From positions 47,030 to 81,344 of the forward strand of contig DCUZ01000019.1 in NCBI GenBank assembly GCA_002327305.1: a DNA stretch of 34,315 nt, written 5' to 3'. The notes below the pieces were generated by a model. That model was given only the letters and a program-made list of their open reading frames with translations. It was not told the DNA's origin and did no database searches. Position numbers and translations under genes: made by a program. Positions 1 to 34,315 of this stretch are shown one piece after another (positions within the stretch are counted from its first letter, which is position 1; the number at the start of each line of letters is the position of its first letter). The stretch comes from Holophagales bacterium UBA2201. GTDB taxonomy: Bacteria; Acidobacteriota; Thermoanaerobaculia; UBA2201.

Positions 1-402
1 GAGGTGCTGGTGCAGACGGTCCACCCCGAGCACTACAGCATCCGCCTCGCCGCCGCGCAGGACGTGGAGGCCTTCTACGCCCGGGAGCGCGGGTTCCGCG
101 ACGCCTTTCTCTACCCGCCCGCCGGGCACCTGGCACTCCTCTCCTTTTCCGCAACCTCGGCGGCCGCGGCCCGCGGGGAGGCGGAGGCGGCCGCTCGGAC
201 GCTTCGCGCGGATCCGGCGGCCTCCCGCGTCCGGATCCTGGGACCGGCCCCCGCCCCGATCGAACGGATCCAGGGGCGATTCCGCTGGCAGATCCTCCTC
301 CGCGCGGGTCACCGCCCTCCCCTGCATCGCCTCGTCGAGGCCCTCCTGCGGGCCGGCCCCTTCCGCGGAAGCGTGGACATGGACCCCCAGAACCTGTTGT
401 AG
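1..402 (+). CDS. priA: primosomal protein N' (PriA), C-terminal fragment; the gene starts before the window
   Basis: Open frame from base 1, TAG at 400-402. C-terminal motif ILGPAPAPIERIQGRFRWQILLRA is typical of PriA C-termini. Confidence 0.55.
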   Translation, partial: EVLVQTVHPEHYSIRLAAAQDVEAFYARERGFRDAFLYPPAGHLALLSFSATSAAAARGEAEAAARTLRADPAASRVRILGPAPAPIERIQGRFRWQILLRAGHRPPLHRLVEALLRAGPFRGSVDMDPQNLL

Positions 403-425
403 GATCGGCACACCATCGACAAAAC

Positions 426-449
426 ACCCCGCCACGGGGCGGGGTGTCA
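426..449. terminator. intrinsic terminator hairpin between convergent priA and hup
   Basis: Inverted repeat acaccccgcc-acgg-ggcggggtgt, followed by a T-run on the minus strand (the aaaac at 421-425 on the plus strand). Confidence 0.5.
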
Positions 450-470
450 GAAAACGGAAAAAACGGGCGA

Positions 471-764
471 TTACTTGGCGACCCGGTCCTTGAGGGTCTT
501 GCCGGCCTTGAAGGTGGGATACTTCTTGGCGGCGATCTTGATGGGCTTGCCGGTGGCCGGGTTGCGCCCCTGGCGCGCCTTCCGGTGGCGGGAGGCGAAG
601 GTGCCGAAGCCGGGGATGGAGACCTTGCGGCCCTTGTCCAGTTCGATGGCGATGATCCCCTTGCCGGGGCGGCAATCGAAAAGGGCGTCCACCACCGCGG
701 CGGCCTTCGTCTGGCCGATCCCGGTGACCTTGTTGAGCTTCTGGACCAATTCGGTTTTGTTCAT
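471..764 (-). CDS. hup: HU family nucleoid-associated DNA-binding protein
   Basis: 97 aa. MNKTELVQKL...GFGTFASRHRKARQGRNPATG is the canonical HU/IHF fold signature. Confidence 0.9.
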   Translation of the reverse strand: MNKTELVQKLNKVTGIGQTKAAAVVDALFDCRPGKGIIAIELDKGRKVSIPGFGTFASRHRKARQGRNPATGKPIKIAAKKYPTFKAGKTLKDRVAK

Positions 765-903
765 TGCTCCTCCATTAGAGAATAGTGTGTTTCATTGGAT
801 AGTATAGGCCCCAACCCGAGAGTTGTCAAGTATTTTCTGCATTTTCTCGCCCTCCCTCCCCGAACACCCCGTTGGAAAGGGCCTTTTCGGGATGACGGAC
901 CGG

Positions 904-1011
904 CGGCGGGAGGCGAAGGTGCCGAAGCCGGTCATGGAGACCCGGTGGCCCCGCTCCGGTCCCATGGCGATGATCCCCCCCGGCCGGGCCGGCAATCGAA
1001 AAGGGCCTCCA
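904..1011 (-). pseudogene. degenerate duplicate of an internal segment of the adjacent hup gene (HU fragment)
   Basis: Nucleotides 904-1011 align with hup 588-692 (ggcgggaggcgaaggtgccgaagccgg ... ggcaatcgaaaaggg). The minus-strand ORF 792-995 translates to GGIIAMGPERGHRVSMTGFGTFASRRR, versus GGIIAIELDKGRKVSIPGFGTFASRHR in HU. Confidence 0.55.
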
Positions 1012-1101
1012 TCCCCTCGGCGGCCGCCCGGAATGCGGAGCCGGGAGGGGCGGTGGGATGGTGGTATAATACCAATTCATTTTCCTCCCAGGGAGACGAT
1101 C

Positions 1102-3192
1102 ATGAAAGCCTACGACACCGAGCACATCCGGAATGTGGTCTTCGCGGGCCACAACGACACGGGCAAGACCACCCTCATCTCCGGCCTCCTTTTCGCCGCC
1201 GGGGCCGTGAACCGGTTCCTGCGCGTGGAGGACGGCAACACCGTCACCGATTTCGACGAGGAGGAGATCGCCCGCAAGATCTCCATCCAGCTCGGGGTCG
1301 CCAACGCCGAATGGAAGGGGCACAAGATCAACCTGCTCGACACCCCCGGCTACGCGATCTTCATCGCCGAGACGATGGCGGGGATGAAGGTGGCCGACGC
1401 CCTGGTCCTGACGGTCAACGGCGTGGCCGGCATCGAGGTGAGCACCGACCGCCTCTTCAAGCTCGGCGAGCAGTTCAAGCTCCCCGCGGTCCTGGTGGTC
1501 ACCAAGATGGACAAGGAGCACGCCGACGACGAGAAGGTGATGAACCAGCTCCGGGAAAAGTTCGGCCACCGGGTGATCGCCCTCCAGCTCCCTATCGGCC
1601 GCGAGGCCGCCTTCCAGGGGATCGTGGACCTGGTGACGATGAAGGCGCACCTCTTCCCCAAGGACGGCAACCCCGCCGGCAAGGAGGCGGAGGTCCCGGC
1701 CGACCTGAAGGACCGGGCCAAAGCCGCCCACGACGCGCTGGTGGAGAAGGTGGCCGAGGGCGACGAGAAACTCATGGAGAAGTTCTTCGAGGCCGGGACC
1801 CTCACCCCCGAGGAAATGCTGGCCGGCCTGAAGAAGGGGATCGCCTCCCGCGACATCATGCCGGTCTGCTTCTGCTCGGCCGACAAGCTGGCGGGGATGA
1901 CCACCCTCCTCGACGTCCTGACCGGCCTCCTCCCCGCGCCCGCCTCGGCGGCCTGGGAGGCCAGGAACGCCGTCAGCGGCGAGCCCGCCACCCCGGCCGA
2001 GGGCGCCCCCACCGCCTTCGTCTTCAAGACCATCTCGGACCCGTTCGCCGGGCGCATCTCGATCTTCAAGGTGGTCACCGGCGCCTTCAAGTCCGACGGC
2101 ACCTACTACAACGCCAACCGCGAGACCCCCGAGCGGTTCGGCTCCCTCACCGCCATCCAGGGCAAGACCCTGACCCCCGTGACGGAAGCGCCGGCCGGCG
2201 ACATCGTCGCCATCACCAAGTTGAAGGAGACCCGCACCTTCGACACCCTCTGCGAAAAGGGCGCGCCCGTCAAGTACGAGCCGCTCAAGCTCGCCGAGCC
2301 CTCCATCTCCTTCGCCATCGAGCCCAAGAGCAAGGGCGACGAGGACAAGATCTCCGGCGCCCTGGCCCGCCTCATGGAGGAGGACCCGGTCCTCCGGCTC
2401 ACCCGCGATCAGCAGACCAAGGAGATCGTCCTCTCCGGCGCCGGGCAGATCCACATCGAGATCGTGGTCAACAAGCTCAAGACGAAGTACGGCGTCGGCG
2501 TGAACCTCAAGCTCCCGAAGGTCCCCTACAAGGAGACCGTCACCCGCCGGGCCGAAACCACCTACCGCCACAAGAAGCAGACGGGCGGCCGGGGGCAGTT
2601 CGCCGAGTGCTCCATCGTCATCGAGCCCGCGGGGCGCGGCGAGGGGTACGAGTACCTCGACGAGATCTTCGGCGGCTCCATCCCCCTGAACTTCCGCCCC
2701 TCCGTGGACAAGGGGATCCAGGCCACGGCCGTCAAGGGGGTGCTGGCCGGCTACCCGGTGGTGGACTTCAAGATCCGCCTGGTGGACGGCAAGTTCCACC
2801 CCGTCGATTCCTCCGACCGCGCCTTCCAGATCGCCGGCTCGATGGGGTTCAAGGAGGCCTTCGCCAAGGCCGGCCCCACCCTCCTGGAACCCATCTTCAA
2901 CCTGGAGATCGTCAGCCCCGAGGAGTTCACCGGCGACATCATGGGCGACCTCAACGGCCGAAGGGGCCGGGTGCAGGGAATGGACGTGGAAGGGGACAAC
3001 CGGGTGGTCAAGGCCCAGGTGCCGCTGGCCGAGATCCTCACCTACTCCTCCGACCTGCGCTCCAAGACCCAGGGGCGCGCCTCCTTCACCATGGAGTTCT
3101 CCCATTACGAGGAAGTTCCCAAGCACGCGCAGGAGAAGGTCATCGCCGCCGCCAAGAAGGAGAAGGCCGGGGAAGCGGAGGAGGAAGAATAG
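1102..3192 (+). CDS. elongation factor G paralog (EF-G-like translational GTPase) with atypical G motifs
   Basis: 697 aa. RBS GGGAG 6 nt upstream of ATG 1102. G1 is GHNDTGKTT and G4 is TKMD, but G3 reads DTPGY instead of DTPGH. EF-G domains II-V are recognisable; extended -10 tggtataat at 1062. Confidence 0.85.
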   Translation: MKAYDTEHIRNVVFAGHNDTGKTTLISGLLFAAGAVNRFLRVEDGNTVTDFDEEEIARKISIQLGVANAEWKGHKINLLDTPGYAIFIAETMAGMKVADALVLTVNGVAGIEVSTDRLFKLGEQFKLPAVLVVTKMDKEHADDEKVMNQLREKFGHRVIALQLPIGREAAFQGIVDLVTMKAHLFPKDGNPAGKEAEVPADLKDRAKAAHDALVEKVAEGDEKLMEKFFEAGTLTPEEMLAGLKKGIASRDIMPVCFCSADKLAGMTTLLDVLTGLLPAPASAAWEARNAVSGEPATPAEGAPTAFVFKTISDPFAGRISIFKVVTGAFKSDGTYYNANRETPERFGSLTAIQGKTLTPVTEAPAGDIVAITKLKETRTFDTLCEKGAPVKYEPLKLAEPSISFAIEPKSKGDEDKISGALARLMEEDPVLRLTRDQQTKEIVLSGAGQIHIEIVVNKLKTKYGVGVNLKLPKVPYKETVTRRAETTYRHKKQTGGRGQFAECSIVIEPAGRGEGYEYLDEIFGGSIPLNFRPSVDKGIQATAVKGVLAGYPVVDFKIRLVDGKFHPVDSSDRAFQIAGSMGFKEAFAKAGPTLLEPIFNLEIVSPEEFTGDIMGDLNGRRGRVQGMDVEGDNRVVKAQVPLAEILTYSSDLRSKTQGRASFTMEFSHYEEVPKHAQEKVIAAAKKEKAGEAEEEE

Positions 3193-3196
3193 AACC

Positions 3197-3222
3197 GGGG
3201 CGGGTTGCCCTCGTCCCGCCCC
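3197..3222 (+). terminator. GC-rich hairpin downstream of the EF-G-like gene
   Basis: Stem gggcggg ... cccgccc; no clear T-run follows. Confidence 0.3.
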
Positions 3223-3420
3223 CCCGGCAATATCCTCCCGCTCATCACGACTCAGGGTTCTCCCCAGGGAAGAATCTTCCGGTGAGCCGCTCTCTCTGCG
3301 CCGGGGCAAGGTATAATAATCCCATGCCCCGAACAGGCCGACCAAGGAAGCGAATCAACCGTCCGGCTTCATTTTTTCTTAACATTGGCGGGTTATCATC
3401 ATAGCGTCCCGACCTCAGCC

Positions 3421-5001
3421 ATGAAGAACCGGACCGCCTCCCTCAGCGCACCGCGACCCCCGACGAAGGCCCCCTTCCCCCTGAGGGCCGCCTGCGTGGA
3501 CATGGGCTCCAACGCCATCCGCTTCTTCGCCGCCGAGTTCGGCTCCCCCACCCAATCCACCGTCCTCGACGATGAACGCCTCCCCGTGCGCCTGGGGGCC
3601 GGCGTTTTCCTCTCCGGCCGCCTCGATGCGGCGGCGATGGAGGAGGCCCTGGCGTCGCTGGCGGGCCTCCCCGCGCGCCTTCAGGCCTTGAAGATCGATC
3701 TGTTCCGGATGGTGGCCACCAGCGCGGTGCGGGAAGCCGTCAATGGAAAGGCCTTCCTGGAGCGGGTGGAGAGGACGACGGGCCTGCGGGGCGAGACCAT
3801 CTCGGGCTACGAGGAGGCCCGCCTCATCCACCGCGCGGTGCGCGGGCGGGTCCCCATGGGGAGGCGGCCATGGCTGATGGTGGACGTGGGGGGCGGGAGC
3901 GTGGAGGTGACCCTCGCCGACACCGAGGGGCTGGTCTGGAGCGAATCGCACACCATGGGGGCCGTGCGCCTGTTGGAGGAGCTGGCCGGGGGAAGGCAGG
4001 AGCCGGGTCATCTCCGCCGCCTCCTGGAGGAATATGTAGCCACCCTCAACCTTCCCGCCGTCCTGGGGCGCCAGCGCCCCGCCGGCCTCATCGCCACCGG
4101 GGGCAACATCGACGCCCTGGCCCTCCTGGCGGGGGCCCTCCCGCCGAACGGCGGGCCCGGCCGGCTCCCAAGGGCCGACCTCCGAAAACTCATCGGAACC
4201 CTCTCGCGCCTCTCCCACGCCCGCCGGGTGCGCGACCTGGGCCTCCGCCCCGATCGGGCCGACGTCATCCTTCCGGCCGCCCTCGTCTACGACCGGGCCG
4301 CCGAGCTGGCGGGGGCCAGGGAAATCTGGGTTCCCCGCGCCGGGTTGAAGGAGGGGCTCCTCCTGGACCTGGTGGAGGACGCCGCCACCCACCGCGACCA
4401 TGTTGCGCGGCAGGACCGGCAGACCCGGGCGGGGGCCCTGGCGCTGGGGCGGCGGTACCGCTTCGACGAAGCCCACGCGGAGCAGGTCGCGTCCCTGGCG
4501 CTTTCGCTGTTCGACCAGCTGCGGCCCCTTCACGGCCTCGGAGAAACGGACCGCCGGCTCCTGACGGCCGCGGCGCTCCTGCACGACATCGGCAGTCACG
4601 TCTCCTACCGGAAACACCACAAGCACTCGCTCTACCTCATCGCCCAGTCGGAGCTCCCCGGATTCTCGGCGGAGCAGATGCTCCTCACGGCCAATATCGC
4701 GCGCTACCACCGCAAGGCGGAGCCCGGCCCGACCCATCCCGATTTCGCGGACCTGCCCCGCGGGGACCAGCGTCGGGTGCGGAAGCTCGCGGCCCTCCTG
4801 AGGGTGGCCGACGCCCTCGACCGCGAGCACCTCCAGGCCGTCCGGGGGATCAGGGCGCGGGGCGCGGGGCGCACGGTGCGCCTCCGCGTCGACGGGACGG
4901 GCGACCGGGTGCTGGAGCGGTGGGCCCTGCGGCGCAAGGCGGGGCTCTTCGAGCGGACGTACGGCCGGGAACTCATCCTCACCACAGGGGGAAAACCATG
5001 A
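3421..5001 (+). CDS. ppx: Ppx/GppA family exopolyphosphatase / pppGpp phosphohydrolase with C-terminal HD domain
   Basis: VDMGSNAIRF is the ASKHA N-terminal motif; the HD region reads HDIGSHVSYRKHHKHS. ATG 3421 was chosen and the 5' end is uncertain. Confidence 0.85.
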   Translation: MKNRTASLSAPRPPTKAPFPLRAACVDMGSNAIRFFAAEFGSPTQSTVLDDERLPVRLGAGVFLSGRLDAAAMEEALASLAGLPARLQALKIDLFRMVATSAVREAVNGKAFLERVERTTGLRGETISGYEEARLIHRAVRGRVPMGRRPWLMVDVGGGSVEVTLADTEGLVWSESHTMGAVRLLEELAGGRQEPGHLRRLLEEYVATLNLPAVLGRQRPAGLIATGGNIDALALLAGALPPNGGPGRLPRADLRKLIGTLSRLSHARRVRDLGLRPDRADVILPAALVYDRAAELAGAREIWVPRAGLKEGLLLDLVEDAATHRDHVARQDRQTRAGALALGRRYRFDEAHAEQVASLALSLFDQLRPLHGLGETDRRLLTAAALLHDIGSHVSYRKHHKHSLYLIAQSELPGFSAEQMLLTANIARYHRKAEPGPTHPDFADLPRGDQRRVRKLAALLRVADALDREHLQAVRGIRARGAGRTVRLRVDGTGDRVLERWALRRKAGLFERTYGRELILTTGGKP

Positions 5002-5027
5002 TCCCAAGGGGAGAAACCATGATCCCG
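4986..5027 (+). repeat. 21-bp tandem duplication spanning the RBS and start codon of the downstream kinase gene
   Basis: gggggaaaaccatgatcccaa is followed directly by ggggagaaaccatgatcccgg. Confidence 0.8.
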
Positions 5028-5684
5028 GGAAAACTGATCGCTGTGGAGGGGCTCGACGGGTCGGGCAAATCCACGCAGATCCACCTGGTCCATCAGTGGC
5101 TCCAGGGGCTCCGGTGCGGGGTCTTCTTCACCGAGTGGAACTCCAGCGGCCTCGTCAAGGGGGCGACGCGGCGGGGGAAGAAGCAGCAGATCCTCACCCC
5201 CGTCACCTTTTCCCTCATCCACGCCACCGACTTCGCCGACCGGTACGAGCGGCAGATCCTCCCCATGCTCAAGGGGGGGCACATCGTCCTGTGCGATCGC
5301 TACATCTTCACCCCCTTCGGCCGCGACGAGGTGCGTGGCTGCGATCCGAAGTGGCTGCGCACCCTGTACGGGTTCGCCCGCGTCCCCGACATCACCCTCT
5401 ACTTCCGCCTCCCCCTGGCCGTCTCGCTGGGGCGCATCCTGGAGGGCCGCCCCAAGTTGAAGTATTTCGAGGCGGGGATGGACATGGGGCTCTCTCCCGA
5501 CATCATCGAGTCGTTCAAGATCTTTCAGGGGCGTATCATGGAGCGGTACGACCGGATGGCCAAGGAGTTCAAGTTCACCGTCATCGACGCCACGCGCCCC
5601 ATTCACGCGCAGCAGGAGCAGGTGCGGAGGATCATCGCCCAGCGGATCGACCTGGCGAAATACCATCAGAGGGGTCTCCAATGA
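4998..5684 (+). CDS. thymidylate kinase-like P-loop kinase, paralog 1
   Basis: Walker A VEGLDGSGKST and motif DRY (LCDRYIF). ATGA overlap with the ppx stop. An alternative start at 5019 is created by the tandem duplication. Confidence 0.75.
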   Translation: MIPRGETMIPGKLIAVEGLDGSGKSTQIHLVHQWLQGLRCGVFFTEWNSSGLVKGATRRGKKQQILTPVTFSLIHATDFADRYERQILPMLKGGHIVLCDRYIFTPFGRDEVRGCDPKWLRTLYGFARVPDITLYFRLPLAVSLGRILEGRPKLKYFEAGMDMGLSPDIIESFKIFQGRIMERYDRMAKEFKFTVIDATRPIHAQQEQVRRIIAQRIDLAKYHQRGLQ

Positions 5685-6388
5685 GGGCCAAGCGCTGCTA
5701 CCTCAAGCCCCTTCCGGGCGTGGTCCCCGCCAAACTGCCGGGCCTCCTTCTCGTCATCGAGGGCCCGGACTCGTCGGGGCGCTCCACCCACATCGGCCTG
5801 CTGGCGCAGTGGCTGGAGGAGCGGGGCCACGCCGTGGCCCAGGCGGGGCTGAAGCGCTCCGAACTGGTGGGGCTGGAGCTGGAGCAGGCCAAGGCGGGGA
5901 ACGTCCTTTCGCCCCGTACCATGTCGCTCTTCTACGCCACCGATTTCTACGACCAGTTGGAGAACCGCATCGTCCCCGCGCTCAGGGCCGGCACCGTGGT
6001 CCTGGCCGACCGGTACTTCTTCACCCTCATGGCGCGCGACATCGTCCGCGGCGGCGACCGCTCCTGGCTGGAGTCGCTCTACGGGATGGCCATCGTCCCC
6101 GACGCCGTCTATTCGTTCATCGTCTCCTCCCGCACCCTGGTCCAGCGAACCCTCCACTCCCACGCCCTCATGGACTACTGGGAGTCGGGGATGGACCTGG
6201 GCCTCTCGCGCGACTGGTTCGACTCCTTCCTGGCCTACCAGCGGCGGATGCGGGTGGAGTTCCACCGGATGAAGGAAAAGTACGGGTTCGAAGAGATCAA
6301 CGCCAACCGCTCCATCCGCGCTATCCAGGCCGACCTGCGAGCCCGGGTCCAGACCGTTCTGGACACCCGGCTTGCAGGGATGAAGTAG
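5681..6388 (+). CDS. thymidylate kinase-like P-loop kinase, paralog 2, with a Lys-to-Arg Walker A
   Basis: IEGPDSSGRST, ADRYFF. Colinear similarity to paralog 1 (ATDF.D, VRGGD..WL..LYG, SGMDLGLS). ATGA overlap with paralog 1. Confidence 0.75.
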   Translation: MRAKRCYLKPLPGVVPAKLPGLLLVIEGPDSSGRSTHIGLLAQWLEERGHAVAQAGLKRSELVGLELEQAKAGNVLSPRTMSLFYATDFYDQLENRIVPALRAGTVVLADRYFFTLMARDIVRGGDRSWLESLYGMAIVPDAVYSFIVSSRTLVQRTLHSHALMDYWESGMDLGLSRDWFDSFLAYQRRMRVEFHRMKEKYGFEEINANRSIRAIQADLRARVQTVLDTRLAGMK

Positions 6389-6399
6389 GAGGACCTTCC

Positions 6400-6813
6400 A
6401 TGCCCACCCGTTCCGTCCGCAAGACCCAGCCCGTCCGCAAGGCCCGGCCCGTGCGCAAAGCCCCGCCCCAACCCAAAGCCGCCCCGGCCCCGAAACCCTC
6501 CGGAAAGGAGACCCGCAAGGCGCGCCACGCCGGGCGGCTGAAGGCCGGCCTATTGGCTCTGCGGACCACCCTCCAGGAGGTCCAGGAGCACTATTCGGTC
6601 CGGACCAACGGCCTGCTCGTCCAGATGATGCAGGTCGTGGAGCCGCCCGAGGGGTCGGAGCACCCGGTCCTCCCCTCCCGCAAGACCGTGGACCGGATGC
6701 TGGAGGCGATCCAGGGTCTCAAGGTCAAGCCCAAGAAGGGGCGGGGCAAGGATTTGCAGCGCCTCCAGGACCTGCTCGAGGCGCTGTGGATCCAATTGCC
6801 CCCTCAACCGTAA
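6400..6813 (+). CDS. small basic protein with an N-terminal P-V-R-K-A repeat tail (hypothetical)
   Basis: RBS aggagga precedes ATG 6400. N-terminus MPTRSVRKTQPVRKARPVRKAPPQPKAAPAPKPSGKETRKAR is encoded by three 15-bp nucleotide repeats of ccgtccgcaaggccc. Confidence 0.6.
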   Translation: MPTRSVRKTQPVRKARPVRKAPPQPKAAPAPKPSGKETRKARHAGRLKAGLLALRTTLQEVQEHYSVRTNGLLVQMMQVVEPPEGSEHPVLPSRKTVDRMLEAIQGLKVKPKKGRGKDLQRLQDLLEALWIQLPPQP

Positions 6814-6855
6814 ATACAGGCTGAGGGCTTTAGGCTGAAGGTTGAAGGAATAGCT

Positions 6856-7854
6856 TTGATATTAAAACGCCAGGTGCGTGTCGCATCCTATGGACTCCAT
6901 CCCGGCGACACGCTGGCCGAAGCGGCGCGGAAGATCATCCTCAAACAGGTGGCACGGATGCGCAAGCACGCGCCCGGGACCCGTGAGGGGAGGGACTGCG
7001 AGGCCCTCCACGACATGCGGGTGGCCACGCGCCGCCTCCGCTTCGCCCTCCGCCTCTTCGCCCCCTGGATGCCCCCCGGACGGGCCGACCGTCTCCGGAC
7101 GGACCTGCGGCGCGTGGCCCTTGCCCTGGGGCGGGTGCGGGACCTGGATGTGTTCCTGGAGGGCCTGCCCTCCCTGGCGGACGAGGCCGGGCTGTCCGCG
7201 GATCAGCGCCGGGCCCTTCTGGGCGCCCTGCGGCGCAGGCGCGGGCAAGGGCGTTCGGTGCTGGTGCGGATGCTCGCCGGCCGCCGCTTCCTGGCGCTGG
7301 TCCTCGTCCTGGAGCGGGTCCCGCTGAGCGGAGCGGACGCGCCCGCGCGGGAGGCATCGGGCCGCATGCTCCGGAAGGCCGCCCGCGCCCTTCGCGCCTG
7401 GGGGCGCCGGGCCGACCTCACCCGTCCGGCGGACCTGCACCGCCTCCGCATCCTGTTCAAGCGCCTCCGCTATACCTGCGAGTATTTCAACGAACTCTAC
7501 GGAGGCGCCCTCGACGGCGCCATCGCCCGGTTCATCCGGTTCCAGGACTGCCTGGGCCGCTACCAGGACGCCGTCATCGCCGCCTCCCTTCTGGACGGGT
7601 TGCCCGGAAGCCGGAAACCGGAGGACGGGGGCGACGCGGGGCGTGACCGAGATCGACCTGATCTTGCAGGGGCGACGGCGAAAATTCAGGAGATCCTGCG
7701 CGCCGAAAGGGGGCTTCAGAGGGAGGCGTTTGCGGAGTTGTGGGTGGACTTTCCCCTGCTGATGCGCGCCTTCACCAAACTCCAAGGACTCCCGGAACGA
7801 CCCGGGACGGAGTCCGTGCCTTCGGGCACGGACCCGGAGGGGCGCAACCCATAA
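6856..7854 (+). CDS. CHAD domain protein (polyphosphate-associated helical domain)
   Basis: HDMRVATRRLRFALRLF and further His/Arg-rich helices are typical of CHAD. TTG start with RBS gaagga. Confidence 0.7.
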   Translation: MILKRQVRVASYGLHPGDTLAEAARKIILKQVARMRKHAPGTREGRDCEALHDMRVATRRLRFALRLFAPWMPPGRADRLRTDLRRVALALGRVRDLDVFLEGLPSLADEAGLSADQRRALLGALRRRRGQGRSVLVRMLAGRRFLALVLVLERVPLSGADAPAREASGRMLRKAARALRAWGRRADLTRPADLHRLRILFKRLRYTCEYFNELYGGALDGAIARFIRFQDCLGRYQDAVIAASLLDGLPGSRKPEDGGDAGRDRDRPDLAGATAKIQEILRAERGLQREAFAELWVDFPLLMRAFTKLQGLPERPGTESVPSGTDPEGRNP

Positions 7855-7912
7855 GCAAACCGTTGATTTTCAAGGCAATGGAGATGAACCTGCCGCCGGG
7901 AAAAAGATCCCC

Positions 7913-7941
7913 TTGACACTGATTGTTTATTAGCATACAAT
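7913..7941 (+). promoter_or_regulatory. sigma70-like promoter for marR (TTGACA-N17-TACAAT) within an AT-rich operator-like region
   Basis: ccTTGACActgattgtttattagcaTACAAT. Confidence 0.45.
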
Positions 7942-7964
7942 ATACATATGAAAGGACGAGCGCC

Positions 7965-8456
7965 ATGGGATTGAAGGACGAGCTGGGGCTTCCCCACCCC
8001 GTCGCCACGCTGGCCCACGAGGCCATGCTCAACATCTTCGTCACCGCCGAGGCCCTCGGCAAGGAGGCGGACCGGGTCCTCCAGCCGCACGGCCTCACCA
8101 AGGCCCAGTTCGACATCCTCATGCTGCTGGAACACCAGACGGCCGACGGCGGGGCCGACCAGAGCACCCTCGGCCGGATGCTGGTGGTGAACCGCTCCAA
8201 TGTCACGGGCCTGATCGACCGGATGGAGCGGGACGGGCTGGTGAAGAGGATGGCCGATCCGGCCGACCGGCGCGTCAACCGGGTCAGGATGACTCCCAAG
8301 GGGATGAAGGTCCTCCGCGCCGCCGAGCAGGCCTATGTCGCGAGGACGCGCGAGGTGGTCGCCGCCCTCCGCGCCGCCGAGCAGGAGGCCCTCTGCCGGA
8401 CCCTGGAGCGGGTGCGGGCCTCCCTGCGCAAAAACCCTAATCCAAAGAAGGCCTAA
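7965..8456 (+). CDS. MarR family transcriptional regulator
   Basis: Winged-helix MarR signature (LTKAQFDILMLLE...RSNVTGLIDRMERDGLVKR). My hand count and the ORF-track frame disagree by 1 nt at the start. Confidence 0.85.
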   Translation: MGLKDELGLPHPVATLAHEAMLNIFVTAEALGKEADRVLQPHGLTKAQFDILMLLEHQTADGGADQSTLGRMLVVNRSNVTGLIDRMERDGLVKRMADPADRRVNRVRMTPKGMKVLRAAEQAYVARTREVVAALRAAEQEALCRTLERVRASLRKNPNPKKA

Positions 8457-8532
8457 ATGATCACCCGCAAGAATCCCCTGGATTTTTTTGCATTATATGG
8501 TTCACTAGTATACTGTATATGTACACTCTATC

Positions 8533-8625
8533 TGCTTCCTGTTCCTTGTTCCTCGTTCCTCGTTCTTCGTTCCTCGTTCTTCTGCCTTCCTTCTTCATCC
8601 TTCCTCCTTCTACCTTCTTACTTTA
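8533..8625 (+). repeat. pyrimidine-rich tandem heptamer array (about 12 units; cgttcct / cgttctt / ccttctt) in the leader of the radical SAM gene
   Basis: Strict 7-nt periodicity. It is preceded by AT-rich palindromes (agtatact at 8505-8525). Confidence 0.75.
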
Positions 8626-8642
8626 TCTCACGGAGGCCCCCC

Positions 8643-10022
8643 ATGAACATCCTGCTGATCGCCCCCGCCAGCGGCCCATGGCGCGGCGTGGGCCGCCGCC
8701 GTCTCTTCGGGGGACGGACCTTCCGCTTCTCCATGCTCTCGCTCCTCTCCGTCGCCGCCGAGACGCCCCCCGGAACCACCATCCGCATCGTGGACGAACA
8801 GATCGAAGAGGTGCCCACCAGCGGACGCTTCGACCTGGTGGGGATCACCTCCATGACGGCCGCGGCGCCCCGCGCCTATGCTTTGGCGGACCGTTTCCGC
8901 GCCGCGGGGGTCCCCGTCGTGTTGGGGGGGATGCACCCCACCTTCATGCCGGAGGAGGCCCTGGCGTACGCCGACGCGGTGTGCGCCGGCGAGGCCGAAG
9001 GGGTCTGGCCCGCCATCGTGGAGGACGCCCGGGCCGGCCGCCTCGGAGGCGTGTACCGCGCTCCCGCGCCGGCCGACCTTTTCCTCCTCAAGCCGGTCCC
9101 GCGCGCCCTGTTGCGCTCCCGGCATTATGCCACCGTCCAGGCGGTCCAGGCCACCCGGGGGTGCCCGCACCAATGCGCCTTCTGTTCCGTCTCCGCCTTC
9201 CATGAGGGGCTGTTCCGCACGCGCCCCATGGAGCAGGTGATCGCCGAGATCCGCTCCCTGCCCGGAAGGTTTTTCATTTTCACGGACGATTCCCTCGCGG
9301 CCGAGCCCGACTACGCCAAAGCGCTATTTGCGGCCCTGGCCCCGCTGAATAAGCGGTGGATGACCCAGGCCACCCTCGGGATCGCTGACGACGGAAAGTT
9401 GCTGGACCTGGCGGAGCGCGCCGGGTGCGTGGCGGTCTTCACGGGGTTGGAAACCTTCAGCGCTGAAAACCTCGAGGGGGTCGGCAAAGGGTTCAACAAG
9501 GCGGAGGAATACCGGGATCGGATCGCCCGCCTGCACGCCCATGGCATGGGCGTCGAGGCGGGCATCGTCTTCGGGTTCGACCACGACCGGCCGGAGGTCT
9601 TCCGCAACACCCTGGCGATGCTGGACGCATTACGCATCGACATGGCCCAGATCTCCATCCTCACCCCCCTGCCCGGAACGCCGTTCTTTAAGGCCATGCG
9701 CGGCCGCATCCTGGACGGCGACTGGTCCCATTACGACTACCATCACGCCGTTTTCCAGCCGGCGGGGATGTCCCCTGAGGAACTGAAGGCCGGACACGAC
9801 TGGATCACGCGCGCATTCTACTCCCCGCGACGCATCGCCCGGCGCCTGGGGTGGGCGGCGACGCGCAGGCACGCCGCCCGGGTCCTCCCCTTCGCCGCGG
9901 CCATCAATCTTGCCTATAATAGACGGGTGGCGAATTGGAATATCCGGGGATGGGACCCCGCCGGCGAACCCCCCGGCTTCACCCTTCACCACAAGCCGCT
10001 GGCCAAAACGGCCGGCGCCTGA
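8643..10022 (+). CDS. B12-binding domain-containing radical SAM protein
   Basis: N-terminal B12-binding fold, CPHQCAFC radical SAM cysteine triad, RBS ACGGAGG. Confidence 0.85.
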   Translation: MNILLIAPASGPWRGVGRRRLFGGRTFRFSMLSLLSVAAETPPGTTIRIVDEQIEEVPTSGRFDLVGITSMTAAAPRAYALADRFRAAGVPVVLGGMHPTFMPEEALAYADAVCAGEAEGVWPAIVEDARAGRLGGVYRAPAPADLFLLKPVPRALLRSRHYATVQAVQATRGCPHQCAFCSVSAFHEGLFRTRPMEQVIAEIRSLPGRFFIFTDDSLAAEPDYAKALFAALAPLNKRWMTQATLGIADDGKLLDLAERAGCVAVFTGLETFSAENLEGVGKGFNKAEEYRDRIARLHAHGMGVEAGIVFGFDHDRPEVFRNTLAMLDALRIDMAQISILTPLPGTPFFKAMRGRILDGDWSHYDYHHAVFQPAGMSPEELKAGHDWITRAFYSPRRIARRLGWAATRRHAARVLPFAAAINLAYNRRVANWNIRGWDPAGEPPGFTLHHKPLAKTAGA

Positions 10023-10036
10023 TCAAGGAGGATCAC

Positions 10037-10429
10037 ATGTTCCTGCAACTTCTGCTCGTCAATTTCCTGCTGGCCGCGGCGGTTGCCGCGGTGGTGGTGC
10101 TGGTGTTCCGCAAGCCCGTGCGGGCGGTCCTGCACCGCATCATCGGGGAGGAGATCCAGTCCGCCTGGAGCCGCTATGTGATGTTCGCCATCGCCGTCGT
10201 CGGCGTTTCGGGGGGCGTCCGGCTGTGGGAGCTGGGCCGCTACATCACGCCGGATAAAGAGACCGGGAAGGTGCTGGAGCTGACCCACGACCGGTGGGTC
10301 CTGGAGATCTACAGCACCATCGTCGGCGCCCTCCAGGCCGATACCTGGATGCTCCTCGTCTTCTTCCTCTTCGCCCTGATCGCCTTCGTCGTCGTCAAGG
10401 GGTTCGAGCTGAAAAGGCATGCGGGATGA
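10037..10429 (+). CDS. small integral membrane protein (about 3 TM helices), hypothetical
   Basis: RBS aaggagga. Hydrophobic segments LLLVNFLLAAAVAAVVVLVF, VMFAIAVVGV and WMLLVFFLFALIAFVVV. Confidence 0.55.
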   Translation: MFLQLLLVNFLLAAAVAAVVVLVFRKPVRAVLHRIIGEEIQSAWSRYVMFAIAVVGVSGGVRLWELGRYITPDKETGKVLELTHDRWVLEIYSTIVGALQADTWMLLVFFLFALIAFVVVKGFELKRHAG

Positions 10430-10455
10430 ACGGCGCAGTGAATATGCGCCGGTTG

Positions 10456-10483
10456 CGAGTTTAAAGTTTCGAGTTTCGAGTTG
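10456..10483 (-). repeat. GAAAC heptamer array (inverted copy)
   Basis: gagtttaaagtttcgagtttcgag is the reverse complement of ctcgaaactcgaaactttaaactc. It matches the 13996-14035 array almost exactly. Confidence 0.7.
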
Positions 10484-10653
10484 GCGCGGAAGCCATATTT
10501 ATGTGGGGATGTCGCGCAGAGCGGCCGCGGCATTGAGAAACGAATGTCGCGGTCGGTCGAGCGGATGTAATTTCAAATGGACCTTATCAGCGTGATCAAG
10601 GAAGATATTAAACGAACCAAGGCCGATGTGATATCGCTTTCAACCGAGACAAG

Positions 10654-10688
10654 AGGGCGCAGCATGCTGCGCCCCTACGGCATTTTTC
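10654..10688. terminator. perfect 20-bp palindrome gggcgcagcatgctgcgccc plus T-run; likely bidirectional terminator
   Basis: The palindrome is followed by ctacggcatttttcg. A similar element is at 17363-17384. Confidence 0.5.
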
Positions 10689-10693
10689 GTCCT

Positions 10694-10726
10694 GAACTCG
10701 AAATTCGAAACCCGAAACTCGAAACT
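10694..10726 (+). repeat. GAAAC heptamer array (tcgaaat-tcgaaac-ccgaaac-tcgaaac)
   Basis: Tandem 7-mers, inverted relative to 10456-10483. Confidence 0.7.
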
Positions 10727-10734
10727 GGCTGTCG

Positions 10735-12225
10735 CTACAGGGCCTTTTTCACCGCCTTGGCGAAGGTCTCCAGCACCTTGACGCGGGCATGGTTCTTGTC
10801 CACGGCCTCAACGAGGGTCCACGGCGCGTGGGGCGTGGAGGTGCGCTCCACTAGCTCGCCGACGGCGGCCTCGTAGGCGTCCCACTTATTGCGGTTGCGC
10901 CAGTCCTCTTCGGTGATCTTGAACTGCTTCCAGGCGGTCTTCTCCCGCTCCTTGAACCGGCGCAACTGCTCCTCGGGGGAGATGTGGAGGAAAAATTTCT
11001 GCACGATGTAGCCGTGCCGGATCATCGCCTCCTCGAACTCGTTGATCTCCGCGTAGGCCCGTTTCCATTCGTGCTCTTTGGCAAACCCCTCCACCCGCTC
11101 CACCATGACGCGCCCGTACCAGGAGCGGTCGAAGATGACCACGCGGCCCCGGCCGGGGAGGTGGCGCCAGAACCGCCAGAGGTAGTGCTGGGCCCGCTCC
11201 TCCTCGGTGGGGGCGGCGATGGGGATGACCCGGTAGTCGCGGGCGTCAAGGGAGGCCGTGAGGCGGCGGATCGTGCCCCCCTTGCCTCCGGCGTCCCACC
11301 CCTCGAAGACCAGGACGGCGGAGAGGCCCTTGGGTTTGGCCTTGCGCCAGAGGCGGTTGACCCGTCCCTGGACCTCCTCCAGCCGCTCCTTGTATTCCTT
11401 GTCCTCCAGCTTCTTCGTCAGGTCGAGGCGGTCCAGGACGCTGTGGATGCCCTCCCCCAAAGCCCCTTTCTTCCCCGCCCTGGACGCTGTCGCGGCGGCA
11501 GGTTTCGACGGAGGCGCTTCCTGGAGACGGGCGGTGAGCCCCTCCATGATGGTGGTGCCCACGGTCAGCATCTGGTGGCGGCGGTCCTTGGCTTCCACGA
11601 TCGTCCACGGCGCCTCGGCCGTGTGGGTCTCCTGCAGGACCTCCTCGTCGATGGCGCGGAAGTGGTCGTAGAGCTTGTAGTGCTTCCAGTCCGTCTTGGT
11701 CACGCGCCAGGCGGTGCGGGGGTCCGCCTCCAGCGCCTTGAGCCGCTTTTTCTGGTCCTTCTTGGAGAGGTGGAACCAGAACTTGATGAGCAGGACCCCG
11801 TCGTCGGTGAGGGCCTTCTCCAGGAGGCGGATGCGCTCCACCTCCCGCTCCAGGTCCCCCTTCGAGATCTCGTCGTAGGCCCGCTGGAGGATGGGGCGGG
11901 TGTACCAGGAGCAGAAGAAGATCCCCGTGCGCCCCTTGGGCGGCATGGCCAGCCAGTAGCGCCAGTCCTCGGGGCGGCCCCGCTCCTCCCCGGAGCGGGG
12001 GCCGAAGGCGGTGGTCTGCAGAAAGCGGGGGTCCATCCACTCGTGGAGGGTGTTCAGCACCTCCCCCTTGCCCGCCCCGTCGGCCCCGTGGATGAGGATG
12101 AGGACGGGAAAGCGGCGGTCCTTCAACTGCTCCTGCGCCTGCAGAAGCTTGATGCGCAGGTCGGGGACCCGCTTGTCGTACTCTTCCTTGGCAACCTTCA
12201 ACCCCAGCTCCACGGCTTCGAACAT
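10735..12225 (-). CDS. ppk2: two-domain polyphosphate kinase 2 (PPK2 class II, polyphosphate:AMP/NMP phosphotransferase-like)
   Basis: Two PPK2 modules with Walker A HGADGAGKGE and EGWDAGGKGG; about 497 aa. RBS GGAGGTG. Start ATG 12225 (MFEAVELG). Confidence 0.9.
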   Translation of the reverse strand: MFEAVELGLKVAKEEYDKRVPDLRIKLLQAQEQLKDRRFPVLILIHGADGAGKGEVLNTLHEWMDPRFLQTTAFGPRSGEERGRPEDWRYWLAMPPKGRTGIFFCSWYTRPILQRAYDEISKGDLEREVERIRLLEKALTDDGVLLIKFWFHLSKKDQKKRLKALEADPRTAWRVTKTDWKHYKLYDHFRAIDEEVLQETHTAEAPWTIVEAKDRRHQMLTVGTTIMEGLTARLQEAPPSKPAAATASRAGKKGALGEGIHSVLDRLDLTKKLEDKEYKERLEEVQGRVNRLWRKAKPKGLSAVLVFEGWDAGGKGGTIRRLTASLDARDYRVIPIAAPTEEERAQHYLWRFWRHLPGRGRVVIFDRSWYGRVMVERVEGFAKEHEWKRAYAEINEFEEAMIRHGYIVQKFFLHISPEEQLRRFKEREKTAWKQFKITEEDWRNRNKWDAYEAAVGELVERTSTPHAPWTLVEAVDKNHARVKVLETFAKAVKKAL

Positions 12226-12311
12226 GGCGGACACCTCCGTCTTTTCTTTGGTTCCATTATACGCCGGTCCCGCCCCCCGCGGTCCGACCTCCCTTGGGAG
12301 CGGGCCAGAGG

Positions 12312-12317
12312 TATAAT
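12312..12317 (+). promoter_or_regulatory. -10 element (ggTATAATaat) upstream of ridA; divergent from ppk2
   Basis: The same ggtataataat motif occurs at 3311. Confidence 0.35.
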
Positions 12318-12344
12318 AATGCGACATCGCAAAGGAGGAACGCC

Positions 12345-12722
12345 ATGAACATCATCCAGACCGACAAGGCCCCGGCCGCCATCGGCCCCTACAGCCAGGC
12401 CATCCGGGAAAACCGCTTCGTCTTCACCTCCGGGCAGATCCCCCTCGACCCCGCCACCGGGCAGATGGACAACGCCACCTTCGCCGCCGAGGTGGAGCGG
12501 GTCCTGGCCAACCTGAAGGAGGTGCTCAAGGCCGCCGACTGCCAGATGAAGGATGTGATGAAGACCACCGTGTTCCTCACCGACATGGGGCTCTTCGTCG
12601 AGTTCAACGGCATTTACGAAAAGGCCTTCGGAGGCCACAAGCCAGCCCGCTCCACGGTCCAGGTGGCCGCCCTCCCCAAGGGCGCCCGCATCGAGATCGA
12701 GGCCCTGGCGCTGGTGCCGTAA
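12345..12722 (+). CDS. ridA: RidA/YjgF family reactive-intermediate deaminase
   Basis: MNIIQTDKAPAAIGPYSQA...FVFTSGQIP...ARSTVQVAALPKGARIEIEA; RBS aaaggagga. Confidence 0.9.
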   Translation: MNIIQTDKAPAAIGPYSQAIRENRFVFTSGQIPLDPATGQMDNATFAAEVERVLANLKEVLKAADCQMKDVMKTTVFLTDMGLFVEFNGIYEKAFGGHKPARSTVQVAALPKGARIEIEALALVP

Positions 12723-12845
12723 CGGCCGGAAAGCGGAAAGGCGGGAATGCCGGAAGGCTCCCCCGCCCCATGCGAGGCCGTTCGGCGTACGGCGTTCAGC
12801 GAAGCTGCCCCTGGGGGCAGGAGCGTACCCAGAAAGGAGTTGGGA

Positions 12846-13886
12846 ATGAAATATTTCATCCTGTTACCCTTTCTTTTTGTTCTTTGTGGCTGTCAAGGCC
12901 ATGATTCAGACATTGATTCCGAAGACCACAAACCAATGGTCAGCGAAATCTGTGTGGCTCCCACAAGGACCATGGCCGCATTCATCGTTTCTCAAAAGCC
13001 GCCGCAACGCCCTTTCGATATCAAGATCTGGACCTTGGACCTGAACAGCGGCGCCGTGGCACCGACAACCTTGGAAACCTCGCTGGGATTCACTCCCTTC
13101 TCGTGGTCTCCCGATGCCTCCGTCCTGGCCTACAAGAGCCACGATGAAAGCTCAATCCGTCTCTTCGATCTCCGCTCGCTGTCGGAGAGCGTTGTTTCAG
13201 CGTCCGCCCCTTCCAAGGCGGTTGACAATCGCCCCCGGTTCAACACCGTACACTTTTCCCCAACCGGAAAATACTTGGGCTACCTGAGCGGAAATACCCT
13301 CCGAATCCACAATTTCGCCGCCAGACAATCCATGGACGCGGTGCACGCGATTGAAAGCGACAATTGGTGCTGGTTGGCCAATGGCGAAGAAATACTATTC
13401 AATAAAGATGCGCGGCTCCATCGCATGAACGTCTCATCCGGAAAATCCGAGGTTGTATATTCTCCGAAATTGGACTCCAAGGACGATTTCCAATTCCCGT
13501 ATCTGACCTTGTCGCCCGACCCGGACAGCATCGGGTTCTATGCCGGGAAAACCTTTTATGCGCTTGACTTGAACAACAAATCGGCGGACCCCCTTTTCAC
13601 TTGCGACCACTGGTTCACGGAATTTGATTGGAGGGAATCCGGCATTGTGTACCTGGATGCCGCCAATGGCAATCGCCGCAAAAGAGCACGGCTGATGGTC
13701 TTTGATCCCTCGACGAAGACCTCAAGAGAGATCGCCGTCGGCCCCTTTGCCTTCGCCTCCTGGGCCCAAGGCGATACCATCATTGCGAGATCGGGGCGCT
13801 CGCAGATCGTCCTGATCGACGGCCGCACCGGGGCATCACGGCTTTTGTTCGACGCCCAAGCCGGGACATCTAACACCAAGCCCTGA
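12846..13886 (+). CDS. lipoprotein with TolB/PD40-like beta-propeller repeats; low-GC, likely horizontally acquired
   Basis: Lipobox LFVLCGC. Repeats FSWSPDASVLAY / VHFSPTGKYLGY / LTLSPDPDSIGFY. GC is visibly about 50% against about 70% in the flanks. Confidence 0.7.
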   Translation: MKYFILLPFLFVLCGCQGHDSDIDSEDHKPMVSEICVAPTRTMAAFIVSQKPPQRPFDIKIWTLDLNSGAVAPTTLETSLGFTPFSWSPDASVLAYKSHDESSIRLFDLRSLSESVVSASAPSKAVDNRPRFNTVHFSPTGKYLGYLSGNTLRIHNFAARQSMDAVHAIESDNWCWLANGEEILFNKDARLHRMNVSSGKSEVVYSPKLDSKDDFQFPYLTLSPDPDSIGFYAGKTFYALDLNNKSADPLFTCDHWFTEFDWRESGIVYLDAANGNRRKRARLMVFDPSTKTSREIAVGPFAFASWAQGDTIIARSGRSQIVLIDGRTGASRLLFDAQAGTSNTKP

Positions 13887-13995
13887 CCGCGGCCCGATCG
13901 ACGCATATCGCTCAGCGCGTTGCAGCCCTTCCGGCTTGCACATGGCCAAAATGCCGATTCTTATTACGATTCTGACGGGAACCGGTAGGGCGGGG

Positions 13996-14035
13996 GAACT
14001 CGAAACTTTAAACTCGAAACTCTAGACTTGTTTCT
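13996..14035 (+). repeat. GAAAC heptamer array (tcgaaac-tttaaac-tcgaaac-tctagac-ttgtttc)
   Basis: Lies 10 bp upstream of the C-tract-flanked promoter. Confidence 0.7.
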
Positions 14036-14044
14036 ATCCCCCCC

Positions 14045-14073
14045 TTGACACCCCCCCCGGGGGGGAATAAAAT
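14045..14073 (+). promoter_or_regulatory. consensus-like promoter cccccTTGACAcccccccc-N17-TAAAAT driving the Fe-S operon
   Basis: The -35 is embedded in poly-C tracts; the spacer is 17 bp. Confidence 0.5.
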
Positions 14074-14204
14074 GGACGGGAGAGGCCTTATTTACTTGAA
14101 ATGGTTAAACTTAACCCTGCCAGGGGCGTCCTCCCGGGGAAACCTGAGGCGAGGAGGGGGGAGGGGGGGCAGGAAGAGGAAAAATCCACTCGATCGGAAC
14201 CCTC

Positions 14205-15368
14205 ATGGAAGTGTATCTGGACCTGGAAAACGCCACCCCCCTGCCGGAGCCCGTCCTCAAGGCGATGCTCCCCTATTTCGGCGCCCGCGCCTACGGCCAC
14301 TCGGCGCTGACCCACCGGATCGGATGGGAGGCCTACGCCGCCGTGGAGGAGTCGCTCGGGCGTCTGGCCCTGGCCCTCGGCGTCCCGCCCGAGGACCTGG
14401 CGCTGACCCACGACGCCGTCGAGGCCGCCAACCTCGCCTTCGAGGGGCTGATCCTGGGACGGCCGATCAAGCGGAAAACGGTGGTCCTCTCGTCCATCGA
14501 GCCGCTGAACATCCTGTACGCGGCGGAGAACCTGGAGCGGCACGGCTTCCGCGTCGTGAAGGTCCCCGTGGACGGCGAGGGGTTCGTCCGGGAGGACGCC
14601 CTGGCCGAGGCCTGCACGGAGGACACCCACAGCGTCGCCGTCTCCTGGGTCAGCCACGAGATCGGGACGATCCAGCGCCTCGACCGCCTCTCCGCCATCG
14701 TGAGGGAACGGGCCCCCGAGGCCTACTTCATCTCCGACCTCTCCGACGCCTTCGGCCGCCTCGCCTTCGAGGGGTCGGCCCTGCCCATCGACATCGGCCT
14801 GGTCACCTCCTACAAGGTCTTCGGCCCCCGGGGCGCCGCGGCCCTCTTCAAGGGCAAGCGGGCCAAATTGAAACCCCTCCTCGCCGGCCCCTACAGCACC
14901 CAGCCGCTGTGGCCGGGCGACGAGAACCTCCCCCTCCTGGTGGGTTTCGCCGAGGCCGCTGAACGGGCGATGGCGGAGCTGAGCGCCCGGACGGCCCACA
15001 TGCGCCGCCTGCGCGACCGGCTCGTCGAAGGACTCCTGGCCATCCCGCACACGATGCTGAACGGCCCACGGACGGAACGGGCCCCCGACAACGCCAACAT
15101 CTCCTTTCTCGGAGCCGAGGGGGAGGCCATCACGGTGGAGTGCTCCGACCATGGGGTCTACGTTTCCTCGGGCTCGGCCTGCACCCGCCGGATGCTCCAG
15201 CCCAGCCATGTCCTCCTCGCCATCGGCCGGAAGTACGAGGCGGCCCACGGCTCCATCCTGATGAAGATCTCCCCCTTCCACACCGACGCCGACATCGACC
15301 ACGTCCTGAAAATCTTCCCGGAGGCCATCGAGCGCCTGCGGAAACTTTCCGGCTTCAAGGAGGCATAG
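14205..15368 (+). CDS. class I (NifS/IscS-like) cysteine desulfurase homolog with an atypical PLP motif
   Basis: Active-site loop SSGSACT is present, but the PLP lysine context is TSYKVFGP (Tyr in place of the usual SGHK His). Confidence 0.8.
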   Translation: MEVYLDLENATPLPEPVLKAMLPYFGARAYGHSALTHRIGWEAYAAVEESLGRLALALGVPPEDLALTHDAVEAANLAFEGLILGRPIKRKTVVLSSIEPLNILYAAENLERHGFRVVKVPVDGEGFVREDALAEACTEDTHSVAVSWVSHEIGTIQRLDRLSAIVRERAPEAYFISDLSDAFGRLAFEGSALPIDIGLVTSYKVFGPRGAAALFKGKRAKLKPLLAGPYSTQPLWPGDENLPLLVGFAEAAERAMAELSARTAHMRRLRDRLVEGLLAIPHTMLNGPRTERAPDNANISFLGAEGEAITVECSDHGVYVSSGSACTRRMLQPSHVLLAIGRKYEAAHGSILMKISPFHTDADIDHVLKIFPEAIERLRKLSGFKEA

Positions 15369-15374
15369 AACGGC

Positions 15375-15860
15375 ATGTCCCGCACCCCCCTGCCCTACAG
15401 CAAGGTCCTCCTGGACCACTTCCGCAACCCCCGCAACCAGGGGCCCATGGAGGCGGCCGACGTCGTCGCCAAGGCCGGCAGCCCCGCCTGCGGCGACATG
15501 ATCACCTTCTACCTCAAGGTCGCCGGCGACGCGGTGGAGCGCATCTCGTTCGAGAGCTACGGGTGCGCCGCCAACATCGGCACCGCTTCGTACCTGACGG
15601 AACTGGTGGCCGGCCGGCCGCTGGAGGAGGCGTGGAAGGTCTCCTGGAAGCGCCTCTCCGACGACCTGGGCGGCCTCCCCAAGGTGAAGTTCCACTGCGG
15701 CATCCTGGCCGTGGGGGCCCTCCAGCGGGCCATCCGTGAGTACTACCGCGCCCGCGGCGCCGTCCCGGCCTGGATACCCCCGGACCTGACGGAGGAGGAG
15801 AAGAACGCCCAGGAAGAGGAAGAGCTGGCCTGCTCCATCGAGCACAAGCTCCACCCATGA
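15375..15860 (+). CDS. NifU/IscU-like Fe-S scaffold protein with acidic C-terminal extension
   Basis: The three scaffold cysteines are GSPACGD, YGCAAN and FHCGI. Confidence 0.8.
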   Translation: MSRTPLPYSKVLLDHFRNPRNQGPMEAADVVAKAGSPACGDMITFYLKVAGDAVERISFESYGCAANIGTASYLTELVAGRPLEEAWKVSWKRLSDDLGGLPKVKFHCGILAVGALQRAIREYYRARGAVPAWIPPDLTEEEKNAQEEEELACSIEHKLHP

Positions 15861-17083
15861 CCATGGACATCGCCGCCGTCCGCGCCGACTTCCCCATCCT
15901 CGCCCGCACCGTCAACGGAAAGCCCCTGGCCTACCTCGACAACGCCGCCACCTCGCAGAAGCCGCGGCAGGTCCTGGAGGCGGTGGACCGCTACTACCGC
16001 CAGAACAACGCCAACGTCCACCGCGGCGTCCACACGCTGGCCTCCGAGTCCACCGTCCTTTACGAAGAGGCCCACCAAAAGGCCGCCGCATTCCTCAATG
16101 CCCGCTCCTGGCAGGAGATCATCTTCGTCCGCAACACCACCGAGGCCCTCAACCTGGCCGCCACGGCCCTCGCCCTGGGGCACCTGAAACCCGGCGACGA
16201 GGTCCTGATCACACGGGTGGACCACCACTCCAACATCATCCCCTGGTTCCTTCTCAAGGAGCGGTTCGGCATCCTGACGAGGATGGTGGACGCCCTCCCC
16301 GACGGAACCCTCGACCTCGAGGATTTCAAGGCCAAACTGGCGGGACGCCCGAAAGTGGTGGCCATGACCCACGTCTCCAATGTCACCGGTTGGATCTCCC
16401 CCCTGGAGCGCCTGATCCCCCTGGCCCACGAGGCCGGGGCCCTCGTCGTGGTGGACGGGGCGCAGGCGGTGCCGCACTTCCCCGTGGACGTGCAGGCCCT
16501 CGACGCCGACTTCTACGCCTTCTCCGGCCACAAGGTGCTGGCCCCCATGGGGATCGGGGTCCTTTACGGCAAGCGGGAGCTGTTGACCCGGCTCCCACCC
16601 TTCCTGGGCGGCGGCGACATGCTGGAGACCGTCTGCGTGGTGGGGGGGGTCTGCTCCCTCTGCCTCAAGGCCCTGCCGTGGAAATACGAGGCGGGGACCG
16701 CCAATGTGGACGGGGCGGTGGGGCTCACCGCCGCCATCGATTATCTGGCCGGCCTTGGCTGGGACGCCGTCCGGCCCCACGAGGAATCCCTGTTCCGCCG
16801 GACGGTGGAGGGGATGCGCCGGATGAAGCACGTCCGCCTCATCGGGCCGGAGGACCTGTCGCGGCGGGTGGGGTGCGTCCCCTTCACCGTGGAGGGGCTC
16901 TCCGCCTCCGAGGTGGCCACGGCCCTCGACGGCGAGGGGATCGCCATCCGTTCCGGGTTCCACTGCGCCCAGCCCCTTCACGAACGCCTCGGCCTTTCGT
17001 CCAGCGCCCGCATCTCGCTGGCCTTTTACAACACGGAGGCGGAGGTGGACCGCTGCCTGGCCGTCCTGGAATCCCTGGGATGA
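15857..17083 (+). CDS. sufS: SufS/CsdA-type (class II) cysteine desulfurase
   Basis: FSGHKVLAPMGIGVLYGKRELL and RSGFHCAQP motifs. ATGA overlap with the upstream gene. Confidence 0.9.
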   Translation: MTMDIAAVRADFPILARTVNGKPLAYLDNAATSQKPRQVLEAVDRYYRQNNANVHRGVHTLASESTVLYEEAHQKAAAFLNARSWQEIIFVRNTTEALNLAATALALGHLKPGDEVLITRVDHHSNIIPWFLLKERFGILTRMVDALPDGTLDLEDFKAKLAGRPKVVAMTHVSNVTGWISPLERLIPLAHEAGALVVVDGAQAVPHFPVDVQALDADFYAFSGHKVLAPMGIGVLYGKRELLTRLPPFLGGGDMLETVCVVGGVCSLCLKALPWKYEAGTANVDGAVGLTAAIDYLAGLGWDAVRPHEESLFRRTVEGMRRMKHVRLIGPEDLSRRVGCVPFTVEGLSASEVATALDGEGIAIRSGFHCAQPLHERLGLSSSARISLAFYNTEAEVDRCLAVLESLG

Positions 17084-17352
17084 GCTGGCAGAATTACGTC
17101 GGGCACATCGACGACACCTGCGGGCAGGAGAAGGATTTCATCCTCCTCCTCAAGCCGGAGAAAAAAGGGGAGGCGATCGCCCGCATCCGGGCGGTCATGA
17201 CGGTGGATCGCCGGATCGGGGACATCATGCTCCAGGGGACCCTTCTCGGGACGGAAGCCACCTTCTTCTGCAACGGGAAGCTGATCCTGAAGGGGCTGGG
17301 CAGCCGGGAGAACCTGGAACGCTTCCTGGATTCATTGTTCCCGGCTTCTTAG
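17080..17352 (+). CDS. 90-aa hypothetical protein translationally coupled to sufS
   Basis: ATGA overlap. The N-terminus MSWQNYV..C resembles a profilin N-terminus, but the protein is too short for that call. Confidence 0.45.
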   Translation: MSWQNYVGHIDDTCGQEKDFILLLKPEKKGEAIARIRAVMTVDRRIGDIMLQGTLLGTEATFFCNGKLILKGLGSRENLERFLDSLFPAS

Positions 17353-17362
17353 GCCTCGGTTG

Positions 17363-17384
17363 TGGGGCGCGGCATGCAGCGCCC
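17363..17384 (+). terminator. near-palindrome ggggcgcggcatgcagcgcccc (same family as 10654)
   Basis: GCATGC-centred GC-rich inverted repeat after the gene end, followed by AT-rich sequence. Confidence 0.4.
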
Positions 17385-17497
17385 CTACTGGTTATTATAT
17401 CCATCTAACATTTATTTGCGCCCCTTTCCGTCAAACACCTTGAACCCGAGGCCCGTATTGTGATATGGTAAGCCGAATTTTATTTAAGGAGAGACCT

Positions 17498-17848
17498 ATG
17501 AAGAGAGCCACCGTGTTGTTCACTTTCCTGGCGTTCATCCTTGTCCTGGCCGGCTCCCTGGCGGCGGCCGACGCCCCGGCCGACATCAAACTCACGGCCA
17601 AGAACGGCGATGTCACGTTCCCCCACAAGGCCCACGCGGAGGCGCTGAAGATCGCCTGCGCCACCTGCCACCACACCACCAAGGAGGGCGAGGCGGTCCA
17701 GAAGTGCTCCGCCTGCCACGGCGTGGACGCCAAGGCCCCCAAGGCGCAGGACGCCTTCCACAAGCAGTGCCAGGGCTGCCACAAGGACGAGAACGCCAAA
17801 AACGCCAAGAAGGCGCCCGTCAAATGCACGGAGTGTCACAAGAAATAG
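17498..17848 (+). CDS. periplasmic tetraheme cytochrome c3 family protein
   Basis: Signal peptide plus four CxxCH motifs (CATCH, CSACH, CQGCH, CTECH) in 116 aa; RBS aaggagag. Confidence 0.85.
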   Translation: MKRATVLFTFLAFILVLAGSLAAADAPADIKLTAKNGDVTFPHKAHAEALKIACATCHHTTKEGEAVQKCSACHGVDAKAPKAQDAFHKQCQGCHKDENAKNAKKAPVKCTECHKK

Positions 17849-17870
17849 CGGCACCACCATAGGTGAAACC

Positions 17871-17905
17871 AAAAGGGGGGCCCCGTGGGCCCCCCTTTAA
17901 TTTTT
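17871..17905. terminator. bidirectional intrinsic terminator between cytochrome c3 and the protease gene
   Basis: aaaa-ggggggccc-cgt-gggcccccc-tttaattttt: a 9-bp GC stem flanked by A-run and T-run. Confidence 0.75.
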
Positions 17906-17922
17906 CCTGCAGAAGCGCAGGA

Positions 17923-20900
17923 TCACTTCTGCGCCGGGATGAAGAAGGCGTCGTTGCTGGTGGTCCGATTGTCCACGACGGAAGCGTAGGCGTAGACGCT
18001 GCCGCCCGAGAGGACGGAGACCTCGCCCAGCGCCACCGCATGCGGCGCGGCAATGCCGAGGTCGCTGAAGATGTTGACCTGGAAATTGCCGTGGGCGGGG
18101 ACGGGGTAGGTCTTGAACCCCAGGACCGACCGGTTGGCGTCGTACAGCTTCACCTGCACCTGGGCGCCCTGGCCGGAAACCTCGGTGAACCCCACGTTGC
18201 TCCGGTAGTCGGCGGTGTTGGCCAGTTGGAGCAGAAGGCCCGTCTCGCCGGGGGCGATGAGGTCCGCGGCGGCCCCCCGGGCGGGGATGAACTGCCCGAA
18301 GGTCCCCAGCCCTGCCGTCGAGGTGTAGGTGCGGGAGGTGACGATCAACCCCTGGGATGACTGAAGGTGCAGGGCCCCCGAGGTGTTGCCCGTGACGGAG
18401 GGGAAGAGGGTGGTGAGAATGTCATCGCGGGAGACCAGCTCCCCCTGCCCGATCGTGAGATTGGCGGTGGCGGTGGCGCCGGCGGCCACGTAGGTGAGGG
18501 TGACCGCCTGGGAGGCGAACGGGTTGTAGAGGCGCAAATCGGTGCGCCAGTTGGACCCGTACCCCCCCTGCGTCCGGGCGGCGGCGGCCACCACCTGATG
18601 CGCCTGCCCCTGGACGTCGCCGGCGCGCTGGATGGGGATGAAGATGGGATCGGAGGAGATGTTGTCGGCGACGGAGGCGTAGGCGGCGAACACGGCCCCC
18701 GGCGTGGAAGAGGTCACGACCGCGTAGGCGTCGTCCACGGCGGCCGAAGTGAGGGCGTCCATGACATAGTTCTGCTGGTAGTGCTCGAAGGGGTTGAGGG
18801 TGCGCGACCAGTCCCCGATGTGCGACCCGTCCGCCCGGTGGAAGGAGAATTTGACCTCGACGAAACCGCTCCCCGCATTCACCACCCCCACGTTGGTCCG
18901 GAACCCGGCGTTTTTGGCCAGGTGCAGGAGGATCCCCTCCTCCCCGCTTTTGAGCAGGCGGGAGGAGAGGGTGGCGGGGATGAACTGCCCGTAGGTGCCC
19001 AGGACCCCGCGGTCGTTGTAGGTGCGGGAGGTGATCGCCAGGGGTTGGGTGGAGGTCAGCCACAGGGCCCCCGCCAGGTTGTTGAGGCGGAACATGCTCC
19101 CCACGATGTCCCCCAGCCGGACGAACCGGAACCCCGGCAGGATCACCTCGGACCCGGCGGCGGCGGCGTTGTCCTGCCCGCTGGGGAGGAAGTAGGCGTA
19201 GACCGAGATCTCTGCGCTTCGGGGGTTGTGGACCACCACGTCGGAGAGCCAGTTGGTGTTGTTGGCCCCCTGGGCCTTGGCCGCCGCCGGAAGAAGATAG
19301 GTGTAGGGCTGGGCGGTGGTCAGCGGCGGGACGATGCCGCGTCCGTAGACGATGACCTGCTTGGTGGCGGATGAGGTTCCGAAGGCATTGGAAACCGTCA
19401 GCGTGACGGGGAAGGTGCCGGAGAAAAGATAGGTGTGGACGGGGTTCTGCTCCATCGAGGTGGTCCCGTCACCGAAGTCCCAGGACCAGGCGGTGGGGAC
19501 GAGGGAGGAGGCGTCCACGAACTGAAGGCCGGTGCCGATCTCGGGGCGGCCGGCGAACCAGGCAAAATCGGCCACCGGCGGGGCGTTGAAACCGTAGATC
19601 CAGGCCACCCCCGCGGCGTCATCGGGGTGGGGCGTCCGCTTGTTGCTCGAGGGGCCCGATCCGGCGTAGCCGTACATCACCTTGTCCCGATCGTCGCCAT
19701 CCCCGTAGAGGTCGCGCAGGGTGAGCCAGTGGCCGGTCTCGTGGAGGACGATGGAATGGACGTCAAAGGCCCCGCTGGGCGTGGTTTCGGCGATGCTGTA
19801 GTTGAACTTGGTGTTGAGGACGAGGTCGGCCTCCACCATGTATCCCTGGGCATTGGACCAATAGGTGGCGTAGCCGAGGGTGTTTTCGTAGCCGGGCCCG
19901 AGGTCGGAGGCCATGATCTCGCTCTTTCCATTGTTGCGCAGGTCCCGATTCTCCGTGGTCCCGGCCTGGGTGAACACGATGTTGCCGTGCTGGCCCCAGG
20001 TCCCGGTGGAGGCCGCCACGGTGGCGGTCCAATCGGGGATATTACTTCCGAGGTAATAGGAGATCGTGGGGGGGGCGCCGTTCCATTTCATGCCGCCGTA
20101 GCCGAAGGAGACCTTGTAATCGTACCCCGGCGACTTGGCCCCGGCGCTGTTGGTCACCCAGACGGGACCGGTGGCGGCGGAGCCGGGATACCCGGCCACG
20201 CGCCCGATGGGCACCTGCACCCGGATGACATTGTCGTTCCATTCGGAGATGGTCGAGCCGGTGATGGTGGACTGCCCCTCGAAGGTGAACTGGACGCGGC
20301 TGCTGGTCCCCTTGGTGCCGAACCCCACGCCGCGGATGTAGGCCTCGGTGCCGGTGCCGGCGGAGGCCTTCTCCGGGTGCATCTCCACGATCATGGGGCC
20401 GGTGCCCGGCTGGTCCTCCGCGGGGGGCTCCATCTTCTTGGCGATGAGGGCCCACTCCTTGTTGGACGGATCCATGAAGTCGTCGGGAGCGGCCTGCCCC
20501 TCCCGGTAGGATTCGATGCGGAAATCGTATTCCTGGCGCGCGGAACCGTAGAGATTGAGGATCCGCGCGTCGGTGGAATCGTAGTTGGTGATGACATAGA
20601 GCGGGGTGGTATAAAGGTGGGACCAGGCGGTGGTCCCCGCCAGGCGCCAATAGACCTTGTCGAAGACGGTGATGGAGCCGCTCCCCCCCTTGACGTCGGC
20701 GTCCCACAGGAGGCGGCCGAACTGGATGTACCCGTCGCCGTCATAGTCCACCTCGTAGTCCCAGTTCGCCAAAACCAGATTGGAGGTCAGCGCCCGTCCC
20801 GGCGGGGCGGCGGCGTCCGCCGGCTTCTCGATCCGGGAAGCGTCCAACGGGGAGATGGCGCCCCCCGATTCGACGACGGGGCCGAGCCCCAGAAGGGTCC

Positions 20901-21399
20901 CGTACAGGTCGGCGCCGGGATCCCGCCGGAAGGCCTCCACCGCGTCCATGAACCGTTCGACCGGCACCTCCACCCCCTCGACCCGCACGGAGCCGGCCTC
21001 AATGGGGAACTTCCCCTGGAAACCGCCCATGACGACGCGCCGGGGCCCCTTGAGGAAGAGGACCGCCTCTTCGCCAACCTCGAAAGTGGCCAGGTCGGTG
21101 ACGACCTGCCTCCATTCGCCCACCTCTCCGCCCAGAAGGGTCAGGAGAAGGGTCTCGCCGGGGGCATGGCCCTTGAGGAGGCGGCCGGGGACAAGGGTGA
21201 CGGTGGTGTAGATGTTGCGCCCGTCCCCCTCCTCCACCCACCGGCTCTCCATCGCCTGGACGCGGACGGAGAGGATCAGGTCGGCCTGGCCGACCATCTC
21301 CTCCAGCGGCATCCGCACCACGAGGGCAGGGGCCGCAAGGGAGAGGCCGAGCAGGAGGATGGTAAGGGCGAACCACGGGGAAATCCGATGATAGTGCAT
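17923..21399 (-). CDS. secreted multidomain zinc metalloprotease (HExxH) with IPT/TIG-like and PKD domains and two C-terminal copies of an uncharacterised ~200-aa domain
   Basis: Start ATG 21399 with RBS GGAGG; signal peptide MHYHRISPWFALTILLLGLSLAAPA. HETGHWLTLRD zinc site, WDFGDGTTS...NPVHTY PKD motif. Tandem repeats with SRTY..G.LGT(Y/F)GQFIPA and YASV.DN..S.D.FIP motifs. Confidence 0.85.
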   Translation of the reverse strand: MHYHRISPWFALTILLLGLSLAAPALVVRMPLEEMVGQADLILSVRVQAMESRWVEEGDGRNIYTTVTLVPGRLLKGHAPGETLLLTLLGGEVGEWRQVVTDLATFEVGEEAVLFLKGPRRVVMGGFQGKFPIEAGSVRVEGVEVPVERFMDAVEAFRRDPGADLYGTLLGLGPVVESGGAISPLDASRIEKPADAAAPPGRALTSNLVLANWDYEVDYDGDGYIQFGRLLWDADVKGGSGSITVFDKVYWRLAGTTAWSHLYTTPLYVITNYDSTDARILNLYGSARQEYDFRIESYREGQAAPDDFMDPSNKEWALIAKKMEPPAEDQPGTGPMIVEMHPEKASAGTGTEAYIRGVGFGTKGTSSRVQFTFEGQSTITGSTISEWNDNVIRVQVPIGRVAGYPGSAATGPVWVTNSAGAKSPGYDYKVSFGYGGMKWNGAPPTISYYLGSNIPDWTATVAASTGTWGQHGNIVFTQAGTTENRDLRNNGKSEIMASDLGPGYENTLGYATYWSNAQGYMVEADLVLNTKFNYSIAETTPSGAFDVHSIVLHETGHWLTLRDLYGDGDDRDKVMYGYAGSGPSSNKRTPHPDDAAGVAWIYGFNAPPVADFAWFAGRPEIGTGLQFVDASSLVPTAWSWDFGDGTTSMEQNPVHTYLFSGTFPVTLTVSNAFGTSSATKQVIVYGRGIVPPLTTAQPYTYLLPAAAKAQGANNTNWLSDVVVHNPRSAEISVYAYFLPSGQDNAAAAGSEVILPGFRFVRLGDIVGSMFRLNNLAGALWLTSTQPLAITSRTYNDRGVLGTYGQFIPATLSSRLLKSGEEGILLHLAKNAGFRTNVGVVNAGSGFVEVKFSFHRADGSHIGDWSRTLNPFEHYQQNYVMDALTSAAVDDAYAVVTSSTPGAVFAAYASVADNISSDPIFIPIQRAGDVQGQAHQVVAAAARTQGGYGSNWRTDLRLYNPFASQAVTLTYVAAGATATANLTIGQGELVSRDDILTTLFPSVTGNTSGALHLQSSQGLIVTSRTYTSTAGLGTFGQFIPARGAAADLIAPGETGLLLQLANTADYRSNVGFTEVSGQGAQVQVKLYDANRSVLGFKTYPVPAHGNFQVNIFSDLGIAAPHAVALGEVSVLSGGSVYAYASVVDNRTTSNDAFFIPAQK

Positions 21400-21503
21400 T
21401 TTTGCCTCCAAATAGGGTTTACGGATATGGACCATGCCGCATCGCCGGCCTGGGCCTGCATGATAACGCTTTGCGGGTAGAATGATATTTCCTTCCGCCC
21501 TTC

Positions 21504-21534
21504 TTGTCAAATGGCCCCCGCTTTCCGTTACAAT
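21504..21534 (+). promoter_or_regulatory. candidate promoter TTGTCA-N19-TACAAT giving a leaderless or near-leaderless GT4 transcript
   Basis: The -10 ends about 10 nt before GTG 21544. Confidence 0.3.
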
Positions 21535-21543
21535 GGAGGGGCC

Positions 21544-22644
21544 GTGAAGCCCCTCTCCGTCCTTTTCGTCCTCGAATACTATCCCCCGCACATCGGCGGC
21601 GTGGAGACGATGTTCGCCGCCCTGGCGGGGGAACTGGCCCGTCGGGGGCACCGGGTCCGGGTCTTCACGGGGAGCGTCCCGGGGGCGCCGGACCGGGAGA
21701 CGGCCGGAGGGGTGGAGATCGTCCGCGTCCCCCTGGGCCCCTGGCGCCGCTTCCGGTTCACCTTTGGAATGACGCGGCGGCTGTCCCCCCTGGCCCGGGA
21801 GGCCGACCTGGTCCACGCCTCCACCTACTCGGGGACCTGGTCGGCCGTGCATGCGGCGCGGGCGGCGGGACGGCCGGCGGTCGTTTCGGTCCACGAGGTG
21901 TGGCTGGACCTCTGGAAGCGGGTCCCCTTCGTTCCGGCCCTCCAACGCTGGACCGCCCCGTGGCAGGAGCGGTTCCTCCTCCGCCTCCCCTACGACGCCT
22001 ATTCCGCCGTTTCGCGGGCGACGATGGAGCGCCTCCACCCCTTCTCCGGGGGCCGGCCGGTGTTCCATGTCCCCGCGCCGGTGGCCGTCCCGGAGGGGGT
22101 CCGCTGGTCGTCCCCCCCCCCTCCCTTCACCTTCCTGTATTTCGGCCGCCCGGGCCACTGGAGGGGGCTCGATCTGTTGCTGAAGGCCTTCGCCACACGG
22201 CGAGCGGGGGGGTCGGAAGCGCGGCTTGAGCTCATCCTCAGCCCTGAACCCCGGCGCGAGCGGGCCGCCCTGTTGTGCCTGGCGGAGGCGCTGGGGCTCG
22301 GGCCCGCCCTGGCGGTGCGGGAACCCCTTCCCCGCGAGGCCCTGTTCGACCGGCTGGCCTCGGCGCACGCGGCCGTCTTCCCTTCGTTGAGCGAGGGGTT
22401 CGGCCTGGCGGCGGCGGAGGCCTGCGCCCTCGGCGTCCCCGTCGTGGCCTCCGACGCCGGCTCCCTGCCGGAGGTGGTTTCGGGGCGGTGCCTCTTCTTC
22501 CCCGCGGGAGACGCGACGGGCCTGGTCCGCGCCCTGGAACGGGCCGAGCGGGGGGAGTGGGAGGAGCGGCCGCCGGTCCGCTTTCCCTTAAACGCCTCCG
22601 TCGAGGCCCTTCTGGCGATGTATCAAAGTATAATGAAGCCATGA
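21544..22644 (+). CDS. GT4 family glycosyltransferase (GT-B fold)
   Basis: N-terminal EYYPPHIGGVE and C-terminal PSLSEGFGLAAAEACALGVPVV (EX7E). An in-frame alternative ATG at 21511 lies inside the predicted promoter. Confidence 0.8.
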   Translation: MKPLSVLFVLEYYPPHIGGVETMFAALAGELARRGHRVRVFTGSVPGAPDRETAGGVEIVRVPLGPWRRFRFTFGMTRRLSPLAREADLVHASTYSGTWSAVHAARAAGRPAVVSVHEVWLDLWKRVPFVPALQRWTAPWQERFLLRLPYDAYSAVSRATMERLHPFSGGRPVFHVPAPVAVPEGVRWSSPPPPFTFLYFGRPGHWRGLDLLLKAFATRRAGGSEARLELILSPEPRRERAALLCLAEALGLGPALAVREPLPREALFDRLASAHAAVFPSLSEGFGLAAAEACALGVPVVASDAGSLPEVVSGRCLFFPAGDATGLVRALERAERGEWEERPPVRFPLNASVEALLAMYQSIMKP

Positions 22645-23429
22645 GACCCCCGACCGCCCTGCTCCTCCTCCTGCTGGCCGCCTCCCTGTCCGCCCAGGAC
22701 CCCGTGGACAACTGCGAGCGCCTCCGGACCGCCCGGGCCCTCGCCCCCCTCGCCGAAGAGGAGGAGGCCGCGGCGGGCCTCGTCGCCCGGCTGGTGGCGG
22801 ACGCCCTGCACGAGGCGCGCGGGCCCCTTCCCGACGGCACCTACCGGTGGGCCCGCCTGTCGGATAAGGCGGCCGTCACGGTCTCCAAAGGGGTGGAGGT
22901 GGACCGTAAGCAGCTGGAGTGGAAGATGAACGGGACGAACTGGTTCGCCCTCCGCCTCAAGTGCCCCAAGAAGAAGAACCTCTTCTGGGGCAACGCCCCG
23001 GTCATGCTGCGCTCGGTCACCCTCGACGACGGGCAAGGGGCGAGGGTCCTTCTGGCGGACCGCCACCTCGCGCGCGACGAGGAGTTGAAGATCCCCTTCG
23101 GGGCCATCGTGCCCCGCGCCTCCGTCGCCATCGTCTTCGAGCGATACCCCGATTCCGAGCGCGACCCGTACATCGCGGTCGAGGCGCTCCAGGCGGGGTT
23201 GTGGGACGATCCCTCCAATCCCCAGGCGGAGATGCTCAGGCGCCTGGTGGAACTCTCCGGCGCCCGGCCGGGCGGAGGGGATTACGCCGCCCGCCTCGAC
23301 CGCGCCATGGAGGGGTGCGTCCCGCCCGTGCGGCGCGAACTGGAGTACATTCTCTACCTCCTCAAGGGCAACCCGCGCGAGCAGGAGGAGGGACGGAAAC
23401 GGCTGGAGGAGCTCCTGAAGAAGATGTAG
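22641..23429 (+). CDS. secreted hypothetical protein translationally coupled to the glycosyltransferase
   Basis: ATGA overlap. Signal peptide MRPPTALLLLLLAASLSAQD; no recognisable domain. Confidence 0.6.
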   Translation: MRPPTALLLLLLAASLSAQDPVDNCERLRTARALAPLAEEEEAAAGLVARLVADALHEARGPLPDGTYRWARLSDKAAVTVSKGVEVDRKQLEWKMNGTNWFALRLKCPKKKNLFWGNAPVMLRSVTLDDGQGARVLLADRHLARDEELKIPFGAIVPRASVAIVFERYPDSERDPYIAVEALQAGLWDDPSNPQAEMLRRLVELSGARPGGGDYAARLDRAMEGCVPPVRRELEYILYLLKGNPREQEEGRKRLEELLKKM

Positions 23430-23440
23430 GTGCGGAGCGG

Positions 23441-23613
23441 GGTGGCTGATGGTTGAACGAAAATACCGCACCCCCGTCCCCGCTCCGAAATCATAAATCC
23501 GAAATCCGATATTCCATATCGAACGAAAATACCGCACCTTAAAAGGTGCGGCTACATCCCCCTACTTCAACGCTCCAACGGCGCGAGAACCGCGCACCCT
23601 GAAGGGTGCGGCC
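23441..23613. repeat. cluster of related GC-rich hairpins (REP-like) plus terminator
   Basis: gtgcggagcgggg ... ccccgctccg; two copies of gaacgaaaataccgcacc; hairpins ccgcacc-ttaaaa-ggtgcgg and ccgcgcaccc-tgaa-gggtgcggcc. Confidence 0.6.
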
Positions 23614-23731
23614 GCATTCCACCCTCCCAACGCTCCCCTGCGCCGCCCCGTATCGCAGGGTGTGACGACACACAACCCGGGATTGATGATGGATGTCACA
23701 AATCTTGAATGAACGAATTTTGGAGGAATGT

Positions 23732-24799
23732 ATGCGCACTATCATGATCCTTACCGTCGCCCTCTTCAGTACCATCGCGTTCGGCTACGAGCAGATCGTC
23801 CCCGTCGTGGCCAAGACCGGGGGCGCCTACGGCAGCCTATGGCAGTCCGACCTCACCCTCCTCAACGCCGGCAAGAAGGCGGTCGAGGTGACGCTCACCT
23901 TCCAGCCCTCCGGTCAAGCCGGGGGGGCGCAGGTCAAGACTGCGACGCTCCCCCCCGGTGCCGTCTTCGCCGAGTCCGATATCCTCGGCTGGTTCGGCGC
24001 GCAGGGGGCCGGCTTTCTCGCCCTCTCCTATCCCGACGAAGCCCGCACCGCCCTCGGCGTTTCAAGCCGCACCTACACCACCACCGAAGCCGGCACCTTC
24101 GGCCAGGCGGTCCCCGCCGTTCCCGCCGAGGCGGTGACCGCCGCCGGGGCCGAGCTCTTCCTGGTCCTTCCCGGCGGCTCCGCCGACGAGCGGTTCAATT
24201 TCGGCGTCACCACCCTCGGCGACGCGGCGATCGCCTGGCAGCTCCTGGCCCCCGACGGCGCCGTCATCGCGCAGGTGGACAAGACCTACGCCGGGCGCGT
24301 CCAGGAGCAGTACAACGGCGCCGAGGCCTTTTTCAGCGGCGGCGGCGGCCGTCTCGTCAAGGCCGTGCTGACCGAGGGCACGGCCATCGTCTACGGCTCC
24401 CGCGTGGACAACGGCACCAACGACGGGGTCTTCCTCCTCGCGCCGAAACTCCAGTCCAACCAGCCCCCCCTCTTCCTGGGCGTGGACACCACCTCCGACG
24501 GCACCCTCGACTACCGCGACGCCGACGGCGACGGCGTCCTCGACAACGCCATCCCCTTCTCCACCGGTTATCTGTTCAACTATCTGTTCACGATTGCCGC
24601 GCGCGATCCCGAGGGGGACCCCCTCACCTTCCGCCTCGTCAACCCGCCCGCCGGGATGATGCTGACCGACGAGCGCGCCGGGACGGTCTACTACGCCCCG
24701 TCCACGCAGGACGCCAACAAGACCCTTCAACTGAACGTGGAGATCACCGACGGCTTCGCCGTCACCCTCGCCAGGATCCCGATCCTCGTCACTCCCTGA
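23732..24799 (+). CDS. secreted protein carrying one copy of the ~200-aa uncharacterised domain plus a C-terminal Ig/cadherin-like region
   Basis: RBS tggagga; signal peptide. VAKTGGAYGSLWQSDLTLLNAG...SSRTYTTTEAGTFGQAVPAV...YGSRVDNGTNDGVFLLAP is colinear with the protease C-terminal repeats. Confidence 0.75.
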   Translation: MRTIMILTVALFSTIAFGYEQIVPVVAKTGGAYGSLWQSDLTLLNAGKKAVEVTLTFQPSGQAGGAQVKTATLPPGAVFAESDILGWFGAQGAGFLALSYPDEARTALGVSSRTYTTTEAGTFGQAVPAVPAEAVTAAGAELFLVLPGGSADERFNFGVTTLGDAAIAWQLLAPDGAVIAQVDKTYAGRVQEQYNGAEAFFSGGGGRLVKAVLTEGTAIVYGSRVDNGTNDGVFLLAPKLQSNQPPLFLGVDTTSDGTLDYRDADGDGVLDNAIPFSTGYLFNYLFTIAARDPEGDPLTFRLVNPPAGMMLTDERAGTVYYAPSTQDANKTLQLNVEITDGFAVTLARIPILVTP

Positions 24800-24856
24800 A
24801 TCCCCCGGGTCTCTCCCAACCTCCTTCGCCCCTCCCGGGGACGCCCCGCCGCCCGC

Positions 24857-25927
24857 TTACGGGCGCGGGGCCTTTTCGCCCATGTAGAGTTCGATTTCCG
24901 AGAGAAAATCTTCGACGATGTTTTCCAGGCCGAGGACCTTGTGGGGCCTGCCCTTCTTGAAGACCAGCGCCCGCCCCGCCCCGAAGGCCAGGCCGATCTC
25001 GGCCAGGCGCGCCTCTCCGGGGCCGTTGACCTCGCACCCCATCACGGCCACGTGGACGTCCCACTTCCTTTTCCGGATGGCCTTTTCCACCGAAGTCACT
25101 ATAGGCAGGATGGGAACGCGGGTGCGGCCGCAGGTGGGGCACGACACCACCACCGCCCCGCCGGGGAGCATCCCCAGCGCCCGGAGGATCTCCCGACCCG
25201 CCCTCACCTCCGCCTCGGGCCTCCCCGTCAGGGAGACGCGGAGGGTGTCGCCGATCCCCTCGAACAGGAGCATCCCGATGCCGATGGCCGACTTCACCGT
25301 CCCCGCATAGGCGGTCCCCGCCTCGGTGACGCCGAGATGCAGGGGGTAGTCGGTCTTCTTCGCCAGGAGGCGGTAGGCCGCCACGGTGGTGGGGATGTCG
25401 GAGGCCTTGACGGAGATCTTGATGTCGCGGAAATTCAGATCCTCGAGGATCGCGGCGTGGCCGAGGGCCGACTCCACCAGCGCGCCGGCCGTGGGCCAGC
25501 CGTGCTTTCTCAGCAGTTCCTTTTCCAGCGACCCCGCGTTGACCCCGATGCGGATGGGGACCCTGCGCGCCCGCGCCGCCTCGACCACCCGTTCCACGCG
25601 GGCGCGGGCGCCGATGTTGCCGGGGTTGATGCGCAGGGCGTGGACCCCGGCGTCCAGCGACGCCAGGGCGAGGCGGTGGTCGAAGTGGATGTCGGCCACG
25701 ACGGGGAGGGGCGAACCCTTCACGATGGCCCCCAGCGCTTCGGCGGCCTCGGCGTCGGGGACGGCGAGGCGGACGATGTCGCACCCCGCGCGGGCGGCGG
25801 AACGGACCTCCCGCAAGGTGGTGGCCGCGTCTCGGGTGTCGCTCTTGGTCATGGTCTGGACGCTCACGGGGGCGCCACCGCCCACAGCCACGGGGCCGAT
25901 GAGGAGCTTCCGGGTCTTGCGCCTCAT
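24857..25927 (-). CDS. ispG: 4-hydroxy-3-methylbut-2-enyl diphosphate synthase (IspG/GcpE)
   Basis: Full-length similarity, C-terminal CPTCGR 4Fe-4S motif. ATGA overlap with the rseP stop. Confidence 0.9.
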   Translation of the reverse strand: MRRKTRKLLIGPVAVGGGAPVSVQTMTKSDTRDAATTLREVRSAARAGCDIVRLAVPDAEAAEALGAIVKGSPLPVVADIHFDHRLALASLDAGVHALRINPGNIGARARVERVVEAARARRVPIRIGVNAGSLEKELLRKHGWPTAGALVESALGHAAILEDLNFRDIKISVKASDIPTTVAAYRLLAKKTDYPLHLGVTEAGTAYAGTVKSAIGIGMLLFEGIGDTLRVSLTGRPEAEVRAGREILRALGMLPGGAVVVSCPTCGRTRVPILPIVTSVEKAIRKRKWDVHVAVMGCEVNGPGEARLAEIGLAFGAGRALVFKKGRPHKVLGLENIVEDFLSEIELYMGEKAPRP

Positions 25928-27246
25928 AGGAGCTTGAGGATGTCGAAGACGAGGACCACGGCGAAGAGCGTCATCAGGAAGGCGAAGCCGGCCTGGATGA
26001 GGCGATACTTGAAGGCGGCCTTGAAGTCGCGCCGCATCAACCCCTCCAGCGTCAGGATGAACATGTGCCCCCCGTCGAGCAGGGGGATGGGGAGGAGGTT
26101 GAAGATGGCCAGTTGGAGGGAGATGAGCCCCATCAGGTGGAGGAAGTTGGCCGGCCCGGTGCGGATGAACTCGCCCGAGATGCGGGCCATGTCCAGGGGG
26201 CCGGAGACCTGCCGGATGGAGCCCTTGCCCTGCAGGAGTTTCTTCAGAAAACGGTAGGAGAGGGTGGCGCCGTCGAGGCAGGCGATGCCCCCCCGGCGGA
26301 ACGATTCCACGAACCCGTAGCGCTTCAGGGCCGTCCCCTCGCCGGCGGCGTCGAAGAGGACCCCCATCTGTCCGACCCCGTCCACCGACGCCAGGGTCAC
26401 CTCGGTCCGGACCCGCTCCGCCCCCCGCTCCACCTCCAGCGCGAGCGTGGCGCCGGGATTGGCGCGGGCGATCTCCACCACCGCGGCGTAGTGATGAATG
26501 GGCGCGCCGTCCACGGCGGCGATGATGTCGCCCGCTTGGAGGCCCGCCGCCTGGGCCGGGGTGCCGGGGTTGACCTGCTGGATGCGCGGGCGCGCCTCGG
26601 GGTAGACGCCGATGTCGCCCACCCGGTACTTCCCCTTCTTTTCGATCTGCACCGGGAGCCGGAGGCCCTCCCCGCCGCGGAGCACCTCGAAGGTGACCCG
26701 CTCCCCCCCGGAAAGGAGGACGGTCTCGGAGAAGGCCTGCCAATCGGGGAGGGCCTTCCCCTCCACGCCGGTGATCCGGTCTCCGGGGAGGATCCCCGCC
26801 CGCCCGGCGGGCCCTTCGGCGTCCACGAACCCCACCACCACCGGCTTCTCCAGGAGCGCCGGCACCTGGATGCCGACCATGAAGGAGGCGCTCGTGAAGA
26901 GAAGGGCGGCGACGAGGTTGGCGGCGGAGCCGCCCATGAAGATGAAAAACCGCTTCCACCGGGGCCCCGCCATCGAAGGGGGCGGGGTGTCCCCCTCGCG
27001 GGCGATGAGGTCGGACTCGTCCAGCCCCAGCCCCTTGACCTTGACGTACCCCCCCAGGGGGATCCACGAGACCCGGTAGTCGGTCTCCTGCCGGCGGAAC
27101 CCCCACGCCCGGGGCCCCAGGCCGATGGAGAAGACCTCCACGGGAAAGCGGAACGCCTTGGCCAGGAGGAAGTGCCCCGCCTCGTGGAGGGTCACCAGGA
27201 TGCCCAGGACGATGAGAAAACCGAGGATGCTCTGCAGAACGGCCAT
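25924..27246 (-). CDS. rseP: RIP site-2 metalloprotease RseP (M50) with PDZ domains
   Basis: HEAGH zinc motif in TM1, PDZ repeats, C-terminal LDGGH. Confidence 0.9.
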   Translation of the reverse strand: MAVLQSILGFLIVLGILVTLHEAGHFLLAKAFRFPVEVFSIGLGPRAWGFRRQETDYRVSWIPLGGYVKVKGLGLDESDLIAREGDTPPPSMAGPRWKRFFIFMGGSAANLVAALLFTSASFMVGIQVPALLEKPVVVGFVDAEGPAGRAGILPGDRITGVEGKALPDWQAFSETVLLSGGERVTFEVLRGGEGLRLPVQIEKKGKYRVGDIGVYPEARPRIQQVNPGTPAQAAGLQAGDIIAAVDGAPIHHYAAVVEIARANPGATLALEVERGAERVRTEVTLASVDGVGQMGVLFDAAGEGTALKRYGFVESFRRGGIACLDGATLSYRFLKKLLQGKGSIRQVSGPLDMARISGEFIRTGPANFLHLMGLISLQLAIFNLLPIPLLDGGHMFILTLEGLMRRDFKAAFKYRLIQAGFAFLMTLFAVVLVFDILKLL

Positions 27247-27249
27247 GGA

Positions 27250-28425
27250 TTATTCAACCTTTCGGACGGCACCGTTTAGTTCGGCCCGGGCCAGGCGCCG
27301 GGCCCGCCCGGCCGCGTCGAGGAGGGCCGGCAAGTCGGGCATGGGGGGATCGTCCCACCGCTCGAGGGCGTTTTGCACCGCTTCCGCGATGCCCAAAAAC
27401 CCGACCCGCCCCCGCAGGAACTCCCCCACGGCCAGTTCGTTGGCCAGGGAGAAGACCATGGGGTACCCTCCCCCGCGGCGCAGGGCTTCGTAGCCCAGCG
27501 GGAGGAGGGGGAACTTCTTCCCATCCACCGGGAGGAACGAAAGCGTCATCCCCGGGAACCGGACCCGCCCGAAGGGGGAGGGGAGGCGGCGGGGCCAGGA
27601 AAGGGCGTACTGGATGGGAAACTTCATGTCGTTGGGGCTCACCTGGGCCAGGACCGAACCGTCGCGGTACTGGACCATCGAATGGATCTGGCTCTGGGGA
27701 TGGACCACCACCTCGATGGCCTGGGCCGGAAAGCCGAAGAGGAAGTGGGCCTCGATCACCTCCAGGGCCTTGTTCCCCAGCGTGGCGGAGTCGATGGTGA
27801 TCTTGGGCCCCATGGACCAGGTGGGGTGCCGGAGGGCCTCCTCCACCGTGATGGAGGCGAATTCCGACCGTTTCTTTTTCAGGAACGGCCCGCCGGAGGC
27901 GGTGAGGATCAGTTTCTCCACCTCGCTGCGCTTCCCCGATCGAAGGCCCTGGTGGAGGGCGCAATGCTCACTGTCGATGGGAAGGATGCGGCGGCCGCGG
28001 CGGCGGGCCTCCCGGTTGAACAGCGCCCCGGCCATCACCATGGCCTCCTTGTTCGCCAGGGCCAGGTCCTTGCCCGACTCCAGGCAGCGGAACGCGGGGA
28101 CCAGCCCCGCCTCCCCCACGATGGCCGCCACCGCCATCTCGGCCTCGGTCTCGGCCGCCAGATCGGCGATGGCGGCGTCCCCGGCATAGACCCTGGCGCG
28201 GGGGAGGGCCCGTTTCACCTCCCTGGCGGCCCCGGCATCGGCCACCCCGACGCGCCGAACGCCGAACCGGCGCGCCTGCTCGATCAGCCGCTCGGTGTTC
28301 CTGCCCGCCACGAGGGCGGCGATGGAAAACTCGTCCCGGAAGTGATGGACCACCTCCAGGGTGGAGACGCCGATGGAGCCGGTGGAGCCGAGGAGGATGA
28401 TCCTCTTCACGGGAGCGACTTCCAC
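27250..28425 (-). CDS. dxr: 1-deoxy-D-xylulose 5-phosphate reductoisomerase (Dxr)
   Basis: LGSTGSIG NADPH motif and DSEH. GTG start; an alternative in-frame GTG at 28410 gives VKRIILLGSTG. Confidence 0.9.
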   Translation of the reverse strand: MEVAPVKRIILLGSTGSIGVSTLEVVHHFRDEFSIAALVAGRNTERLIEQARRFGVRRVGVADAGAAREVKRALPRARVYAGDAAIADLAAETEAEMAVAAIVGEAGLVPAFRCLESGKDLALANKEAMVMAGALFNREARRRGRRILPIDSEHCALHQGLRSGKRSEVEKLILTASGGPFLKKKRSEFASITVEEALRHPTWSMGPKITIDSATLGNKALEVIEAHFLFGFPAQAIEVVVHPQSQIHSMVQYRDGSVLAQVSPNDMKFPIQYALSWPRRLPSPFGRVRFPGMTLSFLPVDGKKFPLLPLGYEALRRGGGYPMVFSLANELAVGEFLRGRVGFLGIAEAVQNALERWDDPPMPDLPALLDAAGRARRLARAELNGAVRKVE

Positions 28426-28575
28426 GCGTAGAGGGCCAGGCCGGGATGGTTTCTTTGTAGGGGCACCGCATGCTGTGCCCTTGCGGTGGTAAGAGCGAGC
28501 CGCCCTCTCCCGATCAGTCTATGAAAGAGGCGCTTCACGGCAAGGACTTCCAGGCGTAGAGGGCCAGCGCGGCCC
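28420..28575. repeat. 28-bp direct repeat of the cdsA 3' terminus flanking a 100-bp insert between cdsA and dxr
   Basis: acttccaggcgtagagggccagcgcggcc (28548-28575) versus acttccacgcgtagagggccaggccggg (28420-28447). The 28407..29120 ORF reuses the CdsA C-terminus YAWKSLP. Confidence 0.7.
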
Positions 28576-29317
28576 AAAGCAAGCTGTCGGTCCGGTCCCA
28601 GAACCCGCCGTGGCCGGGGAAGAAGGCGCCGCTGTCCTTCACCTCCAGGTCCCGCTTCAACAGCGACTGGATGAGGTCGCCCCAGAAGCAGGCCAGCCCC
28701 ATCGCCAGGCCGGCCGCGGCGTTCGGCCAGGAGAGGCCGAAGAAACCGAGGGTGACGGCGACGGCGGCCAGGTGGAGGGCCACCGTCCCCTCCCAGGTCT
28801 TCTTGGGGCTCACGGCCGGGGCCACCGGGTGCCGGCCCATCGTCTTGCCGGCGTAATAGGCCGTGCTGTCGGAGACCCAGACGACGGCCAGAAGATAGAG
28901 GATCAGCTTGATCCCCTCTTCGGGGCCGAAATGGGTCCGCAGGGCGGCGACAGCCCCTCCGGGGAGGCCGAAGAGGAGGGGCAGGGCCGTGGCGTAGTAG
29001 AGGCGAAAAGCCCCCCCCTGGAGGGGTTGAGGTATCGCCAGCACCGCCATGGCCGGGAGGAAGAGGGCCGCGCACAGGACCGGGAGGGCGGGGAGGCGGA
29101 AAAACAGCCACGCCCCCCACAGGGCCGTCAGGGCCATGACCAGGGCGAAGAGGAGGGGGTTGGTGCGGGAAAGGTAGAGTTTCGCGGCCTCGGCGGCGGC
29201 GAGAAGGACCACCAGGGCGGCGAGGACCTGAAACCCCGCGGGGGGAAGGAGGAAAAAGATCCCCGCGATCAGGGCGATGCCGACGGCGGCCGTGGCTTCG
29301 CGCCTAACCGAGGCCAC
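28535..29317 (-). CDS. cdsA: phosphatidate cytidylyltransferase (CdsA)
   Basis: Polytopic membrane protein with the CdsA C-terminal signature SDSTAYYAGK...FPGHGGFWDRTDS. GTG start with RBS GGAGG. Confidence 0.85.
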   Translation of the reverse strand: MASVRREATAAVGIALIAGIFFLLPPAGFQVLAALVVLLAAAEAAKLYLSRTNPLLFALVMALTALWGAWLFFRLPALPVLCAALFLPAMAVLAIPQPLQGGAFRLYYATALPLLFGLPGGAVAALRTHFGPEEGIKLILYLLAVVWVSDSTAYYAGKTMGRHPVAPAVSPKKTWEGTVALHLAAVAVTLGFFGLSWPNAAAGLAMGLACFWGDLIQSLLKRDLEVKDSGAFFPGHGGFWDRTDSLLWAALALYAWKSLP

Positions 29318-30005
29318 CGAACCTCCGCTCCCGCCCCGCGTAGTCCTCCAGGGCCGCGTTCAGGTGCCCGGCCCGGAAGTCGGGCCAGTGGACGGGGGTG
29401 ATGTGCAGTTCGGCGTAGGCCAACTGCCAGAGGAAGAAGTTGCTGACGCGCATCTCGCCGCTGGTGCGGATGAGCAGGTCGGGGTCGGGGAGGGAGGGGT
29501 CGTAGAACCGGGCCTGGAGCGCCGCCTCGTCCACCGCTCCGGCCCCTTCGTCCAGGAGGCGCTGCATGGCGTCCAGGATCTCCGTCCGTCCGGAGTAGTT
29601 CAGCGCGAGCGTCAGATAGAGGCCGGTGTTGTTAGCCGTTTCGGCGATGGTCTGCTTCAATTTGGCCTGGACGGCGGGATGGAGGTCCCCCAGGCGACCG
29701 ATGGCGTGGAAGGAGACGTTGTGGGCCATCATGGTGGGGAGTTCCTGCTCCATGTAGAGGTTCAACAGCCCCATGAGGGCGTCCACCTCCTCCTTGGGCC
29801 GCTTCCAGTTCTCGGTGGAGAAGGCGAAGAGGGTGAGGTAGCCGATGCCCCGCTCGGCGCACGCCGTCACCACGGCCCTCACCGACTCGATCCCCGCCCG
29901 GTGCCCCTCGATGCGGGGCAGGCCCCGCCCCTTGGCCCAGCGGCCGTTGCCGTCCATGATCACGGCGATGTGGCGGGGAAGTTTCGCGTTGGCGGGTTGA
30001 GGCAT
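29304..30005 (-). CDS. uppS: undecaprenyl diphosphate synthase (UppS, cis-prenyltransferase)
   Basis: HIAVIMDGNGRWA ... RTSGEMRVSNFFLWQLAYAEL. Start ATG 30005; the 3' end overlaps the cdsA start by 14 nt. Confidence 0.9.
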   Translation of the reverse strand: MPQPANAKLPRHIAVIMDGNGRWAKGRGLPRIEGHRAGIESVRAVVTACAERGIGYLTLFAFSTENWKRPKEEVDALMGLLNLYMEQELPTMMAHNVSFHAIGRLGDLHPAVQAKLKQTIAETANNTGLYLTLALNYSGRTEILDAMQRLLDEGAGAVDEAALQARFYDPSLPDPDLLIRTSGEMRVSNFFLWQLAYAELHITPVHWPDFRAGHLNAALEDYAGRERRFGGLG

Positions 30006-30049
30006 CCGCCTATTGTATATGAACCCCCGGTTTGGCTCAAGGGGCGGGG

Positions 30050-30080
30050 ACTTTGAACCTGAAACCTGGAACTTGAAACT
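30050..30080 (+). repeat. GAAAC heptamer array (ctgaaac-ctggaac-ttgaaac)
   Basis: Same repeat family as 13996 and 10694; lies 34 bp upstream of a C-tract-flanked -35. Confidence 0.65.
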
Positions 30081-30114
30081 GGGCGGGAGGTAGCGCGGAA
30101 TATCCCCCCCCGCC

Positions 30115-30146
30115 TTGACACGCCCCCCCGTCTGCGTTACTATAAT
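30115..30146 (+). promoter_or_regulatory. consensus promoter cccccccccgccTTGACAcgccccccc ... TACTATAAT upstream of the flotillin gene
   Basis: -35 TTGACA in a poly-C context; -10 TACTAT (17 bp) or TATAAT (20 bp). Confidence 0.5.
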
Positions 30147-30251
30147 TATTGAGAAAATATTCACAACACAGGCCTCGGGTCGGACCCGCTTTTCCCCCCG
30201 GCGGGCTGGCGTGAATTTTTTCCGTTCGATCGACAACAACAGGAGGTCGTC

Positions 30252-31643
30252 ATGTTGACTTGGGTCATTATCATCCTGGCCGCCGTAGCGGTCGTCGCCA
30301 TTCTCATCGCCTTCCTCACCAAGCAGTATAAGAAGGTCGCCCCCAACCAGGTGCTCGTCGTCTCCGGCGGGGCGAAATACACCCTCACCGGCCCCGACGG
30401 CGCCACCAAGCAGGTGGGATACCGCCTCCGCGTGGGTGGCGGCGCCTTCATCAACCCCTTCACCGAGAAGGCCGAGACGATGACCCTCGAGGTCATCTCT
30501 GTGACGATCAAGACCCCCGAAGTGCTCTCCGGCGAGGGGGTCCCGCTGGTGGCCGAGGCGACCGCCCAGGTGCGCATCGACACCGCCGACTACCCGCTGG
30601 CCCTGGCCGTGGAGCAGTTCCTTGGCTCCGGCGCCGAGGGGATCCGCCAGGTCTCCGAGACCATCCTCGAGGGGGCCGTCCGCGCCGTCATCGGCCAGAT
30701 GAAGGTGGAGGAGGTCTACAAGGACCGCATGGGGTTCGCCGAGCGCGTCGGGGACATGGTGGAGGACGACTTCGCCCGCATGGGCCTCCAGATGGTCTCC
30801 TTCGCCCTCAAGGACGTCTCCGACACCCAGGGCTACCTCGACGCCCTGGCCAAGCCCAAGATCGCCGCGGTGAAGCTGGCCGCCCAGGTGGCGCAGGCCG
30901 AGGCCGACCGCGACGCCGCCATCCAGACCGCCGAGGCCCGCAAGCAGGCCGAGATCGCCCGCCTGGCCGCCGAGGCCGTCATCGCCGGCAAGTCGTGGGA
31001 GAACGAGGGGAAGAAGGCCGATTCACAGGTGGCCGTCAACACCAAGAAGGCCCACGCCGACATGTCCTACGAACTGGAGCGCAACAAGATCGCCCAGGCG
31101 CTGAAAAAGGAGGAGCACGCGGTCAAGATGATGGACAAGGACAACGCCATCAAGCTCGAGGAGCTCGAGGTGGTGCGCCGCCAGAAGGAATTGGAGTCCT
31201 CCGTCATCAAGCCGGCCGACGCCCGCAAGTACCAGATCCAGGCCGAGGCCGAGGCCGAGTCGTTCCGCCTCTCCGCCGAGGCCAAGGGGAAGGCCGAAGC
31301 CAAACGGGTGCAGGCCGAGGTGGACGCCGCCTCGGTCAAGCAGATGGGGACGGCCGAGGCCTCCGCCATCGCCGAGAAGGGCAAGGCCTACGCGCAGTAC
31401 AGCCAGGCCGCCGTCACCAAGATGATGGTGGACATGATGCCCGAGATGGCCAAGGCCGTGGCCGAGCCCCTCTCCCGCGTGGAGAAGGTGGTCCTCATCG
31501 GCAGCGACGGCAAGACCGGCGCCGGCAAGCTCACGGGGCAGGTGGCCGAGGTGATGGCCCAGATCCCCGAGGTGGTGGAAGCGGTCTCCGGCATCGACCT
31601 CAAGAAGATCCTGAAGGAAAAATTCTCCGGCGGCAAGGAATAG
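30252..31643 (+). CDS. flotillin / SPFH-domain membrane scaffold protein
   Basis: N-terminal TM helix, SPFH domain, long Ala/Glu/Lys-rich coiled-coil C-terminus. RBS AGGAGG. Confidence 0.85.
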   Translation: MLTWVIIILAAVAVVAILIAFLTKQYKKVAPNQVLVVSGGAKYTLTGPDGATKQVGYRLRVGGGAFINPFTEKAETMTLEVISVTIKTPEVLSGEGVPLVAEATAQVRIDTADYPLALAVEQFLGSGAEGIRQVSETILEGAVRAVIGQMKVEEVYKDRMGFAERVGDMVEDDFARMGLQMVSFALKDVSDTQGYLDALAKPKIAAVKLAAQVAQAEADRDAAIQTAEARKQAEIARLAAEAVIAGKSWENEGKKADSQVAVNTKKAHADMSYELERNKIAQALKKEEHAVKMMDKDNAIKLEELEVVRRQKELESSVIKPADARKYQIQAEAEAESFRLSAEAKGKAEAKRVQAEVDAASVKQMGTAEASAIAEKGKAYAQYSQAAVTKMMVDMMPEMAKAVAEPLSRVEKVVLIGSDGKTGAGKLTGQVAEVMAQIPEVVEAVSGIDLKKILKEKFSGGKE

Positions 31644-31667
31644 CGGTCCGCCGGGCCGAGGCGTCCC

Positions 31668-34013
31668 ATGACCATTTCTGAACGAGCGAACCAGATCGCG
31701 GCCTCGCCGACGCTGCGCATCGCGGCCAAGGCCAAGGCCATGCAGGCCGAGGGGATCGACCTGGTCGATTTCTCCATCGGCGAGCCCGACTTCCCCACTC
31801 CCGCCGCAGTCAAGGCCGCGGGCGCGCGCGCCATCGACACCAACTTCACCAAGTACACCGCCAACGAGGGGATCCCCGACCTGCGTCAGGCCATCTGCGA
31901 CCGCATCCGCGAGGACTACGGCGTCCAGTACCAGCCGGGGGAGATCCTCGTCTCCTGCGGGGCCAAGCATTCCCTCTCCCTGATCATGCAGGCCATCCTC
32001 AACCCCGGGCAGGAGGTGATCATCCCCGCCCCCTACTGGGTCTCCTACACGGAAATGGTGCGCCTGGCCGGGGGGGTCCCCGTGATCGTGCAGGCCAAGG
32101 AGGAGAACGGGTTCAAGCTGACGGCGGAACAGCTGAAGGCGGCCATCACCGCCAACACCAAGGCCGTCCTCCTCAACTCCCCCTCCAACCCCACCGGGGC
32201 CGTCTACTCCCGCGGCGAACTGGAGGCCCTGGCCCGGGTCGTCGTGGCCGAGGGGATCCTCTGCATCGCCGACGAAATCTACGACAAATTGCTTTTCGAC
32301 GACTTCAAGTACACTTCGTTCCCCTCCCTGGGGCCGGAGGTCAAGAAGCGCACCCTCCTGGTGAACGGCGTCTCAAAGGCCTACGCCATGCCCGGATGGC
32401 GCATCGGTTATACCGCCGGCGACGCTGCCATTATCGCCGCCATGGGGAAGGTGCAAAGCCAGACTACCTCCAACGCCGCCTCCATCTCCCAGAAGGCGGC
32501 CCTCGAGGCCTTCGCCGGGCCCCAGCACGAGGTGTCGAGGATGACGGCCGAGTACCAGCGCCGCCGCAACTATGTCCTCAACCGCCTCGAGTCCATCCCC
32601 AACATCCACTGCGTCAAGCCCGACGGCGCCTTCTACGCCTTCCCCAACATCGAGGCCTATTACGAGAAGGAGTTCGACGGTACCGTCATCCGCAACTCCT
32701 ACGGCATGGCCTACTACCTCCTGCGCCATGCCAACGTGGCCATCGTCCCCGGCGACGCTTTCGGGGCCCCCGCCAACATGCGCATCTCCTACGCCACCTC
32801 CATGGAAAACCTGGAGAAGGGGATGAGCCGCTTAATAGATGCCTTCGCGCGGCTCAAAACCCCGAAGAAAGTGCGGCGCACGGCCCTGCAGAACGCCGTG
32901 ACCAAGGTGAAAAAGCAGGTCCCCGTGGACGCCCGTGTCGCCCCTGACCGGCGCGACGCCCTGGCCGGCGAGGCGCAGAGCCAGTTGACCCACGACGCCT
33001 ACTACGAGTGGAACGCCAACATCAACGGCGTCGTCGTGCAACTGCGCACCAACGTCCCGCACCTCTACGACTTCTGGATGGAGAACTGGTACCCCGCGGA
33101 GCTCGAGGCGGGGATCGAGCCCCACGGCCTCATTTACGCCGTGGACGGCCTCACGGGCCGGGAGCCCCACGCCTTCTACTGCTCCGAGACCAAGACCGGC
33201 TTCCTCTTCAACGCCGACCACTACGGCTCCCTCCGCTCGCTGGCCCTCGGGCTGGTGACCGACGTCGGGGAGCGCCTCTTCGACGTCCACGGCGTCCGCG
33301 GCCTCTCCCTCGACATCGAGGGGACCGGCGCCGTCTTCGTGGGCCCGGCGGGGACCAAGAAGACCGAGATCGCCTTCGGCCTCCTGGCCCAGCCCGGCGT
33401 GGCCCTCCACAGCGCCGACTACCTCCTGGTCCGCTACGGCGGGGGGTTCGCCGCCGCCGACAACCCGGAGCGGAAGGCCTACCTCCCCACCCGCGTGGTG
33501 GAGGCGTTCCCGCCGCTGGCCAAGCTGATCGACCGCTCGCGGTGCGAAAACGTCGTCACCGCCAAGGAGGACTGCCGCCACGCCGAGTGCCTCCTGGCTG
33601 AGGACTGCCGCCTCGACAAGGGGTCGCCCTTCTGCTTCAAGGCCGCGGGCAAGTCCCACGCCCTGCTCGACCCCTACTGGCTGGGCGGGATGCGCAAGCA
33701 CGTCAAGCGCATCGACGTGCGCTTCGTCTTCCTCCTCAAGAACGACCCGCTGGGGTTCCCCACACAGGTGCTCGACGCCGAGGAGGCCGTGCGCCACCTC
33801 GAGCTCGGGCAGGCCTACGGCTCGGGGACCGTCAAGAACCAGCCCTTCTACAACCCCCACTGGCTCACCGACACCTCCGAGCGCGCCGAACTGCAGAAGC
33901 GCTTCTGGCGCCGCCTCCTCAAGGGGGCCAAGGCGGTGGTCCTCAACACCGCGGGGATGACGGCCGAGGAAGCCCAGGGCAAGGTCCTGGAGATCGTCAG
34001 CAAGGGAGCGTAG
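31668..34013 (+). CDS. aspartate aminotransferase (residues ~1-400) fused to a C-terminal ~380-aa HprK-like P-loop domain with a cysteine cluster
   Basis: N-terminal half has the PLP lysine motif SKAYAMPGWRIGY. C-terminal half has VHGVRGLSLDIEGTGAVFVGPAGTKKTEIAFGLLAQPGVALHSADYLLV, which tracks the HprK P-loop (G.SG.GKSE...LV.DD), followed by C-x9-C-x4-C-x5-C-x9-C. Confidence 0.8.
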   Translation: MTISERANQIAASPTLRIAAKAKAMQAEGIDLVDFSIGEPDFPTPAAVKAAGARAIDTNFTKYTANEGIPDLRQAICDRIREDYGVQYQPGEILVSCGAKHSLSLIMQAILNPGQEVIIPAPYWVSYTEMVRLAGGVPVIVQAKEENGFKLTAEQLKAAITANTKAVLLNSPSNPTGAVYSRGELEALARVVVAEGILCIADEIYDKLLFDDFKYTSFPSLGPEVKKRTLLVNGVSKAYAMPGWRIGYTAGDAAIIAAMGKVQSQTTSNAASISQKAALEAFAGPQHEVSRMTAEYQRRRNYVLNRLESIPNIHCVKPDGAFYAFPNIEAYYEKEFDGTVIRNSYGMAYYLLRHANVAIVPGDAFGAPANMRISYATSMENLEKGMSRLIDAFARLKTPKKVRRTALQNAVTKVKKQVPVDARVAPDRRDALAGEAQSQLTHDAYYEWNANINGVVVQLRTNVPHLYDFWMENWYPAELEAGIEPHGLIYAVDGLTGREPHAFYCSETKTGFLFNADHYGSLRSLALGLVTDVGERLFDVHGVRGLSLDIEGTGAVFVGPAGTKKTEIAFGLLAQPGVALHSADYLLVRYGGGFAAADNPERKAYLPTRVVEAFPPLAKLIDRSRCENVVTAKEDCRHAECLLAEDCRLDKGSPFCFKAAGKSHALLDPYWLGGMRKHVKRIDVRFVFLLKNDPLGFPTQVLDAEEAVRHLELGQAYGSGTVKNQPFYNPHWLTDTSERAELQKRFWRRLLKGAKAVVLNTAGMTAEEAQGKVLEIVSKGA

Positions 34014-34056
34014 CGTGAGAGAAAATGCCCACAGCAATCGTCCTGTGTTTATTCTG

Positions 34057-34140
34057 TCCGGCTTTCCGGCTTTCCCGCGTTCCCGCGTTCCCGCTTTCCC
34101 GCCTTCCAGCCTTCTAGCCTTCCAGCCTTCTAGCCTTCCC
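34057..34140 (+). repeat. pyrimidine-rich tandem heptamer array (YTTCC core) in the leader of the downstream gene
   Basis: ccggctt-tccggct-ttcccgc-gttcccg-cgttccc-gctttcc-cgccttc-cagcctt-ctagcct-tccagcc-ttctagc-cttcccg. Confidence 0.75.
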
Positions 34141-34150
34141 GAGGTGACCC

Positions 34151-34315
34151 ATGGCCGGTGATATTTTCAACTTGGAAGCCTACAAGCAATTCGTCGAGGC
34201 CCTGGGCCCGGCCCTGCAAGGTCCCAACATCCGCCACGTGGACCAGGACTGGCTGGAACCGCGGGCGCGGGAGTTCGGGACCCGGACCAAGTACGGCTCC
34301 TACGGCTGGCGCTCC
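34151..34315 (+). CDS. 5' fragment of a hypothetical protein; continues past the window end
   Basis: ATG 34151 (MAGDIFNLEAYKQFVEALGP...), open to the window end; preceded by the heptamer array. Confidence 0.4.
   Translation, partial: MAGDIFNLEAYKQFVEALGPALQGPNIRHVDQDWLEPRAREFGTRTKYGSYGWRS

Follow-up and report, generated by a model that had tools for sequence, protein, structure and literature searches.

The closest described counterpart of the locus studied here is PPK3 of Sulfolobus acidocaldarius (SaPPK3), a heteromeric polyphosphate kinase made up of cPPK3 (Saci_2019) and rPPK3 (Saci_2020) and reported by Hofmann et al. (bioRxiv 2024, then J Biol Chem 2026; PMC12995831). Saci_2019 synthesises polyphosphate (polyP), and Saci_2020—inactive alone, which was explained by the loss of the DRX Arg—activates Saci_2019; dTMPK activity was found in neither protein. 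The S. acidocaldarius operon was confirmed from transcriptome data, and bacterial PPK3 operons with PPX and CHAD were already predicted in that study. Moreover, PPK1 and PPK2 are missing from most genomes with PPK3, and PPK2 of class II, like PPK3, couples an inactive and an active module (PMC12995831).

We compared these systems with a stretch of DNA from Holophagales bacterium UBA2201 (34,315 nucleotides, hereafter the window). An earlier note had described a polyphosphate-metabolism island there, a label that proved right: the six genes of the cluster were all found at or near the positions it gave, and HMM searches bore out each of its domain assignments. Taken together, homology, clade membership, motif states and synteny make it very probable that positions 3421-7854 (plus strand) represent a bacterial PPK3 polyphosphate operon of a Holophagales-like acidobacterium, in the order ppx-cPPK3-rPPK3-small basic protein-CHAD. 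As in S. acidocaldarius (sixA-ppx-Saci_2019-Saci_2020-CHAD), two dTMPK-fold paralogs directly follow ppx and precede CHAD, and ppx and cPPK3 overlap by 4 bp. Unlike the archaeal operon, that of the window belongs to a bacterium (Acidobacteriota), lacks sixA and carries an extra small basic protein gene between rPPK3 and CHAD. The core order and the ppx/cPPK3 overlap are shared with the Nitrososphaera operon (L086: pstS-phoX-sixA-ppx-cPPK3-rPPK3-CHAD), which is archaeal, has sixA and pho genes upstream and is without the small basic protein; the order ppx-c-r-x-CHAD of the window is that of loci L081 and L086. The note had also held that thymidylate-kinase-like (Tmk-like) kinases were not part of described polyP operons, a statement that is out of date, such a ppx/CHAD-flanked pair being PPK3 (PMC12995831). 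The cluster does exist and hangs together, yet its most unusual trait has already been published, since the Tmk-like pair appears to be the PPK3 counterpart.

The first Tmk-like gene (plus strand, starting at 4998 or 5019 and ending at 5684; 228 aa or 221 aa, respectively; PF02223, 65 bits) encodes a protein, Tmk1, whose best PDB match is STK_15430 of Sulfurisphaera tokodaii (2plr/5h70; E 1.2e-60, where canonical Tmk reaches 1e-11). This structure is a full-length best match for both Tmk-like proteins; it represents the catalytic subunit only, and was deposited as a 'probable thymidylate kinase', having been solved before the PPK function was known. Tmk1 shares 50% identity with Saci_2019 (E 7e-71) and falls into a clade holding all cPPK3 sequences, with an NJ support of 97/100. 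Like the catalytic subunit of SaPPK3, it has an intact Walker A Lys and DRX Arg (GSGKST and CDRY), motifs that are general in the cPPK3 family—GK[ST] in 80 and DR[YF] in 79 of 81 members. Its basic loop KGATRRGKKQQ aligns with KEAKKKD of the S. tokodaii protein and its lid GRPKLKY with KSKRKIK, both segments being conserved across the bacterial family.

The note had suspected that the two kinases are not ordinary dTMP kinases, and the scores against the dTMP-kinase equivalog TIGR00041 bear this out: Tmk1 reaches 74.5 bits and Tmk2, the product of the second gene, 54.3 bits, both below the NCBIfam cut-off of 83.25. That the genes nevertheless encode ordinary, duplicated dTMP kinases, lying beside ppx by chance in this genome, could be argued from the fact that both proteins exceed the gathering score of Pfam Thymidylate_kin and that their homologs carry the name 'dTMP kinase' in public databases; the pair does share the fold, the Pfam family, the P-loop and the DRY motif with canonical Tmk. 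This explanation is effectively refuted. Besides falling below the equivalog cut-off, the proteins belong to a separate clade and stand in a polyP operon context, and the cPPK3 match beats that to any canonical Tmk by about 50 orders of magnitude. Positions contacting dTMP are substituted as well: in a pairwise alignment with Tmk of T. thermophilus, the Arg of FxxDR is replaced (TDF) and the AYQ that follows DRY has become GRD/ARD. In addition, the characterised orthologs lack dTMPK activity (PMC12995831). Neighbourhood conservation leads to the same conclusion, for the pair is kept beside ppx and CHAD across phyla and not just in this genome, the very comparison that the note had proposed. 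In all of the 80 related bacterial loci, spread over more than 10 phyla, the second dTMPK paralog lies immediately downstream of cPPK3 on the same strand—an arrangement far beyond chance—with ppx immediately upstream of the pair in 44 of 73 loci and CHAD downstream in 28 of 59. On these sequence grounds, the Tmk-like pair is the bacterial counterpart of the two-subunit PPK3 of Sulfolobus and not a dTMP kinase.

The assignment of the second gene (5681-6388, plus strand; 235 aa; PF02223, 48 bits) calls for a more differentiated view. Tmk2 also has STK_15430 as its best solved structure (E 6e-30, full length), and in BLAST comparisons it matches Saci_2019 (34% identity, 129 bits) slightly better than Saci_2020 (29% identity, E 7e-31, 100 bits). 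It forms a clade with rPPK3 of Nitrososphaera in all NJ replicates (100/100), whereas a clade of all rPPK3 sequences, with Saci_2020 and that of S. tokodaii (Stok_r) included, reaches only 56/100. A DQxEN substitution is common to Tmk2 and Saci_2020. As in the second paralog of SaPPK3, the basic cleft residues of cPPK3 are gone, the K/R-rich segments being replaced by LELEQAKAGNV in the loop and HSHALMDYW in the lid. The replacement of the DRX Arg, by which the inactivity of rPPK3 was explained, is not found in Tmk2; its Walker A motif reads GPDSSGRST, with a Lys-to-Arg change, and DRY is kept. Both states extend to the bacterial family—GR[ST] in 80/81 and DRY in 80/81 members, an observation that goes beyond the published work (PMC12995831)—and are shared by the Nitrososphaera rPPK3, whereas Saci_2020 has GKT and DGY, the latter being confined to Saci_2020 and Stok_r.

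These features lead us to predict that Tmk2 is a non-catalytic or regulatory subunit, whose impairment in bacteria would rest on the conserved Walker-A Lys-to-Arg change and not on the loss of the DRX Arg. The protein is so well conserved (53-89% identity to that of the window over 80 loci) that some activity of Tmk2 itself is conceivable, and an unlikely, though by no means negligible, alternative is that the enzyme is of the PPK3 type with a Tmk2 that binds nucleotide or serves as another subunit with a catalytic or sensing role—sensing ATP/ADP, for instance, or taking another acceptor, in which case the bacterial mode would differ from that of SaPPK3. Consistent with such a Tmk2 are, besides this degree of identity, the near-universal DRY, the conservative nature of the Walker A change and the strong conservation of a lid-like YWESGMDLGLSRDWFDSF block; Saci_2020 keeps the Lys and has lost the DRX Arg, and the lesions therefore vary by lineage. 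On the other hand, a Walker-A Lys-to-Arg change in P-loop kinases usually abolishes phosphotransfer, the basic residues of the polyP cleft are missing, and Tmk2 clusters with the Nitrososphaera rPPK3—all of which speak against this alternative.

Homology with the characterised S. acidocaldarius enzyme suggests how the operon would work; every activity, the assembly into a complex, co-transcription of the genes and the function of the small protein are inferences on our part. [quoted passage not shown] Tmk2, the rPPK3 paralog, would itself be impaired in catalysis and would both oligomerise with cPPK3 and activate it. Ppx would trim polyP to Pi and the CHAD protein would bind polyP or polyP granules, with the small basic protein as a further putative polyP-associated partner.

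The ppx gene (3421-5001, plus strand) encodes a Ppx/GppA-family phosphatase of 526 aa with a C-terminal HD-type domain III, and an identical gene call of 526 aa exists on public contigs. Membership in the Ppx/GppA family (PF02541, E 9e-42; PF21447, E 1.7e-29) is the level at which the product is established, since its scores fall below the exopolyphosphatase cut-offs of TIGR03706 (197.6 < 307 bits) and NF008108 (128.9 < 864). Because of this shortfall, the product could act on pppGpp, and GppA does fall within the same family; the cluster might then serve (p)ppGpp or nucleotide-alarmone metabolism, with a pppGpp phosphatase and two nucleotide kinases. We regard this as very improbable, given that the GppA equivalog is missed by even more (130 against 624) and that the CHAD protein, the PPK3 homology and the neighbouring PPK2 point to polyP and phosphate, as do the PstS, PhoU, PhoX, SixA and PPK1 neighbours that recur in related loci. 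The CHAD-domain gene (6856-7854, plus strand; 332 aa, TTG start) supports the polyP reading, with a full PF05235 domain (E 7.5e-50; 170.5 bits against a gathering score of 25.6) and a position that matches Saci_2021 and the CHAD gene of Nitrososphaera. CHAD proteins known as phosins are reportedly associated with polyP granules (Tumlirsch & Jendrossek 2017; Lorenzo-Orts et al. 2019), and the protein of the window resembles them in its domain and its operon context; it stands alone, without a CYTH/TTM domain.

Between rPPK3 and CHAD lies the gene of the small basic protein (6400-6813, plus strand; 137 aa, pI 11.2), which has 28 Lys and Arg and 17 Pro residues and is not itself a CHAD protein. 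Searches of Pfam and NCBIfam gave no match, and a fold comparison with the PDB gave no informative one. Its N-terminal tail (residues 1-45) is disordered, rich in Lys, Arg and Pro, and contains xVRKxx hexapeptides encoded by an 18-bp tandem repeat of 3.1 copies (6413-6468, plus strand; TRF). The conserved C-terminal domain has three helices, modelled by AF2 with a pLDDT of 92-98 over residues 41-137, and in alignments a near-invariant loop, K110-x-K-P-x-K-G-R-x-K-D118. With 141 representatives, all stand-alone and of 85-185 aa, the family is represented in 53 of 80 bacterial PPK3 loci, and members are likewise neighbours of PPK1 or ppx. The family, unannotated and marked by this motif, goes beyond PMC12995831, and the protein might bind polyP via its Lys/Arg tail and the KPKKGRxKD loop.

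A two-domain class II PPK2 (10735-12327, minus strand) lies convergent to the operon, as the note had reported; it encodes 530 aa, or 496 aa from an internal Met at 12225, which the note had taken as its end and a public gene call uses too. The protein has two PF03976 stretches and exceeds the cut-off of TIGR03708, the polyP:AMP phosphotransferase equivalog (694.5 > 547.65 bits), a class exemplified by the PAP of Acinetobacter johnsonii and PA3455 of P. aeruginosa; it represents a P-loop kinase family other than that of the Tmk-like pair. It would form ADP from AMP and polyP, so that PPK2 and PPK3 together would convert AMP via ADP to ATP while consuming polyP. Its proximity, a point against the PPK3 reading, sets the window apart from most PPK3 genomes (PMC12995831). 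Such a neighbour is uncommon, being found within 8 kb in only 5 of 80 related loci, and the gene, counted by the note as part of the island, is associated in this lineage and lies outside the conserved unit. In the closest relative, L001, it is directly convergent to CHAD.

Regarding the junctions of the operon, the note had spoken of genes packed with ATGA overlaps, which holds for two of the four junctions only, ppx/tmk1 (4998-5001) and tmk1/tmk2 (5681-5684); an 11-nt spacer with AGGAGG separates tmk2 from the basic protein gene, and one of 42 nt separates the latter from CHAD. A 21-bp tandem duplication (4986-5026, plus strand; TRF, period 21, 2.0 copies) doubled the ppx/cPPK3 junction with its RBS and ATGA and created two in-frame starts, 4998 and 5019; because the junction was copied, tmk1 may start at 5019. 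In L001, this junction has one copy only, and its single ATGA overlap is the ancestral state. Upstream of ppx, the intergenic region that follows an EF-G-like gene (3193-3420, plus strand) is the putative promoter region of the operon, with TATAAT at about 3312-3317; a consensus scan of this region gave no full sigma-70 match. No consensus promoter or terminator was found between the five genes in a sequence scan, which favours the operon. Just past the CHAD stop, a strong sigma-70-like promoter (7913-7941, plus strand; TTGACA-17-TACAAT, 11/12) putatively opens a separate MarR/radical-SAM unit and so sets where the polyP operon ends on its 3' side; the MarR-rSAM-TM block is missing in L001. 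Within the coding sequence of the operon, one weak promoter-like match (9/12) and two terminator-like matches were also seen. Finally, in many of the related loci the CHAD protein measures about 500-530 aa and follows a metallophosphoesterase.

The gene map of the window (G+C ~67%), compiled from an ORF listing, a reading of the gene junctions and HMM scans, bore out the cluster described in the earlier note—ppx, two Tmk-like kinases, a basic protein, a CHAD protein and a two-domain PPK2. On the plus strand, ppx (3421-5001, Ppx-GppA plus domain III/HD) is followed by Tmk-like 1 (Tmk1; 4998 or 5019-5684; PF02223, 65 bits), Tmk-like 2 (Tmk2; 5681-6388; PF02223, 48 bits), a gene for a 137-aa basic protein without a family match (6400-6813) and a CHAD gene with a TTG start (6856-7854; PF05235). 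Genes for MarR (7923-8456), a B12-binding radical SAM protein (8457-10022) and a small membrane protein (ending at 10429) continue on the same strand; beyond them lie the PPK2 gene (10735-12327, minus strand) and the gene for RidA (12294-12722, plus strand). The ATGA overlaps thought to join all five polyphosphate (polyP) genes are present at ppx/tmk1 and tmk1/tmk2, but not at the two following junctions, which consist of an 11-nt spacer with AGGAGG (tmk2/basic protein) and a 42-nt spacer (basic protein/CHAD). A 21-bp tandem duplication at 4986-5026 (AGGGGAAAAACCATGATCCCA, two copies) has copied the ppx/tmk1 ribosome-binding site and ATGA junction, creating two in-frame Tmk1 starts (4998 and 5019) and thereby explaining why a public gene call begins at 5019. 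The closest related locus, L001, which is 95% identical, carries one copy of the unit and a single ATGA overlap, which is the ancestral state.

The identity of the Tmk-like pair emerged from several comparisons. Both proteins fell below the NCBI dTMP-kinase equivalog cut-off of 83.25 bits (Tmk1, 74.5; Tmk2, 54.3). Among all PDB sequences, Tmk1 matched Sulfurisphaera tokodaii STK_15430 (2plr/5h70) over its full length with an E-value of 1.2e-60, whereas every canonical thymidylate kinase scored 1e-11 or worse; Tmk2 displayed a like pattern (6e-30 for STK_15430 versus 2e-9 for a canonical thymidylate kinase). STK_15430 is the S. tokodaii homolog of cPPK3, the catalytic subunit of the family-3 polyphosphate kinase PPK3, which was described by Hofmann et al. 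(bioRxiv 2024, then J Biol Chem 2026; PMC12995831). In that work, two Sulfolobus acidocaldarius 'thymidylate kinases', encoded on one transcript with sixA, ppx and CHAD, were found to form a heteromeric (a2b2) polyphosphate kinase in which Saci_2019 is catalytic (cPPK3) and Saci_2020 is inactive yet activating (rPPK3), with dTMPK activity absent from both; paired dTMPK paralogs encoded in bacterial operons alongside PPX, CHAD, SixA and Pst genes were also predicted to be PPK3 (PMC12995831). Tmk1 is 50% identical to Saci_2019 (E = 7e-71) and 21% identical to Saci_2020, while Tmk2 shares 34% and 29% identity with them, respectively. In a neighbour-joining tree rooted with the Tmk of T. thermophilus, all Tmk1 sequences grouped with all archaeal cPPK3 sequences (97/100), and all Tmk2 sequences with the rPPK3 of Nitrososphaera (100/100), the wider clade that also takes in the Sulfolobales rPPK3 proteins having 56/100. 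On the strength of the pairwise comparisons and this grouping, Tmk1 is assigned as cPPK3 and Tmk2 as an rPPK3-type partner, whose orthology to Saci_2020 is likely, albeit not strongly resolved. The gene order in S. acidocaldarius (sixA-ppx-Saci_2019-Saci_2020-weak CHAD) and in Nitrososphaera (pstS-phoX-sixA-ppx-cPPK3-rPPK3-CHAD) has the same core as that of the window, and the ppx and cPPK3 genes overlap by 4 bp there too. Judged by its sequence, the window locus is a bacterial member of the published PPK3 family, with predicted PPK activity. The polyP grouping proposed earlier is retained as a coherent, PPK3-type operon, and the presence of Tmk-like kinases in a polyP operon is accounted for by the published family (PMC12995831).

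To place this operon in a broader context, we searched GTDB with Tmk1, taking a single genome for each species; of the 161 relatives found, the best 80 were used. These 80 are all bacterial MAGs, 62-95% identical to Tmk1, the closest (95%) being a Holophagales MAG (Acidobacteriota), and they span Acidobacteriota, Gemmatimonadota, NC10/Methylomirabilota, Spirochaetota, Verrucomicrobiota, Myxococcota, Planctomycetota, Caldisericota, Omnitrophota and others. Counting only those of the best 80 loci with sufficient flanking sequence, tblastn mapping placed Tmk2 next to Tmk1 on the same strand in 80/80, ppx immediately upstream in 44/73 and CHAD within 3.5 kb downstream in 28/59; an HMM search located the small basic protein just downstream in 53/80. 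The conservation of the neighbourhood that the earlier note had asked about is therefore evident, and on this evidence together with the sub-cut-off equivalog scores, the PDB matches and the tree clades, the reading of the pair as ordinary dTMP kinases was rejected. In loci in which the small protein and CHAD are spaced apart, the interval is occupied by a Metallophos_2 phosphoesterase together with a CHAD protein of greater length. Many related loci (e.g., L002 9779-12121 and L090 1884-4133) show the small protein followed by such a phosphoesterase (~240 aa) and then by a CHAD protein that is extended at its N-terminus and measures ~500-530 aa, whereas the window has a stand-alone CHAD protein of 332 aa and lacks the phosphoesterase. 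A distinct operon variant occurs in Verrucomicrobiota/Pedosphaera (L066-L080), with a wider cPPK3-rPPK3 spacer (~75-217 nt) and without the small basic protein; about half of these loci carry a divergent Ppx-like gene (26-31% identical) downstream rather than upstream.

PPK3 has been recognised only recently and characterised in one archaeon; the window and the best 80 of the 161 related loci show that many uncultured bacterial phyla have a two-subunit, PPK3-type kinase set within ppx/CHAD operons. Moreover, at least 7,812 clusters (90% identity) in a collection of 5.8 billion proteins matched STK_15430 at E <= 1e-40, so that 'a few bacteria' looks too low a figure, at least for uncultured lineages, in which PPK3 appears to be far commoner. 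Because public annotation still reads 'dTMP kinase', part of the capacity for polyP synthesis is probably being missed in environmental genomes, among them those that bear on the cycling and removal of phosphorus. These observations extend the published family without overturning current understanding, and what remains new is modest—an rPPK3 lesion of another kind, a conserved, unannotated small basic protein linked to loci of both PPK3 and PPK1, a wide spread among bacteria and the co-location of a polyP:AMP phosphotransferase.

The lesion in question became apparent when motifs were counted in 81 bacterial sequences per subunit family. Tmk1 sequences carry a Walker A motif GK[ST] (80/81), DR[YF] at the DRX motif (79/81), a basic loop (KGATRRGKKQQ) and a basic lid (GRPKLKY); in Tmk2 sequences, Walker A reads GR[ST] (80/81), the loop and the lid are both lost, and DRY is kept in 80/81. 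The inactivity of rPPK3 has been ascribed to replacement of the DRX arginine (PMC12995831), which is indeed replaced (DGY) in Saci_2020 and in S. tokodaii rPPK3, but no such loss was found in Nitrososphaera rPPK3. Since Tmk2 keeps this arginine, it lacks one published defining feature of rPPK3. The Walker A Lys-to-Arg change is common to bacterial, Nitrososphaera and S. tokodaii rPPK3, whereas Saci_2020 retains the lysine; within Sulfolobales, S. tokodaii (L087 5626-6243) has GSGRT and Saci_2020 (L081 5621-6253) has GKT. In Tmk2, the Walker A substitution is a different lesion, probably with an equivalent effect, and may either inactivate the subunit or re-tune its nucleotide binding. A more tentative reading is that bacterial and thaumarchaeal rPPK3 have been disabled or re-tuned in this manner rather than by Sulfolobus-type DRX loss. 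The Walker A arginine of the regulatory subunit is a concrete, cheaply testable lead on polyP kinase regulation or tethering.

A scan of 3421-7854 revealed no consensus promoter or terminator between the five polyP genes, its matches (a weak 9/12 promoter-like and two terminator-like) all lying inside coding sequence. A strong sigma-70-like promoter (TTGACA-17-TACAAT, 11/12; 7913-7941) sits right behind the CHAD stop. The MarR/B12-radical-SAM/membrane-protein block (7923-10429) is missing from L001, where CHAD and PPK2 adjoin each other and converge; these 2.5 kb therefore represent an insertion that is separate and specific to the lineage and, given their own strong promoter, were rejected as part of the polyP unit. 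L002 and L004 likewise have B12-binding radical SAM genes (26-27% identical) in the vicinity of the PPK3 operon, possibly by coincidence. PPK2 scored above the polyphosphate:AMP phosphotransferase equivalog cut-off (694.5 against 547.65). A functional pairing with PPK3 is plausible, if inferred: PPK2 would convert AMP to ADP and PPK3 would form ATP from ADP and polyP, giving AMP to ADP to ATP at the expense of polyP. The pairing recurs in few loci (L001, L016 and L061), and the presence of a PPK2 within 8 kb in only 5/80 by tblastn mapping discounts it as a conserved operon member.

The small basic protein (pI 11.2) has 14 K+R and 9 P among its first 45 residues, a basic N-tail partly encoded by an 18-bp repeat (3.1 copies). 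In alignments of the family, the basic tail varies, whereas the C-terminal ~95 aa form a conserved domain, in which K110, P111, K113, G114, R115, K117 and D118 are near-invariant. An AF2 model was confident over residues 41-137 (pLDDT 92-98), with helices at 35-80, 94-105 and 116-132 and a KPKKGRGKD loop joining the second helix to the third. Neither Pfam nor NCBIfam gave a match for the protein singly; across 43 family members there were only sporadic, weak coiled-coil-type matches to Rnk_N (4/43, best E = 8e-4) and Apolipoprotein (4/43), which were dismissed as noise, and no informative fold relative was found in the PDB. A word-based homolog search returned only close relatives, all 'hypothetical', while an exhaustive phmmer search (E <= 1e-3) gathered 141 representatives at 50% identity; leaving aside two marginal matches (E about 5-8e-4), both in very long proteins, each is 54-185 aa long, stands alone and carries the domain C-terminally, and none showed a fusion hinting at function. 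The genomic contexts of five distant members were ppx-c-r-small, c-r-small-Metallophos-CHAD, ppx-small, small-Metallophos-PstS and PstS-HisK-PstB-PhoU/HD-CHAD/small-PPK1. In individual loci, a member lies directly upstream of PPK1, beside HD-CHAD and pstS/pstB/phoU (L091 5001-5558), and others stand directly after ppx or ahead of a metallophosphoesterase and PstS (L089, L092). The family travels with two unrelated polyP kinase families (PPK3 in the window, PPK1 in L091), its other companions being Ppx, CHAD, metallophosphoesterase and Pst genes. Given these PPK1, ppx and Pst neighbours, and its absence from the four archaeal loci in an HMM search, it is best described as a bacterial polyP- and phosphate-linked accessory that is not PPK3-specific. 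From charge and context, we infer that the protein binds polyP. A tentative reading, falling slightly short of an even chance, is that it represents an undescribed polyP-associated family—a K/R/P-rich tail plus a three-helix domain with a K-x-K-P-x-K-G-R-x-K-D loop—which would bind polyP as a primer, chain-length regulator, granule scaffold or kinase regulator. The conserved protein offers a concrete lead on kinase regulation or tethering that is likewise cheap to test.

The remaining genes of the window are of the housekeeping type (priA, HU, EF-G, nifS/nifU, ispG, rseP, dxr, cdsA, uppS and others). A 1481-aa ORF (17923-22368, minus strand), which matched PKD, TIG and, weakly, a matrixin-like domain, is likely to encode a large secreted or surface protein; a gene for a class III multihaem cytochrome c adjoins it (17465-17848). 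Finally, two plus-strand ORFs of ~370-384 aa (22275-23429 and 23693-24799) had no Pfam match at E <= 1e-3; their codon-position G+C was borderline gene-like for the former and clearly so for the latter.

Follow-up and report, generated by a model that had tools for sequence, protein, structure and literature searches.

Directly downstream of an exopolyphosphatase gene, a Holophagales bacterium carries two adjacent genes for P-loop proteins of thymidylate kinase (Tmk) type, here called p1 and p2, the second with arginine in place of the Walker A lysine. The locus raises the question of what two such proteins do beside a gene of polyphosphate (polyP) metabolism, and whether the second is an enzyme at all. 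They lie in a 34,315-nucleotide stretch of contig DCUZ01000019.1, which was analysed as a whole and is called the window below. An earlier note, made from the letters of the window alone, had proposed a polyP-linked nucleotide kinase module, and its reading of p1 and p2 is supported in that it matches a kind of system that is already known, PPK3.

PPK3, a family of polyphosphate kinases, first became known from Sulfolobus in 2024-2026 (Höfmann et al., J Biol Chem 2026, PMC12995831; bioRxiv 10.1101/2024.08.28.610084). The enzyme, a heteromeric polyP kinase/polyP:ADP phosphotransferase, pairs the catalytic subunit cPPK3 with rPPK3, which is itself inactive but activates, and is encoded together with ppx and a CHAD protein (PMC12995831). 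We consider it about 80% probable that the present locus is a bacterial PPK3 polyP operon consisting of ppx, cPPK3 (p1), rPPK3 (p2), a small protein and a CHAD protein; as such it is a new, uncharacterised bacterial member of the family.

The gene pair and its putative operon

3385..5001, + strand: ppx exopolyphosphatase (Ppx/GppA plus HD-type domain III); longest ORF, likely start at ATG 3421
4998..5684, + strand: p1, putative cPPK3-type catalytic subunit, 228 aa (221 aa if the start is at 5019); Walker A EGLDGSGKST at nt 5046-5075, DRY at 5295-5303, also EWNSS, DRYER and LID R..RPKLKY
5681..6388, + strand: p2, rPPK3-type subunit, presumed non-catalytic, 235 aa; Walker A EGPDSSGRST at nt 5759-5788, with the Arg34 codon CGC at 5780-5782, and DRY at 6008-6016
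6400..6813, + strand: small conserved gene, 137 aa, family unassigned in Pfam, NCBIfam, PADLOC and PDB
6856..7854, + strand: CHAD-domain protein (polyP-granule-associated family; PF05235, 170.5 bits), last gene of the putative operon
10735..12327, - strand: two-domain PPK2, a class II polyP:AMP phosphotransferase (PAP); a neighbour outside the operon, 4 kb off

The adjacent pair of P-loop kinases with the Tmk signature (EGxDxSGKST and DRY) that had first been observed is confirmed: both ORFs are present, and both proteins exceed the cut-off of 27 bits for Pfam PF02223 (Thymidylate_kin), p1 with 65 bits and p2 with 48 bits. The two had been called only loosely related, and here the earlier note was mistaken; they are 40% identical over 210 ungapped residues (E = 2e-51), and each is the nearest paralog of the other. 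Translational coupling to ppx, also proposed earlier, is borne out by ATGA overlaps: the stop codon of ppx (4999-5001) shares bases with the start codon of p1 (ATG at 4998), as does that of p1 (5682-5684) with the ATG of p2 (5681). An imperfect 21-nt tandem duplication at 4985-5026 gives p1 a second in-frame ATG at 5019; this is the start chosen in database gene calls (221 aa, P0121).

The ppx product matches PF02541 with 143.8 bits, as well as PF21447 and PF01966, and scores 197 bits on TIGR03706, which is under the cut-off. The 137-aa gene starts 12 nt past the p2 stop and has the Shine-Dalgarno sequence GGAGGA. Its protein is basic and of low complexity at the N-terminus, has about four helices and carries the invariant motif LK[VL]KPxKGRxKD[LF] at the C-terminus. 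Profile searches of Pfam, NCBIfam, PADLOC and PDB found no relatives, only helical-bias noise, and a single-sequence AF2 prediction gave a four-helix model of low confidence (pLDDT 61). The protein probably has an accessory part in PPK3 operons of the bacterial type. Past the CHAD gene lies a strong sigma-70-like promoter (7913-7941). The PPK2 gene beyond it matches PF03976 in two stretches (459.8 bits) and scores 694.5 bits on TIGR03708, above the cut-off of 547.65. No SixA gene was found in the window.

The arrangement is widely conserved. A c-type gene lies directly upstream of an r-type gene in 80/80 related loci, which come from a set of at least 571 species-level genomes, and ppx lies directly upstream of c in 58/75. 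A homolog of the 137-aa gene follows r in 56 of 76 loci, a CHAD gene lies no more than 4 kb downstream of r in 31 of 59, and a PPK2 gene is present in 7 of 80; in the nearest relative (L004/L009) and in L033 the PPK2 gene is again a neighbour. The carriers include Acidobacteriota, Gemmatimonadota, Spirochaetota, NC10, Eisenbacteria, Myxococcota, Planctomycetota, Thermoplasmatota and others. One c-r fusion protein is known (P0361), which could be a frameshift artefact at an ATGA overlap.

Relationship to thymidylate kinases and to PPK3

The analysis shows homology to PPK3 along with residue patterns, gene coupling and conservation, and it assigns p1 to the c type and p2 to the r type. The closest PDB entries to both are 2plr/5h70 (STK_15430), with E = 1.2e-60 for p1 and 6e-30 for p2; the best canonical Tmk gives 1e-11 with p1, and over the two proteins canonical Tmks lie at about 1e-9 to 1e-11. 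The AF2 model of p2 (pLDDT 87.7) has 5h70 as its top PDB fold match (TM 0.79-0.91). On family HMMs p1 scores 416.8 bits as c versus 197.6 as r, and p2 scores 410.3 bits as r versus 200.2 as c, while E. coli Tmk reaches 42 bits on the c-HMM and 30 bits on the r-HMM. In a neighbor-joining (NJ) tree p1 falls in the c clade (bootstrap 100%) and p2 in the r clade (95%). Neither protein gave a PF03976 match at E <= 0.1, so a PPK2 assignment was rejected.

p1 and p2 are not thymidylate kinases, because the dTMP-binding residues are replaced and both miss the cut-off of the TIGR00041 dTMP-kinase equivalog (74.5 and 54.3 bits against 83.25). That cut-off alone splits the families uncleanly, since Saci_2019 of Sulfolobus acidocaldarius passes it with 105.8 bits and has no dTMP kinase activity. 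The thymine-stacking F74 of E. coli Tmk is His in c and Tyr in r, the O4-binding R78 is Phe in both, TREPGG gives way to [ST]EWNS (c) or xGLKR (r), Y108 is deleted and Q109 is Arg. The earlier note had named conserved thymidine-binding residues in both proteins as part of what would overturn its reading; neither p1 nor p2 keeps them. [quoted passage not shown]

Two other readings of the pair need to be weighed against PPK3. That p1 and p2 are ordinary Tmks from a tandem tmk duplication, adjacent to ppx by chance, would agree with their PF02223 scores, with the name "dTMP kinase" that JGI and NCBI give to homologs and with the deposition of STK_15430 as a dTMP kinase. [quoted passage not shown] We give almost no credence to the pair as part of an anti-phage or toxin-type nucleotide-depletion system, for which weak P-loop-centred matches to the candidate PADLOC model PDC-M51B (24.8 and 16.8 bits) could be cited, as the PADLOC search returned no model beyond these, the neighbours are all polyP metabolism genes and the operon recurs in chromosomal contexts across phyla.

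The PPK3 reading also accounts for most of what the earlier note had suggested about function. Its link between ppx and polyP is matched by the Sulfolobus PPK3 genes, which sit in a ppx/CHAD operon. In S. acidocaldarius, Saci_2019 is catalytic and Saci_2020 is inactive and gives about 10-fold activation in an alpha2beta2 complex, with ADP + polyP -> ATP as the favoured direction (PMC12995831). A regulatory or heteromeric partner role for p2 agrees with this, but the proposed heterodimer does not, the characterised complex being a heterotetramer. Likewise, a polyP-linked nucleotide kinase fits the favoured reaction, and there is no sign of use of dTMP or other NMPs. Most PPK3 genomes are without PPK1 and PPK2 (PMC12995831), a majority trend and not a strict criterion; with its two-domain PPK2 4 kb off, the present locus departs from that trend.

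The c-type residues and the arginine of p2

In the 228-aa numbering p1 keeps K24, D100-R101-Y102, R146, R151 and K155. Of the 80 c-family sequences, 79 have the Walker A Lys and all 80 the DRX Arg. At R58, R82, R85 and K155, at least 90% of c sequences have a basic residue, as do Saci_2019 and STK_15430; in the alignment these predicted cleft positions become E/D, Q, N and D, respectively, in r. At the sequence level, the basic residues of the putative polyP cleft are kept in c and lost in r.

The p2 Walker A motif is indeed EGPDSSGRST, as had been claimed, and arginine occupies the lysine site in 81/81 r-type genes of other genomes. The best 120 database homologs of p2 all read G-R-[ST]-[ST], and some distant r-type proteins have Cys, His or Thr at this site. 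A sequencing error or recent mutation is ruled out, because the CGC codon is two changes from any Lys codon and the r-type arginine is written with six different Arg codons over 82 loci. Judged from these alignments, r genes as a clade are marked by an arginine in Walker A.

In p2, E68, Q92 and N95 replace the basic cleft residues, and H161 and D165 stand for the equivalents of LID R144/K148; Q92, N95 and D165 are shared with Saci_2020. The r sequences (n=81; mean identity to p2 66%) have E27, G28, D30, G33 and R34 in 81/81, T36 in 76/81, D110-R111-Y112 and R119 in 81/81, R156 and E168 in 80/81, and a basic residue at position R123 in at least 90%. The published explanation of rPPK3 inactivity is the replaced DRX arginine (PMC12995831). 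This explanation fails for the p2 clade, because the clade keeps the DRX Arg in all 81 sequences, and D-G-Y is found in Saci_2020 only. Conversely, the step from Lys->Arg to an inactive p2 stays indirect, since Saci_2020 keeps the lysine and is disabled by DRX Arg->Gly. Phosphoryl transfer by P-loop NTPases requires the Walker A lysine; mutants with arginine in its place usually still bind nucleotide but do not turn it over. From these residues we infer that p2 is probably non-catalytic, and p2 keeps D30, T36, DRY, R119, R123, R156 and E168, so some catalytic or ligand-binding role may remain.

One could ask whether p2 is an active enzyme with an Arg-type P-loop, using another phosphate acceptor or priming polyP, or an allosteric sensor of nucleotide or polyP; the sensor version could set the reaction direction by energy charge. 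A pocket almost invariant at only 66% mean identity, an arginine retained through six synonymous codons and the absence from the clade of the published cause of inactivity all speak for such a role. We nonetheless regard it as unlikely, given the general need for the Walker A lysine, the changed LID and cleft residues of p2 and the inactivity of Saci_2020; Cys, His or Thr in some r-type proteins also argues against a specific catalytic role of the arginine. A wider proposal, which we offer tentatively and which may well prove wrong, is that the r subunit of most PPK3 systems (bacteria, Nitrososphaera and Thermoplasmatota) is a conserved ATP/ADP- or polyP-sensing module rather than a decayed pseudo-kinase, and also that the small KPxKGRxKD protein is an undescribed fourth dedicated component of the bacterial-type operon. 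With its Arg-type P-loop, intact DRY and set of arginines, r could switch the complex between storing and spending polyP; if so, the published cause of r inactivity, a lost DRX Arg, would be peculiar to Sulfolobaceae.

For the PPK3 operon as we favour it, we infer enzyme activity, inactivity of p2, stoichiometry and what the small protein and the PAP do, as follows. By homology to SaPPK3 (the S. acidocaldarius enzyme), the P-loop, DRY and LID of p1, all of them intact, would bind ATP/ADP, and its basic-residue cleft, replacing the dTMP pocket, would allow phosphate to be moved reversibly between nucleotide and the polyP chain end, giving ATP from ADP and polyP at low energy charge and polyP at high ATP/ADP. 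p2 shares this fold but lacks the Walker A Lys, two basic residues of the LID and those of the cleft; it would be the core of a hetero-oligomer (alpha2beta2 in Sulfolobus) that activates p1. PPX would hydrolyse polyP, and CHAD, possibly with the small protein, would bind it. The nearby polyP:AMP phosphotransferase would turn AMP into ADP, and its place beside PPK3 suggests a complete polyP-driven AMP->ADP->ATP route, which bears on energy buffering, enhanced biological phosphorus removal and ATP-regeneration biocatalysis.

Databases name these genes "dTMP kinase", and Pfam and NCBIfam have no PPK3 model. Recognising the pair changes what polyP metabolism is predicted for Holophagales and for at least 571 genomes at species level, far beyond the "few bacteria" of PMC12995831. 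It also indicates that Saci_2020, the sole characterised r subunit, is atypical, the common r keeping the DRX Arg and having arginine in place of the Walker A Lys.

Comparison with known systems

Canonical Tmk (TIGR00041, e.g. E. coli 4tmk) has the fold, P-loop, DRX, LID layout and nucleotide-donor site in common with p1 and p2. It differs in its dTMP site and in lacking about 11 residues inserted after the LID in p1 and p2, and it is a homodimer, whereas PPK3 is a hetero-oligomer. Two-domain class II PPK2/PAP enzymes (P. aeruginosa PA3455, A. johnsonii PAP) resemble PPK3 in joining an inactive to an active P-loop-kinase module and in an equilibrium that favours polyP-dependent nucleotide phosphorylation, but they belong to the PF03976 family, their domains are fused and their acceptor is AMP, not ADP. 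The "PPK3" of Ruegeria pomeroyi (Nahalka and Patoprsty 2009) is a member of the PPK2 family. It has only its name in common with the dTMPK-derived PPK3, is placed among PPK2 entries in an enzyme table (PMC13318637) and can confuse searches.

The Saci_2019 homolog STK_15430/ST1543 of Sulfurisphaera tokodaii (2plr, 4nzy, 4rzx, 5h70) is the top sequence and structure match for both p1 and p2 and has the same post-LID insertion (E-A-G-x-D...), which canonical Tmk does not. Its structures are of the catalytic subunit crystallised alone, and we know of no solved structure of an r subunit or of a PPK3 complex. The r proteins of Nitrososphaera (L008:5684-6403) and of Thermoplasmatota MAGs have EGPDASGRST and D-R-Y, as p2 does, and are 50-51% identical to it. 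They are encoded in sixA-ppx-c-r-CHAD operons of archaea, and at the Nitrososphaera locus, unlike in the window, r is followed by no small gene.

SaPPK3, for which alone the PPK3 enzymology, the activation of c by r and the alpha2beta2 assembly are known (PMC12995831), likewise consists of adjacent dTMPK-fold paralogs downstream of ppx, with overlapping genes and CHAD in the operon. Saci_2019 is 50% identical to p1 and shares EWNSS, DRYE[RK], DRY and the basic LID with it. Saci_2020 and p2 have the r-specific D-Q-x-E-N motif and the LID Asp in common, but Saci_2020 has EGIMSSGKTT (Lys kept, P-loop Asp->Met) and D-G-Y where p2 has EGPDSSGRST and D-R-Y. Its placement in the NJ tree is ambiguous because of its long branch, which joins the r clade in 45% of bootstraps, and it was assigned to the r type by HMM scores (130 versus 87 bits) and three shared r-specific residues. 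The SaPPK3 operon includes SixA; the window is without SixA, has the 137-aa gene between r and CHAD and carries a PPK2-family enzyme nearby. The host of SaPPK3 is a thermoacidophilic archaeon, and the host here is a mesophile-type, high-GC Holophagales bacterium.

The tandem p1 and p2 genes

Two adjacent Tmk-fold genes of the window, p1 and p2, were confirmed as tandem ORFs with the coordinates and the Walker A and DRY motifs that the earlier note had read from the sequence:

4998-5684, + strand: p1, 228 aa, with EGLDGSGKST and DRY
5681-6388, + strand: p2, 235 aa, with EGPDSSGRST and DRY

ATGA overlaps occur at both junctions (ppx stop/p1 start and p1 stop/p2 start). Each scores above the Pfam Thymidylate_kin cut-off, and they are 40% identical to one another over 210 ungapped residues (E = 2e-51). 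The Lys-to-Arg replacement that had been reported for the P-loop of p2 holds up as well; its Arg codon is CGC, at least two substitutions separate CGC from every Lys codon, and G-R-[ST]-[ST] is found in 120 of the 120 nearest database homologs. The Walker A Arg of p2 is a real, conserved feature.

We also note an imperfect 21-nt tandem duplication (18 of 21 matching) at 4985-5026. It lies where ppx meets p1, takes in the Shine-Dalgarno sequence and the start region, and is not present in the closest relative, L004. As a result p1 has two possible ATG starts in frame: the one at 4998, which overlaps the ppx stop, and the one at 5019, from which database gene calls begin. The longest ppx ORF begins with a TTG at 3385, and the ATG at 3421 (526 aa) fits the relatives (499-525 aa) better.

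Identity of p1 and p2 as PPK3 subunits

A reading of p1 and p2 as thymidylate kinases was considered and rejected; they miss the NCBIfam equivalog cut-off (74.5 and 54.3 vs 83.25 bits). When 80 c-type (p1-like) and 81 r-type (p2-like) sequences were aligned to E. coli Tmk (the reference used is one residue different from 4tmk), the position of F74, which we take to be the thymine-stacking residue, was found to be His in c and Tyr in r, and that of R78, presumably the O4-binding residue, to be Phe in both. In the same alignment the c family has [ST]EWNS and the r family xGLKR in place of TREPGG, while Y108 is deleted and Arg stands at the position of Q109. These residues indicate that the dTMP site is gone from both families, and the earlier note, which had set its reading against two canonical kinases with conserved thymidine-binding residues, stands on this point for both proteins. 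There is no third Tmk-like gene within the window. "dTMP kinase" is the JGI and NCBI name for every c-type and r-type homolog, and a PPK3 model is absent from both Pfam and NCBIfam (June 2026).

Among solved structures, both proteins are closest to S. tokodaii ST1543/STK_15430 (2plr, 5h70), p1 with E = 1.2e-60 and p2 with 6e-30; the best match to a canonical Tmk structure is at about 1e-11. In Sulfolobus acidocaldarius the operon order is sixA-ppx-saci_2019-saci_2020-CHAD, and the two Tmk-like products form a polyphosphate kinase whose family was named PPK3 (Höfmann et al., J Biol Chem 2026, PMC12995831; preprint 10.1101/2024.08.28.610084). Saci_2019, the catalytic subunit (cPPK3), makes polyP from ATP and runs the reverse reaction, ADP + polyP to ATP, about 50-fold faster; Saci_2020 (rPPK3) is inactive, yet activity rises about 10-fold when the two form an alpha2beta2 complex (PMC12995831). 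Neither phosphorylates dTMP, the real Tmk being a third gene product, Saci_0893 (PMC12995831), and Saci_2019 passes the TIGR00041 equivalog cut-off (105.8 vs 83.25 bits) despite having no dTMP kinase activity. The PPK3 tree branch consists mainly of bacterial dTMPK paralogs adjoining polyP genes (PMC12995831).

The S. acidocaldarius and Nitrososphaera loci were compared with the window. One HMM each was made for the bacterial c-type and r-type sequences; with these two, in that order, p1 scores 417 and 198 bits, p2 200 and 410, Saci_2019 258 and 174, Saci_2020 87 and 130, and E. coli Tmk 42 and 30. Neighbor-joining bootstrap values are 100% for the c clade and, when Saci_2020 is left out, 95% for the r clade; Saci_2020 is a long branch that groups with r in only 45% of replicates. 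Four positions of p1 (R58, R82, R85 and K155, 228-aa numbering) are conserved as basic in c-type proteins and are also basic in Saci_2019 and STK_15430; r-type proteins have E/D, Q, N and D there, of which Saci_2020 shares the last three. An AF2 model of p2 (pLDDT 87.7, pTM 0.86) best matches 5h70 (TM 0.79-0.91). Because the HMM scores, tree, basic-residue pattern and structure match agree, we conclude that p1 is cPPK3 and p2 an rPPK3-type subunit, which supports the earlier proposal that the second gene encodes a regulatory or heteromeric partner in a polyP-linked nucleotide kinase module.

Distribution and gene neighborhood

Scanning one genome per GTDB species with two r-type peptide patterns gave at least 599 stretches, of which 571 were confirmed. 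Genes of r-type thus occur in at least 571 species-representative genomes of at least ten phyla, including Thermoplasmatota and a MAG labelled Halobacteriales; the closest among the matches listed is an uncultured Holophagales MAG (90% identity for r, 95% for c), which makes Holophagales (Acidobacteriota) the very probable source of the window. The best 80 loci of at least 571 include Acidobacteriota, Gemmatimonadota, Spirochaetota, Eisenbacteria, NC10, Polyangiaceae, Omnitrophota, Brocadiia and Thermoplasmatota, and among these best 80 c immediately precedes r in 80 of 80, ppx is adjacent in 58 of 75, a homolog of the small gene below follows r in 56 of 76 (Thermoplasmatota MAGs included), CHAD is encoded no more than 4 kb downstream in 31 of 59, and a PPK2 gene is present in 7 of 80. 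Recurrence of the Arg-type pair beside ppx in other genomes, a point the earlier note had raised, is borne out by the ppx count. Among PADLOC models no defence-system signal was found for the p1/p2 pair beyond weak matches around the P-loop. Downstream of p2 the window contains:

6400-6813, + strand: small gene, 137 aa, beginning 12 nt past the p2 stop
7913-7941: strong sigma-70-like promoter, TTGACA-17-TACAAT
7923-10022, + strand: MarR-family regulator and B12-binding radical SAM gene, between the CHAD and PPK2 genes
10735-12327, - strand: two-domain PPK2 (polyphosphate:AMP phosphotransferase, PAP; TIGR03708, 694.5 bits)

The small protein has a basic, low-complexity N-terminus and about four predicted helices, and its homologs share an invariant LK[VL]KPxKGRxKD[LF] motif. 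No relatives were found in Pfam, NCBIfam, PADLOC or PDB, and the gene is not present in the Sulfolobus or Nitrososphaera operons. In many Acidobacteriota-type loci (L013, L018, L021, L026, L036, L048, L049, L072) the operon runs past the small gene, about 1.1-3.5 kb downstream of r, to a putative metallophosphoesterase of ~242 aa, recognized by motif only (SDIHAN...GNVERK...CGHSH), and then a ~510-547-aa protein with a CHAD-type C-terminal half and an N-terminal half that, at a guess, may be CYTH-like. In the window, unlike those loci, the CHAD gene is a plain one of 332 aa and the phosphoesterase is lacking.

PPK1 and PPK2 are missing from most PPK3 genomes (PMC12995831), whereas in the window the two-domain PPK2 gene is 4 kb away from p1/p2. 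L004/L009, the nearest relative, and L033, a Polyangiaceae MAG, have this gene adjacent as well. The interval holding the MarR and radical SAM genes is only about 0.27 kb in L004/L009, where homologs of both are absent. Together, the predicted PAP and PPK3 would convert AMP to ADP and ADP to ATP at the expense of polyP. The mechanism is proposed by homology with SaPPK3 (Saci_2019 + Saci_2020): the analysis itself shows features of sequence, and we infer activity, inactivity of p2, assembly, and roles for the small protein and PAP.

The r-type P-loop and comparison with SaPPK3

The inactivity of r has been ascribed to loss of the DRX arginine (PMC12995831). Saci_2020 has EGIMSSGKTT and D-G-Y, keeping the Lys and losing that arginine, whereas p2, the Nitrososphaera r and all 81 r-type sequences keep D-R-Y and replace the Walker A Lys with Arg; judged from these motifs, the published explanation fits Saci_2020 but fails for p2, the Nitrososphaera r and 81 of 81 r-type sequences. 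In an exhaustive search over 1.84 billion cluster representatives, which is free of pattern bias, c-type proteins carry G-K-[ST]-T plus EWNSS and r-type proteins G-R-[ST]-T, with a minority having G-C-[ST]-T or other replacements. Because the 81 sequences and this unbiased search carry the Arg P-loop, Lys-to-Arg is the usual sequence hallmark of the second (r) subunit, of which the main texts of the J Biol Chem paper and preprint make no mention. The r pocket is otherwise near-invariant (D30, R111, R119, R156 and E168 each in at least 80 of 81, T36 in 76 of 81), a basic residue stands at the R123 position in 90% or more of the c-type and of the r-type sequences, and LID basic residues are lost in r (H161, D165).

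Among the representatives, Cys occupies the Walker A position in P0400, P0411, P0415, P0417, P0421, P0467, P0487, P0489 and P0498, distant p2 relatives assigned by P-loop motif only. P0409 and P0483 are two-domain proteins with a degenerate N-terminal and a G-R C-terminal P-loop. P0361 is a 460-aa c + r two-domain fusion with a G-H P-loop in its r half, and could be a frameshift artefact.

Since this kind of system has already been published, the p1/p2 pair is a new bacterial example of a known one. Beyond the published main text, in which PPK3 is assigned to "a few taxonomically scattered bacteria" (PMC12995831), are its much wider distribution, the conserved small gene, and the Arg-type r as the common form.

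Follow-up and report, generated by a model that had tools for sequence, protein, structure and literature searches.

The window, by which we mean the whole 34,315-nucleotide stretch analysed from Holophagales bacterium UBA2201, contains a gene for a MarR-family regulator (marR, positions 7965-8456, + strand; Pfam MarR/MarR_2; same gene call in four assemblies) directly upstream of, and co-directional with, a radical SAM gene (8643-10022, + strand; Pfam B12-binding and Radical_SAM). The marR gene has a promoter-like site of its own (TTGACA-17-TACAAT, 7913-7941). Its stop codon is followed on the + strand by a small hairpin, AATCC-CCT-GGATT, and a T-run (8472-8489), which from its sequence may be a weak terminator. 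Our terminator scan of the window did not call this hairpin; the T-run and a preceding GC-rich palindrome are kept in the leaders of two relatives, L052 and L054. The promoter scan, which returned three sites against 0.4 expected in shuffles, placed a sigma-70-like promoter for the radical SAM gene at 8487-8514 (TTTGCA-16-TATACT, + strand), and its hexamers align with TTTGTT and TATACA in L052 and L054. We infer a transcription start near 8521. Ahead of the gene stand the Shine-Dalgarno (SD) sequence GGAGG (8632-8636) and a C-run, followed by its ATG at 8643 (together 8632-8645, + strand), a start kept in orthologues.

Over the -10 hexamer lies an AT-rich palindromic block (8494-8525), found by palindrome search and orthologue conservation. 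It holds the palindromes ACTAGT, AGTATACT and TGTACA and one 16-nucleotide imperfect palindrome. The block is kept in all five aligned orthologous leaders between marR and the radical SAM gene, and L052 and L054 carry there a perfect 8-1-8 palindrome, ATATATAC-A-GTATATAT. Palindromic sites are typical of MarR dimers. As a palindromic or pseudopalindromic site that covers a promoter and is conserved together with the regulator gene, the block is the presumed MarR operator; AT-rich sequence similar to it also overlaps the promoter of marR itself.

Between this promoter and operator on one side and the SD on the other, as located by promoter scan and orthologue alignment, sits a tandem array of 13 pyrimidine heptamers (8533-8623, + strand; 'array 1'), which is therefore probably in the 5' UTR, judging by consensus match and conservation. 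The first-pass annotation had reported a tandem heptamer array ahead of the radical SAM gene, downstream of marR and preceded by AT-rich palindromes, and all of this was borne out. Read in a single register, the units are TGCTTCC TGTTCCT TGTTCCT CGTTCCT CGTTCTT CGTTCCT CGTTCTT CTGCCTT CCTTCTT CATCCTT CCTCCTT CTACCTT CTTACTT, one more than the approximate dozen counted at first. The 93-nucleotide CU-rich tract noted there stands as well (8533-8625: A4 C35 G8 T46, 87% pyrimidine). Lag-7 identity is 0.74, while the highest value that 5000 composition-preserving shuffles reached at any lag from 2 to 12 was 0.60, and TRF also calls the array (scores 43-67), including period-21 alignments. The strict periodicity that had been described holds for the register and fails for the sequence. 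Units 2-7 (about 8540-8581) are near-identical, following YGTTCYT, and matches amount to 89% across the near-perfect 5' half (8536-8579), whereas the degenerate units 8-13 (8582-8623) follow CNNYCTT. Units 2-7 are young.

Every reading frame is open across the array, since pyrimidine tracts cannot hold stop codons, and an open reading frame accordingly spans 8457-10022. An N-terminal coding extension of the radical SAM protein is ruled out: orthologues share the start MNILLIAP, and the L052 leader has an in-frame TAA. The array is non-coding, and the earlier statement that coding does not explain its periodicity was correct.

Orthologous leaders show how the array came and changed. It is absent where identity of the radical SAM protein is 69% or less (L005-L008, L055), and at 76-77% identity (L052, L054) a shorter version built on TCNCNTC is present. 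This version is 7-periodic (P = 0.0006 in L052) and shares the 3' end CTYACTTT. TRF missed the degenerate arrays of these two relatives, which emerged from lag analysis. Unit counts thus run from 13 here to about 8 and about 6 in the relatives, and the leaders are similarly composed (38% C and 9% G here, 42% C and 13% G in L052, 45% C and 5% G in L054). Two further relatives (L064 and L066, EF-G identities 91% and 86%) have no arrays; the part of this genome syntenic with them is array-free too, so they are uninformative.

Is array 1 a set of DNA-level sites? The suggestion of a protein-binding array can be framed as a series of sites bound by MarR or by some other DNA-binding protein, or as a promoter-modulating curvature or spacer element. 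The array adjoins the operator, three heptamers make 21 bp or about two helical turns (TRF gave period-21 alignments too), and for Nostoc it has been speculated that heptamer repeats have a protein partner (bioRxiv 10.1101/2022.06.06.494920). However, it is the upstream palindrome that all orthologues keep, while the array is lineage-specific and its units are not conserved: orthologues with the same regulator have no array or other units. The array is also downstream of the promoter, and unit sequences across the genome are too diverse for one binding specificity. We consider this explanation very unlikely.

The array had also been read as a slippage-prone, phase-variable spacer. An origin by slippage or duplication agrees with the young 5' units, the decayed 3' units and the differences between species; phase variability does not agree with the copy number of array 1, which is constant in five assemblies. 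The comparison of copy number among strains that the first-pass annotation had proposed thus gave no variation, neither for array 1 nor for a second array at the far end of the window (array 2, described below), which is identical in four other assemblies. No indel was seen in any 7- or 8-nucleotide array across the other assemblies covering it. One compared assembly carries 53 differences along 12.6 kb (99.58% identity) with array 1 unchanged in length, and another has an 18-nucleotide indel in a coding repeat elsewhere; of the assemblies compared, just one clearly represents another strain, and variation inside a population is not visible in consensus assemblies.

That array 1 is a contingency locus, at which frequent changes in the number of heptamers would turn the radical SAM gene on and off or adjust its expression within populations, we regard as extremely improbable. 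The near-perfect six-unit core of the tandem repeat and the differing copy numbers among species speak for it, as does the phase variability of the heptamer repeats in the 5' UTR of the Haemophilus influenzae hmw genes (PMC12721329). Against it, length is constant in assemblies among which an 18-nucleotide coding repeat does vary, and substitutions that break up the units suppress slippage. The host is free-living and environmental, and the radical SAM gene encodes no surface antigen. Nor is the array a classical contingency switch, because it lies downstream of the promoter hexamers (predicted -10 at 8509-8514) and outside the open reading frame, upstream of the ATG.

An effect at the RNA level has more in its favour. 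Folding of the leader gave a minimum free energy of -11.7 kcal/mol and a single 5-bp CCUCC/GGAGG helix. A stable riboswitch-like fold is ruled out, neither array region folding better than its shuffles (z = 0.28 for array 1, z = -0.80 for array 2). Rfam 15 gave no match in the whole window at gathering score and chance-level matches only (E about 0.85) in the two array regions at E <= 1, and a tRNA/tmRNA scan of the window found nothing. A G-quadruplex reading is inapplicable to array 1, which has no G-runs. In the folding ensemble, positions of the array are the predicted pairing partners of the radical SAM gene's SD (P = 0.99-1.0). Opening the ribosome-binding site is computed to cost 8.8 kcal/mol in the intact leader and 3.6 once the array is deleted in silico; composition-matched shuffled arrays give 7.9 +/- 1.2 kcal/mol, so that the predicted masking is not specific to the order of the heptamers. 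Opening energies are 10.5-11.7 kcal/mol for the L052 and L054 leaders, 9.1 for array 2 and 4.3-8.4 for the array-free orthologues, whose SDs are predicted to be mostly paired as well, but with coding sequence. From these models, array 1 probably makes the ribosome-binding site of the radical SAM gene less accessible. As for the earlier proposal of a structured or S1-recruiting leader, the leader position stands, on account of the promoter-like site and the orthologue alignment; the stable fold does not, and the predicted pairing of CCUYC motifs with the SD points to masking, not to recruitment of S1.

The composition of the leader also resembles a Rho loading site. Rho-utilisation (rut) sites are stretches of about 80 nucleotides of untranslated, C-rich, G-poor, unstructured RNA with regularly spaced YC dimers, and they are normally not tandem repeats. 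Within the window, positions 8550-8627 (31 C to 5 G) have the highest C/G ratio of all 78-nucleotide windows on both strands. This part of the leader, predicted to be untranslated, is C-rich, G-poor and unstructured like the 70-80 or so nucleotides of a rut site; unlike rut sites, it is tandemly repeated.

A functional precedent is found in H. influenzae, where (ATCTTTC)n repeats in the 5' UTR of hmw1A and hmw2A are transcribed between promoter and ribosome-binding site, and more repeats mean less expression (PMC12721329). The repeat acts by RNA pairing with a downstream purine-rich segment, forming a long hairpin of about 10 repeats and a 17-nucleotide G-rich arm that is processed by RNase III (PMC12721329). 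Like it, array 1 consists of pyrimidine heptamers between a predicted promoter and the ribosome-binding site, and is predicted to pair with downstream purines. However, its sole purine partner is the 5-nucleotide SD, and no G-rich arm or long hairpin is predicted. Perfect units and hypervariability also set the hmw repeats apart from array 1, whose units are imperfect and whose length did not vary among the assemblies compared.

Array 1 could be a selected cis-regulatory RNA, either a multivalent anti-Shine-Dalgarno decoy that damps translation or senses temperature, a Rho-utilisation site attenuating transcription in the untranslated leader, or both, its C-rich, G-poor composition being held by selection. 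A pyrimidine-rich, G-poor leader occupies the same position in three species despite differing units, SD-array pairing is predicted at P about 0.99 in all three and in array 2, the array gives the most extreme excess of C over G in the window with no competing structure, and the hmw1A repeat shows that such an element can act through RNA (PMC12721329). Yet shuffled arrays mask the SD nearly as well, more distant orthologues manage without an array, and Y-rich heptamer arrays in 120 metagenome contigs do not favour sites ahead of an SD and start codon (1 versus 1 of 15, few cases). A lasting slippage hotspot could also account for the positional persistence. We therefore hold selection for an RNA function to be possible, though on balance unlikely.

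Array 2 was annotated at first as a second array of the same type at 34057. The array exists and is rich in pyrimidines; it repeats every 8 nucleotides, however, not every 7. TRF and lag analysis resolve about 10 pyrimidine-rich octamers (34057-34141, + strand; lag-8 identity 0.83), with the units TTTCCGGC, TTCCCGCG, CCTTCCAG and CCTTCTAG. The array ends at an SD, GAGGTGA (34141-34147), with the ATG at 34151 just after. It lies in a 137-nucleotide spacer (34014-34150, + strand) between an aminotransferase gene and a PEPCK-like gene. In two relatives (L189 and L190, at 92% and 76% amino acid identity), the stop codon is 1-2 nucleotides from the next start, as TGAccATG and TGAaATG, and the ancestral TGAcc(c)ATG is still recognisable at the 3' end of the spacer. 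In this sequence comparison the 137-nucleotide spacer is specific to this species. Array 2 is of the same repeat class, with octamer units, and was probably put into what had been a 1-2-nucleotide junction of two translationally coupled genes.

Are such arrays peculiar to these two genes? We took a census of 48 kb of this genome, 6.6 kb of them array-free, by TRF and shuffles (a stricter, first in-house detector was dropped), and found 15 period-7 arrays and three of period-8 type. The number of period-7 arrays expected in 48 kb is 0.55 from dinucleotide shuffles and 0.92 from 680 kb of unrelated control loci. Sixteen of the 18 arrays are intergenic, although intergenic DNA, 4.5 kb in all, makes up 9.4% of the sequence (binomial P = 5e-15), and 12 of the 25 intergenic gaps of at least 40 nucleotides hold one. 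Conversely, all arrays of period 3, 6, 12 and 18 are coding, as are all those of period 9 except one at 14151-14174. The arrays occur in diverse contexts, after stop codons, upstream of promoters and inside operons, and in both orientations.

This census changes the frame in which array 1 had been placed. The first-pass annotation had regarded the array as belonging to the radical SAM gene in particular; it is one instance of a genome-wide intergenic feature, and within the 48 kb the arrays are not tied specifically to starts.

At least seven more period-7 or period-8 arrays in the window had been overlooked. An AGGCTGA-like heptamer array (6818-6848, + strand) fills the 42-nucleotide spacer between a hypothetical gene (hyp137) and a CHAD gene (lag-7 P = 0.002); the counterpart spacer in L052 (43 nucleotides) repeats every 7 nucleotides too (P = 0.004), but its units are different, CAGNCGS. 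Two (GTTTCGA)n arrays, one 22 nucleotides past the stop of a + strand gene (10452-10482, + strand) and one 8 nucleotides past the stop of PPK2 (10695-10726, - strand), form an inverted repeat (I1) of 35 nucleotides with 83% complementarity and 212 nucleotides between the arms. An octamer array with GCCGGAAA-like units (12725-12755, + strand) lies 2 nucleotides past the RidA stop, and its unit, read as the reverse complement, belongs to the unit family of array 2. The others are an (AACTCGA)n array (13997-14028, + strand) upstream of a TTGACA promoter with flanking C-runs, a (TCCGAAA)n array (23484-23509, + strand) in the gap between hyp262 and hyp355, and an (AACCTGA)n array (30056-30079, + strand) that precedes TTGACA...TATAAT in the promoter region of the divergent uppS and band-7 genes.

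The pair at 10452 and 10695 is the sole standout one, and array 1 has no inverted partner within +/- 2.5 kb. At least 120 metagenome contigs, ranging in GC content from 0.32 to 0.69, carry (GTTTCRA)n arrays, often as inverted pairs and with no Rfam family; among fifteen contigs with hairpin arrays, Rfam matched tRNAs only, and a literature search for the literal GTTTCRA array sequence returned irrelevant matches only. These arrays may be an undescribed, widespread class of repeat-built hairpin element. As a separate observation, all five stop-adjacent (GTTTCRA)n arrays in this genome show GUUUC when read along the strand of the gene that ends there. We do not claim this as a rule: crude open reading frames in the 120 metagenome contigs gave no orientation bias (++ 12 versus -- 15).

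Taken together, the arrays match the known class of intergenic heptanucleotide long simple-sequence repeats (LSSRs), as judged from sequence and from the account of that class in later papers. As summarised there (Mrazek, Guo & Shah 2007, via PMC4679880 and PMC4692102), LSSRs have units of 5-11 nucleotides with heptanucleotides dominant; non-triplet periods are intergenic and multiples of three fall in genes, the phylogenetic distribution is sporadic, and an origin by slippage has been proposed. By that description, array 1 is a head-to-tail tandem of a 5-11-nucleotide unit beyond chance, and the 48 kb examined show both an excess of period 7 over other periods and the same split between non-coding and coding DNA. 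What differs, as far as these summaries go, is the seemingly unusually high density here, the presence of octamers alongside heptamers, and the host, an uncultured Acidobacteriota-like lineage outside the LSSR surveys. The host is placed by its EF-G, whose neighbours, at 53-64% identity, carry the labels Thermoanaerobaculia or Acidobacteriota.

Other described heptamers give partial parallels. The cyanobacterial STRR heptamers and the GGGAATC and GGGGAYT repeats of Xanthomonas and Nostoc are likewise intergenic, with several families per genome, differences in length and sequence at the same site between close species, and some inverted pairs between convergent genes, comparable to 10452/10695 (PMC4692102). 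Their unit sequences and taxa are different: the heptamers specific to STRRs of heterocystous cyanobacteria (CCCCAGT, TTGGTCA, CAACAGT) are not among our units, which are YGTTCYT, GTTTCRA, AGGCTGA and others. In marine Beggiatoaceae, TAACTGA direct repeats precede start codons at a distance of a few nucleotides, and translational roles through binding of S1, Csp or CsrA have been proposed (PMC4679880). Heptamer arrays close before start codons are common to both cases; however, the Beggiatoaceae have one dominant unit where this genome has many unit families, and arrays here follow stop codons or precede promoters as often as they precede starts.

We thus conclude that array 1 is probably one of the genome-wide intergenic LSSR arrays of 7-nucleotide (at times 8-nucleotide) units, and that it originated by tandem duplication or slippage in a MarR-controlled leader. 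Local duplication or slippage would have created it inside the 5' leader of the B12-binding radical SAM gene. Its 3'-most units would be old and common to the sister species and its six YGTTCYT units a recent expansion, leaving an array that would today be imperfect and stable and no phase-variation switch. The leader would thereby have gained about 90 nucleotides of C-rich, G-poor pyrimidine RNA, in which many CCUYC (anti-Shine-Dalgarno-like) motifs may compete for the gene's own GGAGG and whose composition would also suit Rho loading. The likeliest net effect, as modelled, is that expression would be damped after MarR derepression or uncoupled from transcription. No single RNA-level role suits all arrays of this genome, because their orientations and contexts vary. 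A more far-reaching proposal makes the 7/8-nucleotide arrays a fast-evolving toolkit for regulatory leaders and spacers, in which pyrimidine arrays serve as anti-Shine-Dalgarno or Rho-loading modules and copy number sets expression; we find this doubtful, and if it were true, a module inserted in a coupled junction, as at array 2, could uncouple two genes.

For annotation, the case is a caution that a striking repeat next to a gene should be weighed against its genome-wide background before a gene-specific role is assigned. Why heptanucleotide repeats abound in some bacterial genomes, and whether they have any function, has been a question since 2007, and since 1990 for the cyanobacterial STRRs. 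Heptamer and octamer arrays characterise this uncultured Acidobacteriota-like lineage, where they are unusually dense, roughly every second intergenic gap holding one. Related species offer natural comparisons, namely a MarR-controlled leader that is array-free in some, has about 6-8 units in others and 13 units here, and an operon junction of 1-2 nucleotides in relatives against a 137-nucleotide array-bearing spacer here. Both comparisons lend themselves to a direct test of how such arrays affect translation and transcription.

The pyrimidine heptamers between marR and the B12-binding radical SAM gene (8533-8623, hereafter array 1) are real and highly non-random. Thirteen units can be read in one register (TGCTTCC, TGTTCCT, TGTTCCT, CGTTCCT, CGTTCTT, CGTTCCT, CGTTCTT, CTGCCTT, CCTTCTT, CATCCTT, CCTCCTT, CTACCTT and CTTACTT), and pyrimidines make up 87% of the 93 nt at 8533-8625 (A4 C35 G8 T46), which bears out the first-pass annotation of about 12 consecutive heptamers in a 93-nt CU-rich stretch. 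Identity reaches 0.74 at lag 7 and 0.75 at lag 14, while the maximum for the best lag between 2 and 12 was 0.60 in 5000 composition-preserving shuffles of the array. Tandem Repeats Finder also calls array 1, with a near-perfect core at 8536-8579 (6.4 copies, 89% matches) and a degenerate 3' part: the 7-nt periodicity keeps a single register but is not as strict as first described. Since the 186-nt marR-radical SAM spacer is identical across four independent assemblies (L001-L004) and unchanged in a fifth (L060), the arrays are no assembly artefacts.

As had been noted, array 1 lies downstream of marR (the MarR-family gene ends at 8456; the radical SAM gene starts at 8643) and is preceded by an AT-rich palindromic block, where we found ACTAGT, AGTATACT, TGTACA and a 16-nt imperfect palindrome. 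A sigma-70-like site, TTTGCA-16-TATACT (8487-8514), overlaps this block, which we infer to be a promoter with a presumed MarR operator. Transcription is predicted to start near 8521, so that array 1 would be part of a 5' untranslated region of about 120 nt, in which the Shine-Dalgarno sequence (SD) GGAGG (8632-8636) is the sole purine run. The block also holds a minus-strand promoter-like site, TATACA-16-TATAAT (8492-8519, 10/12 matches), which points leftwards, antisense to marR, and may merely mirror the operator palindromy.

Judging by elongation factor EF-G, the organism has a handful of close relatives at 79-91% identity; the next neighbours, at 64% or less, are, where named, Thermoanaerobaculia, Vicinamibacterales or Acidobacteriota. 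The metagenome-assembled genome GCA_002402485.1 matches the window. Across aligned orthologous marR-radical SAM loci, the T-run after marR, the promoter hexamers and the palindrome are kept, the latter being perfect in the relatives' loci L052 and L054 (ATATATAC-A-GTATATAT), and array 1 appears as an insertion between the conserved AT-rich block and the SD. Where the radical SAM protein is at most 69% identical (L005-L008 and L055, the last with a different upstream gene), SD and ATG come straight after the operator. At 76-77% identity, relatives with conserved synteny (L052/L053 and L054) have the array 1 site filled by a shorter pyrimidine tract built from TCNCNTC units. This tract is 7-periodic with P = 0.0006 in L052 and 0.07 in L054, and its 3'-terminal CTYACTTT is common to the window, L052 and L054. 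The 3' units of array 1 would thus be ancestral to a small clade formed by the window species and its close relatives, and the six YGTTCYT units probably represent a recent expansion in the window species. Polyphosphate-related genes surround the locus (3421-7854 and 10735-12225; Ppx/GppA, two thymidylate-kinase-like, CHAD and PPK2), and the order Ppx-Tmk-Tmk-hyp-CHAD-...-MarR-rSAM is preserved in L052 and L053.

Array 1 is no peculiarity of the radical SAM gene, and gene-specific interpretations of it are mostly unsupported. Tandem Repeats Finder reported further arrays in the window, of period 7 (at 6818, 10452, 10695, 13997, 23484 and 30056) and period 8 (12725). Overlapping contigs from this organism allowed the region to be extended to 48 kb, which contained 15 period-7 and three period-8-type arrays; 0.55 period-7 arrays are expected from dinucleotide-preserving shuffles, and a control of 47 unrelated bacterial loci (680 kb) gave 0.92 per 48 kb. 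Of the 18 arrays, 16 are intergenic by the gene calls supplied with the contigs, while intergenic DNA represents 9.4% of the region (binomial P = 5e-15). Arrays constitute 13% of this intergenic DNA, with at least one in 12 of 25 gaps of 40 nt or more. All period-3, -6, -12 and -18 arrays, and all but one of period 9, are inside genes. Units fall into a few loose families (GTTTCRA/GTTCCAG, GCSGGAA(A), AGGCTGA, YGTTCYT). Some arrays follow stop codons or precede promoters, others are inside operons, and two stand directly before start codons.

Mrazek et al. (2007), as related in PMC4679880 and PMC4692102, found heptanucleotides to be the most abundant units of long simple-sequence repeats (LSSRs) in repeat-rich bacterial genomes, and unit lengths not divisible by three to be absent from genes; slippage is the proposed cause. 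Array 1 and the 48-kb arrays show the three defining features examined (head-to-tail copies beyond chance expectation, an excess of period 7, and non-triplet units kept to intergenic DNA), and array 1 belongs to this known class of intergenic heptanucleotide LSSRs. Comparable populations are known with different units: the STRRs of cyanobacteria, GGGAATC/GGGGAYT in Xanthomonas and Nostoc (PMC4692102) and TAACTGA in Beggiatoaceae (PMC4679880), all with equally unsettled functions.

The second array, initially taken to be of the same type, is real and pyrimidine-rich but made of octamers (34057-34141; 10 units, lag-8 identity 0.83). It occupies 85 nt of a 137-nt spacer (34014-34150) between an aminotransferase and a PEPCK-like gene. 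In two relatives (aminotransferase 92% identical in L189, 76% in L190), only 1-2 nt separate stop and start (gcgTGAccATG and gtcTGAaATG, respectively), which points to a species-specific insertion and expansion of array 2 at a junction where the two genes were once translationally coupled. The ancestral TGAcc(c)ATG can still be recognised at the spacer's 3' end and now supplies the SD GAGGTGA. Other array positions are older: the 42-nt spacer between hyp137 (a hypothetical-protein gene) and CHAD is 7-periodic in both the window and L052, with different units, and each lineage has arrays behind the PEPCK-like gene.

Beyond this genome, (GTTTCRA)n arrays occur widely. When JGI metagenome contigs were scanned for exact (GTTTCRA)3GTT, at least 120 of them matched, with GC from 0.32 to 0.69. 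Among the matches listed (L069-L188, 707 kb), Tandem Repeats Finder called 263, 31 and 21 arrays of periods 7, 8 and 9, respectively; an inverted (YNGRAAC)n partner lies no more than 300 nt away from 44 of the 127 GTTTCRA arrays, T-runs follow a few, and no Rfam family covers them. Such an inverted pair, present in the window at 10452-10482 and 10695-10726, could form a long repeat-built hairpin. A literal sequence search of the literature for GTTTCRA arrays returned nothing relevant.

Further repeated elements were also noted. A C-rich box, (T/A)CCCCCRCCC(T), lies 3' of most GTTTCRA-type and purine-rich arrays (window 12756-12770; in L056, which extends the window, about 14355, 14463, 15850 rc, 17605-17615, 17651-17665 and 18100 rc); arrays 1 and 2 are without it. 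A conserved AATGCAAATTGCA continues from two boxes, and inverted array-plus-box modules flank a small hypothetical ORF, hyp88. A REP-like palindrome, GTAGGGGCRCAGCATGCTGYGCCCCTAC, recurs intergenically in this genome (window about 10655-10685, 17360-17385 and 28455-28485; L056 about 15790-15830) and in a relative (L066, 17793-17888). A second palindromic family, CCGCACCYTNAARGGTGCGG preceded by GAACGAAAATA, is found at 23440-23620 and at the L052 3' end, with 2-3 copies within one 300-nt gap. Strong promoter-like sites at 14040-14075 and 30100-30142 have TTGACA within C-runs (CCCCCCCTTGACACCCCCCCCGGGGGGG... and CCCCCCCCGCCTTGACACGCCCCCCC...TATAAT); each follows, at a distance of about 20-40 nt, a heptamer array that is itself preceded by GGGGCGGGG.

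Is array 1 a slippage-prone, phase-variable spacer, as was first proposed? The suggested comparison of copy number among strains argues against it: no indel occurs in any of the 7/8-nt arrays, and length is constant over five assemblies for array 1 and over four for array 2, although L001 shows 53 differences from the window over 12.6 kb. Array 1 also lies outside both the -35/-10 spacer and the ORF. The only repeat-length polymorphism among the strains compared is in an 18-nt in-frame coding repeat, CCGTCCGCAAGGCCCAGC (6413-6468, 3.1 copies, in a gene for a 137-aa hypothetical protein), which has one additional copy in L060, an assembly with ambiguous bases. At consensus-assembly resolution, array 1 is a stable, partly decayed repeat, with minority length variants possible. 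The closest functional precedent is (ATCTTTC)n of Haemophilus influenzae hmw1A, an array whose pyrimidine heptamers are transcribed as part of the 5' untranslated region, pair with a downstream G-rich arm, are processed by RNase III and lower expression as copy number rises (PMC12721329). Array 1 shares its pyrimidine nature and, by prediction, its position, but without the long hairpin and hypervariability, and thus stands outside the hmw system.

As for a structured leader, the 152-nt leader RNA is predicted to form no fold by itself (MFE -11.7 kcal/mol, z = 0.28), and neither leader nor window matches Rfam. In the Boltzmann ensemble, the SD pairs with array 1 positions with a probability of 0.99-1.0, and the cost of opening a ribosome-binding window of 16 nt is 8.8 kcal/mol with the array in place and falls to 3.6 once it is deleted, so redundant CCUYC motifs may mask the SD. 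Shuffled array 1 (7.9 +/- 1.2 kcal/mol) and random 67%-GC sequence (7.0 +/- 2.0) behave similarly; the predicted masking would be a property of composition, not of heptamer order. Comparable costs are predicted for the leaders of L052 (11.7) and L054 (10.5) and for array 2 (9.1); in array-less orthologues (4.3-8.4) the SD window pairs with coding sequence instead. RNA that is C-rich, G-poor, unstructured and untranslated is the textbook signature of Rho loading sites. Among 78-nt segments from both strands of the 34-kb window, the C/G ratio peaks at 8550-8627 (31 C : 5 G), with array 2 among the top seven for its strand. On computational grounds, array 1 could plausibly act in cis on Rho loading and the ribosome-binding site, though it may also be neutral. 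If true, SD masking or Rho loading would reduce radical SAM expression, or postpone it, once MarR repression is relieved. The interest of this lineage lies in its array density and in the natural comparisons it offers between loci with and without arrays.

Follow-up and report, generated by a model that had tools for sequence, protein, structure and literature searches.

The window analyzed here, a stretch of 34,315 nucleotides from Holophagales bacterium UBA2201, carries four arrays of YYGAAAC heptamers, designated A to D [Table 1]. All four were scored by TRF as tandem repeats of period 7 (3.4–4.6 copies). Searched with at most one mismatch, the two-unit string GAAACNNGAAAC returned 11 matches where dinucleotide-preserving shuffles returned 1.22 ± 1.0, the largest shuffled count being 4. 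The arrays announced by the original prediction are thus present. Arrays A and B lie 3′ of the stop codons of two convergent genes. Array A, whose plus-strand letters read GTTGCGA GTTTAAA GTTTCGA GTTTCGA GTTGG, is directed at the stop codon (10427–10429) of a gene for a 130-residue membrane protein (10037–10429), 22 nt away, and array B at that of PPK2 (minus strand, 10735–10737), 9 nt away. Array C is directed toward a nifS-like gene (ATG at 14205) and has an Aminotran_5/NifU_N/Aminotran_5 operon downstream; among named homologues, the NifS-like protein is closest (52% identity) to one from a Thermoanaerobaculia (Acidobacteriota) genome. Array D, finally, sits in the divergent spacer between uppS and the gene of a Band_7 protein, named flotillin in one source, toward which it points (ATG at 30252). 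These domains agree with the Fe-S operon and the flotillin gene that had been named as downstream genes. No tRNA was found in the window, and an Rfam search of it returned nothing at gathering thresholds or at E ≤ 1.

Table 1 Coordinates of repeat arrays, putative promoters and palindromic elements in the window.
Feature	Position	Strand	Description
Heptamer array (AGGCTGA)n	6818–6848		Unrelated unit; 4 nt past a stop codon; C>G reading into that gene
Heptamer array (TTCCTCG)n	8536–8623	+	About 12 units; leader of a radical-SAM gene (ATG 8644); C>G toward the gene
Hairpin CGGCGCA-GTGAATA-TGCGCCG	10431–10451	+	Between stop codon and array A; conserved stem and variable loop in L259
Array A	10452–10483	−	Four to five YYGAAAC units on the minus strand
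Palindrome GGGCGCAGCATGCTGCGCCC + T-run	10655–10687		Perfect; terminator-like core between arrays A and B
Array B	10691–10725	+	Five units: CCTGAAC TCGAAAT TCGAAAC CCGAAAC TCGAAAC
Octamer array (GCGGAAAG)n	12715–12758		Starts at the RidA stop codon
Array C	13993–14034	+	Good units GGGGAAC TCGAAAC TTTAAAC TCGAAAC; degenerate units TCTAGAC TTGTTTC
Putative promoter C	14038–14073	+	C7-TTGACA(14045–14050)-C8G7AA-TAAAAT(14068–14073)
Variant array (CCGAAAT)n	23484–23509	+	CCGAAAT CATAAAT CCGAAAT CCGATAT; toward the gene starting at 23693
Array D	30052–30079	+	Four units: TTTGAAC CTGAAAC CTGGAAC TTGAAAC
Putative promoter D	30104–30146	+	C8GCC-TTGACA(30115–30120)-CGC7-...TACTAT(30138–30143)
Octamer arrays (TTCCCGCK/TTCCAGCC)n	34057–34141	+	End 11 nt 5′ of the ATG at 34153

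As had also been claimed, two of the arrays, C and D, are located upstream of near-consensus TTGACA promoters whose −35 boxes are flanked by C tracts. Promoter C matches the sigma-70 consensus at 11 of 12 positions, with a 17-nt spacer that holds a C8G7 palindrome, and the TACTAT of promoter D overlaps a perfect TATAAT at 30141–30146. From these letters, both look like genuine strong sigma-70 promoters with predicted starts. C occupies 15 and 14 of the 16 positions flanking the −35 boxes of promoters C and D, respectively, compared to 3–7 of 16 at five other TTGACA sites in the window. The idea that poly-C tracts are a genome-wide peculiarity was discarded, the 52 C/G homopolymer runs of the whole window being what chance provides (64.6 ± 8.2 expected). 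Metagenome promoters of the "ctgcgcgtatcttatct" type were entertained as orthologues of the flotillin promoter and dismissed, as tblastn found no flotillin there.

The original prediction went further and read array and promoter as a shared cassette. The array would then be a double-stranded DNA platform for an activator, or a UP-like element contacted by the alpha-CTD, boosting the C-flanked promoters of the Fe-S operon and of the flotillin gene. In line with this reading, arrays C and D are upstream of, and directed at, the two best promoters of the window; like UP elements and class I sites, they are placed ahead of a strong promoter's −35 box, and their A+T content is relatively high for a genome with 67% G+C. 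Measured from the −35 box, the unit positions of D are by our own count those of C shifted by exactly 11 bp, or one helical turn, so that the two arrays may share a phase. Their distances to the box are unequal, array C being 24 nt away when measured from its last good unit (9–10 nt counting the degenerate units) and array D 35 nt away, so that the arrays would end at about −60 and −73 from the predicted transcription starts. Unlike UP elements, both arrays fall outside the −40 to −60 zone and lack an A/T-tract consensus, and the −40 to −60 zone of promoter D is itself G+C-rich.

Nor were the arrays conserved together with the promoters. Promoter C is kept as cccccTTGACGccccc-N-TAAAAT, along with the early leader GCCTTATTTACTTG.AATG, in a relative (L257/L258) whose NifS-like protein is 89% identical, and the site of array C is there occupied by a single GCGAACTC in place of the six units of the window. 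Promoter D is 100% conserved over ~45 nt, C-tract through −10 box, in L129–L131 (87–92% nucleotide identity), whereas array D is not alignable there and is represented by an unrecognizable remnant, CCTGGAA TTTGCAT TTTGAAG, with 25 nt missing. As promoter C is retained where its array is missing, and promoter D where its array has decayed, neither array is an obligatory part of its promoter. Most arrays of the organism, besides, are found at gene ends: arrays A and B follow stop codons and a consensus scan found no promoter beside them, and none of the five GAAAC-type arrays located just beyond the window precedes a gene start. Among cross-phylum loci of more than 50% G+C, a sigma-70-like promoter was found within 100 nt downstream of only 6 of 88 GAAAC arrays; so low a share tells against a cassette, even if it is a slight excess over controls (0–3) on the activator side. 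None of 103 C-flanked TTGACA sites collected from metagenomes was accompanied by a GAAAC array. Heptamer arrays of other units lay upstream of five of these 103 promoters and downstream of none, a further point on the activator side. Arrays of this kind are seen before promoters in L138, L155 and L144 and, by our own reading, at L259:792–831, and may thus have a sequence-independent upstream role. Against a sequence-specific factor, the strand rule described below extends to unrelated units; and in other taxa the arrays typically leave 7–11 nt before the ATG, where there is no room for a promoter. An activator or UP-like function of the arrays is accordingly improbable and the cassette is not supported by these comparisons; the arrays are probably independent of the promoters, and the C-flanked promoters are best read as a separate feature. 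The units were also considered as −35 boxes of ECF sigma factors (GGAAC/TGAAAC) and rejected, as no CGT-type −10, expected 16–17 nt past the AAC, follows any of the four arrays by our own reading and the 7–11 nt left before the ATG in other taxa are again too few.

Arrays A and B together make up an outward-pointing inverted pair. The palindrome between them is one copy of a REP-like family with other copies at 17365 and 28461, so that a separate REP-like palindrome coexists with the arrays in this genome. A mobile element had been offered in the original prediction as the alternative source of the arrays, and A and B would in that case be the terminal inverted repeats of a MITE inserted between the two convergent genes. 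Indeed, the inverted arms flank a 222-bp segment of lower G+C and pair with each other in the predicted minimum-free-energy fold of 10430–10734 (−126 kcal/mol, z = −5.2). BLAST of the window and of the A–B region against all fetched loci, however, matched only arrays, and no other copy of the internal segment was found in the window or in these loci. A diverged relative (L259), further, has array A alone at the orthologous site, array B and the core being absent, and the cores between paired arrays are unrelated in other genomes, ranging from overlapping arms to 222 nt, with only 5 of 16 tested cores strongly structured. A MITE origin of the pair is thus very unlikely. The latter count likewise led us to reject the idea that the arrays always bracket terminators. 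Strict upkeep of a hairpin was set aside as well: cognate arms match at 63% of their variable positions compared to 50% for non-cognate arms (z = 4.4), a difference that is well below what a conserved stem would show and that is confounded by the unit preferences of individual taxa. The arrays thus resemble REP/BIME elements in being dispersed, intergenic, often 3′ of genes and, when paired, able to form long hairpins, and differ from them in that their arms are tandem heptamers with this 63% match and not a unique imperfect palindrome. As single-stranded RNA, the canonical GAAAC units are unstructured (0 kcal/mol fold), while five copies of the GAAACTC unit of the window fold to −5.6/−10.9 kcal/mol. 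A structure-free spacer was considered as a selected property and rejected, GAAACCT, GAAACTT and TAACTGA being extreme for their composition and GAAACTC and most others not.

The GAAAC arrays of the window account for part of the period-7/8 arrays that fill the spacers of this organism. TRF identified nine period-7/8 loci with at least three copies, all nine of them intergenic even though spacers account for only ~11% of the window. One of these, the CCGAAAT array [Table 1], differs from the GAAAC unit by one base and represents a fifth locus of the family in the window; the four loci other than this one and arrays A–D are built on other heptamers and octamers. None of these five additional loci had been mentioned in the original prediction. 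Five further GAAAC-type arrays occur within 7 kb beyond the window, bringing the dispersed unit to five loci in the window and five in the next 7 kb. Three of the latter lie 9–20 nt from a stop codon and the other two, at 107 and 114 nt, stand behind another array. A near-identical copy of array C was found at L001:17275.

The same family was found at no fewer than 120 loci from Flavobacterium, Acidobacteriota, Desulfobacterales, Planctomycetota, Verrucomicrobiota and others; gene calls in the fetched loci relied on a crude heuristic combining ORFs with codon-position GC. Complete annotated genomes with such arrays include those of Desulfonema magnum (CP061800) and Ca. Desulfobacillus denitrificans (AP021857). 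GAAAC arrays pile up 7–11 nt 5′ of ATGs and 0–12 nt 3′ of stop codons. A gene is found at 20 nt or less in front of 65 arrays, but at 20 nt or less behind only ten. Among inverted pairs, the arrangement was outward-pointing (GTTTC...GAAAC) in 38 cases and the opposite in 6, or 37:5 when one window pair and one artefact were left out (p = 4e-7). Across all loci, period-7/8 arrays were intergenic in 384 of 438 cases. The genes downstream of GAAAC arrays share no common function, and a literature search with the repeat strings returned no bacterial matches. Two further ideas were examined and rejected. Circularization of mRNAs through complementary 5′ and 3′ arrays would require both at one gene, yet of 45 genes preceded by an array just 1 was also followed by one. 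Provision of stop codons in all frames, as the selected property, was dismissed since TCGAAAC units have no stop on either strand and it is the stop-free strand that comes after the genes' own stop codons.

The orientation of the arrays obeys a rule that is common to unrelated units and holds at gene starts and gene ends alike: the strand reading toward the adjacent gene is richer in C than in G. This was the case for GAAAC-like arrays at 81:13 and for period-7/8 arrays of other units at 83:23 (p = 4e-9), the latter count breaking down into 32:6 at starts and 51:17 at stops, and all nine arrays of the window conform to it by our own base counts. Array-free flanks displayed no C/G skew (401:402 and 329:373), and A/T skew followed no such rule (50:55). 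Mutation biases linked to replication or transcription predict opposite signs of the skew at starts and stops; the sign being the same at both, we infer that what fixes the orientation is selection on single strands, in all probability those of nascent RNA, as opposed to a sequence-specific activator of double-stranded DNA. Whether the arrays as a whole are under a strand-specific constraint, or serve a function, at the level of the transcript is a proposition that we hold with confidence evenly divided.

Comparison of relatives revealed arrays that are stable in the population and turn over between species. Array C was identical in four other assemblies that differ from the window at 0.25–1% of positions, array D was identical in L001–L005, and no array differed among the four or five independent assemblies in which it could be compared; the assemblies spanning A, B and D match the window at 99.7–100%. 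This absence of length polymorphism weighs against the arrays being contingency repeats whose copy number switches adjacent genes, as do their imperfect units, their location outside reading frames and −35/−10 spacers, and the housekeeping nature of the adjacent genes. Short tandem repeats near promoters are known phase-variation switches in some pathogens (PMC12721329, PMC4692102), and such a role is extremely improbable here. At larger distances, the site of array A stands out: the array is 28/32 (88%) identical to its ortholog in L259, where the adjacent protein is 77% identical and the next 77 nt are unalignable. Other arrays come and go. The spacer holding the octamer arrays at 34057–34141 measures 139 nt in the window and 2 nt in L129, and no 7/8-mer array was found in the 11-kb locus of the latter.

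Turnover of this kind would be expected of functionless repeats that are generated by slippage wherever the spacer tolerates them, their orientation reflecting the removal of harmful orientations. Several observations speak for such an origin. Unrelated units coexist in the window genome and in its relatives, gains and losses of arrays separate close relatives whose adjacent genes and promoters are unchanged, a seed unit is found where array C is missing, the downstream genes have no function in common, and the excess of heptamers in bacterial genomes has been attributed to polymerase slippage (PMC4692102). Against it, one and the same GAAAC unit recurs in distant phyla, and the directional statistics are very strong and missing from array-free flanks. 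Arrays are also found at the same genes in two pairs of Flavobacterium species (at rpoN in L014 and L111, and at two genes in L021 and L076), and no simple harm came to light that would bar one orientation from starts as well as stops. The conservation of array A at 88% beside an unalignable spacer counts against functionless repeats too and suggests a role more specific than a compositional one, a point that also weighs on the transcript-level reading preferred below. We therefore see functionless repeats as a possible but rather doubtful account of the arrays.

The arrays have head-to-tail units, are non-coding, occur at dispersed loci and are non-randomly oriented, and we are confident that they belong to the class of bacterial intergenic heptanucleotide repeats. 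The closest precedent is provided by the TAACTGA heptamers of marine Beggiatoaceae, cyanobacteria and some Bacteroidetes, which are found just upstream of start codons devoid of a ribosome-binding site (MacGregor 2015, PMC4679880). Like GAAAC, TAACTGA forms head-to-tail arrays of 2–6 units, longer in some taxa, that are almost wholly intergenic and present at many dispersed loci per genome. Both have a marked forward orientation toward start codons, often where there is no ribosome-binding site (a minority of TAACTGA arrays being at stops), both are unstructured as RNA in either orientation, and both have a patchy cross-phylum distribution with downstream genes of no common function. TAACTGA differs in its unit sequence, in which C equals G; GAAAC arrays border stop codons as commonly as start codons and form inverted pairs (38:6) where a single inverted repeat is reported for TAACTGA, and no array of the window abuts a start codon. 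Other relatives of the class are the STRR heptamers of cyanobacteria (CCCCAGT, TTGGTCA, CAACAGT) and the heptamer excess described in bacteria (Mazel 1990 and Mrazek 2007, as cited in PMC4692102). The STRR repeats and the window arrays are alike in being non-coding tandem heptamers, in comprising several unit families per genome and in the slippage origin proposed for them, and STRR repeats differ in having been reported from other taxa. The GGGAATC repeats of Xanthomonas (Rehm 2015, PMC4692102) share with GAAAC arrays their intergenic location, a size of mostly four units, the occurrence of some inverted pairs on opposite strands, and variation in length and sequence at the same spacer between related species, but are G-rich, quadruplex-prone and confined to one genus, GAAAC units having no G-tract. 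The over-representation of heptamers in bacterial genomes has been known since 2007, with STRR, TAACTGA and GGGAATC described case by case. For STRR heptamers, we know of no rule that ties orientation to genes, and found none in the searchable literature.

Altogether, the reading that best accounts for the GAAAC arrays is that of a dispersed, orientation-constrained family of intergenic tandem repeats; with the transcript-level mechanism set out below included, it has in our judgment about an equal chance of being right or wrong. Arrays would arise by slippage-type expansion of a seed unit, such as the single GAACTC found where the window has array C, and the units inside an array would then evolve in concert. 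RNA running from the spacer into the gene would carry the repeat in its C>G form, poorly structured in the commonest units and less so for the TCGA-containing unit. In arrays A and B, near stop codons, and in arrays C and D, ahead of promoters, the repeat could favor loading of Rho, which would end read-through or antisense transcripts short of the neighboring gene or its promoter. Arrays abutting a start codon, as seen in other taxa and nowhere in the window, would instead act as leaders from which translation starts with no need of a Shine-Dalgarno sequence.

What defines a rut site is a C>G skew together with low structure and YC dimers at intervals (PMC6144790), here taken as about 60–80 nt of unstructured RNA with YC dimers ~10–14 nt apart, and the Rho hexamer has six primary sites covering ~58–61 nt, or 10 nt per protomer. 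The arrays resemble rut sites in their C>G skew (the 81:13 and 83:23 above), in the YC dimers of most units, in the low structure of the commonest GAAAC units and in their placement where untranslated RNA would enter a gene. They are unlike rut sites in size and period. With 3–6 units, or 21–42 nt, they fall far below the ~60 nt contacted by the hexamer and are too short for six primary sites; the YC dimer recurs every 7 nt, or every 14 nt via alternate units, so that the 7-nt unit matches the spacing of Rho only by alternate units, and GAAACTT units are without a YC dimer. Cyanobacteria are not known to have Rho, and heptamer arrays nonetheless abound in them. As for arrays C and D, they are nearer the gene behind than the gene they point at, and array D has no obvious source of incoming transcription. 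Rho as the specific effector is therefore a tentative proposal that we believe more likely to prove wrong than right. Similarly speculative, and rather unlikely as a whole, is the generalization that period-7/8 arrays, of which the GAAAC family is the most widespread example, constitute a polar "gene-entry" signal general to bacteria, acting on nascent RNA as compact Rho-loading pads and as Shine-Dalgarno-free landing pads for ribosomes.

A different reader of the RNA may be envisaged. The arrays would in this case be bound as single-stranded RNA by an abundant OB-fold protein, for instance ribosomal protein S1 or one with a cold-shock domain, that covers ~7 nt and organizes leaders and 3′ ends. 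Cold-shock proteins bind ~6–7 nt of pyrimidine-rich single strand. The strict period of 7–8 nt, the lack of structure of canonical units and the fact that arrays take the place of the Shine-Dalgarno region in other taxa are all consistent with such a protein, and S1, Csp or CsrA were proposed by MacGregor for the TAACTGA repeats (PMC4679880). On the other hand, arrays at 5′ and 3′ borders expose opposite strands in the common transcript, and one protein cannot read both; unit sequences differ widely; and transcription is predicted to start only downstream of arrays C and D. We give this reading a small chance only, and retain the orientation-constrained repeat family described above as the best explanation.

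With regard to annotation, these results teach that the presence of an array near a promoter is not by itself the mark of a transcription-factor site. The C-tract-flanked −35 box, for its part, seems to recur as a style of promoter among environmental bacteria. The window led to a further heptamer family, GAAAC, common to Bacteroidota, Acidobacteriota, Desulfobacterota, Planctomycetota and others. It also led to the rule that arrays of unrelated sequence present C over G toward the adjacent gene, which leads to the testable hypothesis that such arrays may insulate genes at the level of the transcript.

Sequence inspection in the YYGAAAC register found all four tandem heptamer arrays of the original prediction (arrays A to D; see table), and Tandem Repeats Finder (TRF) assigned a period of 7 to each of them. 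A two-unit YYGAAAC pattern allowing at most one mismatch matched 11 times in the window versus 1.2 expected. All nine period-7/8 loci with at least three copies detected by TRF were intergenic, intergenic DNA making up ~11% of the window. Arrays A and B lie in the spacer between two convergent genes: array A begins 22 nt past the stop codon of the gene for a 130-aa membrane protein, with a small hairpin in between, and array B ends 9 nt short of the stop codon of PPK2, which lies on the other strand. Read in sense from either gene, the order is stop codon, (GTTTCGA)n, and then a core, common to both, that contains a terminator-like palindrome. A consensus scan found no promoter near these two arrays; folded as one RNA, the 305-nt spacer is predicted to pair A with B (-126 kcal/mol, z = -5.2). 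Arrays C and D aim at the start codons of the nifS-like and flotillin genes, 184 and 172 nt off, with promoters C and D intervening.

Repeat arrays, promoters and palindromes located in the window and in locus L001
Feature	Position	Strand	Description
Array A	10452-10483	minus	four to five units
Array B	10691-10725		five units
Array C	13993-14034		four good and two degenerate units
Array D	30052-30079		four units
Fifth array	23484-23509		unit CCGAAAT, one-base variant
Promoter C	14045-14073		TTGACA-N17-TAAAAT
Promoter D	30115-30146		TTGACA-N17-TACTAT, overlapping a TATAAT
AGGCTGA array	6818-6848		intergenic; C>G on strand facing nearest gene border
TTCCTCG array	8536-8623		intergenic, 12 units; C>G on strand facing nearest gene border
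GCGGAAAG array	12715-12758		intergenic; C>G on strand facing nearest gene border
TTCCCGCK/TTCCAGCC arrays	34057-34141		intergenic; C>G on strand facing nearest gene border
GGGCRCNGCATGCTGYGCCC palindrome	10655-10674		terminator-like; core separating array A from array B
GGGCRCNGCATGCTGYGCCC palindrome	17365-17384		
GGGCRCNGCATGCTGYGCCC palindrome	28461-28480		
GGGCRCNGCATGCTGYGCCC palindrome	L001, about 17208-17232		

Over the 7 kb beyond the window's right-hand edge (L001), five further GAAAC-type arrays were found, and none of the five stands ahead of a gene start. Array C has a near-identical copy here, GGGAACTCGAAACTTTAAACTTGAAACTCGAAAC, whose end is 9 nt away from the rubrerythrin stop codon; two arrays start 18-20 nt past the ThyX and PEPCK stop codons, and the last two, each behind another array, are 107 and 114 nt away from a stop codon. 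The gene-dense 6.6 kb to the left of the window held no GAAAC-type arrays. The REP-like palindrome GGGCRCNGCATGCTGYGCCC, perfect or near-perfect and often followed by CTACG, recurs in spacers with 6 strand-matches versus 0.01 expected, and two copies of cgaacgaaaataccgcacc, another small spacer repeat, adjoin the CCGAAAT array (23455-23640), and each copy has a short hairpin (gcacc...ggtgc) after it. The 12 TTCCTCG units take up the whole leader of a radical-SAM gene, repeating an anti-Shine-Dalgarno-like CCUC ahead of a GGAGG ribosome-binding site. Arrays A and C have in common with L001:17275 and L089:1446-1478, the latter from an unrelated low-G+C metagenome-assembled genome, the sub-motif GAACTCGAAACTTTAAACTYGAAAC with a TTTAAAC variant unit, a hint of either inter-locus copying or a preferred variant unit.

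The two near-consensus promoters, each TTGACA with an N17 spacer, were present as predicted, and so was their poly-C context: C occupies 15/16 and 14/16 positions flanking the -35 boxes of promoters C and D, and 3-7/16 at the other five TTGACA sites in the window. C/G homopolymer runs over the whole window are at chance level, and the C flanks are thus a local feature of these promoters. The proposed target genes were likewise in place, with a NifS-like/NifU/NifS operon downstream of promoter C and a Band_7 flotillin gene downstream of promoter D. The spacer of promoter C (14051-14065) is almost entirely C8G7, a loop-less palindrome between -35 and -10 that is cut to ccccctgtcccgggg in a relative with an 89% identical protein. 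The nifS-like leader (14074-14204) opens with an A+T-rich box, GCCTTATTTACTTGAAATGGTTAAACTTAACC, kept in a relative (L257:4868-5000), and holds a G-rich tract, GGAGGGGGGAGGGGGGG (14153-14169). Because an Rrf2-family regulator gene is the first in the operon of a more distant relative (L259), GCCTTATTTACTTGAAATGGTTAAACTTAACC may be an Rrf2/IscR-type operator.

A metagenome scan for CCCNCCTTGACACNCCCCC gave at least 108 distinct contexts, and among the matches listed C-tract-flanked TTGACA boxes were common in diverse contigs (L137-L256). A -10 box (at least 4/6 matches, A2 and T6 required) lay at 16-18 nt in 39% of the 108 listed contexts versus 2% at control offsets, so that many of these sites are real promoters of the C-flanked style. 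This suggests that the C-flanked -35 is a recurrent promoter style in diverse organisms. None of the 103 listed contexts with enough upstream sequence had a GAAAC array. Period-7 arrays of other units (CACTGTC, AACTGAC, GCTGATC) lay within 100 nt upstream in five of the same 103, four of these being orthologues of a single promoter; period-7 arrays were found downstream in none, and arrays of any other period in at most one. C-flanked promoters are a feature separate from GAAAC arrays. The C-flanked promoter containing ctgcgcgtatcttatct precedes a ~330-nt conserved non-coding leader (L138, L202, L241, L155, L197) that has no match in Rfam; in L241 it is followed by an ORF that, read by eye, we take to be YajC. 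Upstream of this promoter, inverted pairs of CACTGTC- or AACTGAC-type arrays bracket a spacer; the orthologue in L197 has no heptamer arrays upstream.

Searching one genome per species for exact matches to three GAAACYY units yielded at least 120 loci, those listed coming from Flavobacterium and Acidobacteriota (many each), Bacteroidales, Desulfobacterales, Planctomycetota, Verrucomicrobiota, a Leptolyngbya and others. Orientation and position were scored for the 202 arrays in the listed loci, with genes called by an ORF and codon-position-GC heuristic. Among these matches, inverted pairs pointed outward (GTTTC...GAAAC) in 38 cases versus 6 of the opposite kind, or 37:5 (p = 4e-7) after removal of the window's own pair (A/B) from the 38 and, from the 6, of one case that was only the gap separating two proper pairs. 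Sixty-five of the 202 arrays lay within 20 nt of the gene in front versus 10 that were as close to the gene behind, an asymmetry that is internally controlled, the fine details of the gene-call heuristic being immaterial. In the listed loci, arrays pile up 7-11 nt before ATG codons, without a Shine-Dalgarno sequence, and again 0-12 nt past stop codons, there as (GTTTCAR)n in gene sense. The genes that the pre-ATG arrays point at encode housekeeping proteins, recognised from their N-termini, among them presumably ribosomal protein S9, MnmA, FolD, PurB, TsaD, TrpA and RpoN. A sigma-70-like promoter lay within 100 nt downstream of 6/88 arrays in listed loci above 50% G+C, the window's two being the best. 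Different Flavobacterium species carry GAAAC arrays directly upstream of the same genes, which by N-termini read by eye we take to be rpoN (L014/L111) and a DsbA-like gene with its neighbour (L021/L076); copy number differs between these counterparts, and position is thus conserved while length turns over.

TRF was run on all non-redundant fetched loci, and intergenic period-7/8 arrays within 40 nt of one gene border were retained. On the strand reading toward the gene, C exceeded G in 81/94 GAAAC-like arrays and also in 83/106 arrays of non-GAAAC units (p = 4e-9; 32:6 at starts, 51:17 at stops), the latter ratio being ~75:19 by our own count without duplicated loci and GAAAC-like units missed by the filter. 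The rule is valid in low-, mid- and high-G+C loci and, by our own base counts, for 9/9 period-7/8 arrays in the window. There was no corresponding A/T rule (50:55), no C>G in array-free 40-nt flanks (401:402 at starts, 329:373 at stops), and no trend in the small samples at periods 5-6 or 9-12. Under a replication- or transcription-linked mutation bias, starts and stops should differ in sign; the C>G rule is symmetric at both, which points to selection or a process itself symmetric about the spacer. A purely non-functional origin by slippage with orientation filtering is a serious rival, albeit one we hold to be unlikely.

Four or five independent assemblies carry each window array unchanged; overall, 0.25-1% of positions differ from the window in the assemblies that cover array C, and the assemblies covering arrays A, B and D are 99.7-100% identical to it. 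There is thus no sign of copy-number switching. Between relatives the arrays turn over. Promoter D and its leader are kept almost base-for-base at 87-92% nucleotide identity (L129-L131), and the array D region is unalignable there (CCTGGAA TTTGCAT TTTGAAG, 25 nt shorter). The 139-nt aminotransferase/PEPCK spacer (34014-34152), mostly octamer arrays, has a 2-nt counterpart (TGAccATG, L129:6763-6764) in the ~90% identical relative, a clean case of lineage-specific spacer expansion by arrays. L257/L258, whose NifS-like protein is 89% identical, keep cccccTTGACGccccc...TAAAAT and the early leader of promoter C; upstream of the C-tract they have only GCGAACTC in place of array C, apparently the seed of the array's expansion, and no 7/8-mer arrays were found in the 11-kb locus. 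In L259 (adjacent protein 77% identical), the hairpin and array A are retained, with 28/32 positions identical, and the next 77 nt are unalignable. Array A is old, unlike arrays C and D, and its conservation suggests a role more specific than composition, a point against the Rho model considered below. Both its GTTTCGA units are GTCTCGA in L259, a parallel change that indicates concerted evolution. Further heptamer and octamer arrays occur in L259, including the window's TTCCCGCG unit.

The original prediction is confirmed as an observation and partly supported as an interpretation: its promoters look genuine, and the arrays are unlikely to be an activator module for them. A sequence-specific dsDNA activator fails to explain the stop-codon arrays, the ATG-abutting arrays and the rule in unrelated units. 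What all arrays have in common is strand composition, a property relevant to single strands. RNA running from the spacer into the gene would bear a C>G repeat; canonical GAAAC units are predicted to fold to 0 kcal/mol as RNA, and the accepted descriptors of Rho utilisation (rut) sites are a skew of C over G, little secondary structure and YC dimers set at intervals (PMC6144790). In our working model, the arrays would bias gene-entering RNA toward Rho loading, the target being read-through from the convergent neighbour at arrays A and B, read-through reaching a promoter at array C, and antisense RNA entering the 3' end of a gene. An ATG-abutting array would instead double as a G-poor leader for Shine-Dalgarno-free translation initiation, in line with MacGregor's argument on TAACTGA repeats (PMC4679880). 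Against Rho, the arrays span only 21-42 nt versus the 58-61 nt contacted by the hexamer (10 nt per protomer), GAAACTT units have no YC dimer, five copies of the window's GAAACTC unit fold to -5.6/-10.9 kcal/mol, and array D has no obvious incoming transcript. To our knowledge, cyanobacteria lack Rho and yet are rich in heptamer arrays, which also counts against it. We regard a transcript-level constraint or function of the arrays as evenly poised, and Rho specifically as a rather improbable mechanism.

GAAAC arrays belong to a known class of heptamer repeats that includes TAACTGA repeats, cyanobacterial STRRs and Xanthomonas GGGAATC repeats. The closest described system, the TAACTGA family, resembles them in unit length, intergenic restriction, unstructured RNA, patchy cross-phylum distribution and forward orientation beside start codons without a ribosome-binding site; GGGAATC repeats share the inverted pairs and the turnover between species. 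GAAAC repeat strings in a bacterial context were not found in the literature searched, where the class of arrays close to stop codons, the 38:6 polarity of inverted pairs and a C>G rule that holds whatever the unit also appear undescribed. The main interest lies in the general directional rule to which the arrays led.

Follow-up and report, generated by a model that had tools for sequence, protein, structure and literature searches.

Two secreted proteins encoded near one another in the genome of Holophagales bacterium UBA2201 carry between them three copies of a domain that an earlier note on this DNA could not assign to a known family, and the question raised by this locus is what the domain is and what it may do for the proteins that bear it. 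The window, by which we mean the whole stretch of DNA analysed, comprises 34,315 nucleotides. Within it, a metalloprotease is composed, in order, of a signal peptide, an N-terminal region of no assigned type, a TIG domain, an HExxH catalytic domain, a PKD domain and two repeat units, and a 355-aa protein holds the third unit. Their coordinates are as follows, with the extents of the units given as HMM envelopes.

17923-21399 (including the stop codon), minus strand: gene for the 1158-aa secreted multidomain metalloprotease, start MHYHRISPW behind GGAGG (SD)
20125-20397, minus strand: IPT/TIG domain, protease residues 335-425 (PF01833, 25.1 bits; cut-off 20.9)
19591-19953, minus strand: metzincin-like catalytic region, protease residues 483-603 (Peptidase_M10, 20.4 bits, below the 24-bit cut-off)
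19348-19587, minus strand: PKD domain, protease residues 605-684 (PF18911, E 2.5e-15; PF00801, E 3.8e-12)
18622-19302, minus strand: repeat unit 1, predicted dyad of ASRT-like beta-sandwiches, protease residues 700-926
17926-18609, minus strand: repeat unit 2, predicted dyad of ASRT-like beta-sandwiches, protease residues 931-1158, at the end of the protein (...FFIPAQK*)
23732-24799, plus strand: gene for the secreted protein of 355 aa, composed of a signal peptide (MRTIMILTVALFSTIAFG), a single repeat unit, a linker rich in Asp and an Ig/cadherin-like C-terminal region
23777-24481, plus strand: repeat unit 3, a single predicted dyad, residues 16-250 of the 355-aa protein

The protease reading frame is corroborated by the gene calls made on four metagenome contigs, each independent of the others, which also give a length of 1158 aa. 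Its catalytic region contains HETGH at residues 553-557 (HETGHWLTLRD at 553-563) with a possible Met-turn, VMYGY, downstream, and NCBIfam metalloprotease models match it weakly. The flanking modules are as previously described, with TIG above its cut-off, PKD, and an HETGH protease whose M10 profile score falls below threshold; the Ig-like module proposed for the C-terminus of the 355-aa protein has only faint or sub-threshold matches to Big_9 and Cadherin_5.

The repeat is real. Three colinear copies of about 225 aa were aligned with 36 invariant columns, and BLASTP linked copy 1 to copy 2 (E 1e-30, 33% identity over 223 aa), copy 1 to copy 3 (E 1e-15, 27% identity) and copy 2 to copy 3 (E 4e-17, 33% identity); a three-copy profile run against the six-frame translation of the window detected no fourth copy. 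The motifs quoted earlier (G.YGS.W.TDL...N, SRTY...GTFGQ.IPA and YASVVDN...ND.F.IPA) were all recovered in the three-way alignment. The copies also lie where they had been placed (residues ~730-940 and ~945-1158 of the protease and ~25-245 of the smaller protein), except that copy 1 begins about 30 residues earlier, at residue 700.

Comparison of the N-terminal and C-terminal halves of the unit revealed that each copy is itself duplicated. Profiles of the two halves aligned with each other in hhalign (E 2e-6 and 1e-5, probability 78-82%), and an AF2 model of one unit (pLDDT 95.7, pTM 0.89) contains 8+8 strands, such that what had been described as a single domain of about 200 aa is a unit of two domains. 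The halves are located as follows.

18973-19302, minus strand: unit 1 N-half, protease residues 700-809
18622-18972, minus strand: unit 1 C-half, protease residues 810-926
18280-18609, minus strand: unit 2 N-half, protease residues 931-1040
17926-18279, minus strand: unit 2 C-half, protease residues 1041-1158
23777-24118, plus strand: unit 3 N-half
24119-24481, plus strand: unit 3 C-half

Structure prediction also classified the fold. When the unit model was compared with the PDB by Foldseek, 1nc7 (TM1070) was the sole listed match with a probability of 1.00, at a target-normalised TM-score of 0.69-0.74, and the eight-stranded beta-sandwich of the TM1070 fold is found in the predicted structure. 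Transglutaminase, GH2 and vicilins, which ranked at the top, were dismissed at TM-scores of <=0.25. A model of the two protease units together (469 aa) had a pLDDT of 96.2 and a pTM of 0.93, with unit 1 again formed of 8+8 strands, and predicts that the two units make one rigid body of four sandwiches, a tetrad; the 355-aa protein carries one dyad.

Sequence profiles alone gave a fainter signal. The window copies had no Pfam or NCBIfam match at E <= 1, ASRT and DUF5719 included, so that they are named by no curated model, in line with the earlier note, which could not assign them to a known family. Isolated halves likewise had no Pfam match, the weak DUF5719/ASRT signal vanishing when the halves were scanned separately, and a PDB sequence-profile search with the whole-protein alignment, the N-half and the C-half returned no meaningful match; a C-half hit to a phage tail-fibre RxNLGL repeat (E 0.05) was rejected as a short-motif coincidence. 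Some relatives of the window units nevertheless pass the gathering scores of named families. DUF5719 (PF18986, cut-off 26.2 bits) is passed by P0256 (31.1), P0104 (30.9), P0251 (30.2), P0036 (27.4) and P0217 (26.8), through profile regions ~59-135 and ~177-309 that fall inside the unit, and ASRT (PF07100, cut-off 25 bits) is passed by P0315 (27.6 bits) inside the C-half of its first unit. Among 79 members, E < 0.1 was reached by 11 for DUF5719 and by 5 for ASRT. A strict reading in which the domain is unrelated to any known family or fold would fit the lack of Pfam and NCBIfam matches at E <= 1 on the window copies and the negative PDB sequence-profile search, but it is contradicted by the structure comparison and is now very improbable.

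It is thus well supported, and we hold it with high confidence, that each unit of ~225 residues is an internal duplication of two eight-stranded TM1070/ASRT beta-sandwiches, that is, a dyad of ASRAH-superfamily domains, that the two protease units form a tetrad predicted to be rigid, and that the units are members of a family which is very large, has no name and, among the genome hits listed, comes from Acidobacteriota. Membership of the superfamily is predicted from the modelled structure together with threshold-passing matches in a minority of relatives. The ASRAH superfamily was defined by De Souza, Iyer and Aravind in 2009, who described a cleft that strand 2 lines and that bears residues specific to each family, and who predicted sugar binding (PMC2739507). 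Because the superfamily had already been predicted to bind carbohydrate (PMC2739507), the repeat maps, at superfamily level, to a named group of the carbohydrate-binding kind that the earlier note had set against its own reading of an unassigned domain. The units constitute a new family of a known superfamily; neither the fold nor the kind of system is new.

Known members of the superfamily differ from the window proteins in assembly. TM1070 (PDB 1NC7) and ASRT (PDB 2II7, PF07100) are ~115-aa single-domain cytoplasmic homotetramers, whereas the window protease fuses four sandwiches in one chain that is secreted and attached to an enzyme; identity to them is 6-11%, and the window copies lack the H and C cleft residues typical of the ASRT family and have no PF07100 match. 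To judge from its matching description, PF18986 (DUF5719) probably covers the actinobacterial ASRAH-dyad lipoprotein of the superfamily paper. The window units resemble DUF5719 in that both are secreted dyads of ASRAH-like sandwiches and that several relatives pass its gathering score, and they differ in lacking a match themselves, in taxon, in forming a tandem-pair cassette and in their promiscuous fusion to hundreds of cargo types. A lipobox cysteine is absent, since neither N-terminus (MHYHRISPWFALTILLLGLSLAAPALVV in the protease, MRTIMILTVALFSTIAFG in the 355-aa protein) contains cysteine. For ASRAH domains outside the cell, dyads or tetrads are the reported arrangement (PMC2739507), and the unit is a dyad and the protease carries a tetrad. 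Similar in layout are the secreted N-acetylmuramoyl-L-alanine amidases of Chloroflexi, in which four ASRAH repeats were interpreted as cell-wall glycan binders (PMC2739507); they too join four ASRAH sandwiches to a secreted hydrolase, although enzyme partner, phylum and sequence family are different and the comparison is by description only.

Conservation within the family points to where a ligand might be held. About 25 polar or glycine positions, including R93, Q106, R136, N138, D213 and D220, are 80-100% conserved at a family mean of ~35% identity, and on strand 2 an R, a T and a D/N are conserved at >90% in both halves. The near-invariant asparagine that ends strand 2 in ASRAH domains, ahead of a tight turn, is present in the N-half, where N29 (unit numbering; 93% conserved) closes the strand E20-28; at the equivalent position of the C-half Asn is the majority residue only, and unit 2 has Glu. 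ASRAH domains also have a conserved tryptophan, preceded by a polar residue, where strand 1 begins; in the unit, W21 (95% conserved) follows a polar residue and opens the second model strand and not the first, which carries A11 and a majority His.

In the mechanism that we infer, the module would be non-catalytic, and its conserved family-specific polar residues would contact a ligand. This would most probably be a glycan belonging to the cell envelope, the matrix or the substrate. Contacts would be made by strand 2 (W-R-T-D / F-R-T-N) and by strand 7 with the loop that follows it (S-R-T-Y...G-T-x-G-Q / S-V-V-D-N...G-D). By this binding the attached enzyme, here a metzincin-like protease, would be held at or targeted to the cell surface, in a docking analogous to that of SLH or CWB2 repeat sets for surface proteins. 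We rate this mechanism at slightly under an even chance; taken together, identity and mechanism form our best explanation, which we consider evenly poised. The sugar binding of ASRAH domains is a prediction of 2009, and the sole member studied biochemically is ASRT, for which binding and looping of DNA are reported (PMC8660804).

That report suggests by analogy an extracellular nucleic-acid binder that would tether enzymes to the DNA of a biofilm matrix, and several arginines do stand among the conserved residues. However, identity to ASRT is ~10%, the conserved residues are family-specific, the superfamily authors argue for sugars in the extracellular versions (PMC2739507) and the context gives no pointer to DNA, all of which makes such a role highly unlikely. 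A purely structural part is a somewhat better contender, albeit improbable: the tetrad could act as a rigid pseudo-tetrameric base or spacer, perhaps in the self-assembly of a surface layer, with no specific small ligand. TM1070 and ASRT are tetrameric, ASRAH domains of secreted proteins form dyads or tetrads, the tetrad is predicted to be one rigid body (pTM 0.93), and proteins with a single dyad, such as the 355-aa one, could pair. On the other hand, ~25 polar and glycine positions conserved at 80-100% exceed what a packing scaffold usually needs, and the strand on which they lie is the one lining the TM1070 cleft. A module that is rigid and non-catalytic, and that probably binds glycan or serves as an anchor, is the most likely reading.

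The distribution of the family bears on whether the module serves proteases in particular. Clustered at 50% identity, the family numbers 7,612 representatives with E <= 1e-3, and the count is 2,078 with E <= 1e-30. In a genome scan with narrow patterns, for which the query was the three window copies, the best 80 of 399 hits were all from Acidobacteriota, and among the genome hits listed the family is confined to this phylum (Thermoanaerobaculia and Holophagae). Most top relatives have two units each, and the pair behaves as a travelling cassette, usually as the very last part of large secreted proteins, at the C-terminus: of 149 top representatives, 99 carry their units C-terminally, 21 N-terminally and 29 internally, and 80 of the 92 domain-bearing ORFs in the genome loci end <=12 residues past the last unit, mostly at ...PAQ(K). 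Stand-alone single-unit proteins also exist and, less often, units directly after a signal peptide. Units in first and in second place form position-specific subtypes: in 215 of 242 cases, the closest unit from a different protein occupied the same position. Hosts include proteases, beta-propellers, FGE-sulfatase-like enzymes and Ig/PKD/DUF11 arrays, and the partner domains are of extracellular types throughout. The repeat is a genuine, mobile extracellular module.

M10, M36 and S8 proteases were found among the partners, but most partners are not proteases. The architecture survey thereby largely refutes a protease accessory domain, whether PPC-like or an intramolecular chaperone or inhibitor of the HExxH domain. 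The module is found by itself and together with cupredoxins, as well as in the protease-free 355-aa protein; neither PPC (PF04151) nor any other C-terminal protease or sorting model in Pfam and NCBIfam matched residues 700-1158 at E <= 1, and the TM1070 match is far stronger than that of any protease-associated domain. We regard this function as scarcely credible.

The same architectures might suggest that the C-terminal pair serves in sorting or attachment, read by a lineage-specific export or surface-attachment machinery like the CTD of T9SS cargo and binding no ligand. In about two thirds of the proteins the pair sits at the extreme C-terminus, stopping 1-3 residues from a conserved ...[FY][VI]PAQ(K); the cargo (DUF11, CARDB, CHU_C-associated Ig_7, P-domain, BACON, PKD, proteases) is reminiscent of T9SS or PEP-CTERM cargo; and there are thousands of paralogues, with two such genes in 13 of 79 loci. 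Yet about one third of the top representatives have N-terminal or internal units, the unit of the 355-aa protein directly follows its signal peptide and single-unit stand-alone proteins are known. Moreover, 450 residues lie far above the size of known sorting domains, NCBIfam sorting-domain models had no match and conserved adjacent machinery was not seen at the examined loci. A sorting domain is thus a rather unlikely account, and a binding or adhesion role, as first proposed for these proteins, is in our view the most reasonable one to infer.

SLH and CWB2 sets have a fixed number of tandem repeats that form one pseudo-symmetric body, are found at either terminus and dock a lineage's surface proteins on envelope glycan. 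They are a functional analogy only, the folds being unrelated and anchoring by an ASRAH tetrad being our hypothesis. More speculatively, and with odds clearly against it, paired ASRAH dyads could be the hallmark of an undescribed surface-display system of the Acidobacteriota, as a rigid pseudo-tetrameric dock for hundreds of secreted enzymes and adhesins onto envelope or matrix glycan, or as the part that a dedicated attachment machinery recognises; the window protease and the 355-aa protein would then be two of its clients.

The unit family would be a fourth ASRAH family, probably the largest, beside three small ones, and building a family model for annotation is justified. Thermoanaerobaculia and Holophagae are abundant, mostly uncultured bacteria of soil and sediment whose secreted proteins are largely annotated as 'hypothetical', and thousands of the large extracellular proteins that they make bear this one cassette. 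The fused ASRT-like tetrad gives such proteins a defined, testable module and offers a route to an experimental test of the glycan-binding prediction made in 2009 for extracellular ASRAH domains.

Two further genes lie between those of the protease and the 355-aa protein, as the earlier note had observed.

21544-22644 (alternative start 21511), plus strand: GT4 glycosyltransferase (Pfam Glyco_transf_4, Glycos_transf_1), divergent from the protease gene
22641-23429, plus strand: 262-aa secreted protein of no assigned type, with a signal-peptide-like N-terminus and a start that overlaps the GT4 stop by 4 nt

A 1481-aa ORF in the mechanical list, which overlaps the GT4 gene, was rejected as an upstream read-through of the protease. 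As an argument for function, the neighbourhood is weak, because the arrangement of GT4, 262-aa protein and dyad protein is seen again only in close relatives, which have the flanking housekeeping genes ispG, rseP and dxr in common as well. In the ~5 kb covered upstream of one protease orthologue, the window GT4 had no match; neighbourhoods of other family members are heterogeneous, and no conserved glycan-synthesis neighbourhood was found at the loci examined. We therefore rejected the GT4, the 262-aa protein and the dyad proteins as a conserved functional cluster, and treat the first two as context that is not counted as part of the module, the GT4 being linked to it by lineage synteny only.

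The locus echoes an actinobacterial system in which an ASRAH protein was linked to a glycosyltransferase and an inactive zincin-like peptidase, with WhiB also in the neighbourhood (PMC2739507). In the window the zincin shares a chain with the ASRAH units and a GT4 lies next to the gene, but the zincin keeps its HExxH, the GT4 adjacency is found only among close relatives, and no WhiB-like neighbour was seen in the gene calls around the locus, whose neighbourhood is thus not the actinobacterial one. The 262-aa protein had no match in Pfam or NCBIfam and only 13 homologues, every one of which lies in the same lineage context.

Alignment confirmed the repeated unit of approximately 225 residues: two copies lie in a secreted HExxH metalloprotease (the protease) and one in a second secreted protein, and the three are colinear, as the earlier note had claimed (BLASTP E 1e-30, 1e-15 and 4e-17; identity 27-33%). 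The motifs it quoted were recovered within 36 invariant columns of the unit alignment, and its coordinates were right overall, although copy 1 begins approximately 30 residues earlier than it had proposed. No fourth copy was present in the window.

Features of the locus (window coordinates or protein residues)
17923-21399, minus strand: protease gene, 1158 aa, starting MHYHRISPW at 21399, GGAGG upstream
protease residues 335-425, minus strand: TIG (Pfam)
protease residues 483-603, minus strand: Peptidase_M10 (Pfam, sub-threshold)
protease residues 605-684, minus strand: PKD (Pfam)
protease residues 700-926, minus strand: unit 1 (colinear alignment)
protease residues 931-1158, minus strand: unit 2 (colinear alignment)
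plus strand, divergent from the protease gene: GT4 gene (Pfam, gene calls)
22641-23429, plus strand: gene for a 262-aa secreted protein, its start overlapping the GT4 stop by 4 nt (ATGA)
23732-24799, plus strand: second-protein gene, 355 aa, start MRTIMIL, GGAGG upstream
second-protein residues 16-250, plus strand: unit 3 (colinear alignment)

Gene callers returned an identical 1158-aa protease on four independent metagenome contigs with this locus. Both the protease, in which HETGHWLTLRD occupies residues 553-563, and the second protein have cysteine-free, signal-peptide-like N-termini. A 1481-aa minus-strand frame (17923-22368) from the mechanical ORF list was rejected as a real protein, its upstream third overlapping the GT4 gene on the opposite strand. 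Antisense ORFs of hundreds of codons lie opposite real genes at 21400-22368 (minus strand) and in many other stretches owing to the G+C content of 67%; these long ORFs, including the extension of the protease frame over GT4, are artefacts. Separately, protease residues ~30-165 (window 20905-21312, minus strand) comprise ~120-150 residues after the signal peptide without a family assignment; this region weakly matches the N-termini of large tandem-pair proteins at three other genome loci (L035, L040 and L066; E 2e-4 to 7e-4) and may represent a shared N-terminal domain, perhaps a prodomain, of such surface proteins. The NCBIfam model NF038116 ('choice-of-anchor H') fell below threshold on residues 211-310 (window 20470-20769, minus strand; 44.3 bits versus a cut-off of 53).

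Curated sequence models leave the unit unnamed, as had been anticipated: protease residues 700-1158 had no Pfam match, the NCBIfam scan gave only sub-threshold matches and none on the repeats, the window copies matched neither DUF5719 nor ASRT in Pfam, and the isolated N- and C-halves matched nothing in Pfam or by PDB sequence profile. An AlphaFold2 model of unit 2 (79 sequences; mean pLDDT 95.7, pTM 0.89) contained two eight-strand blocks. Profiles of the two halves matched each other (hhalign E 2e-6 and 1e-5, probability 78-82%), pairing W-R-T-D with F-R-T-N and S-R-T-Y-N...G-Q-F-I-P-A with S-V-V-D-N...F-I-P-A; the '200-aa domain' is therefore a dyad of homologous sandwiches. Modelling shows the four sandwiches of a tandem pair as a predicted rigid tetrad; a module serving purely as scaffold or for oligomerisation is, in our judgement, unlikely. 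In the profile of the C-half, positions 16-39 (~125-145 in unit numbering) carry L..L.....(F/Y)R(T/S)N(I/L)G, whose likeness to the repeated motif ...aaRaNLGL in the short tail fibre of a phage (PDB 9zd7; E 0.05) was judged a short-motif coincidence.

The earlier view that the unit could not be assigned to a known family does not hold at the level of fold: it is very probably a dyad of ASRAH-superfamily (TM1070/ASRT-fold) sandwiches, and a truly unrelated fold is highly improbable. De Souza, Iyer and Aravind defined this superfamily from ASRT and TM1070, with three families: solo cytoplasmic proteins, secreted Chloroflexi amidases with four repeats and an actinobacterial lipoprotein with two repeats; extracellular versions are always dyads or tetrads, strand 1 bears a conserved Trp, and strand 2 lines a cleft with family-specific residues and is closed by Asn (PMC2739507). 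The window family likewise has dyad/tetrad organisation; strand 2 of each half conserves R, T and D/N, and N29 of the unit (93% conserved) closes strand 2. W21 of the unit opens the second strand of the model and is not equated with the superfamily's strand-1 Trp. Sequence-level support was confined to a minority of relatives: above gathering cut-offs and inside the unit, DUF5719 matched P0104, P0251, P0256, P0217 and P0036, and the ASRT model matched P0315.

When 1.84 billion cluster representatives (50% identity) were searched with a three-copy profile, 7,612 proteins matched at E <= 1e-3, of which 2,078 reached E <= 1e-30. We regard the unit as representing a new and very large family, and a new architecture, within a known superfamily. 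Relatives from a word-seeded search were named only "hypothetical protein", under organism labels including Thermoanaerobaculales, Acidobacteria and bacterium HR09. Scanning one genome per GTDB species with narrow patterns confirmed 399 stretches; the best 80 of these all came from Acidobacteriota, chiefly Thermoanaerobaculia and in some cases Holophagae, the closest among them being a Holophagales MAG (70% identity), and the family may also occur in other groups.

Among the genome loci, 80 of 92 unit-bearing reading frames end no more than 12 residues beyond the last unit. The majority finish in ...[FY][VI]PAQ(K), and the majority encode proteins of 600-2,900 aa with a pair of neighbouring units at the very C-terminus. 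A sorting or attachment domain is a further reading, to which we assign a low probability. Of the 149 best representatives, 99 carry the units C-terminally, 21 N-terminally and 29 internally; exactly two units are present in all but three of the 149, and single-unit proteins combined the unit with a signal peptide, a cupredoxin or PKD. First and second units form position-specific subtypes: among 242 units, 215 had a nearest neighbour from another protein at the matching position. The two units of a pair therefore move together, as a cassette. Upstream of the pair lie the extracellular modules DUF11, Ig_7, Ig_3, P-domain, BACON_2, CARDB, PKD, LVIVD and FGE-sulfatase, and among 48 regions scanned, M10 proteases occurred in 7, M36 in 4 and S8 in 4. 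These fusions show promiscuous attachment to many cargo types, and a protease accessory is a very unlikely role. In one populous subfamily of ~700-715 aa (P0182, P0144, P0256, P0277, P0290 and many more), the signal peptide leads straight into the tandem pair, and the ~250 residues that follow have no recorded Pfam family in nearly all members; one member is encoded on OY970380.1, a complete Thermoanaerobaculia chromosome of 5.9 Mb. In 13 of 79 genome loci (L014, L016, L017, L024, L035, L040, L049, L052, L054, L065, L066, L070 and L078), two separate module genes lie within ~16 kb; client genes therefore tend to cluster.

The earlier suggestion of a binding module remains plausible. Tentatively, we propose that the module is non-catalytic and would bind a ligand, most likely an envelope, matrix or substrate glycan, through its conserved polar residues, thereby retaining or targeting the attached enzyme; as a whole, this mechanism, the likeliest of the readings considered, has slightly less than even odds. 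To our knowledge, sugar binding has never been demonstrated for any ASRAH domain. Signal peptides and partner domains indicate an extracellular location for the module. ASRAH sugar binding was predicted from context (PMC2739507). For ASRT itself, DNA binding has been reported (PMC8660804), a role that we regard as most improbable here. The family is chiefly of value for annotation and for a hypothesis, open to testing, on surface display in Acidobacteriota.

The neighbouring glycosyltransferase, which had been cited as a functional argument, fails as one. The block of protease, GT4, 262-aa and 355-aa genes recurs in relatives (262-aa protein 47-72% identical), but ispG, rseP, dxr, cdsA and uppS flank it on those contigs as well, so that this recurrence reflects lineage synteny and not independent linkage. 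The 262-aa protein, translationally coupled to GT4 through the overlap, had no Pfam or NCBIfam match and only 13 homologues, and at every locus examined it lay between a GT4, either intact or truncated where the contig ends, and an orthologue of the 355-aa protein. At one locus with a protease orthologue, ~5 kb of sequence upstream contained no match to the window GT4, and no common theme was seen in the neighbourhoods of three other family members. The actinobacterial ASRAH lipoprotein has been linked with both a glycosyltransferase and a zincin-like peptidase that is inactive (PMC2739507); the window echoes this trio, which deserves mention but does not count as evidence.

On the other side of the protease, a plus-strand cluster (14205-17352) encodes a NifS-like cysteine desulfurase, a NifU-like scaffold and a SufS-like desulfurase. 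After these comes a 90-aa ORF, called as a gene in two of the contigs, that matches no family. A small secreted tetrahaem cytochrome c3/c7 (17465-17848, plus strand; four CxxCH, Pfam Cytochrom_CIII) is convergent, tail-to-tail, with the protease gene and still adjoins it in loci L007 and L094; the contig of the 70%-identical Holophagales MAG retains the order protease, cytochrome c3, SufS, NifU, NifS.

Follow-up and report, generated by a model that had tools for sequence, protein, structure and literature searches.

Aspartate aminotransferase (AspAT) catalyses the reaction Asp + 2-oxoglutarate <-> oxaloacetate + Glu. In PEPCK-type C4 photosynthesis and in gluconeogenesis from aspartate, it is paired with phosphoenolpyruvate carboxykinase (PEPCK) in the route Asp <-> oxaloacetate <-> PEP. 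The shared intermediate, oxaloacetate, is unstable and lies at a major metabolic branch point. PEPCK also has a P-loop subdomain in common with HprK. In the window, by which we mean the whole 34,315-nucleotide stretch analysed, a single gene joins an AspAT to a compact PEPCK-fold module, and a PEPCK-like gene follows. The features of the locus were as follows.

30115-30143: promoter-like site TTGACA-17-TACTAT, a consensus match only
30252..31643, + strand: flotillin-like SPFH/Band 7 gene, 463 aa (PF01145, E 6.5e-26), first of a conserved three-gene cluster
31668..34013, + strand: fusion ORF, aspartate aminotransferase plus PEPCK-fold module, 781 aa, ATG start
31668..32843, + strand: class Ib aspartate aminotransferase domain (aa 1-392; PF00155, E 1.6e-77)
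32376..32378, + strand: codon of the PLP Schiff-base lysine K237, aligned with K234 of Thermus AspAT (PDB 1BJW) and kept in 80/80
32844..34010, + strand: compact PEPCK-fold module "X" (aa 393-781); standalone relatives begin near aa 400
33342..33368, + strand: P-loop G559-P-A-G-T-K-K-T-E567, equivalent by alignment to E. coli PckA 248-256
33573..33635, + strand: Cys loop C636-x4-C641-x5-C647-x8-C656, inserted in the hairpin that lies between the "ENV" motif and the R333-equivalent position
34057..34141, no strand: 8-nt unit (TTCCAGCC / TCCCGCTT) repeated in tandem about 9.5 times, within the fusion-PCKL spacer
34152..34315, + strand: start of the PEPCK-like gene PCKL (MAGDIF...GPNIRHVDQDWLEPRAREFGTRTKYGSYGWRS), first 54 codons, running off the window end

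A Recurrent Single-Frame Fusion

The 781-aa ORF was found exactly where the initial annotation had placed it. Its GC3 was 0.94, uniform along the frame and similar to that of the adjacent genes. In 78 related loci, from several phyla, the contig covered both halves, and 76 of these loci carried them in a single unbroken frame of 765-783 aa, and the Cys codons were likewise read straight through in 76 of the 78. The two exceptions corresponded to one run of N and one alignment overhang beyond the natural stop. The fusion is genuine and recurrent, not an artefact. Some database matches ended near aa 595-630 or started at an internal Met; selenocysteine recoding, programmed frameshifting and true standalone genes were rejected as explanations, the cases examined having arisen at contig edges, in runs of N or from frameshifts beyond which the homology went on in another frame.

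The module was present in 409 species-level genomes, with 339 cluster representatives at E<=0.001. The flotillin, fusion and PEPCK-like cluster was observed in several phyla. Public annotation did not describe the fusion, its names mentioning the aminotransferase only, and a literature search covering the fusion, PEPCK-like plus aminotransferase proteins, Aminicenantes PEPCK/AspAT and PEPCK pseudoenzymes returned nothing relevant. The earlier remark that no aminotransferase-HprK fusion had been described agreed with both.

The Aminotransferase Half

A complete class-I aspartate aminotransferase with its PLP lysine had been predicted, and the searches bore this out. The PF00155 match spanned residues 31-389 (E 1.6e-77 in the Pfam search), K237 was located in SKAYAMPGWRIGY, and K100, W124, N174, D202, Y205, K237, R245 and R372 were each invariant in all 80 relatives (80/80). 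These include the PLP-binding residues expected of class Ib (K237, N174, D202, Y205 and R245) and both residues for dicarboxylate recognition, namely R372 for the alpha-carboxylate and K100, the class Ib distal-carboxylate lysine (GGKQ motif of Thermus AspAT). The nearest solved structures were class Ib AspATs and prephenate aminotransferases (E 1e-103 to 1e-85). The top NCBIfam match was the aspartate transaminase NF004769, at 441 bits, below the equivalog cutoff of 617. Judged from these sequence comparisons, the family placement is secure and the exact substrate range is not.

A Compact PEPCK Paralogue

The C-terminal module is a compact PEPCK-fold paralogue of PEP carboxykinase. Direct sequence searches of the module against Pfam and PDB sequences gave no matches, and Pfam and NCBIfam searches gave no match of the module of this window to PF01293 or TIGR00224. 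The relationship surfaced only through a fold search and profile-profile comparison: the module has the two-lobed PEPCK fold, and hhalign against the neighbouring PEPCK gave 91-97%. The standalone relatives also matched a PEPCK subfamily (NF006821, E 1e-14 to 1e-6). A full-length AlphaFold model of the fusion, run for domain packing, reached a pTM of 0.55 and was uninformative about it, the aminotransferase half being poorly modelled because the alignment was shallow. The initial annotation had seen an HprK-like P-loop in this half. The P-loop does belong to the HprK/PEPCK superfamily, but the family is PEPCK, a different known domain with which the module aligns confidently, and there was no significant HprK match.

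Residue conservation was counted over 99 module sequences, with equivalences to E. coli PckA taken from profile alignments. The predicted KKTE-type P-loop was present at 559-567 as GPAGTKKTE. G562 was invariant (99/99), and the Lys254/Thr255 pair of the PEPCK phosphate/Mg2+ site was retained as K565 (95/99) and T/S566 (94/99); the S250 and G253 positions were both mostly Lys across the family. The PEPCK Mn2+ ligand set K213, H232 and D269 was incomplete: K213 was replaced by S524 (Ser in 94/99) and H232, here H541, was kept in only 73/99, with D269 kept as D584 in 97/99. The Y207 equivalent was kept in 98/99, K212 was R/K in 97/99, and D268 was replaced by Asn/Ala. Of the two oxaloacetate/PEP-binding arginines, R333 was not preserved, its position (H664 here) being variable (H38/Y19/R19/A10/F8) and not conserved within the fused clade; the region of the other, R65, aligned to a low-confidence linker, "RLKTPKK". 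The adenine-binding C-terminal segment (R449/T455 region) was missing, the module stopping at about E. coli residue 467 with WNGTGKR deleted. With three residues of the Mn2+/oxaloacetate chemistry (K213, D268 and R333) replaced and the adenine tail absent, the module therefore probably does not run the carboxykinase reaction itself.

The cleft-lining motifs ERK, ENV, LDPxW and NPH were highly conserved, and family-specific invariants in motifs lining the cleft were H465, E601-R602-K603, E627-N628, D668-P669, N729 and N760. Over the same 59 genomes, mean pairwise identity was 0.63 for the module vs 0.70 for the aminotransferase and 0.69 for PCKL, which points to strong constraint on the module, nearly as conserved as the flanking enzymes. 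The conserved P-loop and cleft motifs fit a live enzyme as well as a regulator, and R602/K603 could have taken over functionally from R333/K288 through residue migration, which also speaks against coupling.

The Gene Cluster and the Neighbouring PEPCK

In essentially all of the 80 genome loci, the gene immediately upstream of the fusion was a flotillin homologue, at a median distance of 38 nt. On the other side, the PCKL start matched the N-terminus of the 611-aa PEPCK_ATP proteins located 3' of the fusion in two other loci (L001 and L005). The spacer measured 138 nt here vs a median of 23 nt in the other loci. The order flotillin, fusion, PCKL was observed in about 70 of the 80 genome loci and the module was upstream of PCKL in 70 of 72 PCKL-seeded metagenome loci, both 80-locus samples being dominated by related MAGs and not independent. 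The fusion and PCKL are probably co-transcribed. Across the PCKL family, R65, Y207, K212, K213, H232, K254, D268, D269 and R333 were all present (64/64), and the neighbouring PEPCK is by its residues catalytically complete. One protein, P0101, is a natural fusion of the module with PCKL; its module lacks the P-loop Lys, and there is no aminotransferase nearby.

Not all loci showed this arrangement. Seven Aminicenantes loci kept the fusion without an adjacent PCKL, and the standalone module relatives did not adjoin PEPCK; both observations count against a coupling of the two. The neighbourhoods of the standalone relatives (Dehalococcoidia; ndk-yicC-gmk; radical-SAM and thioredoxin) had no consistent partner.

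Proposed Role and Alternatives

We propose that an active class Ib AspAT has been joined to a PEPCK paralogue which serves in tethering and/or regulation together with the neighbouring PEPCK, and we give this reading as a whole a probability of about 0.45. In this model, the N-terminal half would carry out the AspAT reaction given above. The module, with its two-lobed PEPCK cleft, working-looking P-loop (Lys/Thr) and D269-type Asp, would bind a phosphate-bearing ligand and pair physically with the PEPCK of the adjacent gene, which has a full catalytic set. Such pairing may link transamination with oxaloacetate <-> PEP interconversion, whether labile oxaloacetate is channelled or the two enzymes are regulated together. 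The cluster suggests a hard-wired link between enzymes making and consuming oxaloacetate. The domain identities, the fold, the residue conservation, the gene order and the natural module-PEPCK fusion were observed; the coupling is preferred because the AspAT is intact (80/80), the neighbouring PEPCK is complete (64/64), the synteny holds in both directions and P0101 joins the module to PCKL; the profile-level similarity of module and PEPCK, the altered catalytic set of the module and the strong constraint on it also speak for coupling.

It is possible, though we consider it rather unlikely, that the module is itself an active PEPCK-superfamily enzyme with altered chemistry or an altered phosphoryl donor that acts on oxaloacetate or on some other compound made or used by the aminotransferase; one protein would then have two activities, and a second, separate step would fall to the neighbouring PEPCK. 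The high counts for the P-loop Lys and Thr/Ser and for the D269, Y207 and K212 equivalents are in line with this, as are the family invariants lining the cleft, the near-equal conservation of module and flanking enzymes, and an intein found immediately after the P-loop in a distant homologue, a type of site typical of functionally critical motifs. Against it stand the conserved Ser at the K213 Mn2+ ligand, the variable R333 position in the fused clade, the Asn/Ala at D268 and the absence of the adenine-binding segment. Moreover, the P0101 lineage keeps the module despite a destroyed P-loop, and the Asp-OAA-PEP route has no gap that a further reaction would need to fill. We regard as doubtful a new PEPCK-superfamily enzyme whose rebuilt site (Ser for the Mn-ligand Lys, the ERK triad, the Cys4 loop, no adenine pocket) would draw on a phosphoryl donor bound by the P-loop (such as PPi, polyphosphate or any NTP); its substrate would be a 2-oxo acid, oxaloacetate or a related one, supplied by the fused aminotransferase. 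If true, Acidobacteriota, Aminicenantes, Calditrichota, Ignavibacteria and relatives would have a so far undescribed reaction, or mode of energy coupling, where PEP, oxaloacetate and aspartate meet.

The cysteines had been described as a cluster of five. C626, C636, C641, C647 and C656 are all present, but only four are co-varying ligand positions. C626 is unrelated: it is buried and stands where the PEPCK "LLENV" motif has Leu, alternating there with L/V/I. All four loop positions were Cys in 70 of the 99 sequences. One 13-member clade had C641H and C656S with a new Cys at +3, Zixibacteria-like members kept only two of the four, and the loop was deleted in the distant standalone forms and in P0101. 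The structure model placed it in a surface hairpin, at lower confidence (pLDDT 74-82). The loop (Cx4Cx5Cx8C) would most likely form a structural metal site of the Zn type; an exchange of Cys for His with four ligands retained is more typical of Zn sites. The deletion in standalone relatives and P0101 makes the loop accessory. It seems improbable that the protein senses redox state or acts as a redox switch at the Asp/OAA/PEP node, with an Fe-S cluster or redox-active disulfides in the loop. The conservation in 70/99 and the ligand-type Cys/His exchange with its compensating Cys shift would suit this role, but the Zn-like character of that exchange, the accessory nature of the loop, the members with two Cys and the lower model confidence in a surface hairpin argue against it.

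There is very little likelihood that the module is an HprK/P-like kinase/phosphorylase which phosphorylates a protein (the aminotransferase, PEPCK or another) or senses a metabolite to regulate transamination. It shares the P-loop superfamily with HprK/P (PF07475, TIGR00679), but PF07475 gave no Pfam match at E<=1, and TIGR00679 scored E 0.2 and 10.9 bits vs a cutoff of 240. The Walker A signature of HprK, GxSGxGKSE, is replaced by GPAGTKKTE in the window. In HprK, the catalytic unit consists entirely of a kinase domain of some 170 aa, with the HprK N-terminal domain in front of it; the module is not built this way, a full PEPCK N-lobe standing in place of that N-terminal domain. The gene content of the window and of the related loci gave no sign of PTS genes. 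Finally, an annotation or assembly artefact joining two adjacent genes through a missed stop or frameshift, a caveat of the initial annotation, has practically no chance of being correct: fragments were frequent among the database matches and the halves were called as separate genes in some loci, but these split cases were contig edges, runs of N, or frameshifts within the aminotransferase part with homology resuming in another frame, and the 76/78 uninterrupted frames from several phyla, with the uniform GC3, already refute it. The first reading was partly supported, its complete aminotransferase, real fusion and P-loop standing and its HprK family and five-Cys count not. The context that decides the matter, a catalytically complete PEPCK in the next gene, was not visible to it.

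Comparison with Known Systems

An AspAT welded to a PEPCK paralogue beside an active PEPCK would offer a ready-made system in which to study substrate channelling or the regulation of an enzyme by its paralogue. The module forms a sizeable family without a Pfam model and fills part of the gap in sequence space that separates PEPCK from HprK-like kinases. Annotation hides it under "aminotransferase", so that it is overlooked when the metabolism of these lineages, most of them uncultured, is reconstructed.

The N-terminal half resembles the AspATs of Thermus thermophilus (1BJW/1BKG) and Phormidium (1J32) and the bifunctional Asp/prephenate aminotransferases 5WMH and 6F35, with all active-site residues present; unlike the fusion, none of these solved class Ib relatives has a C-terminal extension. 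Compared with PckA (PF01293; E. coli 1AQ2, T. cruzi 1II2), the module is about 385 aa vs 520-610, lacks roughly the first 60-100 and the last 75 residues, the adenine-binding segment included, has no PF01293 match, adds the Cys4 loop and is joined to an aminotransferase. PCKL (about 606-620 aa; nearest NCBIfam NF006821) is paralogous to the module and co-located with it, but has the full-length architecture, all the catalytic residues and an Arg/Trp-rich C-terminal tail, which the module lacks. In the AspAT-PEPCK pairing of C4 photosynthesis and gluconeogenesis, the two consecutive reactions are the same and the enzymes are separate proteins, whereas here a PEPCK paralogue is welded to the aminotransferase and the genes are clustered.

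The aminotransferase fusion

The open reading frame was present exactly as described in the initial annotation:

31668..34013, + strand: fusion ORF, ATG start, 781 aa

Its GC3 of 0.94 was like that of the adjacent genes. The 84 relatives that a first protein search gave for the C-terminal half were all fragments, and many of these began at an internal methionine or ended near the cysteine region. A subset of cases was inspected for frameshifts, recoding and separate genes. The fragment in locus L001 was rejected as a real split, the break being a scaffold gap of N, as were L085 and L086 as split genes, in which frameshifts lay within the aminotransferase part and homology went on in another frame. 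A scan of species-representative genomes found the C-terminal module (aa 393–781) in 409 genomes, and in 80 fetched loci both halves were contiguous in a single frame. Both halves were complete in 78 loci, 76 of which read through stop-free over 765–783 aa; of the two exceptions, both trivial, one had a masked stretch of N and the other an alignment that ran on beyond the natural stop. An artefact, with the halves joined by annotation or assembly error, is excluded by this single open frame, and the fusion is genuine rather than the product of a missed stop or frameshift.

The closest locus came from a Holophagales (Acidobacteriota) MAG, with 96% identity, which makes this the probable lineage of the window. 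Further carriers bore the labels Aminicenantes, Calditrichota, Ignavibacteria, Bacteroidota and Fischerbacteria; labels such as "Eubacteriales" and "Chromatiales" on some MAGs are probably unreliable. One Calditrichota contig (L002) held two copies, at L002:2593-4422 (full length, 776 aa, beside ndk and the PEPCK-like gene described below) and at L002:10985-12422. The second, located 3' of a flotillin gene, was cut off after module residue 214 and adjoined an epimerase gene fragment on the opposite strand; it may be a rearrangement or misassembly.

In the N-terminal half (aa 1–392), residues 31–389 matched PF00155 (class I/II aminotransferase) with an E-value of 1.6e-77. The best NCBIfam models were aspartate transaminases, with their equivalog cutoffs unmet (441 vs 617 bits), and the nearest solved structures were class Ib aspartate aminotransferases (AspATs) and bifunctional aspartate/prephenate aminotransferases (8WKJ, 1J32, 6F35, 5WMH and 1BKG; E 1e-103 to 1e-85). 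When 80 family members were aligned with a Thermus AspAT reference identical in sequence to PDB 1BJW, the Schiff-base lysine K237, the residues N174, D202, Y205, W124 and R245, the alpha-carboxylate arginine R372 and the class Ib distal-carboxylate lysine K100 were each found in 80/80. Because all these PLP and substrate residues are invariant, this half is expected to catalyse the transamination of dicarboxylic amino acids, and its earlier description as a complete aspartate aminotransferase holds.

The C-terminal module has a PEPCK fold

With the module, a Pfam search was empty and no match was found among PDB sequences; family models gave no more than a weak HprK match at the P-loop (E 0.2). 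The AlphaFold2 model of the module, built from a 55-sequence alignment, reached a mean pLDDT of 91.4 and a pTM of 0.90 (the full-length fusion model was of low information, pTM 0.55). In the Foldseek comparison with the PDB, its top 35 matches were all ATP-dependent PEP carboxykinases (PEPCKs), followed by GTP-PEPCKs, with E about 2e-18 and TM 0.70–0.76 on the query over about 430 columns. Profile–profile comparison aligned module residues 4–389 with E. coli PckA 63–467 (93% probability) and the module with the neighbouring PEPCK-like protein (91–97%), and standalone module relatives matched the PEPCK subfamily NF006821 at E 1e-14 to 1e-6. Going by the Foldseek matches, the module holds both PEPCK lobes, and HprK has only the P-loop subdomain in common with it. 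The module thus has a PEPCK fold in compact form and is not an HprK; of the HprK-like half initially proposed, the P-loop subdomain stands and the whole does not.

Active site and cysteine loop of the module

Residues were counted over 99 module sequences, with E. coli PckA equivalences (in parentheses) taken from profile alignments, not structural superposition. The P-loop stretch quoted in the initial annotation was found at G559-PAGTKKT-E567. Conserved positions were Y519 (Y207) in 98/99, R/K523 (K212) in 97/99, G562 in 99/99, K565 (K254) in 95/99, T/S566 (T255) in 94/99 and D584 (D269) in 97/99, together with the "ENV" and "N-T/S" motifs. Others were changed: the Mn2+ ligand K213 was a conserved serine in 94/99, most members had Asn or Ala for D268, His stood at the H232 position in only 73/99, and the substrate arginine R333 was replaced by a variable position (H/Y/R/A/F). 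The first 60–100 and last ~75 residues of PckA were missing, and its adenine-binding WNGTGKR segment was deleted. Near-invariant motifs specific to the family were EWNAN, QLRTNxxH465, E601-R602-K603, LDPxW and FYNPH. Over the same 59 genomes, mean pairwise identity was 0.63 for the module, 0.70 for the aminotransferase and 0.69 for the neighbouring PEPCK; the module is strongly constrained and no decaying remnant. A distant homologue, P0166 (754 aa), carried an intein (PF14890, E 1.5e-16) directly after a canonical P-loop GTGKS.

The five cysteines reported as a cluster (C626, C636, C641, C647 and C656) were all present, and four are of ligand type. C626, at the Leu position of the PEPCK "LLENV" motif, alternates with L/V/I/T and is therefore buried rather than a ligand. 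An insertion in the hairpin that separates "ENV" from the R333 position holds the remaining four (Cx4Cx5Cx8C), which were all Cys in 70/99. In a Bacteroidota/Ignavibacteria clade of 13, C641 was His, C656 was Ser and a new Cys appeared three residues further on, so that four ligands were preserved. Some members kept only two of the four, and the loop was deleted in distant standalone forms. Such a pattern is typical of an accessory structural site for a metal, and it speaks against a catalytic role.

A conserved cluster with a PEPCK gene

The fusion was flanked by the following features:

30252..31643: flotillin-like SPFH/Band 7 gene, upstream of the fusion, gap 24 nt
34057-34141: 8-nt tandem repeat, TTCCAGCC / TCCCGCTT, about 9.5 copies, filling the spacer
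34152 to 34315, running off the end: start of a long PEPCK_ATP-like gene (PCKL), 3' of the fusion, 54-residue N-terminus match

These 54 residues matched the N-terminus of the 606–620-aa PEPCK_ATP-type proteins encoded 3' of the fusion elsewhere. At 138 nt, the spacer in the window exceeds that of relatives (median 23 nt); positions 34030-34047 hold a weak terminator-like hairpin. The order flotillin, fusion, PCKL was found in about 70 of 80 genome loci (median gaps 38 and 23 nt). Seven Aminicenantes loci had no PCKL there, and the fusion was directly followed by the SIS and acyltransferase genes usually found after PCKL. Conversely, in metagenome loci seeded with PCKL, which are closely related to one another and not independent, the module lay upstream in 70 of the 72 with enough upstream DNA, the remaining two being edge fragments with partial matches. 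The flotillin-like gene was immediately 5' of the fusion across phyla (about 80 loci); why a membrane-scaffold protein travels with two soluble metabolic enzymes is not obvious.

PCKL has diverged far from classical PckA, with E about 1e-6 in the search of PDB sequences. It is nevertheless the catalytically complete partner, with R65, Y207, K212, K213, H232, K254, S/T255, D268, D269 and R333 all conserved in 64/64. After a variable ~30-aa linker, its C-terminus, which lies outside the window, carried a conserved Arg/Trp-rich tail (L001, L005–L084). The tail reads ...SRPR[RK]PGxWRWR across most phyla, with ...SRPRRxxFWRSR as the Aminicenantes form; it may serve as a docking peptide or bind to membrane or flotillin. 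In L002, ndk was directly 3' of PCKL; it also neighboured the standalone module relative P0090 in locus L170 (ndk - module - yicC - gmk), and this adjacency may be chance. Standalone relatives differed from one another in their gene contexts.

In one protein, P0101 (899 aa), the module (residues 12–324) was joined directly to a PCKL-type PEPCK (357–881; 501 bits); the surroundings looked archaeal and included neither aminotransferase nor flotillin. Module and PCKL are thus linked independently of the aminotransferase. The PEPCK half was intact; the module had lost both its P-loop Lys (GSSENDIAT) and its Cys loop and kept most family motifs, so it can be retained without P-loop function. The Arg/Trp-rich tail was absent from P0101.

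Other genes in the window

10735-12327, - strand: two-domain polyphosphate kinase 2 (PPK2), 530 aa, E 2e-138
14205-15368 and 15857-17083, + strand: two class V aminotransferase (cysteine desulfurase-like) genes
17923-22368, - strand: very large ORF, 1481 aa, a PKD domain being the only recognisable part
25924-30239, - strand: rseP (M50 protease with PDZ domains), dxr, cdsA and uppS, divergent from the flotillin gene

A 161-aa ORF lay between the two class V aminotransferase genes. The longest uppS ORF (311 aa, TTG start) placed about 90 residues ahead of the Pfam domain, so the true start is probably further downstream.

Interpretation

The gene for an intact AspAT lies in a conserved operon-like cluster that also encodes a complete PEPCK, and an independent module–PEPCK fusion exists; the module is a PEPCK-fold paralogue with a conserved P-loop and an altered Mn/oxaloacetate site. 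We tentatively propose (probability about 0.45) that the module associates with PCKL and would thereby join the transamination Asp <-> oxaloacetate to the reaction oxaloacetate <-> PEP. It might channel the labile intermediate, sense a phosphate-bearing ligand, or do both. The main alternative, less probable than this, is an enzymatic activity of the module itself with rebuilt chemistry, which its level of conservation and cleft motifs permit. An Fe-S or redox role of the Cys loop, compatible with the other readings, is improbable, and slightly more so is a function as an HprK-like protein kinase, with which the module shares the P-loop subdomain and not the two-lobed fold.

In public records the protein was called either "aspartate/methionine/tyrosine aminotransferase" or "PLP-dependent aminotransferase" and nothing more, and Pfam has no model for the module. 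In agreement with the initial annotation, no description of the fusion was found in the annotation or literature searched; coverage of the literature was incomplete, so one may exist elsewhere. The fold is a familiar one, as are both enzyme families; the distinct compact PEPCK paralogue family, with its fusion and cluster architecture, is new.

Follow-up and report, generated by a model that had tools for sequence, protein, structure and literature searches.

An 8-nt tandem array before a PEPCK-like gene of a Holophagales bacterium, probably a lineage-specific simple-sequence repeat in array-rich intergenic DNA

We analyzed a stretch of 34,315 nt from Holophagales bacterium UBA2201 (GCA_002327305.1, DCUZ01000019.1:47030-81344), hereafter the window, whose GC content is 67%. 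Exact matches to it were found in oil-sands tailings and other metagenomes, and in the MAG GCA_002424725.1. Near the 3′ end of the window two plus-strand genes are separated by a spacer of 137 nt, running from the stop codon of an aminotransferase fusion gene (TAG 34011-34013) to the ATG of a PEPCK-like gene. The features of this junction are:

31668-34013, plus strand: upstream gene, 781 aa; N-terminal half aspartate-aminotransferase-like, C-terminal half (~390 aa) without Pfam match
34014-34056, plus strand: non-repetitive 5′ part of the spacer, with a weak hairpin of 5 bp (34030-34047) and then TTTATTCTGT
34057-34139, plus strand: array H, the main feature, ten 8-nt units and one degenerate unit
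34140-34153, plus strand: SD-like GAGGTGA (34141-34147) and ATG (34151) of the PEPCK-like gene
34151 to beyond the end of the window, plus strand: PEPCK-like gene, 610 aa, complete at L001:12484-14316

The C-terminal half of the 781-aa fusion contains a conserved QPFYNPH motif. The downstream protein is a divergent ATP-type PEPCK-like protein; it scores 271 bits against NCBIfam NF006821, which is below the cutoff, and PF01293 is precomputed for its homologues.

Tandem repeats were called by TRF (Tandem Repeats Finder) and unit periodicity was examined by autocorrelation. A previous sequence-only reading had placed a tandem array at 34057-34140, and TRF confirms it, reporting 34057-34141 with a score of 93 in a period-24 reading and 34064-34139 with period 8, 9.5 copies and 86% matches; its period-8 readings have 9.5-10.5 copies and 86-90% matches. 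The sequence-only reading described 12 units with a strict 7-nt period, but the autocorrelation is much higher at lag 8 (0.87) than at lag 7 (0.38), and ten units plus the degenerate one are counted. TTCY occurs ten times at exact 8-nt spacing, from 34064 to 34136. In register, the units are GGCTTTCC twice, CGCGTTCC twice, CGCTTTCC, CGCCTTCC, and the pair AGCCTTCT AGCCTTCC twice, preceded by the degenerate unit TTCTGTCC at 34052-34059. The YTTCC core proposed earlier is roughly right, the invariant columns of the GCYTTCC-type unit being G, C, -, T, T, C. Units fall into blocks, as adjacent identical pairs and as a 16-nt higher-order duplication, a pattern that fits stepwise duplication by slippage. 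Pyrimidines make up 78% of the array, with C at 47% and G at 17%, and its 83 nt contain 29 YC dinucleotides. The closeness of the array to ATG 34151 also holds, with a gap of 11 nt from 34139 instead of 10, and the GAGGTGA lies inside this gap.

In 100 dinucleotide-preserving shuffles of the window the highest score was 67, against 93 for array H, and period-7/8 arrays averaged 0.18, against nine observed. The array is longer than chance allows, and the earlier argument that it is not chance low complexity is borne out. Its sequence is identical in six assemblies (JGI, ENA, NCBI) from five samples, and an assembly artefact was therefore rejected. One further contig, L006 (1-1787, against window 30602-31667), is ~13% divergent in the Band_7 gene and identical from the aminotransferase through the array. 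It was rejected as an informative 95.6% strain, its differences all lying in the Band_7 gene, and is probably a chimeric assembly or a recent recombinant between related strains.

An in-frame TGA at 34145-34147, 3 nt before the PEPCK-like ATG, excludes an N-terminal extension of the protein through array H. Only ORFs of 30-48 aa, made of repeat translation, cross the array, and a coding role for it was rejected. A search for sigma-70-like promoters found none in 34014-34150 and none on either strand in 33800-34315, so that neither an own promoter for the PEPCK-like gene nor one for an antisense RNA was found on either strand. The array had been taken for part of a leader; it lies instead in an intercistronic spacer, and lacking a sigma-70-like promoter it does not belong with transcription-factor heptads or iterons. 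RNA of the spacer folds no better than shuffles (z-score -0.29), and the whole window has zero Rfam matches at the gathering threshold; on these two results a structured RNA at array H was rejected. No other copies of the 43-nt flank (34014-34056) were found in the loci compared and there is no inverted repeat around the array; a MITE/REP origin and a copied locus were accordingly rejected.

The aminotransferase and PEPCK-like genes are adjacent, with short spacers, in most relatives checked (Aminicenantes, Ignavibacteria, Calditrichota and others). At species level the nearest relative is L007, an uncultured Holophagales MAG whose upstream gene product is 93% identical in amino acids. It is syntenic with window 21524-34315 at 75-90% nucleotide identity, so its junction is the orthologous site. 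That junction reads ...GCGTGAccATGG (fuller stretch GGGGCGTGAccATGG): only 2 nt separate stop from start, and neither spacer nor array is present. Nor was an array found at the junction in L112/L113 (93% PEPCK identity), L091 (83%), L114 (77%) or eleven more distant loci. Among relatives with 57-93% PEPCK identity the junction spacers are short or array-free, and a TTCC array was found there in none of the other relatives checked. Since they are absent from the junction in relatives, the 137-nt spacer and array H are read as a lineage-specific insertion, and the array, absent from the closest of them, as a recent simple-sequence expansion. On this reading the two genes abutted ancestrally and were probably translationally coupled.

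The sole relative with arrays at this junction is an Ignavibacteria MAG (L024), itself array-rich, whose units are unrelated to those of array H. GTGAATC/GTGGAAG is repeated 13 times directly after the aminotransferase stop (L024:12328-12414), and AATCCGA/AATTCGA units end 18 nt before the PEPCK-like ATG (L024:12780-12811), with a small ORF between the two arrays. Words of these arrays also occur in the window (23484, 10695). The L024 arrays invaded this junction independently.

We enumerated period-7/8 arrays in 48 kb of this genome, made up of the window, 6.6 kb upstream (L115) and 7.1 kb downstream (L001), and all our genome-level statements on arrays rest on these ~48 kb. TRF finds nine in the window, at 6818, 8536, 10452, 10695, 12725, 13997, 23484, 30056 and 34057. 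There are 15 in the 48 kb (about 30 per 100 kb), all of them in the 10% that is non-coding, and a further 3-unit run at L001:14334 lies beyond these 15. Counting intergenic regions no shorter than 40 nt, 12 of 24 have an array, and periods 7 and 8 dominate the histogram of repeat periods, where array H is scored under period 24. The arrays discussed here, beside array H, are:

6818-6848, plus strand: array A, AGGCTGA-type units of period 7, rich in purines on the sense strand; fills the 42-nt spacer from a 137-aa ORF to a CHAD gene and supplies an SD-like AAGGA
8533-8625, plus strand: array B, the sister of array H, period 7, YGTTCYT x7 followed by irregular CCTTC-type units
10452-10482, plus strand: array C, GTTTCGA x4.4, 22 nt past the stop codon of a 130-aa gene on the plus strand
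10695-10726, plus strand: array C′, AACTCGA x4.6, 8 nt after the stop of a minus-strand PPK2 gene
12715-12758, plus strand: array D, units GCCGGAAA, GCGGAAA, GGCGGGAAT and GCCGGAAG, H-type units in reverse complement; begins at the stop codon of RidA and lies 88 nt before the following plus-strand gene
13997-14028, plus strand: array E, AACTCGA/AACTTTA x4.6, just upstream of the C-tract-flanked TTGACA promoter-like site of a cysteine desulfurase/NifU operon
23484-23509, plus strand: array F, TCCGAAA x3.7, in an intergenic region of 302 nt together with REP-like hairpins
30056-30079, plus strand: array G, AACCTGA x3.4, 5′ of the promoter-like site of the Band_7 gene
L001:18110-18153: H-type array, GCYTTCCC x5.4, between two minus-strand genes

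Arrays number 26 per 100 kb in the window, whereas the 80 other loci used for comparison, 1.2 Mb in total, have 2.7 per 100 kb. Two relatives, L109 and L111, reach 53 and 48 per 100 kb; L007 has none in 15 kb, and more distant Acidobacteria have 0-5 per 100 kb. The arrays occupy several kinds of context. Those at 6818, 12715 and 34057 are in operon spacers, and the one at 8533 is in a promoter-proximal leader; two more (13997, 30056) come shortly before C-tract-flanked TTGACA promoter-like sites, and convergent 3′ ends hold arrays at 10452/10695 and L001:17580/17620. The coding-strand restriction proposed for these arrays is contradicted by the H-type units, which are reversed relative to transcription at 12715-12758 and L001:18110-18153. 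Enumeration in the 48 kb found no bias toward leaders or toward one strand, largely the outcome that the sequence-only reading had itself named as contrary to its proposal; in this sample no rule limits TTCC-type arrays to leaders or to the coding strand.

Several other elements of these intergenic regions were seen. The two promoter-like sites (14038-14075 and 30103-30146) have C-runs flanking the -35, as CCCCCCC-TTGACA-CCCCCCCC; the one at 30103-30146 is kept almost base for base in L007 and its surroundings diverge. Of array G itself, L007 has only a degenerate remnant next to this nearly fully conserved promoter-like sequence. A third TTGACAC lies at 7913, upstream of MarR. REP-like elements, made of GTAG followed by a GC-rich palindrome on one strand (e.g., the reverse complement of GGGCGCAGCATGCTGCGCCCCTAC), lie at 10655-10678, 17364-17388, 23533-23556 and ~28457, at L001:15790-15815 and 18000-18027, and at L111:6038-6055, often 5-45 nt from a heptamer array. 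The segment between arrays C and C′ has no further copies in the loci compared, except for the REP-like palindrome. Arrays D and E flank a beta-propeller-like gene (12846-13886) with a GC content of 52-57%, against ~67% in its neighbors, and this gene was possibly acquired horizontally.

We consider it probable that array H is a lineage-specific long simple-sequence repeat and not a conserved dedicated leader regulator. This is favored by the mixed contexts of the arrays and the occurrence of TTCC-type units in both orientations, by an array density ~10x background with all arrays in non-coding DNA, by the independent filling of the same junction with different heptamers in L024, and by the lack of a sigma-70-like promoter, an RNA structure or an Rfam family at the spacer. 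The 8-nt units would have arisen and grown by replication slippage or unequal exchange within a spacer newly acquired between two genes that ancestrally abutted and were probably translationally coupled. Array H would then be one case of a wider trait, the presence of 7-8-nt arrays with a GAA/TTC core in about half of the intergenic regions of the 48 kb. Some observations speak against this explanation. GAA/TTC in 14 of the 15 arrays is not what slippage from random seeds alone predicts; certain words recur between sites and between relatives; L109 and L111 keep the position, strand and pyrimidine richness of array B; and copy number does not vary across near-identical assemblies.

The last of these points concerns seven or more near-identical assemblies, across which no copy-number variation of 7/8-nt arrays was found; the arrays are thus not visibly slipping at present. 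The sole length polymorphism among these assemblies is an 18-nt in-frame repeat at 6413-6468 (CCGTCCGCAAGGCCCAGC x3.1, in the 137-aa ORF), of which L115 has one extra unit (143 aa). Between species, array content turns over at fixed sites, as seen by comparing the window, L109 and L111: L109 has CAGGCGC x4.6 at the spot orthologous to array A, L111 has GTTTCGA units at the site orthologous to array C, and one junction holds 19 heptamers from stop codon to ATG in L109 and only 4-5 in L111. In L109 (2228-2362) the whole 131-nt spacer at this junction consists of 19 consecutive heptamers, YGYGAAA grading into CCTGGAA, that run from a methyltransferase stop to 3 nt before a LysE start, without a recognizable SD.

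The shared core of the arrays bears on a different reading, that they are platforms for a protein binding GAA/TTC at 7-8-nt phasing in a clade-wide network. Such a protein would be a single-strand nucleic-acid binder or a DNA binder, array H a recently recruited site, and the network comparable to that hypothesized for TAACTGA repeats and cyanobacterial heptamers. GAA/TTC is found in the cyclic unit of 14/15 arrays, far above the expectation from letter-shuffled units (mean 3.6, maximum 11 in 2000 trials), and these arrays form two sub-families, a GAAAC-type and a GGAAGGC-type. The words AACTCGA and AACCTGA recur at several sites and in L109/L111, and in similar form in the Ignavibacteria MAG. 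This recurrence suggests constraint or a sequence-specific process; it could also reflect common descent of the arrays together with a bias in slippage.

Orientation is regular as well. GTTTC(G/A)A-sense arrays lie 8-25 nt after stop codons in 6/6 cases, in the sense of the preceding gene:

10452-10482 and 10695-10726, window
L001:15859-15891 and 17580-17604
L111:5302-5329 and 6066-6089

As GTTTC sense follows each stop, convergent intergenic regions come to hold inverted array pairs; array C′ is inverted relative to C, so that both appear as GTTTCGA when read in the direction of the gene that they follow. The arrays at 13997 and 30056 read GAAAC in the direction of their promoter-like sites. 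These regularities speak for a binding platform, but the numbers are small, there is no candidate protein, phasing of 7-8 bp is off the helical repeat and awkward for binding of duplex DNA, and L007 does without arrays in 15 kb despite having the same genes. We regard this reading as unlikely. Core, words and orientation have parallels in the TAACTGA repeats described by MacGregor and in the heptamers reported from Nostoc; they do not rescue array H as a conserved leader regulator.

The proposal of a dedicated cis-regulatory leader, in which TTCC-sense arrays before an SD would form an RNA family controlling translation or transcript fate, draws in part on array B. Array B has an autocorrelation of 0.74 at period 7 but loses regularity in its second half. 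Upstream of it is a promoter-like site, TTTGCA-16-TATACT (8487-8514), and downstream the SD GGAGG (8632-8636) of a gene for a B12-binding radical-SAM protein (ATG 8643); the array is identical in five sequences (the window and four other assemblies). L109 and L111 have radical-SAM proteins 77% and 76% identical to that of the window, keep the MarR-radical-SAM synteny and a conserved promoter/operator block, and have between this block and the SD a pyrimidine-rich period-7 array of CGTCTCG/GTCTCAC units; position, strand and pyrimidine richness are retained and the units differ. An AT-rich block (TATAGTTTACATATATACAGTATATATAC in the relatives) overlaps the MarR/radical-SAM promoter-like site (8487-8530; L109:3880-3925; L111:2235-2280), includes the palindromes GTATAC and TGTACA, and probably serves as the operator of MarR.

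Arrays H and B both end 11-17 nt before a start codon, each next to an SD, and in the MFE fold of the array B leader CCUCC pairs with the GGAGG SD. A leader element might therefore work by transient pairing of anti-SD-like CCUUCC/CCUCC with the SD, or by S1 recruitment, and for Beggiatoaceae and Nostoc a role in regulating translation has been suggested for heptamer repeats at start codons. The two arrays had been described as having the same architecture, both in 5′ leaders. Likeness in composition and position stands, as does the placement near a start codon and SD, and B does follow a promoter-like site; the periods differ (8 in H, 7 in B), H has no sigma-70-like promoter upstream and its status as a leader falls. 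Array H is, moreover, missing at the orthologous junction in all close relatives, and H-type units occur in GGAA sense at 12715 and L001:18110. Fold energies are indistinguishable from those of shuffles for the array B leader (z-score -0.58) as for the spacer of H, and given also the Rfam result neither belongs to a known class of cis-regulatory RNA. The downstream genes, for a radical-SAM B12-binding enzyme and a PEPCK-like protein, have no function evidently in common. A family of arrays with a TTCC/GGAA core is upheld, and the dedicated leader element is not; we judge the leader reading quite improbable.

Structural DNA offers another alternative. On this view the (C3N5)4 run at 34074-34100 would fold, as a G-quadruplex of the template strand or an i-motif of the coding strand, and modulate transcription through the operon. 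A canonical motif of four G3N5 units is present on the minus strand there, and the similar array at L001:18110-18153 has five such runs. The motif in array H is not distinctive, however, because there are sixteen in the 34-kb, 67% GC window, and the 3′ half of array H and array B lack C3 runs; this idea is very unlikely to hold. As for a phase-variation (contingency) locus switching the downstream gene by changes in copy number, a short-unit tandem array by a start codon is a classical substrate for slipped-strand mispairing, but we find this reading scarcely credible for a repeat that is identical in six assemblies from five samples (array B in five sequences), lies neither between a -35 and a -10 nor in a reading frame, has imperfect units that lower slippage rates, and precedes a gene of central metabolism and not of surface or host interaction, in a locus whose sole length polymorphism among the assemblies compared is the 18-nt coding repeat.

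Returning to array H as a lineage-specific simple-sequence repeat, the consequences for the operon would be as follows. The spacer would uncouple the cistrons: with the start 137 nt from the upstream stop, the PEPCK-like gene must initiate on its own SD, GAGGTGA. The array would also put an unstructured C-rich, G-poor tract immediately 5′ of this SD. Tracts of this kind could provide a platform for S1 or standby binding, or a place for Rho to load; it is by function that rut and standby sites are defined, and they are not tandem arrays. A rut site calls for roughly 70-80 nt or more of untranslated, unstructured RNA rich in C and poor in G. By its sequence array H resembles rut and S1-standby sites, with ~80 nt that are untranslated, predicted to be unstructured (z -0.29), 47% C and 17% G, 5′ of the SD. 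It could act as a ribosome standby/S1 platform or as a Rho-loading (rut-like) polarity site, and on the best reading any such regulatory effect is secondary.

Short-unit arrays have been known since the cyanobacterial heptamer repeats called STRR, and to our knowledge they have had no functional explanation since. Simple-sequence repeats with units of 5-11 nt, heptamers being commonest, are sporadically abundant in prokaryotes and have been attributed to polymerase slippage (Mrazek, Guo and Shah, 2007, as summarized in PMC4679880). As far as that summary describes these long repeats, array H is like them in its head-to-tail short units and in a length beyond chance, and its absence from the junction in L007 and other relatives shows the turnover of a simple repeat; the arrays here are likewise non-coding and sporadic among lineages. 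The units of array H are 8 nt, where heptamers are commonest in the summarized class.

Closer in placement are the TAACTGA heptamer direct repeats found in intergenic DNA of marine Beggiatoaceae, Cyanobacteria and Bacteroidetes (MacGregor, 2015, PMC4679880), for which S1, Csp and CsrA have been proposed as binders. Like the arrays here they are tandem repeats of short units that often lie only a few nt from a start codon; in both cases the phylogeny is patchy, unrelated phyla have similar words, and the genes downstream have no function in common. Array H shares the intergenic position before a start codon, and such arrays are abundant in the 48 kb. In Beggiatoaceae, one dominant heptamer occurs in 2-6 copies and often replaces the SD, whereas the arrays here have many different units, 3-19 copies and both orientations. 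Arrays H and B retain a canonical SD downstream and differ in unit sequence and length, the unit of H being an 8-nt GCYTTCC-type and not the heptamer of the TAACTGA or STRR families.

In Nostoc PCC 7120, deletion of TTTTGAA/TTCAAAA repeats altered reporter activity both in Nostoc and in E. coli (bioRxiv 10.1101/2022.06.06.494920). These heptamers too are contiguous units near promoters or start codons, with GAA/TTC in the unit; the Nostoc and STRR heptamers come from another phylum and have other units, and the arrays here are known from sequence alone. Known regulators bind the TTTTGAT heptads of the Vibrio cholerae ctxAB promoter and the SARP heptamers, repeats placed upstream of a -35; array H shares with them tandem short units close to a gene, but has no promoter downstream and lies inside a transcription unit.

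Array H by itself shows a recent repeat expansion splitting a tightly coupled two-gene operon, and matters little alone. The wider trait is that this Holophagales-like lineage and its relatives L109 and L111 pack their intergenic DNA with 7-8-nt arrays at ~10x background, with some array words common to a different phylum and a core trinucleotide shared. We give a rather small chance to the idea that the 7-8-nt arrays of the clade, array H included, are not neutral microsatellites and are sites of a sequence-specific system recognizing the GAA/TTC core, which could be a single-strand RNA/DNA-binding protein or a dedicated repeat-generating activity. If true, the heptamer arrays of Ignavibacteria, Beggiatoaceae and Cyanobacteria would have a mechanism in common, and GTTTC after stops, GAAAC before promoters and TTCC before SDs would label where transcripts end and start across the genome. 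With its many arrays in clear operon contexts, this high-GC anaerobe is a new test system for telling neutral slippage from a regulatory layer.
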